Of a DNA stretch of 31,636 bases, positions 1 through 31,636 are shown one piece after another. The notes beneath the pieces are model-generated. The model saw only the letters and a program-made list of their open reading frames with translations, did no database searches and was not told the DNA's origin. The position numbers and the translations under genes were made by a program. The DNA comes from a bacterium (GTDB lineage: Bacteria > Zhuqueibacterota > Zhuqueibacteria > Oceanimicrobiales > Oceanimicrobiaceae): assembly GCA_046757165.1 (NCBI GenBank), contig JBHHXT010000039.1, forward strand, positions 1-31,636, given 5' to 3'. How positions within the stretch are numbered: position 1 is the stretch's first letter; each line of letters starts with the position of its first letter.

Positions 1-202
1 CCCGACGCAAACGGCTCCCAACCGGGGGGACGGGCCGGTGTAGTTCAAGCTTTAGCTTGCAGGGGCGGGGAAAAACACGCTAAAGCGTGAACACCCCGCC
101 TAATCCAAGCCCGACGCAAACGGCTCCCAACCGGGGGGACGGGCCGCTGTTCAAGCTTTAGCTTGCAGGGGCGGGGAAAAACACGCTAAAGCGTGAACAC
201 CC
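1..202. repeat. Tandem pair (period 109 bp) of REP-doublet (REPIN-like) units
   Basis: 1-96 and 110-202 are near-identical. Each holds two hairpins in inverted orientation, CAAGC-TTTA-GCTTG and CACGC-TAAA-GCGTG-AACAC. Copy 1 has GTAG at 40-43. Confidence 0.85.
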
Positions 203-217
203 TATACCAGCGCGCGC

Positions 218-877
218 TTATTCATCCTCCCCAATTATCCCCTCGCGCATGGCATATTGGGTCAGCTCGGCGATACTCCAGATGTTGAGCTTCTCCATAA
301 TGTTGCGTTTGTGAGCATCAACGGTCTTGCGGGAGATATTCAAATCGCTGGCAATGCTCTTCGAGGGGTCTCCGGACGCGATTCGTTGCAAAATTTCCAG
401 CTCGCGAGCCGTGAGCTTTTTCTGAGCGCTACCATCCTCACTCTGCACCGTAGTGACGTAGTCCTCCTGGATCACCTGCAACATCTCTTCACTGAAATAG
501 GACTTTCCGCTGACCACGGTGCGGACCGCCTCGACCAGCTCATCCTCGGTGCACCCCTTGAACAGATAGCCGCAGGCGCCGGCGGACAACATGCGTTTGA
601 CATAGGTCAAGTCCTCCATCACCGAGAGCGCGATCACTTTGGTCTCCGGGTTCGCTGCCATTATTTTTTGCGTCGCTTGCATGCCGGAGACCTGCGAGCC
701 GCGCAGCATGATGTCCATCAACACGATATCCGGAGACAATTCCTCGGCCAAATCGACGGCCTTCTGGCCATCCCCGATTTCGCCGACCACGTTGATGTCG
801 GGCTGCTTTTCGAGCAGCGCGCGCAGACTCGCCCGGATAAGCGTATGGTCCTCGACCAGCAACACACTAAGCGGCAT
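218..877 (-). CDS. NarL/FixJ-family response regulator (REC + LuxR HTH)
   Basis: N-terminal LLVEDH...DIVLMDI...GYLFK receiver motifs; C-terminal LTARELEIL...IASDLNISRKTVDAHKRNIMEKL LuxR HTH. Confidence 0.95.
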   Translation of the reverse strand: MPLSVLLVEDHTLIRASLRALLEKQPDINVVGEIGDGQKAVDLAEELSPDIVLMDIMLRGSQVSGMQATQKIMAANPETKVIALSVMEDLTYVKRMLSAGACGYLFKGCTEDELVEAVRTVVSGKSYFSEEMLQVIQEDYVTTVQSEDGSAQKKLTARELEILQRIASGDPSKSIASDLNISRKTVDAHKRNIMEKLNIWSIAELTQYAMREGIIGEDE

Positions 878-1667
878 CGGTTTCCTCCGTTCTTAGCGGC
901 ACAGCAATCATAACGGCCCCGCCTTTTGGCCGGGACCTGTCAATCTCCAAATGTCCCCTGTAATGCTCCGCCTGAATTTGAATATTGAACAAGCCGTAGC
1001 CATGACGGTAGGTATGGTGATTATTTGAGTGCTTTGAGCTGAATCCAACGCCATTGTCCTCGACCACGACCCGGTAGTGATTGCGCCTCCGGCTCAGCTT
1101 AATGGTGGCCGTATCTGCCCGGGCATGTTTTGCCACATTCAGAATAAGCTCCCGAATGGCTTTATAGAGAAACACGGCGACATCCTGCTCAACCGGTTTG
1201 TTCCGACCATCATCTTCTATTTTGATATCGATCTGATATTGCCGCTGACAAAGTACGACGAACGACTCGACAGCCGCTTCTAACCCCAAATCATATAACG
1301 CCGGTGGAATCAGATCGAAAATGAGAGAGCGAGTTCCTTTCATGAGCTGACGCAGGGTTTGCGTGAGCTGGTCAAAATCCTGGCGTGCTTCCCCTGATCC
1401 CCACTTTTTCTTGAGCTGCTCGATCGAGCGGGTGCAGACAATCAAGGTCTCTCCGATGCGGTCGTGCAGCTCTTCGGCGATGCGCTTTCGTTCCTGCTCT
1501 TCCGCTGAGGACAACCTCACCGTCAAGGCCCGCAGTTTTTCCTGAGCCTGTCTGAGATGCCGGTTGGAAACCAGAATGTGAATGGCATAGGAAACCACAA
1601 TAAGCAGGATGGCAGACACGGCGAAACCAACCGCGACGATAAATTGCGTTGAATCTGTCTCGAGCAA
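867..1667 (-). CDS. NarX-like (HisKA_3) histidine kinase with a single N-terminal TM helix
   Basis: ERKRIAEELHD H-box, ELILNVAKHA N-box, VEDNGVGF G1 and GYGL G2. TTG start preceded by GAGGA; overlaps the regulator start. Confidence 0.9.
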   Translation of the reverse strand: MLETDSTQFIVAVGFAVSAILLIVVSYAIHILVSNRHLRQAQEKLRALTVRLSSAEEQERKRIAEELHDRIGETLIVCTRSIEQLKKKWGSGEARQDFDQLTQTLRQLMKGTRSLIFDLIPPALYDLGLEAAVESFVVLCQRQYQIDIKIEDDGRNKPVEQDVAVFLYKAIRELILNVAKHARADTATIKLSRRRNHYRVVVEDNGVGFSSKHSNNHHTYRHGYGLFNIQIQAEHYRGHLEIDRSRPKGGAVMIAVPLRTEETDAA

Positions 1668-1734
1668 GAGATAATCCTCAGGTAACGATACGTGGTCTAA
1701 ATGTCCCGATCCTAATGCAGCAAGGCTGCAAATG

Positions 1735-1870
1735 AATGGAACGCGGATTCAACGGACTTAACGGATTGACACGGATCTGATTTTGCGTGAAAACTTCCAC
1801 TGACTTCGACACATTACGTGAATCATCATTAAGTCCAATCCGTACCGATCCGTCAAATCCGTGTTCCATT
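1735..1870. repeat. Imperfect inverted-repeat element built from 9-10 bp periodic CGGA(T/C) units
   Basis: Left arm AATGGAACGCGGATTCAACGGACTTAACGGATTG (1735-1768); reverse complement of right arm (1836-1870) is AATGGAACACGGATTTGACGGATCGGTACGGATTG. Confidence 0.75.
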
Positions 1871-2046
1871 TTGTTTGCACTTTTTTGCAAAAGATGGGTG
1901 GTCATAACAGAATTAAGAATCAATAACATCAAAATCAACATAAGAAAATAGTTTACTAAAGAACAAGTAAAAAGCTTACAAATTTTGCCAGAATGCCAAT
2001 AGATTTTCATTCATGAGTTAAGTAGGGTTAAGGAGGTGCAAAAGGA

Positions 2047-2062
2047 GGGGAAATATTTCCCC
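2047..2062. promoter_or_regulatory. Perfect 16-bp palindrome, candidate transcription-factor operator
   Basis: GGGGAAATATTTCCCC lies in the divergent intergenic region between the two-component pair and the 2489 gene. Confidence 0.35.
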
Positions 2063-2488
2063 CTGAGCGCGTCATTCATGACGCTTCCCAAACTAAGCCT
2101 GGCGGTCAATCGCGCGCGATTTCGCAAGCAAGATGCGTGCGCTACTTTGTCACCGCTCCGGTTTGGGACCGCAGGTTCAGCTACACTCCAGTTTAGTATG
2201 GCTGGGAAAAGTGACATTCGAGATGCTGCGAGTACGTGGTTATCGTACAAAGTTGCAGGTTGTTCTCCCATCGTGTGCCGGAAAAACAGAGTCAAGGGTT
2301 GTGTTGAATCCTGCTCTGCTGCCAGGGCAGGTGGGTCACCAAGTAGCTTCCGCTTTCTCTCTAACTGTTGCCAAACTCAAGAAAGGTGGTCAATCCGCTA
2401 TTCTAATGTCAGATTTCCTATTCTTTCAGGTTATTCAAGACACAGGCAGCCTGATTCATAATCTTTCATTAGAATAAGGAGAGACACC

Positions 2489-5400
2489 ATGAAAACTTTC
2501 GTTCGTATTTTGGCGATTGTTTTGCCCCTCGTGGGCTGTGCCGCGTCTGGCTTCGGTCAGCCGATCGCGAGATTTACCGCGAATCCGTTGCAGGGCGATG
2601 CCCCGCTGACGGTGCAATTCAACAATCGCTCGCAAGGCGAGATTACCAGCAATGCCTGGGTGTTCGGAGATGGCCAGACGAGCAATGCCAGAAACCCGGA
2701 GCATACCTACACGGTTCCAGGGGTCTATACGGTCAAGCTGACGGTCACCGGCCCGGGCGGCAGCGACACCAAGGAGCGAGCTGACTACATCACCGTCACC
2801 GGGCAAGCGCTCAATCGGCCGCGGGATTTGACCGCGCAAGTCGCGGACAATGCCGTCGCGCTGCAGTGGATGAAGCCGGCGACCGGCGACGGCGGCGCGC
2901 CGTGCGACACGGCGCTGGTCGCTTATGATGACGGCAGCTCGGAGGTCGCGCTGACGACGACCACCGACAATATCGAGCTGTGCGTGCGCTTCACACCAGA
3001 CTCTTACCCTGCGACCGTCCTGGGCATGCTCTTCCTGGGCGGCATCTCGACGCCGGACGAGTACGGGCTTTGGGTTTACCTCGATCCTGACGGCCAGGAC
3101 AACGGCCCCGCCGGAGATCCCGTTTTCGCCGGCGCGGTCAATATCACGCAGGTGGGGGCAAATGGCGGGGTTTTTCCCGACCCCATCGTCGTTGAGAGTG
3201 GAGACTTCTACATCAGCCTTGTCAATCTGCCAACCACCAACGGTTATGCCGTCGGCCTGGATAACAACTCGGCCGATGCGGGTCGTTCCTGGCTCAAGCT
3301 GAACCAGCAAGTTCAACGGCTCACCGGCACGCAGTTCGAGGGCAATCTCGTCATCGATGCTGTCGTCGAGCAGTGCAATGCCGGCAGCACAATCATCACC
3401 ACACTCACGCCCGGCAGAAAACGCGAACCGTTGACTGCCAGTCCGGCCTTCGCCGACGTGGCAACCCAGGCCTCGTTGTCAGCGCCGGTCTATGCGCACA
3501 ACACTAACGGTTTTGCCAGGGTAGGCGAGAATCTGCTCGGCGCACGGTTCACCCTCTCGACCACATTTGCAGCCGCAGCCCTGCAAGGATTCCATGTCTA
3601 TCGCTCAACCACCCCCCCGGTGCAAATCGACCCTGCCAACAGGATCCGGCAGAATCAGAGCGCGGACGATACGACGTTTACAGACCCCAATCTCCAGCCC
3701 GGAACTTACTACTACGCTGTGACAGCGCAGTACGACCAGGGGGAGAGCGGGCCGTCCAACGAAATTGTGGCGCAGATTGTGGCCACAACCCTCAATCCAC
3801 CGCGCGACCTGCAGGCGACCGTTGCCGGCAACACCGTGGCGCTGGACTGGCTGGCGCCCGAGAATGGTGGGGGCGGCGGCATGGTGCCCGAAACCGAACC
3901 CAACGATTCGCCGGAGCAGTCAGACCCGTTCGCTTTTGGAGAAACAGCCCAGGGCGCCATCGATCCCGAAGGAGACGGCGACTTCTGGCAGTTCCAGGGT
4001 ACCTCCGGGCAGCGCGCGGTCATCGATGTCGATGCCCAGGTCAACGGCTCTGCACTGGACGCGGTCATCGGCCTCTTTGTCGACCAGGACGACGATGGCG
4101 ACGGGCTGCCGGATATCGTCGATGCCAATGACGATTCCGGCGGCTCGCTCGACTCACGCCTGGACCTCACGTTGCCCAGAACCGACCGCTACTTCATCCT
4201 GATCGTCGACTTCTCCGCCCTCAGGGACAATCTTCCCGATGAAGGCGGACCAGACTATTTCTATGAGATGAGTCTGAGCTCCTCCAGCACAACAACCTCA
4301 GCGGCGAACCCTGCACAGACCAGTCACAACAAGCGCTTCCGTCTTGATGTGGCCACCCTGAAGGCAAAGCTAAGAGCCGTGGCTCAGACAAGATTCGAAG
4401 CACGCGGAGAGCGGAACTCGCACCTGACCCACGCAACCGCGGAACTGCAAAGCTACAATGTCTACCGCGCCACCTCGACGCCGGTGCCGTTGACGCCATC
4501 GAACCGGATCGCGACGGTCGACGCCGGGGTCACCACTTTCGACGATACAGGTTTGTCAGCCGGAACCTACCACTATGCGGTCGCCGCGGTCTATGATGAC
4601 GGGGAGAGCGGGCCGTCCAACGAAGCATCTGCTACCGTGTCCACAAGCGGCGGCACTATCGAAGTTAGGGTAGAAGACACGCAGACGATTGGCAGCGAAT
4701 TCTGGGTTGATATCGCGGTGGCCGGGGTCGCGAATTTCTTCGGGGTCAGTTTTGACCTCGGGTTCACCAACAGCAGTTTTGTCGACGTGGTAACGCCGAC
4801 CAGCAGCAACGTGGTCCCGGGTGACTTTCTGGGCAACGATGTGGTCTTTGCCACCAACGTCGATGAGGCAGCCGGTACAGTCAGCATCGGCATCAGCCGC
4901 AAGAGTGGTCAGGGCGGTGTCGACGGGGGCGGGGTGGTCGCGCGGGTGAAATTTGTCTCCCGGCCGTCGACGCCTCCTGGCACTCAAAGCGAATTCTCGC
5001 TGCGCAGCGTCACTGCGAACGACCCGGATGGACAGCCGATCAGCCTGTCCGCCTCAGGAGCGACCGTCACCTTCACCCCCGGACTCATCGTCTGGCCAGG
5101 CGACACGGACAACAACGGCGTCGTCAACCAGGCCGACGTCCTGCCACTGGGACTGCACTGGGGCAGAACTGGCCCGGCGCGTGACAACGCCTCGACTGCC
5201 TGGGTTGGACAGCCGGCCGAACCCTGGACGCCCGAAACCGCCACCTATGCCGATGCCAACGGCAACGGTGTCGTCAACCAGACCGACGTGTTGCCCATCG
5301 GATTGAACTGGGGCCAGACACATTCGGCGCCAGCGGCACTCGCGAAAGCACACAACCCCACCCTGGCAAAACTGGCGGCGGGTGGCACGGCCATCCTTCG

Positions 5401-6100
5401 CCTGGAGATCGTTGGCAAAGCCAACCCGGGCGAAGCCTTCCAGGTGAAGGTCATCGTTGAAAACGTCAGCGATCTCTTCGGCATTTCGTTCGAGATCGCC
5501 TATTCGCCGACCACATTCATGCAGGCGCAAAAGTCGAATGCAGGCGACTTCCTGGGAAGTGACATTGTCTTCGTTGATAATATCACCGAGGGGTTGATCA
5601 GCATCGGCCTGTCGCGCAAAGCCGGCCAGGGTGGGGTTGACAACTCTGGTGTCGTCGCCATCATCGATGCGGTGATGTCAAATGAGGCAAACATCGAAGA
5701 CCACACCTCGTTGACGTTGCAGAACGTCGCGGCCAATGATCCGAATGGCGTTGCCATCGAATTCGAGGTGCAGAGTGGCGCGGTTATCACCGACGTTCAT
5801 TCCGGCTCAGGCACGCTGCCGGACCGCTTCGTCCTCAATCCGAACTTTCCGAATCCCTTCAATCCGGGCACGCAGATCAGCTACGCATTGCCGCGACAAG
5901 CGTCGGTCCGGATTGACATCTACGACCTGTTGGGCAGGCAGGTTCGGACCCTGGTCGACGAAACCATGCCAGCCGGACGCCATGCCATCGTCTGGGACGG
6001 CCGAGACCAGCACGGCCAGGCGGCAGCGTCCGGGGTGTACATCTATCGCATCCGCGCGGGCGAGTTTGTGGAAAGCCGCAGGATGCTGCTGGTCAAATAG
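2489..6100 (+). CDS. Secreted multidomain surface protein: PKD, two interrupted FN3-like domains, PPC-like domain, cohesin-like/dockerin-like/cohesin-like, FlgD-Ig/T9SS-type CTD
   Basis: AAGGAG RBS; signal peptide; WVFGDG...HTYTVPGVYTVKLTV (PKD); two GTYxYAVxAxYDxGESGPSNE; ETEPND...GAIDPEGDGDFW (PPC-like); duplicated GDTDNNGVVNQADVL/ADANGNGVVNQTDVL; NFPNPFN...WDG...SGVY CTD. Confidence 0.9.
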   Translation: MKTFVRILAIVLPLVGCAASGFGQPIARFTANPLQGDAPLTVQFNNRSQGEITSNAWVFGDGQTSNARNPEHTYTVPGVYTVKLTVTGPGGSDTKERADYITVTGQALNRPRDLTAQVADNAVALQWMKPATGDGGAPCDTALVAYDDGSSEVALTTTTDNIELCVRFTPDSYPATVLGMLFLGGISTPDEYGLWVYLDPDGQDNGPAGDPVFAGAVNITQVGANGGVFPDPIVVESGDFYISLVNLPTTNGYAVGLDNNSADAGRSWLKLNQQVQRLTGTQFEGNLVIDAVVEQCNAGSTIITTLTPGRKREPLTASPAFADVATQASLSAPVYAHNTNGFARVGENLLGARFTLSTTFAAAALQGFHVYRSTTPPVQIDPANRIRQNQSADDTTFTDPNLQPGTYYYAVTAQYDQGESGPSNEIVAQIVATTLNPPRDLQATVAGNTVALDWLAPENGGGGGMVPETEPNDSPEQSDPFAFGETAQGAIDPEGDGDFWQFQGTSGQRAVIDVDAQVNGSALDAVIGLFVDQDDDGDGLPDIVDANDDSGGSLDSRLDLTLPRTDRYFILIVDFSALRDNLPDEGGPDYFYEMSLSSSSTTTSAANPAQTSHNKRFRLDVATLKAKLRAVAQTRFEARGERNSHLTHATAELQSYNVYRATSTPVPLTPSNRIATVDAGVTTFDDTGLSAGTYHYAVAAVYDDGESGPSNEASATVSTSGGTIEVRVEDTQTIGSEFWVDIAVAGVANFFGVSFDLGFTNSSFVDVVTPTSSNVVPGDFLGNDVVFATNVDEAAGTVSIGISRKSGQGGVDGGGVVARVKFVSRPSTPPGTQSEFSLRSVTANDPDGQPISLSASGATVTFTPGLIVWPGDTDNNGVVNQADVLPLGLHWGRTGPARDNASTAWVGQPAEPWTPETATYADANGNGVVNQTDVLPIGLNWGQTHSAPAALAKAHNPTLAKLAAGGTAILRLEIVGKANPGEAFQVKVIVENVSDLFGISFEIAYSPTTFMQAQKSNAGDFLGSDIVFVDNITEGLISIGLSRKAGQGGVDNSGVVAIIDAVMSNEANIEDHTSLTLQNVAANDPNGVAIEFEVQSGAVITDVHSGSGTLPDRFVLNPNFPNPFNPGTQISYALPRQASVRIDIYDLLGRQVRTLVDETMPAGRHAIVWDGRDQHGQAAASGVYIYRIRAGEFVESRRMLLVK

Positions 6101-6209
6101 TCTCTGTGATTTAGCGGGGGGTCCAGTCTCTTATATACTGGGCCTCCCAATTTATTAGAACAGACTCTCGAAATGAGAATCACTTGAAAATTCAACGAAA
6201 GACGGAGGC

Positions 6210-6971
6210 ATGAAAATGACAACCTACGACATCTATCAAAACAAGACCGGTGTTTTCGAAGCCGTCAAACAGGGCTGGTCCTGGCCCGGTTTCTTCTTCA
6301 GTTGGATCTGGGCGCTCGTCAAGGGGATGCCCGGTCTGGGGTTTGGTCTGCTCATCGGCGCCTTGCTAGTAGGCGCTCTTCTGGGCGCACTGCAAGCTCC
6401 GGAGGGCATCGTGAACTTGTTGGGCCTGGCAATTTCCTTGTGGGTCGGCTCGCAAGGCAACAAGATGCGCGAAAAGAAGCTGATAGAAAAAGGCTATGAC
6501 TACGTCGAGACCTTGACCGCAACCTCGGCGTACACCGCCATTGTCGCGGCAAGAAGCGCCACACTCACCCACTCAGATCTCGCTTATGTGGAACAGGACA
6601 ATGCCGGCACGCGCCACGACCGCGCGGAGCATACAGAGGCCATCTGTCGCGCTGACGACCCTCTGGAGCCCCACTTGCGGTATCAGTTCGAAAGTGAGGC
6701 AGACGCCAAAAAGGCCATGCTCGCCCTCGATTTCATCCATGTCGCACAGGATACCGGCAATTTGATTTGCACCCGACCCCTTGCTTTTGGTGTCTACGGC
6801 GATGAAGGTCACGGATTTGAAGCTTTCCTGATGGGAAAGGAGTTAACGGCTACGCAGTGGCAGCGCGCAAAAACTCTCTTTGCAGAGCATGGCGGGATTA
6901 CAAAATCAGAGCACCAGGCGGCGGATGCTCTGCCCGCGTCGCATGTCCAACAAAGTGAAGGGACTTTTTGA
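6210..6971 (+). CDS. DUF2628-like membrane protein fused to an unknown soluble C-terminal domain
   Basis: GGAGG RBS; EAVKQGWSWPGFFFSWIWAL...GN...L.EKGY pattern typical of DUF2628; hydrophobic helices in the first ~85 aa. Confidence 0.7.
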   Translation: MKMTTYDIYQNKTGVFEAVKQGWSWPGFFFSWIWALVKGMPGLGFGLLIGALLVGALLGALQAPEGIVNLLGLAISLWVGSQGNKMREKKLIEKGYDYVETLTATSAYTAIVAARSATLTHSDLAYVEQDNAGTRHDRAEHTEAICRADDPLEPHLRYQFESEADAKKAMLALDFIHVAQDTGNLICTRPLAFGVYGDEGHGFEAFLMGKELTATQWQRAKTLFAEHGGITKSEHQAADALPASHVQQSEGTF

Positions 6972-7037
6972 GTGGCCACAAAAGGAACGAATCATAGAGG
7001 CGCTGAAGAACGCCATCTAAAGAGCATGCCCCTTTTC

Positions 7038-7069
7038 TGAACCGCTAATTGACGCGAATGTACGCGAAT
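7038..7069 (+). repeat. Solo arm of the 9-10 bp periodic repeat family
   Basis: TGAACCGCTAATTGACGCGAATGTACGCGAAT, with CGC(T/G)AAT at 7043, 7053 and 7063. Confidence 0.5.
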
Positions 7070-7153
7070 ATGGTTTTGATTTGCTGATTCCAGCTGAGGT
7101 CACCCCGCAACTTCTCAACCCTTGTTTTGCTTCTACACCGACCTCGAACCACC

Positions 7154-7189
7154 AAAAAATAAGGCCCGGGTCCTGACGGACCCGGGCCT
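7154..7189 (-). terminator. Rho-independent terminator of the minus-strand cluster
   Basis: 12-bp perfect stem AGGCCCGGGTCC/GGACCCGGGCCT (7162-7189) with a 4-nt loop, followed on the minus strand by TATTTTTT, about 65 bp after the stop at 7254. Confidence 0.85.
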
Positions 7190-7253
7190 CTGGCTCAATT
7201 AGTGGGTGGGATAGAGAGGAGGATTCTATAGGACACCCGACGAAACGATGCCG

Positions 7254-9869
7254 CTATTTCATCAGGACCAATTTCATAACTTGCACAAACTGCCCGGCGC
7301 TGAGCTGGTAAAAATAGACGCCGCTTGCAATCGGCCGCTCTGAAGCGTCACGGCCGTTCCAGACCACAGAATGGCGCCCCGGCTGCAATTTCTCATTCAC
7401 CAGTACTTTCACCGTCTGTCCCAGCGCATTGAATATTTTCAGGTTCACAGTCATCGCTTCCCCGGCCGGGACGCCGAATTCTATGGTCGTCGAAGGGTTG
7501 AATGGATTCGGGTAATTCTGCTCGAGCGAGAACGCTTTCGGAACGCGCGAGTCGACATCGTGCTGCACCGGTGGATTGGCCGGGTCGTAGTTCGCCTCGC
7601 GCAACCAGAGCTGCGAAATCATCGCATCGCCCTCGCCATCTATCTTGCTGACTCGAACTTCAATCTCGCCATCGGAATAAATGTCCCCCGGTAGTGGCTG
7701 CCATTCCACACGTTTACGTCCAACCTGTACCTCAAAGTCGTCAGTGAAGCGTGTTTCGTCCACCGTGATACGTTGCTTCAGATAGTCGCCTACCTTATTG
7801 AAAAACTCGGCGCTCATCTCGTATTGCACGGCTGGATTTAGCTCTGTGAAGCGGTAGACCACTTCCGAGGGATGTTTTGCGATGGTTTCATGCGGCTCAG
7901 TGCCCCATGTCTGGCTGCGGACGCCCTGCACCAGGTGAGCGTCGTGGTAGATGTCGCTGCCGCTGTCTTCATGGTAGTACAGCGGCAAATAGAATGCTGG
8001 CGTCTCTTCGAGTGCAGTCATGGTGCCGTAGCTCGACTGCGCTGACAGTTGCAGGCGGTAAAAGCCGGGCCTCACTTGCCAGCCGATGTCATCCCGGCGG
8101 TCCCAGGTAAATCTCTTGACACCAGGCACCAACCAGCCCAGCGGAATTTGCCGGACCGTGTGATCGGTCTGTTCGTCCGTCAGGGCCAGGCTGACTTTGC
8201 CATGGTCGGTCAGCTTCGAGTGCACCGCCAGATGGTCGAGGTCCTGGCTCAACGTAACCTTGAACGCTTGCAGTTGCAATCCAAGCTGATAGCGCTCGGC
8301 ACCAGAGGTTTCAGACCACCTTTCGAGTACAAACGCCTGGTCATAGCCTGACCAGATCTGTCTTGCCTCTGCTGCAATGGAAACCTGACCAAAAATCACG
8401 TGCACGTTGACGGGATCGACACAGCCGTGCCCGGTTCCTGCAACGACTGCCAGCGGCTGCAAATCCGCCGTCAGCTTTTGAACCTCACAATAGCTGCGGT
8501 CCGTGACATAAAGATTCCCCCAATGGTCCACGTCAATCGAGGTGAGCTGGCTTTCTTCCCGGCTCTCGTAATGGTTCTGCCAGTGCAGACCGTCGGCATT
8601 AACGGACAACTCCACAATGCGGCGGTTGCCGGTATCGGCGACATAGAGAGAGTTGGTGCACACGCCATTGAACCGTCCTGGCGTGATAGCTTTCGGGCTG
8701 AAAAAGCCGCCTTCTCCCCTTCCATACTCGCCGAACGTGTAACGCAGCGTCGTGTTTTCTTCCTGCAAAGTAAAGCCTACGATACGATGATTGCCGGTGT
8801 CTGCCACCCAGATGATATCGTCTGTTCCATCGAACGGCGTGCCGGCATCATCCCAGGCGACGTCGTACGGATGGTTCAAAACGGTATTGCCAAAATCGAA
8901 TTGATAGTGCAACTGTGTTTCCTCACCCTTTCCTCGCAGGCTCAGCACAACGATGCGATTGTTGCCCGTGTCTGCGACATAAACTCTCCCGTCTGCATCC
9001 CGGTCGATGCCGTGCGGACGATTCAAATCCCCCGGGCCGCCACGATTGCCATACGCCTTAATCCAGCCGTCATAATCACCGTAGATGATTCGGTTCCACG
9101 CCGGGTCGGTCACAAGCTGCGCGTATCTTGCGGTGAAAAACGGCGCCTCGTTGAGCTGTGTTACTGAGGAGACTAGCACCCCTGCGTAGGGCTTCTGGAA
9201 AAGCGTCCGGCCCAGCCTTTCCTTCGTGACGGCCCGTGTCAGTTTGTCGATGCCGTGGTCGCGGCTTAACGCTTTGTGAATCAGAGTCGGGGCCTTCTGG
9301 CTGCTCTTCTCGCTATAGAGTTCAAAGGTGTCATCGCTGAAATCAGATTGCGATGCAGCGCTGGTGACGCTGTCAAAAGCATTCAGACTGGCAAACAGGC
9401 CGCTGGTGCTCTGCAGTTTCCATTGGTTGCGTACGGTTTTGAAGGTCAAAACAATCTCTTTTTCAGAACCTGAAGTCGCAGGAGAAACCTTGGTCACCAC
9501 CACAGCCTGATCGCCTTCAAAAGAAATTTTCTGTGTCCTTAATTCTATATTCGGCATGCTGCGAGCATTTAGTGACTCGAACAAGTCACTTTTCTTAAAA
9601 AAACTTAACTTCCGGTTCCCGGCGAGATGGGTCAGGGCCCGCGGCTCATCAAATTCCTCAGCCAGGACCGCCCGAAACATCTGGAGGTTGCCGGTCCGTA
9701 GAGCTTGCCGCACCTGATCGATCGCTAGCTGGAGCAGCCCGGGCTCATCGATCTTAGCCTGAAACAAGCCAAGCGCCTCGGGTTTGGATTTCTTGAAGGA
9801 TAAGAACCCGAATGCGGTCAGGGATAGGCAGCAGGCGATAAGGAACCCGGAAGTTGTCTTGCTGTTCAT
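7254..9869 (-). CDS. Secreted NHL-repeat beta-propeller protein with internal FlgD-Ig domain and T9SS-type CTD
   Basis: N-terminal hydrophobic segment; repeated YVADTGNNRI/WVADTGNHRI/YVADTGNRRI; WDRRDDIGWQVRPGFY FlgD-like motif; QNYPNPFN...WNG...SGVY CTD. Confidence 0.9.
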   Translation of the reverse strand: MNSKTTSGFLIACCLSLTAFGFLSFKKSKPEALGLFQAKIDEPGLLQLAIDQVRQALRTGNLQMFRAVLAEEFDEPRALTHLAGNRKLSFFKKSDLFESLNARSMPNIELRTQKISFEGDQAVVVTKVSPATSGSEKEIVLTFKTVRNQWKLQSTSGLFASLNAFDSVTSAASQSDFSDDTFELYSEKSSQKAPTLIHKALSRDHGIDKLTRAVTKERLGRTLFQKPYAGVLVSSVTQLNEAPFFTARYAQLVTDPAWNRIIYGDYDGWIKAYGNRGGPGDLNRPHGIDRDADGRVYVADTGNNRIVVLSLRGKGEETQLHYQFDFGNTVLNHPYDVAWDDAGTPFDGTDDIIWVADTGNHRIVGFTLQEENTTLRYTFGEYGRGEGGFFSPKAITPGRFNGVCTNSLYVADTGNRRIVELSVNADGLHWQNHYESREESQLTSIDVDHWGNLYVTDRSYCEVQKLTADLQPLAVVAGTGHGCVDPVNVHVIFGQVSIAAEARQIWSGYDQAFVLERWSETSGAERYQLGLQLQAFKVTLSQDLDHLAVHSKLTDHGKVSLALTDEQTDHTVRQIPLGWLVPGVKRFTWDRRDDIGWQVRPGFYRLQLSAQSSYGTMTALEETPAFYLPLYYHEDSGSDIYHDAHLVQGVRSQTWGTEPHETIAKHPSEVVYRFTELNPAVQYEMSAEFFNKVGDYLKQRITVDETRFTDDFEVQVGRKRVEWQPLPGDIYSDGEIEVRVSKIDGEGDAMISQLWLREANYDPANPPVQHDVDSRVPKAFSLEQNYPNPFNPSTTIEFGVPAGEAMTVNLKIFNALGQTVKVLVNEKLQPGRHSVVWNGRDASERPIASGVYFYQLSAGQFVQVMKLVLMK

Positions 9870-9887
9870 GTGATGTTCCCCTGCAAG

Positions 9888-10982
9888 TTAGTAGTTCAAA
9901 ACCAGCCCAAGTTGAAAGATGTCGGCGGTAAAATCATTGGAAGTGAAGTACCGTTCGTATTTGGCCTCAAATGTGGCATTGGACATGAAAGAAAGAAAGC
10001 CATCCTGCAACAAATCCGTGAGCTTGTATTCAATCTTGAATCCGAACAGATGCGCGTTGAATTTCTCCAGCTTGTAATCTGAAGTCATGACCTGCTGCAC
10101 CGCCGGGTAGGTGTCGCGAAAGAAGTAAGCCGCACTTTGCTGGTAATAGCGGTAGCGGTAGCGAATGAGCACTTTGTCATTGAAATACTGGTGGTAGAAG
10201 AAGCTCATCGTGTGTGACTGCACCTGCCAGTCGTCACGATAGAAACGGTACTCCATGTGCAGCGAGGTTTGCGTTTTGAAGTAGCGATTGAGCTTCAGAA
10301 AAACCGCGGCGCGCGTCCGCTGCAACGGATGGTTCTCCAGCAAAATCTCGCCGGCGGCGTTCACCGTGCGGTAAGGATTGCTCTGAAAACCGTCTGCATA
10401 GGAGAGGTCCACACCGGCCCGCCCGATCAATTTCGGACTCAACGCCTGCGTCAGCGTGAGATTGGCGCTGTGGGAGCGCTTCGTGTGCGATGTATCAGCT
10501 CCCAGCGGCCGGATGTCATCCCAACCATAACTGTAGGAGGCGGCGACATTCGTGTTTCTCTGATTGAAATCGACGTCCCCTGCAACGGTGACCATTCTGC
10601 CGAGGTAGTCACTTTCACGACTGTAGTAGTAGCTCGTACGAAAACCAGGCAACGCCAGGCCGATATTGAGCTCGTTGCGGTCCTTGGTGAACGACTCGTT
10701 CGCTGGCTCATCTTCGTCAACCGGACGCGAGGCGCCGGTAATACCATCCGTGGGGGAAGGTGTGGCAGCGAGTCCGCGAATCGGCGGGATGATCACGCGA
10801 TCTAGGCTATAGCGCATCAAAAACTCCAGATTGCCCAGCACCCGTTTTGCGATCTCCACCGCTGGCGACTGCACGGTTGTCCCGCTGTTGTCGCTGAACA
10901 GATTGGTACGGAAGCTGACTTTCTCGTCGGCCAGGACAGAGGGAATGAATGCCAGCAAGAGAATACAGGTAACAAGTTTCAA
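9888..10982 (-). CDS. DUF3570-family outer-membrane beta-barrel protein
   Basis: Signal peptide; DGITGAS motif; SRESDY, G.QSNPY, ENHP..R.R, YRFY.DDW and RYRYY.Q.AA.F motifs; aromatic C-terminal strand; adjacent to DUF4266 and TlpA. Confidence 0.85.
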   Translation of the reverse strand: MKLVTCILLLAFIPSVLADEKVSFRTNLFSDNSGTTVQSPAVEIAKRVLGNLEFLMRYSLDRVIIPPIRGLAATPSPTDGITGASRPVDEDEPANESFTKDRNELNIGLALPGFRTSYYYSRESDYLGRMVTVAGDVDFNQRNTNVAASYSYGWDDIRPLGADTSHTKRSHSANLTLTQALSPKLIGRAGVDLSYADGFQSNPYRTVNAAGEILLENHPLQRTRAAVFLKLNRYFKTQTSLHMEYRFYRDDWQVQSHTMSFFYHQYFNDKVLIRYRYRYYQQSAAYFFRDTYPAVQQVMTSDYKLEKFNAHLFGFKIEYKLTDLLQDGFLSFMSNATFEAKYERYFTSNDFTADIFQLGLVLNY

Positions 10983-11067
10983 GAGCTTTGGTTTCCTTTA
11001 GTGACGAATTGAATCCTATACCATTCTACGAGTCATGAGCATCGTCTACCGGGAAGCGGGGATGAAC

Positions 11068-11286
11068 TCAATTGCATGCACAGCCTCCGCCAGCGCCTCC
11101 ATGTCCCCCCATGCTCCCTTCGCGTGTCTCCAGAAAGTGGCGCTCCATGGCGGTCTCCTCGGCCACCACATCAAAGGCCATGATGCGGTCTGCCAGGTTC
11201 TCGCGCTCATACGGCTTGACAGTCGCGCAGGCGCTGAAAACAAAGGGGCACATCGAGCTGACGAGTATCAAAGTCATAAAACGCAT
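11068..11286 (-). CDS. DUF4266-family small lipoprotein
   Basis: FSAC lipobox-like site, VKPYERENLADRIM, and C-terminal REGSMGGHGGAGGGCACN; GAGGAG RBS. Confidence 0.9.
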   Translation of the reverse strand: MRFMTLILVSSMCPFVFSACATVKPYERENLADRIMAFDVVAEETAMERHFLETREGSMGGHGGAGGGCACN

Positions 11287-11291
11287 GTTCT

Positions 11292-11846
11292 CTACTCCTC
11301 GAGGTTTGTTTCATTTTTTCTGGTTGTCCGCTTACTCCTCCCTCTCTTCCTTTTTCCATCCCTGAGCAAGGTGTCGATTTGCTCTCTGTACTCCTGGAAG
11401 TGCTCGGCCTTAAAGCCGGAGTGGAGGTAACGAATCCAGCCGTCCCGGTCGATGATAAAGGTCGTGGGCATGGCTTCGACATCGTATGCAGAAACGACCT
11501 CTTTCTTTTTGTCCCACAGCGACCTGAGTTTGATCGAGTAGGTTTGCAGAAATTCAAGGGCCTTTTGGGGCTGATTGTCGATGTTGACTGCGACGACTTT
11601 CAGCCCGTGTTTGCTGTACTTTTTGCGCAGGAGGTCCAGAAAGGGCAGCTCCTGACGGCAGGGCTTGCACCAGCTCGCCCAGAAGTCGAGCACCACCACG
11701 TGGCCGCGCAATTTGCTCAGCGTCACCTGCTCGCCATCAAATGTGGTCAGAGAAAAATTCGGGGCCTTGCTGCCGACCACCGGCTGCTTGGTCAGCGCTG
11801 GCTGTGCGACCAGCGCAACGAGCAAAACAATTGCGTTTCTCTTCAC
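11292..11846 (-). CDS. TlpA-family exported thiol-disulfide oxidoreductase
   Basis: APNFSL...VVLDFWASWCKPC...MPTTFIIDRDG. The GTG at 11846 (AAGG upstream, signal peptide follows) is preferred over the track start 11918, which overlaps the upstream gene. Confidence 0.9.
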   Translation of the reverse strand: MKRNAIVLLVALVAQPALTKQPVVGSKAPNFSLTTFDGEQVTLSKLRGHVVVLDFWASWCKPCRQELPFLDLLRKKYSKHGLKVVAVNIDNQPQKALEFLQTYSIKLRSLWDKKKEVVSAYDVEAMPTTFIIDRDGWIRYLHSGFKAEHFQEYREQIDTLLRDGKRKRGRSKRTTRKNETNLEE

Positions 11847-11862
11847 GTTCGTGCACCTTGTC

Positions 11863-13797
11863 TTATCTGTATTGGGCCCCGAGGTCAACCCAGTTGACGA
11901 ACTGGCGAATTTCGTCATCTGTGAGCGTATTCTCGCCGTCCGGGTGCGGGCCGGCCCCCTGGAATTCCTCCAGCCCCAGCAGTCTATTGATCAGGCGGCT
12001 CTTACGAGAGCGAGGCGTGCTGCGGAACCGGCTGCCGGCGTTGTCTTCCATCTCGAAGAGGTTCAGGTAAGCCAACGAAAACAGCGGCTCGTTGACATCC
12101 TTTGACAGGTTCAGGTCGAGGTTGCCGCCGGGTGTGGCACCACTGTGGCAGCTCACACATTTCGACGAGATGATCGGCTCGATGGCGAAGCCGAAGCTGA
12201 CATTCTGCCGCCCATCTTGCGGCCCCACCAAATCTGTCGCTGGCAGCGTGGCCGCCATCGGGCTTGAATTACCGGACTCCTGGCCGCGTGGACCGTGGCA
12301 GCCGGTGCACCTCGGGAACGCTTCGCCCGGACGAATCGTAACCCAATTGCGCTTGATGACAATCGCCCGTCCAAGGGAATCCAGCGTATTGAATGAAATC
12401 GGAATGTTGGCGGGCACGCGAACGGAAAAGGAGCCGTCCGGCTGCACCGGCGCCACGCCGATGATGCGTTTCTGCTCAAAGCTGTTCCCGCCGATGGGGC
12501 CGCGGTCGCCTCTTGGCCGTGGCATGCCCTCGATGACCATCACGTGCTTGACTTCCTGTATGGCTTTGTCTGGCCGCGGCTGGCCATCGTTTTGCTGCCG
12601 GAAGTAGACGTCCTGCACGGTAAACACGCCTGAGGGTTGTGCCCGGTCCAGGGTCGACGGAATCACCGGTGGCACGGGCCGGTCGCCGATGACCACCGCG
12701 TCGTACTCGTGGTAATCCGGGTCATTATAGAGCAGGCGTAGGTCACTGCCGTCCGGCTCCAGCGTGTACAACCCGAAGTCTGGCTCGATTTCCTCCACGA
12801 CATTGTCGTTATCATCCGTGAAGGTACCATGTCTCGGCGAAAATGAAACGAGCACCCGGCCATTTGGCAGGGGGTGCGGATATTTGAACACACCCTTTTC
12901 ATAGGGTGGCCCGCTGGTTTCCACCTCCGGCGTGATGTTGATGACATCCGCTTCTGCCATCGGCTCGCCGGCGGCTGCGGTGTGTTTGACGATCACCAGC
13001 GGACCGCGGTCCCCGTTGACCATACCGGAATGCACAGCGATAATGCGCCCATCCGGCAGCTCGCGCGCATGGAAGAACGTGCGCATCCGGTGCGGGCTGA
13101 AAAATGTGAACGTGCCGTGTCCATCCGGGTGAGTGAAGAAGAGCGGGAAGCGGTTGATCGGGCCGTGGTGCTCCCAGCGCGTGTACAAAATCCTGCCGTC
13201 GCGCATGACAATCGGGTCGAAATCGTCGCTGGCGTTGAATGAGATGCATTCGATGTTGCTCCCGTCTGCGTCCATGATGTGCATCACTTCTGCGTCGCGC
13301 TTGTTGTATTCGTCTACAAAGCCGGGACGATTGGAAGTGAATAGAATTTTGCCGTTCGGCAGATAAAGGGGATCGTGGTCGTCATGCTCCGGGTCGCGGG
13401 TCAACTGGCGCAGGCTGGTGGCGTCAACGTTCATTTCATAGATGTTGAAGCTATCGTTGCGATTGCGGCGCATGGAAAAGAGCACACGCAGCCCGTCGTA
13501 TGAAATCTCCGGATCGCAGACATCTCCTTCGGTGAGATTGGTCAAATTGGTCAGCTTTCCACCCGGCGAGGCCGGAATCAGGGAGAACAAATTCCCGCCG
13601 GCGGAGAACCTGTTGAGCGTGCCCTCACGCGTCGCTTTGACAAAGATGATCCCGGATGGCGCGGACTCCTGGATGAGATCATCCGGCACGCCGCCGCTGC
13701 AGCCGGCGGCAAGCAGGGCGGTCAGGCTGAAGGTGAGCAGCCTGTCTTTTGTTTTACCTCTCTTCTCTTCTTTTGTGAGGTCTCGGTGTCTGTCCAT
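11863..13797 (-). CDS. Hydrazine-synthase-alpha-related lipoprotein: TolB/PD40-like propeller, HzsA-like middle domain, two c-type heme motifs
   Basis: AAGGAG RBS; LAAGC lipobox; DPEISYDG..VLFSMR, DPLYLPNGKILFTSNR and DGRILYTRWEH; GVAPVQPDGSF...VPANIP; CTGCH (12295-12309) and CVSCH (12145-12159); WVDLGAQY end. Confidence 0.85.
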   Translation of the reverse strand: MDRHRDLTKEEKRGKTKDRLLTFSLTALLAAGCSGGVPDDLIQESAPSGIIFVKATREGTLNRFSAGGNLFSLIPASPGGKLTNLTNLTEGDVCDPEISYDGLRVLFSMRRNRNDSFNIYEMNVDATSLRQLTRDPEHDDHDPLYLPNGKILFTSNRPGFVDEYNKRDAEVMHIMDADGSNIECISFNASDDFDPIVMRDGRILYTRWEHHGPINRFPLFFTHPDGHGTFTFFSPHRMRTFFHARELPDGRIIAVHSGMVNGDRGPLVIVKHTAAAGEPMAEADVINITPEVETSGPPYEKGVFKYPHPLPNGRVLVSFSPRHGTFTDDNDNVVEEIEPDFGLYTLEPDGSDLRLLYNDPDYHEYDAVVIGDRPVPPVIPSTLDRAQPSGVFTVQDVYFRQQNDGQPRPDKAIQEVKHVMVIEGMPRPRGDRGPIGGNSFEQKRIIGVAPVQPDGSFSVRVPANIPISFNTLDSLGRAIVIKRNWVTIRPGEAFPRCTGCHGPRGQESGNSSPMAATLPATDLVGPQDGRQNVSFGFAIEPIISSKCVSCHSGATPGGNLDLNLSKDVNEPLFSLAYLNLFEMEDNAGSRFRSTPRSRKSRLINRLLGLEEFQGAGPHPDGENTLTDDEIRQFVNWVDLGAQYR

Positions 13798-13908
13798 AGA
13801 TGTTCTCTCCTTGGGCGCTCAGTGCGCTGACAATGAACAACGCTTTATCGATAGTTGACGGCCCGTACTTAACGCCTACGTAAATAAGTGAATAAGCAAG
13901 TATTTCAC

Positions 13909-13962
13909 CGTAGCCATACCCCGTATCCTCGGAGAAGCGACCCACAAGGGGTCGTGGCTACG
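13909..13962. repeat. Degenerate GTAG-type REP doublet / structured element
   Basis: Bounded by CGTAGCCA...TGGCTACG; internal hairpin CGACCC-ACAAG-GGGTCG; arms read GTAGCCATACCCC and (reverse complement) GTAGCCACGACCCC. Confidence 0.55.
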
Positions 13963-13979
13963 TCCTTCCCTGGCCCCGC

Positions 13980-14525
13980 TCACTGTAGAAAAAAAGAGAC
14001 GCCGATGGCAAACTCCAGGTTGTTGTTCAACCAGGAGGTGTCTTCTTGCCCGCTCGAGAAAATGTGGTCGTTGATCTCATAGCGGAGATAGGTGGTTTTT
14101 CCGATCGGGAACTTTGTACCAACTCCCAGACTCACGGTCAGGTTGGATTCGGAATGCTGGCGCGTCACGCCCAGCCCGACGGTGCCATAGGGCACGACGC
14201 GGCCAAGCGGCAGCGAATGCGTCACGCGGCCGCTGTAATAAACGACTGTCGAGCTGCCCTGCTCAGGCGCTGCCAGGCCGACCTTTTGCAAAAAATCCTG
14301 GCCGGCTCTGGCAAAGCCGACGGTTGCCCCCAGGGAGAGCCGCTGGTCAAAATGGTGCTCATACCGGATTCCGAAGTTGAGCGAATTCTGAAATCTGTCC
14401 GCCGCATAAAAGCCGGTGAACGGAAACAGCTCGTGCACTTTCGAGCCGGATTGGGCAAAAGCGCTGCATGCGAGTGGGAGGCTTGCCAGTAGAGCGAATC
14501 CAATTCTTTTCATCTTCAAATCCAA
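13980..14525 (-). CDS. Small outer-membrane beta-barrel protein (OmpA/OMP_b-brl-like); ATG at 14513 is an alternative start
   Basis: Signal peptide ending AFA-Q; alternating beta strands; VPYGTVGLG; C-terminal NNLEFAIGVSFF. Confidence 0.8.
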   Translation of the reverse strand: MDLKMKRIGFALLASLPLACSAFAQSGSKVHELFPFTGFYAADRFQNSLNFGIRYEHHFDQRLSLGATVGFARAGQDFLQKVGLAAPEQGSSTVVYYSGRVTHSLPLGRVVPYGTVGLGVTRQHSESNLTVSLGVGTKFPIGKTTYLRYEINDHIFSSGQEDTSWLNNNLEFAIGVSFFLQ

Positions 14526-14570
14526 ACTCCTGATTTAGAGGCGTGGTGGAGGTTGAGTCCCCCGGCGCCT

Positions 14571-15533
14571 TTAGTCCCAAAACTTCCCGACCAGCAACCC
14601 AATGGTCACCTCCTTGAAGTGTCTCACGCCTTTGCCAACAAAGACGGTGTAGACGGAGGCGTTGACCAGCAGTGAAAGATTCTGCCGAACAAATTTTCTG
14701 GCACCTACGCCATAGTTGACCGCCATGTGGGACACGCTACCGGTGTCGATGCTGCGCTCTGGCACCGTGTTGATGACCCCCATGCCGCCGGTCAGGTAGG
14801 GCAGCCAGGATTTTCTTTGCTGCAAAAGGTACAAGAAATTCGCCATGATCAAGTAGGAATCCGCTGCCTGGCCGAGCGCGTGCTTGAACGAGCCTTCCAA
14901 AGCCAGGCGTGGTGTCTGGTGGAAGACGAACTTCCAGTTGTAGGTGAAATCTGTTTCCAGCACCCCCATTCCGAAGGCGTAGCCAAACCGGCGGTACGTC
15001 GAACCCTCGCTTTGGTAGGACGTTGCAGGCCGGATTTCGTCCGGAGCGCGACCGCCGGAAGCGGGCACGCCACGTCGTGACGTGCCCTTCGCTGCCGCAG
15101 CACCCCGGTGACCGTTCGTGGCCGCATGCAGCTCAGGTTGCCGTGACATTTGCCCGGCCCGGCCCTGGCTGGCCGTGCGCCGCTTTTGGCTTCTGGCACG
15201 CTGCCGCTCGCGGTCTGGCAACTGAACTTGCATCCACCCCTTCTTTCCAGGAGCAAATTCAATCTTGACCCACTTGCTGCGCTGCCCGATGACGCGCACG
15301 GTATCCCCTTTCACGAGAACGGTCAGGGGTGAATCGTCGACCATCGGTAACGAAAAGACTTTGACGCCGTCGAGGGCGATGAGCGCCCGCTGCTGCGCGG
15401 TTGCTTGTGCGGTTGTGCCAACCAACGCGAGCACCGCAAAGCAGGCAAAGAGATAGGCACACCCGCCATCGAAAAGAAGCACGGCGCCAGAGCGGCTTCC
15501 AAGGCACAAGTTGGTTGTCGTTGAATCAGTCAT
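14571..15533 (-). CDS. SH3-like domain + basic linker + outer-membrane beta-barrel protein (start uncertain)
   Basis: LVKGDTVRVIGQRSKWVKIEF...GW SH3b-like motif; Arg/Ala-rich linker; LPYLTGGMG...VNYGVGARKF barrel strands. Confidence 0.75.
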   Translation of the reverse strand: MTDSTTTNLCLGSRSGAVLLFDGGCAYLFACFAVLALVGTTAQATAQQRALIALDGVKVFSLPMVDDSPLTVLVKGDTVRVIGQRSKWVKIEFAPGKKGWMQVQLPDRERQRARSQKRRTASQGRAGQMSRQPELHAATNGHRGAAAAKGTSRRGVPASGGRAPDEIRPATSYQSEGSTYRRFGYAFGMGVLETDFTYNWKFVFHQTPRLALEGSFKHALGQAADSYLIMANFLYLLQQRKSWLPYLTGGMGVINTVPERSIDTGSVSHMAVNYGVGARKFVRQNLSLLVNASVYTVFVGKGVRHFKEVTIGLLVGKFWD

Positions 15534-15587
15534 CGGTCATCGAATCTCATCGCTGTCGTGGTCTGGAGGCCCGATGGGCGTTTATCA

Positions 15588-16214
15588 TTAAAGACCAACC
15601 ACGAATCCCAGTCGAAACTCGCTATTTTGTGCAAGTGCTGGTTCTTCAGTGCGCGATACGCGTGCGCCCAATTTGTACAGCAACCGGTTGAATCCAACCT
15701 TGATCTGAGTCCTTTTCGTCAGGGGCACCAGAAGGCCAGCGCCAAGATTGACCGTCACCAAATGGTCGACCGGCGGCTCAATCACCGTGGTTTGCCCGGC
15801 GCCAATCTCGAGGCGCACGGCATGCGGATCAATGGTCATCACACCTGCGCCCACACTCAGAAAGGGTCGCAATCGCCAGAGAATTGGCCTCAGGCCCCCG
15901 AATCTGAGGTTCAGGCTGACAGGGTAAACCGAATACCTGGCGCTGACTTCGGATGCTGCATGTGAAATCTGCTGTTGGGTGGGAGTAAAAGAAAAAGCAA
16001 GGTTAAGCTGAAGTGCGTCGGTGATACCATAACCTGCGCCCAACCCGAAAGACGGACTTGCGTCGAATGCGAGATGATGATCGAAGAAGAAAACTCCGGC
16101 GGAGCTTTCCAGTTGAAATTTTGGCTTTAAATCCTGGCCCTGGCTGACTGAATAAGACGAAACCAAGGTTGCAATGCCGAGAAGAAGTCTAAAGCCGCCT
16201 GTCCAGCGTTTCAC
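15588..16214 (-). CDS. Small outer-membrane beta-barrel protein
   Basis: Signal peptide; FGLGAGYG, RPFLSVGAG, VNLGAGL and final EFRLGFVVGL strands. Confidence 0.8.
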   Translation of the reverse strand: MKRWTGGFRLLLGIATLVSSYSVSQGQDLKPKFQLESSAGVFFFDHHLAFDASPSFGLGAGYGITDALQLNLAFSFTPTQQQISHAASEVSARYSVYPVSLNLRFGGLRPILWRLRPFLSVGAGVMTIDPHAVRLEIGAGQTTVIEPPVDHLVTVNLGAGLLVPLTKRTQIKVGFNRLLYKLGARVSRTEEPALAQNSEFRLGFVVGL

Positions 16215-16277
16215 AGATGTTTGGATGTTTTCCCAAGGTGCTTAGCTTGTTTATGGCAAAAAGATGTTCCGTCCAAA

Positions 16278-16293
16278 AGCAATAGGTATGCCA
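16278..16293 (-). promoter_or_regulatory. sigma54 (RpoN) -24/-12 promoter
   Basis: Minus strand TGGCATACCTATTGCT has exact GG-N10-GC spacing and matches TGGCA-N6-TTGC(A/T); 64 bp upstream of the 16214 start. Confidence 0.75.
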
Positions 16294-16382
16294 CACTTTC
16301 ATCGCACCCGAGAACACCGGAGCTCGAGATCCCGCAACCGGCCCCGTCAGCGCTGGCCATGGCTTTGGAAATAGGGCTTAAG

Positions 16383-16395
16383 AATCAAACACTTA
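16383..16395 (+). promoter_or_regulatory. IHF binding-site consensus
   Basis: AATCAA-ACAC-TTA fits WATCAA-N4-TTR, about 90 bp upstream of the sigma54 -24 element. Confidence 0.55.
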
Positions 16396-16685
16396 TGCCG
16401 TTCAAACCAGGTTGGCCTGATCGCGCCAGGAGCAATGAATTAATTGATGAAAAGAATCGCAATCGGCCGCACAACTCACCGATCGGGGCATGTTCCAAAA
16501 TGGTAAAATACTGCGCATGCGATTAGAAATTGAACATTTTTCCCCTGTTCAGTTGTCGGTAGTCCACAAACCGTCTTTCGATTACGCAATTCCATTTTGC
16601 TACGGCACAATATCTTCAAACTTTGGCTGCAAATCAGTAAAAATGACCATAATTTATTAAAGTTCATCAACATAGAAGAAATGTC

Positions 16686-16714
16686 TTGACAATTCTTTGC
16701 GAAAAGTTTATATT
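16686..16714 (+). promoter_or_regulatory. sigma70-type promoter for the 16932 gene
   Basis: TTGACA-17 bp-TATATT in an AT-rich divergent region. Confidence 0.65.
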
Positions 16715-16931
16715 TATTGCCACATAGTAATGTTTCGACCGGGTGGAGACCTTTTGAATTCCTCATTATTATCCAGATTATCCATTTTATTCACAACGGC
16801 AGATAGATTGCTTGCCCTTTCTTGCAAAATGTAAGAGTAACAGTGTTATCATTCAAATTGCTCTGACAAGTTGAGACCCGCCGGGTGTCTCGAGTCAAAT
16901 CGTTCAATGAAGACAATCTAAAGACAGCCCC

Positions 16932-19900
16932 ATGAAACGCATAAGCCAATTACTCATTTCCTTCGCACTTGTGATGTTTGCGGTGGGGGACCTTTACTCG
17001 CAATGGTCAGATAATTCCGCTGAGAATGATACGATCGTGGCCTGGCTGGGCGACCAGATAAGCCCGGCTCTTGTTTCGGATGGAAATCGGGGGGCAATCG
17101 TGGTTTGGCAGGACAAACGGTTCAACAGTTCAGATATTTTTGCCATTCGAATGCACAAATCCGGCAAATTGATGTGGACGCCCGGAGGCGAGCAGGTGGC
17201 ACAGTTTGAAAATGAGCAAATCGCTCCAGTCATCATTGAAGATGGTGACGGAGGCTCATTCATCGCCTGGCAAGACCACCGGAGTTCAGGCTTTGGCAGT
17301 GTTTATGCACAACAGATCGAAAACCTGGACGGACAACCGCAATGGGCCGTGAACGGCATTGAGGTTCGCAGAAGGGGGATCACACCAAATCTGATTCAGG
17401 ATGGCATCCTGGGGATCATCGCTGCTTCTTACGCGCCGGCTCTCGATAAGGATCTTATTGCCGCCCAGAAAGTCAGTCTCGACGCGGACCTCGAGTGGGG
17501 CGCTTCTACGTTGCCGAGTGACTCCGCAAGTGTCGCCAGCACAGAGACGCCTCCCAAACTGGTCTCGGACTTCAACGGCGGCGCCATTTTTGCCTGGGTG
17601 GACATCCGGGGTGGCGTTGACCATGAAATCTACACTGCGCGTCTGGACCAGAGTGGGAGTCGCGCCTGGACGCCGGAAGAAATTCCGTTGGGAACCAGCG
17701 CTACAGAAGGGACCGAGCCCGCGGTTCTTCCCGATGGAGCGGGAGGAATAATCATTGCCTGGATCAGTCCACAATCGCCAGGCTCGACGGACGACCTGAT
17801 CATGGTGCAGAATCTCAATGGAGATGGTGCAAAGCAATGGCCCAGTGAGCCAGGCGTAGTGGTCTCGACCTCCGCCGGCAGCAAAGACAAGGTGAGAATC
17901 ACGCAGGCCGACCAGAACATGTACCTGGTGGTGTGGGAGGATTTGAGCAGCGGTGCAGATAAAGATATCGCTGCGCAGCGCATCGCTTCCGATGGCTCCT
18001 TAGTTCCGCCACTTATTGAGGTGGTCAGCGCCAGCGGCGCACAACGGAACCCAATCGTCCTGGCCAATGGCCTGGGGGAGGTTGTTGTGGCATGGGAAGA
18101 CCATCGAAATAGCACTACGGCGCCGGACATCTACGCACAGCTCGTCGATGCCAGCGGCGGCATCGCCTGGAAAGTGAACGGAGAAGCCGTTTCGACGGCT
18201 CCAGGCAGGCAAGAGAAACCCGCCCTGGCAGCAGACGGCCTGGGGGGAGCGATCATCGTCTGGCAAGACTTTCGCAGCGGCGATTATGACATCTACTCCC
18301 AAAGAATAAGCCAATCAGGGGTACTGGGTGAATTTCGGGCCATCACGATCACCTCGCCGACCCAGTCGCAAGAGTGGGAAATCGGCAGCTCACAACGGAT
18401 CACATGGGACTTTCGAGGCAAGATCGATAGTGTGTCGATTGAGTTATCGCGCAATGGTGGGCAGAATTACTTTGCGCAGGACCTCCTGGCCCGTACAGCA
18501 CCCAACACGGGCAGCTTCGTTGTCGATAGCGTGAGAGGCGACCCGTCACAAAACTGCACCGTTAGAATCAGAGCAGTGGGCGATGAGCATATCGAAAAAG
18601 TCAGCTCCGTCTTCACCATCTCCCCCGCGACCCCCCCGGCCATCGATCCCAATCCGGTGCTGCAGGCCAGCTTGAACGATTCTGTGACCATCTCAGCCAC
18701 CAGCACCGATTTGAGTGGCGTGAGCTCGGTCAGTCTCAACTATCGTCGCGGCGGGGCCCGGCAGTTTGCGAGCGTCGCCATGCAGCGCGGCGAGGATGAC
18801 CGATTCACCGGAGCCATCCCCCCCACGGCCGTAACAAACAGAGGCCTGGAATACTATGTCGCGAGCACAGACAGTATCGGAAACTCGAGCACATCTGACA
18901 CCTTTTTTGTTGCGGTCACCTTTGATGCTGGCGTCGAAACGTGGGACATTGCTGCCGGGTCGTCGCAGTCCTCCTACCATATGATTTCGGCGCCCAACCA
19001 GCTCGACCAGACCCTGGCAGATTCGATTTTTGCTCTCTCCGGGTTTGGCGCCTACGACACCACGAGCTGGCGCTTGTTTCAGTTTCGAGATCCCGTCAAC
19101 GTCGAGCGCGATTCGCTCAACGCCGCCTCCTTCACCTTTGATCCGGGCACGGCCTACTGGATCATTTCCGCCCGGCAGCGTACCATCGACTTTGGTGCCG
19201 GGATTTCTATCCTGACGGATAGCGACTATGAAATCACGCTGCACCCAGGCTGGAATCAGGTGGGCAACCCCTTTGCTTTTACCATCGATTGGGACGATAT
19301 TCTGGCTGCCAGCGGCAATCCCAGGATCAGCAGACCCTCGACTTTCCGCGGCTCGTATCTCAACCCGCCAACGCTCGAGCCGTTCGAAGGATACTTTGTC
19401 TACCGGTTCGGCGCCACAGATACCACCCTGGTTTTTCCGCCGATGGAATTTGCGGAACCAGTCGCCCTTGCCAAAAGCGGCACGGAGTCGGACTGGCAAC
19501 TTCAAATCACGGCGACCTGCGAGCAGGCGCGAGATGATTTCAATTTTCTCGGCATCGATCAGCGGGCCGCTCTTGAATGGGACCGTCTGGACCAACCAGA
19601 ACCGCCGCCGATCGGCGAGTTTGTCTCGGTCTATTTTCCGCAACACGACTGGCGCCGCTTCGCCTCGGATTATACCAGCGATTACAGACCGGAGCTGGGC
19701 GAGGGGCAGATCTGGCGCTTGAACGTGCGCACAAACATCGCTGGCTCGCAGGTCAAATTGACCTTTTCAGGCCTATCCGCTCTGCCGGAGGATCTGAGCG
19801 TCGTGCTGCTCGACCAGACCTTGAGCGTTCAGCAAGATTTGCGTCAGAACCCGGAATATCTTTTTGCTACAGGCAGCCGTGGGGCCACCAAATCATTGCT

Positions 19901-20243
19901 CCTGCTGGTCGGTGAGCAGGGGTTCTTGGCAGACCAGACTTCCGGTCTTGGTCTCGTGCCGACTGATTTTCAGGTGTCGCAGAATTTTCCGAATCCGTTC
20001 AACCCGTCGACTTCCATCCGTTTTGGTCTGCCGAACGACGAAAACGTGACGGTCAGAATTTATGATCTGCTCGGACGCGAAGTCAAAACGCTCATCAATG
20101 ACGAGCCACACAGCGCTGGATTCCATGTCGTGACCTGGACCGGCCAGAACAAGAACGGCCGCGCTGTTGCCAGTGGTCTTTATATTTACCGGATCACCGC
20201 CGGGGCGTTCTCGCAAACGCGCAAAATGCTCCTGGTGAAATAA
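16932..20243 (+). CDS. Secreted repeat (probable beta-propeller) protein with Ig-like domains and FlgD-Ig/T9SS-type CTD
   Basis: Signal peptide ending YS-Q; about eight DGxGGAIIxWxDxR...DIYAQR repeats in aa ~45-460; QNFPNPFN...WTG...SGLY CTD. Confidence 0.9.
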   Translation: MKRISQLLISFALVMFAVGDLYSQWSDNSAENDTIVAWLGDQISPALVSDGNRGAIVVWQDKRFNSSDIFAIRMHKSGKLMWTPGGEQVAQFENEQIAPVIIEDGDGGSFIAWQDHRSSGFGSVYAQQIENLDGQPQWAVNGIEVRRRGITPNLIQDGILGIIAASYAPALDKDLIAAQKVSLDADLEWGASTLPSDSASVASTETPPKLVSDFNGGAIFAWVDIRGGVDHEIYTARLDQSGSRAWTPEEIPLGTSATEGTEPAVLPDGAGGIIIAWISPQSPGSTDDLIMVQNLNGDGAKQWPSEPGVVVSTSAGSKDKVRITQADQNMYLVVWEDLSSGADKDIAAQRIASDGSLVPPLIEVVSASGAQRNPIVLANGLGEVVVAWEDHRNSTTAPDIYAQLVDASGGIAWKVNGEAVSTAPGRQEKPALAADGLGGAIIVWQDFRSGDYDIYSQRISQSGVLGEFRAITITSPTQSQEWEIGSSQRITWDFRGKIDSVSIELSRNGGQNYFAQDLLARTAPNTGSFVVDSVRGDPSQNCTVRIRAVGDEHIEKVSSVFTISPATPPAIDPNPVLQASLNDSVTISATSTDLSGVSSVSLNYRRGGARQFASVAMQRGEDDRFTGAIPPTAVTNRGLEYYVASTDSIGNSSTSDTFFVAVTFDAGVETWDIAAGSSQSSYHMISAPNQLDQTLADSIFALSGFGAYDTTSWRLFQFRDPVNVERDSLNAASFTFDPGTAYWIISARQRTIDFGAGISILTDSDYEITLHPGWNQVGNPFAFTIDWDDILAASGNPRISRPSTFRGSYLNPPTLEPFEGYFVYRFGATDTTLVFPPMEFAEPVALAKSGTESDWQLQITATCEQARDDFNFLGIDQRAALEWDRLDQPEPPPIGEFVSVYFPQHDWRRFASDYTSDYRPELGEGQIWRLNVRTNIAGSQVKLTFSGLSALPEDLSVVLLDQTLSVQQDLRQNPEYLFATGSRGATKSLLLLVGEQGFLADQTSGLGLVPTDFQVSQNFPNPFNPSTSIRFGLPNDENVTVRIYDLLGREVKTLINDEPHSAGFHVVTWTGQNKNGRAVASGLYIYRITAGAFSQTRKMLLVK

Positions 20244-20288
20244 GGACATATGTCCTGATCGTAAATAGCACTATCAGGGAGTCTTAGT

Positions 20289-21173
20289 ATGAGACCTTTG
20301 ACCCAACTCCTGCTCACCAGCTTTTTTGTCCTCAATTTATCGGGGATTGTCTTTGCTCAAGATCAGGAGAAACCGGAGCGCAGCAAGCAGGCCCTGTCGC
20401 AGGATGGATACGACCATACGGCGCCTGCCATTGTCAAGATCGTCTCTGACGCGGGCAGCCGCATCGGCACAGGTGCCATCGTCGGAGTGCACCGGGATCC
20501 CAAGACCAATGAGAACATCGGCTTCATTCTGACCTCCTACAGTATGGTCGCGGGTCGGGACAAAGTAGCGGTCCTGTTGAAAAACCACGCCGGCGGTCTG
20601 CTCGGTCATGTCGTCGACAAATGGATCGATTTTGATCTGGACGTTGCCATCGTGGCCGTCCGAAACTTTCCACCGGGCCAGCCGGTCATCACCATTGGCC
20701 AGCCCAAAGTTACGGAGAGTGGCAACATCTTCACCGCCATCACCCATACCGATGCAGGAAACTGGGTGCCAACACCAACAGAGCTGAACAGCATTGACGA
20801 AAAGCATATGATCTTCAATGTCGCTGAAGGGGCAAGCCTGGAAGGCGCACCCCTGGTCGATAAAGATGGCGTCATGCTCGGTCTTTTCGTCGGGGATGAG
20901 ACAATGAGCTCCGGGGAGATGCCCCTGGCTTCGGCAGTTAGAAGTATCGCATTCAAACCGATCATGAAAGAGTGGTTTCAGCCCATCAAGCTGCAGCAGA
21001 AGTGGCAAGAGCAGGGCGCTGGAATTGCGACCTGGATCTGGGCCGTAGGCGGCGGCGTGGTCGGGGGAACCATCGCGACCGTATTGGCCATCGCCGGCGG
21101 TGAAGATGGCGCAGGGGGACCCAGAGGGTTGCCGGGGCCGCCAAACCCACCGCCGCAACCCACGGGGCAATAG
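20289..21173 (+). CDS. Trypsin-like (S1/Trypsin_2) fold protein with degenerate catalytic residues, C-terminal TM helix and Pro-rich tail
   Basis: PAIVKI...GTGAIV...FILTSYSMV...DVAIV...LEGAPLVDKDGVMLG follows the HtrA-like motif order; ends with a hydrophobic segment then GLPGPPNPPPQP. Confidence 0.75.
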   Translation: MRPLTQLLLTSFFVLNLSGIVFAQDQEKPERSKQALSQDGYDHTAPAIVKIVSDAGSRIGTGAIVGVHRDPKTNENIGFILTSYSMVAGRDKVAVLLKNHAGGLLGHVVDKWIDFDLDVAIVAVRNFPPGQPVITIGQPKVTESGNIFTAITHTDAGNWVPTPTELNSIDEKHMIFNVAEGASLEGAPLVDKDGVMLGLFVGDETMSSGEMPLASAVRSIAFKPIMKEWFQPIKLQQKWQEQGAGIATWIWAVGGGVVGGTIATVLAIAGGEDGAGGPRGLPGPPNPPPQPTGQ

Positions 21174-21219
21174 CCGGCGATGAGGCCTTTGCAAAGGGTT
21201 ATCCCGACCGAAAAAATCA

Positions 21220-21416
21220 AGACTATTCAGGTGTTTAGACTGTAGGCTATTAGGCTGTTAGATTTACTCCTCTAAACATCCCAGCCGTTTGGCCCCGCCT
21301 TGCGGGGATAATGCAATTCCCGTAACGATGCAAAAGCGATTTCAAGGAAGCGAACATGTCTCTCATCGATTCTTCCTACACCCTACTAGTCTACAACCTA
21401 TCTACCTGAATCGTCT
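21220..21416 (-). pseudogene. Repeat-bounded remnant of a four-helix-bundle (23S rRNA IVP-type) gene, copy 1
   Basis: Ends AGACTATTCAGG.../...CCTGAATCGTCT. Minus strand reads MRD (21366-21358), VRFLEIAFASLRELHY (21355-21308) and AKRLGCLEE-stop (21293-21264) in broken frames. Confidence 0.75.
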
Positions 21417-21452
21417 CTCCAACAACCGGACATCCTCTGGACCGACTCGCTG

Positions 21453-22922
21453 TTATGTCGACTTCGTTCTCTGACTCTGCCGGCGAGAGTTACCACGCCT
21501 GCGCCGGCGGCCCGATCTCTGCGGTTTTTGGGGCGAGGATGCGGCTGAGTCTGGTGGTTGAGCCAGGGGCGCATGGAGCATCTGCTGGTAATAATCGTCT
21601 AGCAGCATAGCGATGATGGCCGACTCGTCCTCACTTTCGATCAGGGTGCGGGCGAGCGGCACAAATCGGAGGCTGCGTTCCGTTTGCAGTTTGTCACGTT
21701 CACGCAGCCGGGCCTCGAGTAGGGTTGTCAAGCGTTCTGTGACAACCGTCTCCACGTCAGCATCCGTTGGCAGAGGTCGCTCTTGCAGGTCGATACCGTA
21801 GCGTTTGGCGATACGGCCGAGCGTAGACATTTCCATCCCGCTCACCAGTGAGATCGCAATTCCGGTTGCGCCCGCTCGGCCCGTGCGTCCGGCGCGGTGA
21901 ATGTAGCTCTCGGGGTCTTCAGGTGGTTCATATTGAATCACGTGGGAGAGATCGGGGATGTCGAGACCTCGCGCTGCCACATCGGTCGCCACCAGAAGAC
22001 GAAGCGTCCCCTGGCGAACACGCTGCAAGACCCGCTCGCGATCCTTTTGTGAAAGGTTAGCCGTCAGTTCATCCGCGTCATATCCGAATCGTTGCAGCAC
22101 CACCGAGACGTAATGCACGGTGTCTTTGGTGTTGCAGAAGATGATGGCTGAGGCCGGGTTTTCGGTCTCGATCAGGCGGACGAGGCTGCGCTCCCGATCC
22201 ATGCCCGGAACTGTATAGACAATATGTTCGGTGTCCGTGACGTGGACCTGATCGCCGCTGAGACTGAGAAATTCCGGTTCACGAATGAACTCACGCGCGG
22301 TGCGCATGACGTAGATCGGAAAGGTGGCGGAGAGCATGCAGGTATTTATGGCGCGCCTGGGCAGATAACTCTGCATCTTGCGCATGTCGGGATAAAATCC
22401 CATCGACAACATGCGATCCGCCTCGTCAAAGATGAGCAATCTGAGATGTTTGAGCGAGAAAGGTCCTTTGAGCAGATGGTCGAGGACGCGGCCCGGCGTT
22501 CCGATGACAACATGCGCGCCCTGTCTGAGGGCGTCGATTTGTGGCCCATAGCCGACGCCACCATACACTGCGACGGAGCGGAGGCCCTTGTTGCCACACA
22601 GCGTCTCGGCCTCCTTCCACACCTGCCGGGCGAGCTCGCGCGTGGGAACAAGAACGAGCGCTTGACAGTGGGGGTGCATGGGGTCGAGCCGTTCCAGCAT
22701 GGGCAGGAGAAACGCGCCGGTCTTGCCGCTGCCGGTCCGGGCCTGAATCATCATGTCCCGCCCTGCGAGCAGGTAAGGGATGGCCCGGGCCTGCACGGGC
22801 ATCAGGGACGTCCAGCCAGCGCGCGTCGCAGCGTTACGCAAACTCTCGGGCAACTGTTCAAGCGTCACGTCGGACAATGGCCCGGGCTGCGGGTCAGGGG
22901 TAGGGTTGGAAGGGTTCTTCAA
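21453..22922 (-). CDS. DEAD-box RNA helicase
   Basis: Q motif (MPVQ), TGSGKT, PTRELA, TPGR, DEAD, SAT, ARGLD and HRAGRTGR all present. Confidence 0.95.
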   Translation of the reverse strand: MKNPSNPTPDPQPGPLSDVTLEQLPESLRNAATRAGWTSLMPVQARAIPYLLAGRDMMIQARTGSGKTGAFLLPMLERLDPMHPHCQALVLVPTRELARQVWKEAETLCGNKGLRSVAVYGGVGYGPQIDALRQGAHVVIGTPGRVLDHLLKGPFSLKHLRLLIFDEADRMLSMGFYPDMRKMQSYLPRRAINTCMLSATFPIYVMRTAREFIREPEFLSLSGDQVHVTDTEHIVYTVPGMDRERSLVRLIETENPASAIIFCNTKDTVHYVSVVLQRFGYDADELTANLSQKDRERVLQRVRQGTLRLLVATDVAARGLDIPDLSHVIQYEPPEDPESYIHRAGRTGRAGATGIAISLVSGMEMSTLGRIAKRYGIDLQERPLPTDADVETVVTERLTTLLEARLRERDKLQTERSLRFVPLARTLIESEDESAIIAMLLDDYYQQMLHAPLAQPPDSAASSPQKPQRSGRRRRRGNSRRQSQRTKST

Positions 22923-23056
22923 GATTGCCTCGTTTTTGGATTAGATTAATAACAAGACATAATACCTCTTTTTTTCTTGAATTGCAACTGCCTCGCTCAC
23001 AATATCCGGCTGTGGTTTTGAGACACTCATCGCCGAGCACACGCAGATGCGACAGC

Positions 23057-24868
23057 CTATTGGAGAAGCAGCATCTTCTTTGTCTGCTTGTATCCGTCCG
23101 TAACGATGGTGTAGTAATATATTCCTGAACTAACCGCTCGTCCTTTATTGTCTCTTCCATTCCAGTTCACTGAATAAGCTCCTGGGGCTTTTTTCTCATC
23201 TACTAAGGTCCGTATCAATTGTCCACTGATATTGTAGATGTTTAGATTCACATATGATCCAAATGTCACAATTTCCGGTATCTGATAATCAAGTCTCGTT
23301 GAGGAATTGAACGGATTGGGATAGTTTTGACTCAGTGCAAAGGCTTTTGGCAGTGGGCGTGGCGATGGTGAAGAAGTGACGGGACCGCTGCCCAACTGGA
23401 CCATCATTGCAGTCGAGGGGACTCCGCTGACATCAATGAGAAACAACATGTAGTACCCTGGAGGCGCCAGATTGGGGTTGCCTGGAGCATTCACGACAAG
23501 TGAAGCAGGAGCCTGTGGCGGCCGGCTGAATTCGAGGGGCACGTAGCGCTGGGCCATGTTGACGGAGTGAGTCACGCTGGACAACCGGATCAGCACGACC
23601 GAGTCAATCCCTGGTGCGTCTGGAGTCTCCACGACGAATGGTTCGCTGTAGGGTAATCGCCCGGGCGCGGCTTCGATAACCGGTCGAGGTCCGCGGAACA
23701 GATATGGCGGCGAGTAGAGCTCGGTCGTGAACTCTCCGTCGGACCCGCCGGCCAGCACGCGACCGTCCGGCAGAAGAATAGCCGTTGAGTGGTACACCCG
23801 GGGGCGTTGCATGGCGGCCATCCCCGACCAGGTTTCGGTTTCGGGATCAAACATCTCCGCCTGGTAGACCGCAGAAGGGGGGGCTGCAACAACATCATCT
23901 TCGTGATCATGTTCGTGCATCTCGCTGTGTCCGCCGATGACCAGGAGCTTACCGTCCGGCAGGAGCACCCCATTGGCGTGCATTCTCGGGAAGTTCATCG
24001 GTTGCGTGTACCGCCAGGCAGGGAGGGGCTCATCAAGGTCAATGATCTCTGCCGTTTCGGTCACGACGCCCTCACTCTGTCCACCGATGATCATCACCCG
24101 GTCCCGCTCCGGTGGGAGCAACACCGACATGCCGCCGTCCCGACCTCCGTAGTTGGACCACACGATCCCATACCAGGACCAGGTGCCGATCTTGTATGTC
24201 CCGGTGATCTGCGAAGGTCCTGAATAGAAAACATCCCCCGAGCTCAGCACGTGCATCGTCGGGTAGAGTGGGAGTTCCACTTGCGAAACGATCTGCCAAC
24301 CTGTTGTTGAGCCGGGTTCGTATACTTCTACATCGGTGTTGATTTTACCTGTCAGCTCATCAAAGCCCGAGAAGACCAGCACGCGGCCATCCGGGAGCGT
24401 GACGTTGGTTGGATACCAGCGCCCGTCGGCCATATCCTCGACACGTGTCCAGGTCTCGTCAAACGGGTCGAAGATGTGGGTATCCCTGATGCCCCGGAAT
24501 TCATCAGGGGGTGCAGGGCCGTTCCCACCCGTGACCAGCAACCGGCCGTCGGCCAGGAAAGAATGCCCGCTGCAGAATAAAGGGCGGTCGACGGGCACTG
24601 GCGTGAATTCCCATGTCGCCGCATCCCATAGCCATGCTCCGGGCCACTCGTCGAAGCCGGGAAAATCGAAGTGCAAAACCTTGCCGGTTGGCAGCAGGAA
24701 GGAGTGGATGGCTGACACAGGCCACTGATAAGGCCCGTCCCATTGCCCAACCTCCGAGGGAGGCATCATTCTCCGTTTTGTCGGGGGCGCGGTTTGCGCA
24801 AGACTCGTCGTGTGGAAGGATAAGAGAACAATTGCGGTCGACAAAAGCAATGATGGACTTTTCTTCAC
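23057..24868 (-). CDS. Secreted galactose-oxidase-like copper radical oxidase (AA5; kelch + DUF1929 domain) with T9SS-type CTD
   Basis: LFCSGH (Cys), RWYP (Tyr), RVYHS (Tyr-His), VTHS (His), YSPPYL and PPGYYMLF; QNYPNPFN CTD. GTG at 24868 follows GAGAGG (track start 24886). Confidence 0.9.
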   Translation of the reverse strand: MKKSPSLLLSTAIVLLSFHTTSLAQTAPPTKRRMMPPSEVGQWDGPYQWPVSAIHSFLLPTGKVLHFDFPGFDEWPGAWLWDAATWEFTPVPVDRPLFCSGHSFLADGRLLVTGGNGPAPPDEFRGIRDTHIFDPFDETWTRVEDMADGRWYPTNVTLPDGRVLVFSGFDELTGKINTDVEVYEPGSTTGWQIVSQVELPLYPTMHVLSSGDVFYSGPSQITGTYKIGTWSWYGIVWSNYGGRDGGMSVLLPPERDRVMIIGGQSEGVVTETAEIIDLDEPLPAWRYTQPMNFPRMHANGVLLPDGKLLVIGGHSEMHEHDHEDDVVAAPPSAVYQAEMFDPETETWSGMAAMQRPRVYHSTAILLPDGRVLAGGSDGEFTTELYSPPYLFRGPRPVIEAAPGRLPYSEPFVVETPDAPGIDSVVLIRLSSVTHSVNMAQRYVPLEFSRPPQAPASLVVNAPGNPNLAPPGYYMLFLIDVSGVPSTAMMVQLGSGPVTSSPSPRPLPKAFALSQNYPNPFNSSTRLDYQIPEIVTFGSYVNLNIYNISGQLIRTLVDEKKAPGAYSVNWNGRDNKGRAVSSGIYYYTIVTDGYKQTKKMLLLQ

Positions 24869-25139
24869 GATAGGCCTCTCTTTCAAGGGAATAGTGAGCT
24901 CGCGTTAAGAATGTGATGCGTCCTGAGCCGTCCCGGTCCAGAAGTCTTGGTTTGGGGTTTGTCTAGCAGACGTGTTCGGTCTGTCCTTCTCCGCCGGGTG
25001 GCGTGTGGCAAGTCTACCGACGCGCCAACCCAAAACACGGCGAGTCCCTCCCGCAGCCGTTTGCGCTTGTGTCCACTGTCGATGGGAGATGTGATGGTGA
25101 CTTTATTTGCGCAGGGAGTCGCGGCAAGCTGTTTGCATG

Positions 25140-26069
25140 CTACAGCTTCTCGACCGAGGGGTAGAATTCGAGGCTGCTCTCAAATTCGGTGATACTGGTC
25201 TCAAAGACTTGCTCGAACTCTTCCTGCAGCTCATCCTGTGACATATCACTGTTTGCACGGCTCAGGAACTCTTTGATCTTCTTCGGGCCGAACTGTTTAT
25301 CAAGCTGGTACACAAATGCAAAGGCCGAGTGCCAGTCCTGCGACTCGTTAGCATCAAAATCGCGCATTGGGAGCAATTCCAGAGGGGAGCGATACCCCCT
25401 GGTCTTGATCACCTGCAAACAGTTGTCATAGTAGGCCTGAGCAGTCGACCCGTTTTGAAAGTAGCTGCCATAGAGACGAGCCAATGGTTGAATCATGCCT
25501 TTCAACCCGGAGTTGACGCTGCTGAATATCGCCAACGCGGCCTTCTCCAGATCAAAGGGATGGGGGGAAACAATGCCTGCGCGCAGATCCTCAAACGGGT
25601 AAACCGTCCCATCCTCGTCCTCCAGGTCATAGCGGTAAGGAATTTTTTCATCTATCGTAATGCCGAATTGCTCACAGACCTCCTGGAGGTGGGCGTCCTG
25701 GAATTCCAGAATCAACTCAGGCAGAGGCTGGTCCCAGCGATAGTAGTAAACATAGTGTTTTGTTTCCTTGCGATGCCAGTTTGCTTCCCATTCGATAATC
25801 TTCTTGAGCTGATTTCGAAAGCTGATATCTTCATCGAATTTGATCAGAACCAATGGCTGAAGCTGCATCTCGAGGTCCATGGCCGCGATTTTGAGATACT
25901 CGCGCCAACTGCCTGTCAAGGTGCTTTTCAACAGCTCAGGCTCAGCATCCCGCACAGCCTGCCTGATGGCGCGGGCAATCTTGGTGTCGTCTGGCTGAGC
26001 AGAGTCGTTCGATGTTAGAAGAGTGAGATTGAAGATTGAGACAAGAAAAAACGGGATCAAGCTTTTCAT
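25140..26069 (-). CDS. Exported hypothetical protein, weakly resembling peptidase MA-like proteins but lacking HExxH
   Basis: Signal peptide; ETKHYVYYY and C-terminal AFVYQLDKQFG..KIKEFL...FEQVF pattern; coding-like composition. Confidence 0.65.
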   Translation of the reverse strand: MKSLIPFFLVSIFNLTLLTSNDSAQPDDTKIARAIRQAVRDAEPELLKSTLTGSWREYLKIAAMDLEMQLQPLVLIKFDEDISFRNQLKKIIEWEANWHRKETKHYVYYYRWDQPLPELILEFQDAHLQEVCEQFGITIDEKIPYRYDLEDEDGTVYPFEDLRAGIVSPHPFDLEKAALAIFSSVNSGLKGMIQPLARLYGSYFQNGSTAQAYYDNCLQVIKTRGYRSPLELLPMRDFDANESQDWHSAFAFVYQLDKQFGPKKIKEFLSRANSDMSQDELQEEFEQVFETSITEFESSLEFYPSVEKL

Positions 26070-26564
26070 TTGGAATACTCACGCCCACATCTTGAGAGGC
26101 ACCGTAAACTAGCTTGCAGCCGGCAAATGAGGAAACAACTCAGGATGTCTAAACAAACAATGGGAGTGTAAAAACACGTCGTGGAAAAATCTATGTTTGT
26201 CAACTCAGAATTTGCCAATCGCTCAATCGCGATAAATATACAACAATTTTTTGTGAAAATCAATTATTATTATTATGTTATGCAGGAACATTTCCACACA
26301 GAACTGTTCAACTGCAATTATCATACCAGGCTCAGGAGCGGCAGCAGAATCTCGTAAGTTCATATAACTGTCTAATATTACGCCACTTACAGACAAAACT
26401 CAAACGCCAGCAAGCACGGGTCAAGCGACGGAGCATGCGCAACAAAATACCGATTTGAACCATGTCCCATCATGACATACGCTCACAACCGCTGTTTTTT
26501 ATCTCAGACGCGGACCGGCCTGAGCCAAAATCGGGCAGTTTGGTCAAAAACTGCGCTTACCATC

Positions 26565-26593
26565 TTGCAATCGAGGCGAAAATACATTATCTT
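26565..26593 (+). promoter_or_regulatory. sigma70-type promoter for the mutase-eutN-deoC-pdp operon
   Basis: TTGCAA-17 bp-TATCTT, about 56 bp upstream of ATG 26650. Confidence 0.55.
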
Positions 26594-26649
26594 ATGCAAT
26601 CTTCGAACGAGACGTCATCATCCTTTGAACTCAGAAAGGGAACTCAGGC

Positions 26650-27990
26650 ATGACAAAAATAATGGTAAGCGTCTCCGGTGTCCGTGGCATTGTGGGAGAG
26701 GGTCTGGCACCGGAGGTCATCATGAGTTTTGCGCAGGCATTCGGAACCTATCTCAAAGGGGGCACGGTTGTGGTGGCGCGTGACTCGCGGGTCACCGGAG
26801 AGATGGTGCAGAACGCCGTGACCGCCGGCTTGCTTGCGGTCGGCTGTGACATTCTAGATGTCGGCATCTGTCCGACGCCGACAGCACAGTTAGCGGTCGA
26901 GAATCTGAAAGCGAAGGGTGGTGTCATAATCACAGCCAGCCATAATCCCATCATGTGGAATGGCCTGAAACTCATCGGCGAGGATGGCTTATTTCTCGAC
27001 GCCGAGCAAGGACAGGAAGTTTTGAGAATTTCTCGCCAGAGCGACTTTCCGCTTGCAGCCTGGGACAAGATTGGCGTAAGGGTGACCTACTCCAAAGCAG
27101 TTGATGAGCACATCGAGGCAATCCTGGCCCTGAAGTGCATCGATGTTGACCGAATCAAGAGCAGACGATTCAAAGTTGTGCTGGACTGTATTGCGGGGGC
27201 CGGCTCGGTTTTGCTTCCCAACCTGCTCCATCGGCTCGGCTGCGTCGTGGCTCAGCTCAATTGTGAGCCCACTGGCCTGTTTCGCAGGAACCCCGAGCCC
27301 CTGCCGGAAAACCTGGCGGAGTTGTCTGACCGGGTACGAGCCGAGCAAGCAGACCTCGGCATCGCAGTCGACCCGGATTCGGACCGGCTTGCGCTCGTCT
27401 CCGAAAAAGGTGAGCCCCTGGGAGAGGAACGGACGCTCGCGCTGGCCGTAAAATGTATCCTCGAGCAAACACGAGGGCCGGTGGTCATCAACGCCTCCAC
27501 TTCAAGGGTGAACGAAGATTTGGCGTTTGCGGCCGACGTGCCGTTATTTCGCACCCGCGTTGGCGAAGTCAACGTTGCCAGGAAAATGCGTGAAGTGGGT
27601 GCTGTCATCGGCGGGGAAGGCAACGGCGGCGTCATTCTACCCGAGCTCCATCTCGGACGGGATGCACCGGTCGGCGTCGCCCTGACCCTGCACCATCTGG
27701 CCGGATTCCGGGGGCCCCTCAGTGCCCTCGATGATTCCCTGCCTGGTTACTGCATTACGAAAGAAAAAGTAAAGCTCGAAAATCTCGAGCCTCAGACCGC
27801 CCTCGACCGAATCAGGGAAAACCACGCCGGCGAAGAATTAGACTTCACCGACGGCATAAAAATCATCCGGGAGAAATCCTGGGTGCACATTCGAGCTTCC
27901 AATACAGAACCGATCATCCGGGTGATCGCCGAGGCACCGACAAAGAAAGAGGCGGCCAGGCTGTGCAAAGAATTCAAGGACCAGATCTAA
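26650..27990 (+). CDS. glmM: Alpha-D-phosphohexomutase (GlmM/PMM-like); substrate uncertain
   Basis: SGVRG, TASHNP (phosphoserine), DPDSDR (metal loop), GEGNGG and RASNTEP motifs. Confidence 0.85.
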   Translation: MTKIMVSVSGVRGIVGEGLAPEVIMSFAQAFGTYLKGGTVVVARDSRVTGEMVQNAVTAGLLAVGCDILDVGICPTPTAQLAVENLKAKGGVIITASHNPIMWNGLKLIGEDGLFLDAEQGQEVLRISRQSDFPLAAWDKIGVRVTYSKAVDEHIEAILALKCIDVDRIKSRRFKVVLDCIAGAGSVLLPNLLHRLGCVVAQLNCEPTGLFRRNPEPLPENLAELSDRVRAEQADLGIAVDPDSDRLALVSEKGEPLGEERTLALAVKCILEQTRGPVVINASTSRVNEDLAFAADVPLFRTRVGEVNVARKMREVGAVIGGEGNGGVILPELHLGRDAPVGVALTLHHLAGFRGPLSALDDSLPGYCITKEKVKLENLEPQTALDRIRENHAGEELDFTDGIKIIREKSWVHIRASNTEPIIRVIAEAPTKKEAARLCKEFKDQI

Positions 27991-27991
27991 C

Positions 27992-28267
27992 ATGCTTATC
28001 TGCAAAATCGTTGGAGATGTTGTCTCGACACAAAAAAACGTTCACCTGGAAGGTTACAAGCTCCTCATCGTCCAGCCGGTGGACCCGGATACAGAAACAC
28101 CGACAGGACCGTCCTTGATCGCCATCGACAACGTCGATGCCGGCGACGGGGACCTGGTGTTAGTCAACAAAGAAGGCAGCTCGGCGAGGCTTATGTTGGA
28201 CAATGAGGACATCCCGGTGCAAGCTGTCATCGTAGCCGTGATCGATGGCATGGATATCGCCACTTAG
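27992..28267 (+). CDS. EutN/CcmL-family bacterial microcompartment vertex (BMC-P) protein
   Basis: 91 aa; [11 protein letters not shown]...GYKLLIVQP...AID.VDAG.GDLVLV..EGSSAR...[11 protein letters not shown] is the canonical BMC-P pattern. Confidence 0.95.
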
Positions 28268-28287
28268 CGGAGCACAGGAGAAAAGCG

Positions 28288-29112
28288 ATGGACAGAGACG
28301 CGATGGTAGACAAAGTTGTCGATGAGCTGACAGCCACGGCCGGTGGAAGGACGCCGAAATGCAACTGGTGCTGGGTCTGTCCGGACTGCCGGACGCGGGT
28401 GGTCAAAAGCATTGTCGAAAACGGTGCGGCACGAGTCGGCGCCGGGCCGAATTTGGGCCCCATAAACGCTGATCTTGCAGAGCTTATCGACCATACTTTG
28501 TTGAAGCCCGATGCAACCGAGGCCCAGGTGACGAAGCTGTGCCAGGAAGCGGCGCAGTACGCTTTCGCTTCGGTCTGCATCAACCCATGCTGGGTGCGCT
28601 TGTGCCGTGACCTGCTGCGTGGCTCCGGGACTCTCGTGTGCACGGTCGTCGGATTTCCGCTCGGAGCCACAAGCTGCGAAGCAAAAGCTTTTGAAACCCA
28701 AAAGGCGCTCGAACATGGCGCCGACGAAATCGACATGGTGGTCAACGTCGGCAAGTTGAAGTCCGGAGACTATGACTATGTGGAACGGGACATTCGAGCG
28801 GTGGTTGAAACCGCCCGCGAGCGCGGCATGGTAAAAGTCATCCTCGAGACATGCCTGCTGAGCGATGAAGAAAAAATCAAAGGCTCGCTGCTGTCGAAAG
28901 CAGCCGGCGCTGCGTTCGTCAAGACCTCAACGGGATTCAGCAAGGGGGGGGCCACTCTGGGAGATGTCGCCCTCATGCGCAAAGTCGTTGGCCAACAGCT
29001 TGGGGTGAAAGCCTCCGGTGGCATCCGGGATTACGAAAGTGCGGTCAGAATGGTCGACGCGGGTGCCAGCCGTATCGGCGCTTCTGCCAGCATTGCGATC
29101 GTGAAACGATGA
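28288..29112 (+). CDS. deoC: Deoxyribose-phosphate aldolase with ~60-aa N-terminal extension
   Basis: [46 protein letters not shown] and RIGAS. Confidence 0.95.
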
Positions 29113-30458
29113 ATCAGGTAGATATCATCGCCAGGAAGCGCGACGGAGAAGAGCTAGCTGAAGCCGAGCTGGAGTTCCTGATCTCCGGCTACGTCGAGGG
29201 CACGGTTCCGGACTATCAGGTGGCCGCGTTCCTGATGGCCGTCTATTTCCGTGGCCTGAGCGCGGCAGAATCGGCGACGCTCACCCGGCTGATGCGCGAC
29301 TCCGGAGTGGTGCTCAACCACGCCGATATCGACGGCTTCAAAGTCGACAAACACAGCACCGGCGGCGTGGGTGACAAAGTTTCGATCGTGCTGGCCCCCC
29401 TGGCCGCTTCTGCCGGACTCGTCGTGCCGATGATTTCTGGCCGGGCGCTGGCGCACACCGGCGGCACCCTGGACAAGCTGGAAGCCATTCCCGGGTTTCG
29501 CACCCAGCTCACGCTGCCGGAGCTGAAAAAACAGTTGAGAGAAATCGGCGTTGTTCTCGTTGGCCAAACGGCCGATCTCACACCCGCGGACAAGAAGATC
29601 TACGCCCTGCGGGACGCGACCGCAACGGTCAATTCCATTCCCCTGATCACGGCCAGCATCTTGAGCAAAAAGATGGCAGAGGGCATCGATGCCCTGGTGC
29701 TGGATGTGAAAGCAGGCAGTGGCGCCATCTTTGAAGACGAGGACAACGCGTGGCAGCTCGCCAGAACCCTGGTCAAAACCGCCAACGAGTTCGATCTCGA
29801 GACGGCCGCTATCGTGACCTCCATGGAACAACCGGTGGGAAACGCCATCGGCAACTGGCTCGAAACAAAGGAAGCCATCGACACGCTCAGGGGGGAAGGC
29901 CCGGCCGACTTAAAGCAGCTCACCTTTGTGCTGTGCGCACAAATGCTGCTGTTTGCCGACAAAATCTCAACCCTGGCCGAGGGGTTCGACCTTCTGGATG
30001 AAAAAATAAACAGCGGGGCGGCGTTTGACAAATTTCTGGAAATTGTCACCAGGCAGGGCGGCGATGCATCGGTAGTAGAACATCCGGAAACATATCAAAA
30101 GCCAGAACTGGAATGCCTCATAAAAAGCGACCGTGACGGCGTGATTGCCCACATCAACTGCAGAGAAGTCGGAATCGTCTCCATGGCCCTTGGCGCGGGC
30201 AGAAGCTCTGTTGACGATGGAATTGACTTCACCTCGGGCATCGTCCTGAGAAAGAAGGTTGGCGACCGCGTGGCAGCGGGCGAGACTATCGCCACGGCTT
30301 ACTCGGACAACCGTTCCCATCTCGAAGCCAACATCGATCGTCTGCAAAATGCCTTCCTCCTGTCTGAACGCGAGGTCGAGCCCGAACCCCTGATCTACGG
30401 AATGATCGACGCCGCCGGTGACAAAAAGTGGGATGCGTCAACAAGAACCTTTGGCTGA
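29109..30458 (+). CDS. pdp: Pyrimidine-nucleoside/thymidine phosphorylase
   Basis: [37 protein letters not shown] and SILSKK; ATGA overlap with deoC. Confidence 0.95.
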
Positions 30459-30470
30459 CTTCAAAATGGT

Positions 30471-30700
30471 AAACGATTCAGGCCGATAGGCTGTAGACTT
30501 TCAGACTTAAGGAGATGAGAAGAGCTGCGGTTTCGGTTCCATCGAATCCAGGCGCTTAAACTTCGGGATCGAAGGATGTGCAAGAGAAAGTGACGGCGAA
30601 TATGAATTGTAGAGGCAGACAAGGTTTTTAGGCGCTTTGATTAGAGCATTGCGCAAAACCTAACAGCCTAATAGCCTACAGTCTAAACACCTGAATAGCC
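30471..30700 (+). pseudogene. Repeat-bounded remnant of a four-helix-bundle (23S rRNA IVP-type) gene, copy 2
   Basis: Ends ACGATTCAGG.../...CCTGAATAG. Reads MRRAAVSVPSN (30515-30547), IEGCARESDGEY (30568-30603) and IVEADKV/GALIRALRKT-stop (to 30663, one frameshift). 30660-30698 is the exact reverse complement of 21223-21261. Confidence 0.8.
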
Positions 30701-30717
30701 ATTTACCCTGTTTTTTC

Positions 30718-30747
30718 CTTCGTGTTCTTCGTGCACTTCGTGGTTCA
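30718..30747 (-). repeat. Solo arm of the 9-bp periodic repeat family
   Basis: CTTCGTG at 30718, 30727 and 30736, then GTTCA; minus strand reads TGAACCACGAAGTGCACGAAGAACACGAAG. Confidence 0.6.
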
Positions 30748-30805
30748 TGAACTTTCCAGGCCAGGAATTCGTTGACTCTCACTATTTTATTTGTATTTTC
30801 GCACC

Positions 30806-31561
30806 ATGCCCGAGAACTATGCAAACCTGCGTGAGCCGCACCTGAACCGCGAGCAGCGGCAAGAGTATGTCACCGGCCTCTTCGATGACCTGGCGCCGCG
30901 CTACGACCGCTTCAACCGCTGGGTGACGCTTTTTCGCGACGAAGCCTGGCGGCACAACACCATTGAGTTTCTACAGGACAGAGCTGGCGGAACGGTCCTG
31001 GATTTGGCTGCCGGCACCGGCGACTTAGCCTGCTCGGCCAGAACTCTGGGTGCCCGCCGGGTTCACGTCTTCGACATTTCCCATGAGATGCTCCGGTGCG
31101 CAAAACAAAAACTCGCCCGGCGCAACGGTACCTCGTCTTTCGCGTTTGCCCAGGGGAGCGCGCACTTGTTGCCCTTTCGAGATAGCTCGATGGACGGAGT
31201 GGTCAGCGGCTTCGCCATGCGCAATGTTTTTCACTTTCTGGATCAGGTGCTCGCGGAAGTCCACCGCGTGCTCAAACCCGGAGGCCGATTTGCCATTCTG
31301 GAGTTGAGCCAGCCCCGCAATCGGTTGGTCAGGCTGGGGTTTCGTTGGCACATGCGCACCCTCATGCCGCTGATTGGAAGACTCACCACCGGCAGAGCCA
31401 CGCCTTTTCAATATCTTCACGAAACCACCCTGACCTTTCTGAGTCCTGATGAATTCAAGCGACGACTGACCGAAGCGGGGTTTGAGGCCGTCACCTGGAA
31501 ATCCTACCTGCTGGGCGGAATTGCCATCCATCACGGTACAAAACATGGTGTTAGTTGCTGA
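30806..31561 (+). CDS. ubiE: UbiE/MenG-family quinone biosynthesis C-methyltransferase
   Basis: LFDDLAPRYDRFN, VLDLAAGTGD, LPF.DSS.D, FAMRNV and RVLKPGG..ILE. ATG at 30806 preferred over the track TTG at 30791. Confidence 0.85.
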   Translation: MPENYANLREPHLNREQRQEYVTGLFDDLAPRYDRFNRWVTLFRDEAWRHNTIEFLQDRAGGTVLDLAAGTGDLACSARTLGARRVHVFDISHEMLRCAKQKLARRNGTSSFAFAQGSAHLLPFRDSSMDGVVSGFAMRNVFHFLDQVLAEVHRVLKPGGRFAILELSQPRNRLVRLGFRWHMRTLMPLIGRLTTGRATPFQYLHETTLTFLSPDEFKRRLTEAGFEAVTWKSYLLGGIAIHHGTKHGVSC

Positions 31562-31573
31562 CCGGCGGGAGGC

Positions 31574-31630
31574 GGTGTTCAAGCTTCAGCTTGCTGGGGT
31601 GAGGGGAAAACACGCTAAAGCGTGAACACC
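31574..31630. repeat. Third copy of the REP doublet seen at 1-202
   Basis: GGTGTTCAAGCTTCAGCTTGC...CACGCTAAAGCGTGAACACC, 13 bp after the ubiE stop. Confidence 0.85.
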
Positions 31631-31636
31631 CTAACT

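Follow-up and report, generated by a model that had tools for sequence, protein, structure and literature searches.

A predicted cell-envelope operon joining a hydrazine synthase alpha-like di-haem lipoprotein to a TlpA-DUF4266-DUF3570 module

Genes and predicted transcription signals of the locus

The window, a stretch of 31,636 bp from a bacterium of the Zhuqueibacterota (contig JBHHXT010000039.1), carries on its minus strand eight ORFs separated, from the first gene to the last, by 54, 45, 182, 16, 5, 85 and 18 bp. These gaps, recomputed from the ORF coordinates, agree with the first-pass annotation of eight co-oriented genes, and the redox motifs listed there (two CxxCH, WCKPC, a C-terminal CAC and DxxTGAS) were all located in the translations. 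Its count of three beta-barrels becomes four because the DUF3570 protein is itself a predicted barrel. Export signals of the eight products were called by eye from the sequence.

A motif scan placed a sigma54-type -24/-12 promoter motif, TGGCATACCTATTGCT (16278..16293, minus strand), upstream of the first gene, and rpoN is encoded in the same genome. Genome-wide, 32 such sites were counted against 18 expected, and a single site is weak when taken alone. The motif precedes the first gene in all eight same-family genomes with upstream DNA, and its TGGCA and TTGC elements are invariant across 12 aligned upstream regions with a mean identity of 31%, these regions having been selected for carrying the motif. 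Beside the cluster at other loci, the strict motif was found at none of 17 near and none of 10 distant ones, with three weak variants seen, and sigma54 control as a general trait was rejected on these counts. The promoter claimed in the first-pass annotation is present here as a motif but is not a trait of the whole system; judged by comparison of the sequences, both it and the gene order are lineage-specific.

The upstream alignment also contains an imperfect inverted repeat, TTGCG-N4-CGAAAG (16575..16590, minus strand), which may be bound by a sigma54 activator or could alternatively serve the divergent gene. The pattern occurs in 11 of 13 upstream regions against 0.8 expected in shuffles, a circular comparison in that the pattern was built from the same sequences; it lies 170-177 bp before the sigma54 site in seven of the 13 regions and 296 bp before it in the window. 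The strong terminator noted earlier at the operon end corresponds to an intrinsic terminator-like hairpin (7161..7190, minus strand) 64 bp past the last stop, with 13 pairs, 10 of them G-C, and a T run after it; it is the strongest of 23 terminator-like sites in 14 kb.

The central gene encodes an HzsA-like lipoprotein of 644 aa (11863..13797, minus strand; HZS_alpha, PF18582, 70.8 bits), in which a lipobox (LAAG-C33) is followed by a beta-propeller, the HZS_alpha middle domain with one CxxCH (497-501) and a C-terminal cytochrome domain with another (547-551). Cys33, both CxxCH motifs, His210, His236, Arg504 and His618 are invariant in all 100 aligned relatives, and His243 is nearly so. The structure model (pLDDT 91, pTM 0.90) matches hydrazine synthase alpha (5c2v) with a Foldseek E of 2.7e-34 and TMq of 0.80, and over its full length with Z 35.0 and rmsd 2.7 over 556 residues. 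Shared with that subunit in model and sequence are the three-domain fold, both haem c motifs and the distal His for haem II. Plasmid searches with HzsA-like queries returned seven records, six of them annotated SUMF1-type genes of Bacteroidota with a different architecture, and the viral contigs searched gave no match. CCP/MauG-family genes lie on other contigs of the genome.

The next gene encodes a TlpA/ResA-like thioredoxin, predicted to be periplasmic, with a signal peptide and a WCKPC motif (C60/C63; 11292..11846, minus strand; Redoxin/AhpC-TSA, 109.6 bits). The GTG at 11846 was taken as its start because both the signal peptide and the homologues point to it; the longest ORF begins at 11918. 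Its best NCBIfam match is ResA (127.7 bits, below the cut-off of 170), and WCxxC is present in all 75 neighbouring thioredoxins scored. It is followed by a small DUF4266 lipoprotein (11068..11286, minus strand; PF14086, 68.8 bits; lipobox FSA-C20) that ends in GGGCACN, with C69 and C71. The C-A-C is invariant in 53 of 53 cases; haem-less paralogues carry C-G-C.

The DUF3570 protein (9888..10982, minus strand; PF12094, 151 bits) is a predicted 16-stranded outer-membrane barrel. Its model (pLDDT 90, 16 barrel strands) is porin-sized, has no plug domain of its own and is closest in fold to the PelB, BcsC and PgaA barrels (Z 18-19.5); no solved structure related by sequence was found for DUF3570 or for barrel 3, and DUF3570 queries had no match in the plasmid collection. 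A single ApbE motif, DGITGAS (79-85), lies in the long loop that connects strand 3 with strand 4. The loop should face outward because it comes after strand 3 of 16 in standard barrel topology; it is also where model confidence is lowest (mature-chain residues 53-65 have pLDDT < 50), and it could fold into the lumen. DGITGAS conforms to the full ApbE motif, D-x-x-[S/T]-G-A-[S/T] (PMC12052999), and flavinylation at two sites of this kind has been demonstrated in a DUF3570 protein of Chlorobium luteolum (PMC8238504), so a covalent flavin is predicted here. In the distant clade described below, T or S replaces the Gly of the motif (DAITTAS), a position at which a change reduced flavinylation of another protein (PMC12052999). 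Haem-linked DUF3570 proteins carry one motif in 47 of 50 cases, and haem-less paralogues two or more in 20 of 21; the two groups were picked by score against one alignment (A2), and their separation in a quick tree is therefore partly built in.

The operon begins with small outer-membrane beta-barrel 1 (208 aa; 15588..16214, minus strand; PF13505, OMP_b-brl, 33.2 bits, above the cut-off), which is the least conserved gene product and has weak, sub-cut-off matches to TIGR04565 and CglE/GltH. The second gene (320 aa; 14571..15533, minus strand) joins an SH3 domain (SH3_3, 29 bits), a basic linker and a small beta-barrel with a weak TIGR04565 match, and the third (181 aa; 13980..14525, minus strand) encodes barrel 3, which matches PF13505 and passes TIGR04565 (64.5 bits, cut-off 60). 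Barrel 1 and the SH3-barrel protein are related to barrel 3 with hhalign probabilities of 96% and 87%. The last gene encodes an 871-aa protein with an NHL beta-propeller, Ig-like domains and a type IX tail (7254..9869, minus strand; NHL, FlgD_ig, TIGR04183 at 33.7 bits against a cut-off of 23). Its N-terminal signal, called by eye, its type A tail and the T9SS genes of the genome, SprA and PorV matching above cut-off, mark it as a probable type IX substrate. Neither a conserved Cys or His nor a cofactor motif was found in it, and its matches among solved structures are generic propellers.

Conservation and relation to known systems

An important question is whether these genes belong together. 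Among 167 genomes of the phylum, which we take to be KSB1-like, the HzsA-like subfamily occurs in 27, the DUF3570 subfamily in 27 and both in 26; the two genes share a contig in 23 of these 26, and in the other three they lie at the ends of contigs or on different short ones. A single-protein scan of the genome collection found only four near loci. The gene set persists through changes of gene order and in a distant clade at 42-48% identity, in which DUF3570 accompanies the haem gene at 24 of the 25 loci whose flanks are long enough, DUF4266 at 32 of 33 and TlpA at 31 of 33, and a small additional haem-motif lipoprotein (CX4-5CH) joins the loci. There are departures: TlpA was not found at one locus with the other parts in place (L047), the small barrels do not adjoin the rest at another (L050), and one genome (G002) has lost most of the block at once, a cut first barrel remaining beside the NHL gene. 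The redox motifs coincide with invariant positions in the aligned relatives. Pairwise-identity correlations between the operon genes (0.77-0.87) were given no weight because they reflect shared descent. A lack of synteny in any other genome would have refuted the first-pass annotation, and such synteny is seen. Its persistence across rearrangements bears out the earlier claim of a unit, and we conclude from the comparison that the eight genes are a real, conserved and co-inherited cell-envelope unit. The NHL protein was rejected as a core part and is, on gene distribution, an accessory member: its gene is not adjacent at two loci (L053 and L171) and occurs without the module in several genomes.

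Clusters of ApbE, DUF3570, DUF4266 and thioredoxin-like genes were described as "DsbD systems" by Meheust et al. 2021 (PMC8238504). The operon shares with them, in the same order, the CxxC of TlpA, the C-terminal CxC of DUF4266 and a DUF3570 protein with an ApbE motif, and DsbD and ApbE are encoded in the genome. It differs in having one flavinylation motif instead of two, CAC instead of CGC, and, in this lineage, a non-adjacent apbE. It further adds the HzsA-like di-haem lipoprotein, three small barrels and the T9SS-tailed NHL protein, partners that the available portion of PMC8238504 does not name; nor does that portion term DUF3570 a barrel. The combination had been taken to be undescribed, and no paper linking HzsA-like proteins with DUF3570 was found, although the gene-cluster supplement of PMC8238504 may list them. 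DUF3570/DUF4266/thioredoxin clusters and HzsA homologues were each already known.

The remark that apbE is missing holds at the locus but not for the genome, which has two copies elsewhere. The further idea that the haem protein replaces ApbE was rejected: in the distant clade, apbE adjoins the haem gene at 21 of 52 loci (16 of 25 when 3 kb or more of upstream sequence is required), and all 27 genomes tested have it. It is adjacent at none of 28 near loci, lying about 6.7 kb from the cluster in one near genome (G004). The window's genome also encodes DsbD and cytochrome c assembly proteins; dsbD was seen beside none of the haem-linked loci and beside two haem-less ones. The same genome holds a plain TlpA-DUF4266-DUF3570 module with apbE (L057), so that a two-flavin haem-less module and a one-flavin di-haem module, both with sigma54 motifs, occur in one genome.

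Two other systems offer partial parallels. The DUF3570 model aligns at Z 14.1 with 6r2q chain B, which we take to be the barrel of an MtrAB-type porin-cytochrome conduit; an outer-membrane barrel predicted to have redox partners on either side is common to both. However, DUF3570 has 16 strands and 346 residues against 649 residues for the MtrAB barrel, and instead of a multihaem wire threaded in the barrel there are thiols and a predicted covalent flavin, the only two CxxCH motifs of the entire operon both lying in the 612-residue propeller protein. In the Glt platform of Myxococcus, GltA, GltB and GltH hold the surface lipoprotein CglB (PMC9946355). Here, too, three related small barrels are encoded with a lipoprotein, with weak CglE/GltH similarity; the CglE model scores 29.8 bits against one of them, below its cut-off of 70, while TIGR04565 exceeds its own for another. 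The operon lacks motility genes, and a platform role would be by analogy only.

A possible electron route and its alternatives

Our preferred reading, held tentatively and at somewhat less than an even chance, is an outward electron path that starts at periplasmic thiols, crosses the flavin barrel and ends at a two-haem lipoprotein enzyme at the surface; all contacts, membrane side, flow direction and enzyme role are what we infer. DsbD, the only inner-membrane donor found and encoded elsewhere, would reduce TlpA, which would reduce the CAC tail of the DUF4266 lipoprotein. ApbE acting in trans would attach FMN to Ser85 on the outward loop of the DUF3570 barrel, where the CAC tail would reach it. 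From the FMN, electrons would move one at a time to haem II, the bis-His-type haem of the HzsA-like lipoprotein, and from there to haem I. The haem I pocket, with the hydrazine-synthase Tyr lost and with invariant His and Arg, would be the active site for a small substrate, and the haems would stand in for the second flavin that the paralogous module without haem carries. The three small barrels may keep the lipoprotein on the cell surface, much as GltA/B/H retain CglB, while the NHL propeller may be a dispensable surface partner. A more specific version is a distinct trans-outer-membrane conduit without a multihaem wire, in which the Cys-tailed lipoprotein threads the 16-stranded barrel and reduces a flavin bound covalently to the barrel's outer loop, this flavin in turn feeding a surface haem enzyme of hydrazine-synthase fold with a new His/Arg-lined active site; taken whole, this is rather doubtful.

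Could the HzsA-like protein simply be the alpha subunit of a true hydrazine synthase, whole or in part? The full-length match to 5c2v in fold and sequence would suit this, yet the NF052339 equivalog score is 103.7 bits against a cut-off of 800, the protein is a lipoprotein, and family searches found no beta or gamma subunit gene among the eight. Tyr591, the haem I ligand in hydrazine synthase, is missing: the His+4 position is Gly here, and G, A, V and R, its four commonest residues, account for 93 of 100 relatives. The zinc ligand Cys303 aligns with the invariant His236 (profile alignment, numbering via a 27-residue offset). Because it has no Tyr591 and has His at Cys303, we rejected it as a true hydrazine synthase, a reading with next to no chance of being right. 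Non-anammox homologues fall into clades I-IV (PMC12758564), and hzs-like genes have been reported from KSB1 (PMC10732223). Tyr591 and Cys303 are lost in these published homologues as well, and Cys303 is not conserved in all anammox bacteria. The operon protein is set apart by its lipobox, by His at the Cys303 position, by an invariant His close to the position of His772, a residue missing from clade I homologues according to the available part of PMC12758564, and by its neighbours: DUF3570, DUF4266, TlpA and barrels in place of a fused beta-gamma subunit and FG-GAP genes.

The remaining alternatives concern what the unit does. In redox-coupled uptake, the flavin loop would reduce an outside ligand such as a metal complex, the barrel would admit it, the DUF4266 CxC would bind or gate it, and the haem lipoprotein would act periplasmically. 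The porin-sized, plugless barrel of the model, the VIT1 iron transporter in 25 DUF3570 clusters (PMC8238504) and His210, His236 and His243, which could bind metal, fit this scheme; the neighbourhood families listed include no recurring transporter, TonB or metal-regulator gene, and the upstream motif is sigma54-type, so we consider uptake unlikely. Flow could also run the other way, the haem protein oxidising an outside sulfur, nitrogen or metal species and passing electrons inward through FMN and thiols, in keeping with haem I as active site and haem II as bis-His site in hydrazine synthase (PMC12758564). The small haem-motif lipoprotein of the distant clade also points in this direction. Nevertheless, TlpA/ResA thioredoxins and DsbD carry electrons outward, c-type haems are usually higher in potential than thiols, and no quinone-linked acceptor gene recurs among the neighbourhood families listed; reverse flow thus seems improbable. 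About equally improbable is that two units share one promoter with no direct electron transfer, TlpA mainly reducing CxxCH for haem attachment. The ResA match, the position of tlpA after the haem gene in both gene orders, the presence of the trio in 21 of 21 paralogous stretches that have no haem gene and a distant locus with the haem gene alone (L106) would agree with such a division. Against it, the DUF3570 and DUF4266 proteins linked to haem are of a different type from their haem-less counterparts, the genome retains both modules, and the linkage is kept across rearrangements and in the distant clade; moreover, TlpA and DUF4266 also occur in the haem-less module, which argues that TlpA does not serve haem maturation only.

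Meaning for the two protein families

The operon joins two families of unassigned role, the DUF3570 flavinylation clusters and the non-anammox HzsA-like proteins, and what the latter do, and how they relate to the origin of hydrazine synthase, are questions raised in the literature (PMC12758564, PMC10732223). With both a two-flavin haem-less and a one-flavin di-haem module, a single genome provides a test case for the interchange of flavin and haem across the outer membrane. The hosts of the operon are uncultured. If the conduit without a multihaem wire is real, it would give a function to the widespread non-anammox HzsA family and would show the kind of enzyme from which the alpha subunit of hydrazine synthase was recruited.

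Operon composition and conservation of the gene set

The eight minus-strand genes proposed in the first-pass annotation were confirmed, with gaps of 54, 45, 182, 16, 5, 85 and 18 bp in sequence, as were a sigma54-type motif at 16293-16278 and a terminator-like hairpin at 7190-7161; the redox motifs also lie where it had placed them. Pfam and NCBIfam searches identified the products as two small barrels, one SH3-barrel, a HZS_alpha (HzsA-like) protein, a TlpA/ResA-like thioredoxin, DUF4266, DUF3570 and an NHL propeller with a type IX secretion (T9SS) tail, and export signals were judged by eye. The 182-bp gap (13798-13979) begins with a G+C-rich stem-loop, at which the transcript might be processed, or transcription attenuated, between the genes for the barrels and that for the haem protein.

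A full-length close HzsA-like gene was found in 16 of 60 relatives, and DUF3570 adjoins it in 15 of the 16 stretches compared; the sixteenth ends at a contig end, and its other genes sit on another contig. According to tblastn, six of these 16 loci have all eight genes in the order of the window, and one (L047) has no TlpA match; contig ends interrupt four. Five loci show a second order (barrels, DUF3570, NHL, HzsA-like, TlpA, DUF4266), except that the barrels in L050 and the NHL gene in L053 are not adjacent. In the phylum, 27 of 167 genomes carried the HzsA-like subfamily (E < 1e-260), 27 the DUF3570 subfamily (E < 1e-70) and 26 both, with the two genes on a shared contig in 23; these figures are counts rather than a test because the genomes, being kin, are not independent. 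Six further genomes of the 167 had distant HzsA-like matches alone.

Among 305 metagenome loci, the 80 best, near-duplicates included, took the conserved set to a distant clade at 42-48% identity; proteins at this level of identity bear Eisenbacteria and Latescibacterota names. Of the distant-clade loci among these 80, 24 of 25 with enough downstream sequence contained DUF3570, 32 of 33 DUF4266, 31 of 33 TlpA and 17 of 18 the NHL gene, the last count leaving out a match in L106 to an unrelated upstream protein. This locus carries the haem gene without the rest of the module. Genome G002 has a deletion that starts within the first barrel gene and stops just short of the NHL gene: in L164 (G002:C17), barrel 1 is cut after its first 87 codons, which, with the sigma54 motif ahead of them, lead directly into the NHL gene, and the six genes that would lie between are lost. 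A different HzsA-like context within the same family was observed in L055, which lacks DUF3570: the HzsA-like gene there is more distant, has one CxxCH and lies beside a 966-aa protein with 10 CxxCH (9034-15623).

Predicted flavin sites of the DUF3570 barrel and the role of ApbE

DUF3570 is modelled (pLDDT 90) as a 16-stranded barrel whose nearest folds are the PelB, BcsC and PgaA barrels (Z 18-19.5), a shared fold that is no proof of function. The flavinylation motif DGITGAS sits in the loop following strand 3, the lowest-confidence part of the model; if the last strand ends, as usual, in the periplasm, this loop would face outward. Flavinylation of a DUF3570 protein at two sites was shown by Meheust et al. 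(PMC8238504), who also remarked in general terms on flavin/cytochrome redundancy. With a relaxed pattern, 47 of 50 haem-linked DUF3570 proteins had one motif, two had none and one had two, whereas at least two were present in 20 of 21 paralogues from haem-less modules; the motif lost is the first of the two. The DUF4266 tail is CAC in haem-linked sets and CGC in haem-less sets, and the latter have apbE alongside in 13 of 21 stretches and the HzsA-like gene in none (5-14 kb each). A quick tree sets the two DUF3570 groups apart (SH-aLRT 99), a separation partly built in because the groups were picked by score. We infer that the haem stands in for the second flavin, not for ApbE.

The earlier suggestion that the haem protein takes the place of ApbE has to be abandoned: apbE occurs twice in the genome of the window, once in an NQR-like cluster (judged from ORF starts) and once in a plain TlpA-DUF4266-DUF3570-NusG_II-ApbE module, and apbE was found in all 27 genomes tested. 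Moreover, apbE and the haem gene occur together: in the 80 best metagenome loci (out of 305), 21 of 52 from the distant clade have apbE ahead of the haem gene (16 of the 25 with at least 3 kb upstream), compared with none of the 28 near loci. In one near genome, apbE lies ~ 6.7 kb from the cluster. The near lineage would therefore use ApbE in trans.

Putative sigma54 control and neighbouring genes

The operon's sigma54 motif is kept in all eight same-family genomes with upstream DNA, and a candidate activator site lies 170-177 bp upstream of it in 7 of 13 regions; 17 other near loci and 10 distant loci showed no such motif next to the cluster. Among 18 haem-less loci with tlpA (from L144-L163, L057 included), 11 have a sigma54 motif at most 600 bp from tlpA, compared with a 3% background, and dsbD lies near the module in L149 and L151. 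L057 (G000:C121), from the genome of the window, holds at 72-4367 the plain module of tlpA, DUF4266 (CGC), DUF3570 (two motifs), a NusG_II protein gene and apbE. This module has a sigma54 motif of its own at 4367, and a DUF2271 gene in divergent orientation occupies 4802-5662.

Beside the operon, a divergent gene for a T9SS-tailed 1103-aa propeller (16932-20243) and a trypsin-like gene after it (20289-21173) are conserved within the family, often with an FG-GAP gene between them, which the window lacks. Farther along are a T9SS-tailed homologue of galactose oxidase/GlxA-like radical copper oxidases (23057-24886; 267.6 bits, under the cut-off of 800) and, in a row at 26650-30458, genes for phosphoglucosamine mutase (archaeal-type model, over cut-off), an EutN/CcmL microcompartment vertex protein, DeoC aldolase and pyrimidine nucleoside phosphorylase. 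Between apbE and the first barrel, 42 of the 52 distant-clade loci (best 80 of 305) encode a small lipoprotein with CX4-5CH (e.g., L095:179-631, L127:8536-9168); it has no Pfam match, resembles the haem II domain weakly (probability 8%, E 0.004) and has no match in the genome of the window. After the NHL gene, this clade has a lipoprotein, two barrels, a PepSY-like protein, a coiled protein and a long TPR protein (L127:15502-21883, L115:15549-21918), conserved in 11-15 loci.

The haem protein and a putative electron path

The HzsA-like model (pLDDT 91) aligns to hydrazine synthase alpha across 556 residues (rmsd 2.7, Z 35.0). All 100 of the relatives compared keep the lipid Cys, the two CxxCH motifs, His210, His236, Arg504 and His618 unchanged. 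In a profile alignment to 5c2v (numbering via the author's offset of 27), nothing corresponds to Tyr591, Cys303 pairs with His236, and His618 lands a few residues from the His772 position. Non-anammox homologues described in PMC12758564 lack Tyr591 and Cys303, those of clade I also lack His772, and the neighbours reported are beta-gamma and FG-GAP; the term 'DUF' is absent from its text. That the protein is a true hydrazine synthase is extremely improbable, and KSB1 hzs-like genes have been judged unlikely to encode this enzyme (PMC10732223). We infer that haem II is the electron-entry site and haem I the active site.

The best reading, held tentatively, is a relay in which DsbD would reduce TlpA, TlpA would pass electrons to the CxC of DUF4266 and this to FMN on the DUF3570 barrel loop, from which they would reach haem II and then haem I, acting on a substrate outside; DsbD and haem assembly genes are encoded in the genome. 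A redox-coupled uptake system with a periplasmic haem protein is an unlikely alternative to this outward relay, and somewhat less likely still, and equally so, are inward electron flow and a set of co-regulated yet unconnected units. On the question of location, the NHL protein carries a T9SS tail and the genome encodes SprA and PorV, so at least one operon product likely acts outside the cell. The NHL protein has no conserved redox residue, and its gene is also present away from the module. The three small barrels are mutually related and, by analogy with GltA/B/H and CglB (PMC9946355), may hold the lipoprotein at the surface, although their sequence link to the Glt platform is weak.

The TlpA-DUF4266-DUF3570 trio has been reported beside JDVT-CTERM proteins (10.1101/2023.06.07.544157). 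In the literature searched, which took in PMC11334425 and PMC12052999 but few subscription papers and not supplement 1 of PMC8238504, no paper described the HzsA-like/DUF3570 combination. The operon, whose make-up was seen to recur within this phylum and in the distant clade only, is a real, conserved and apparently unpublished extension of a known yet unsolved module.
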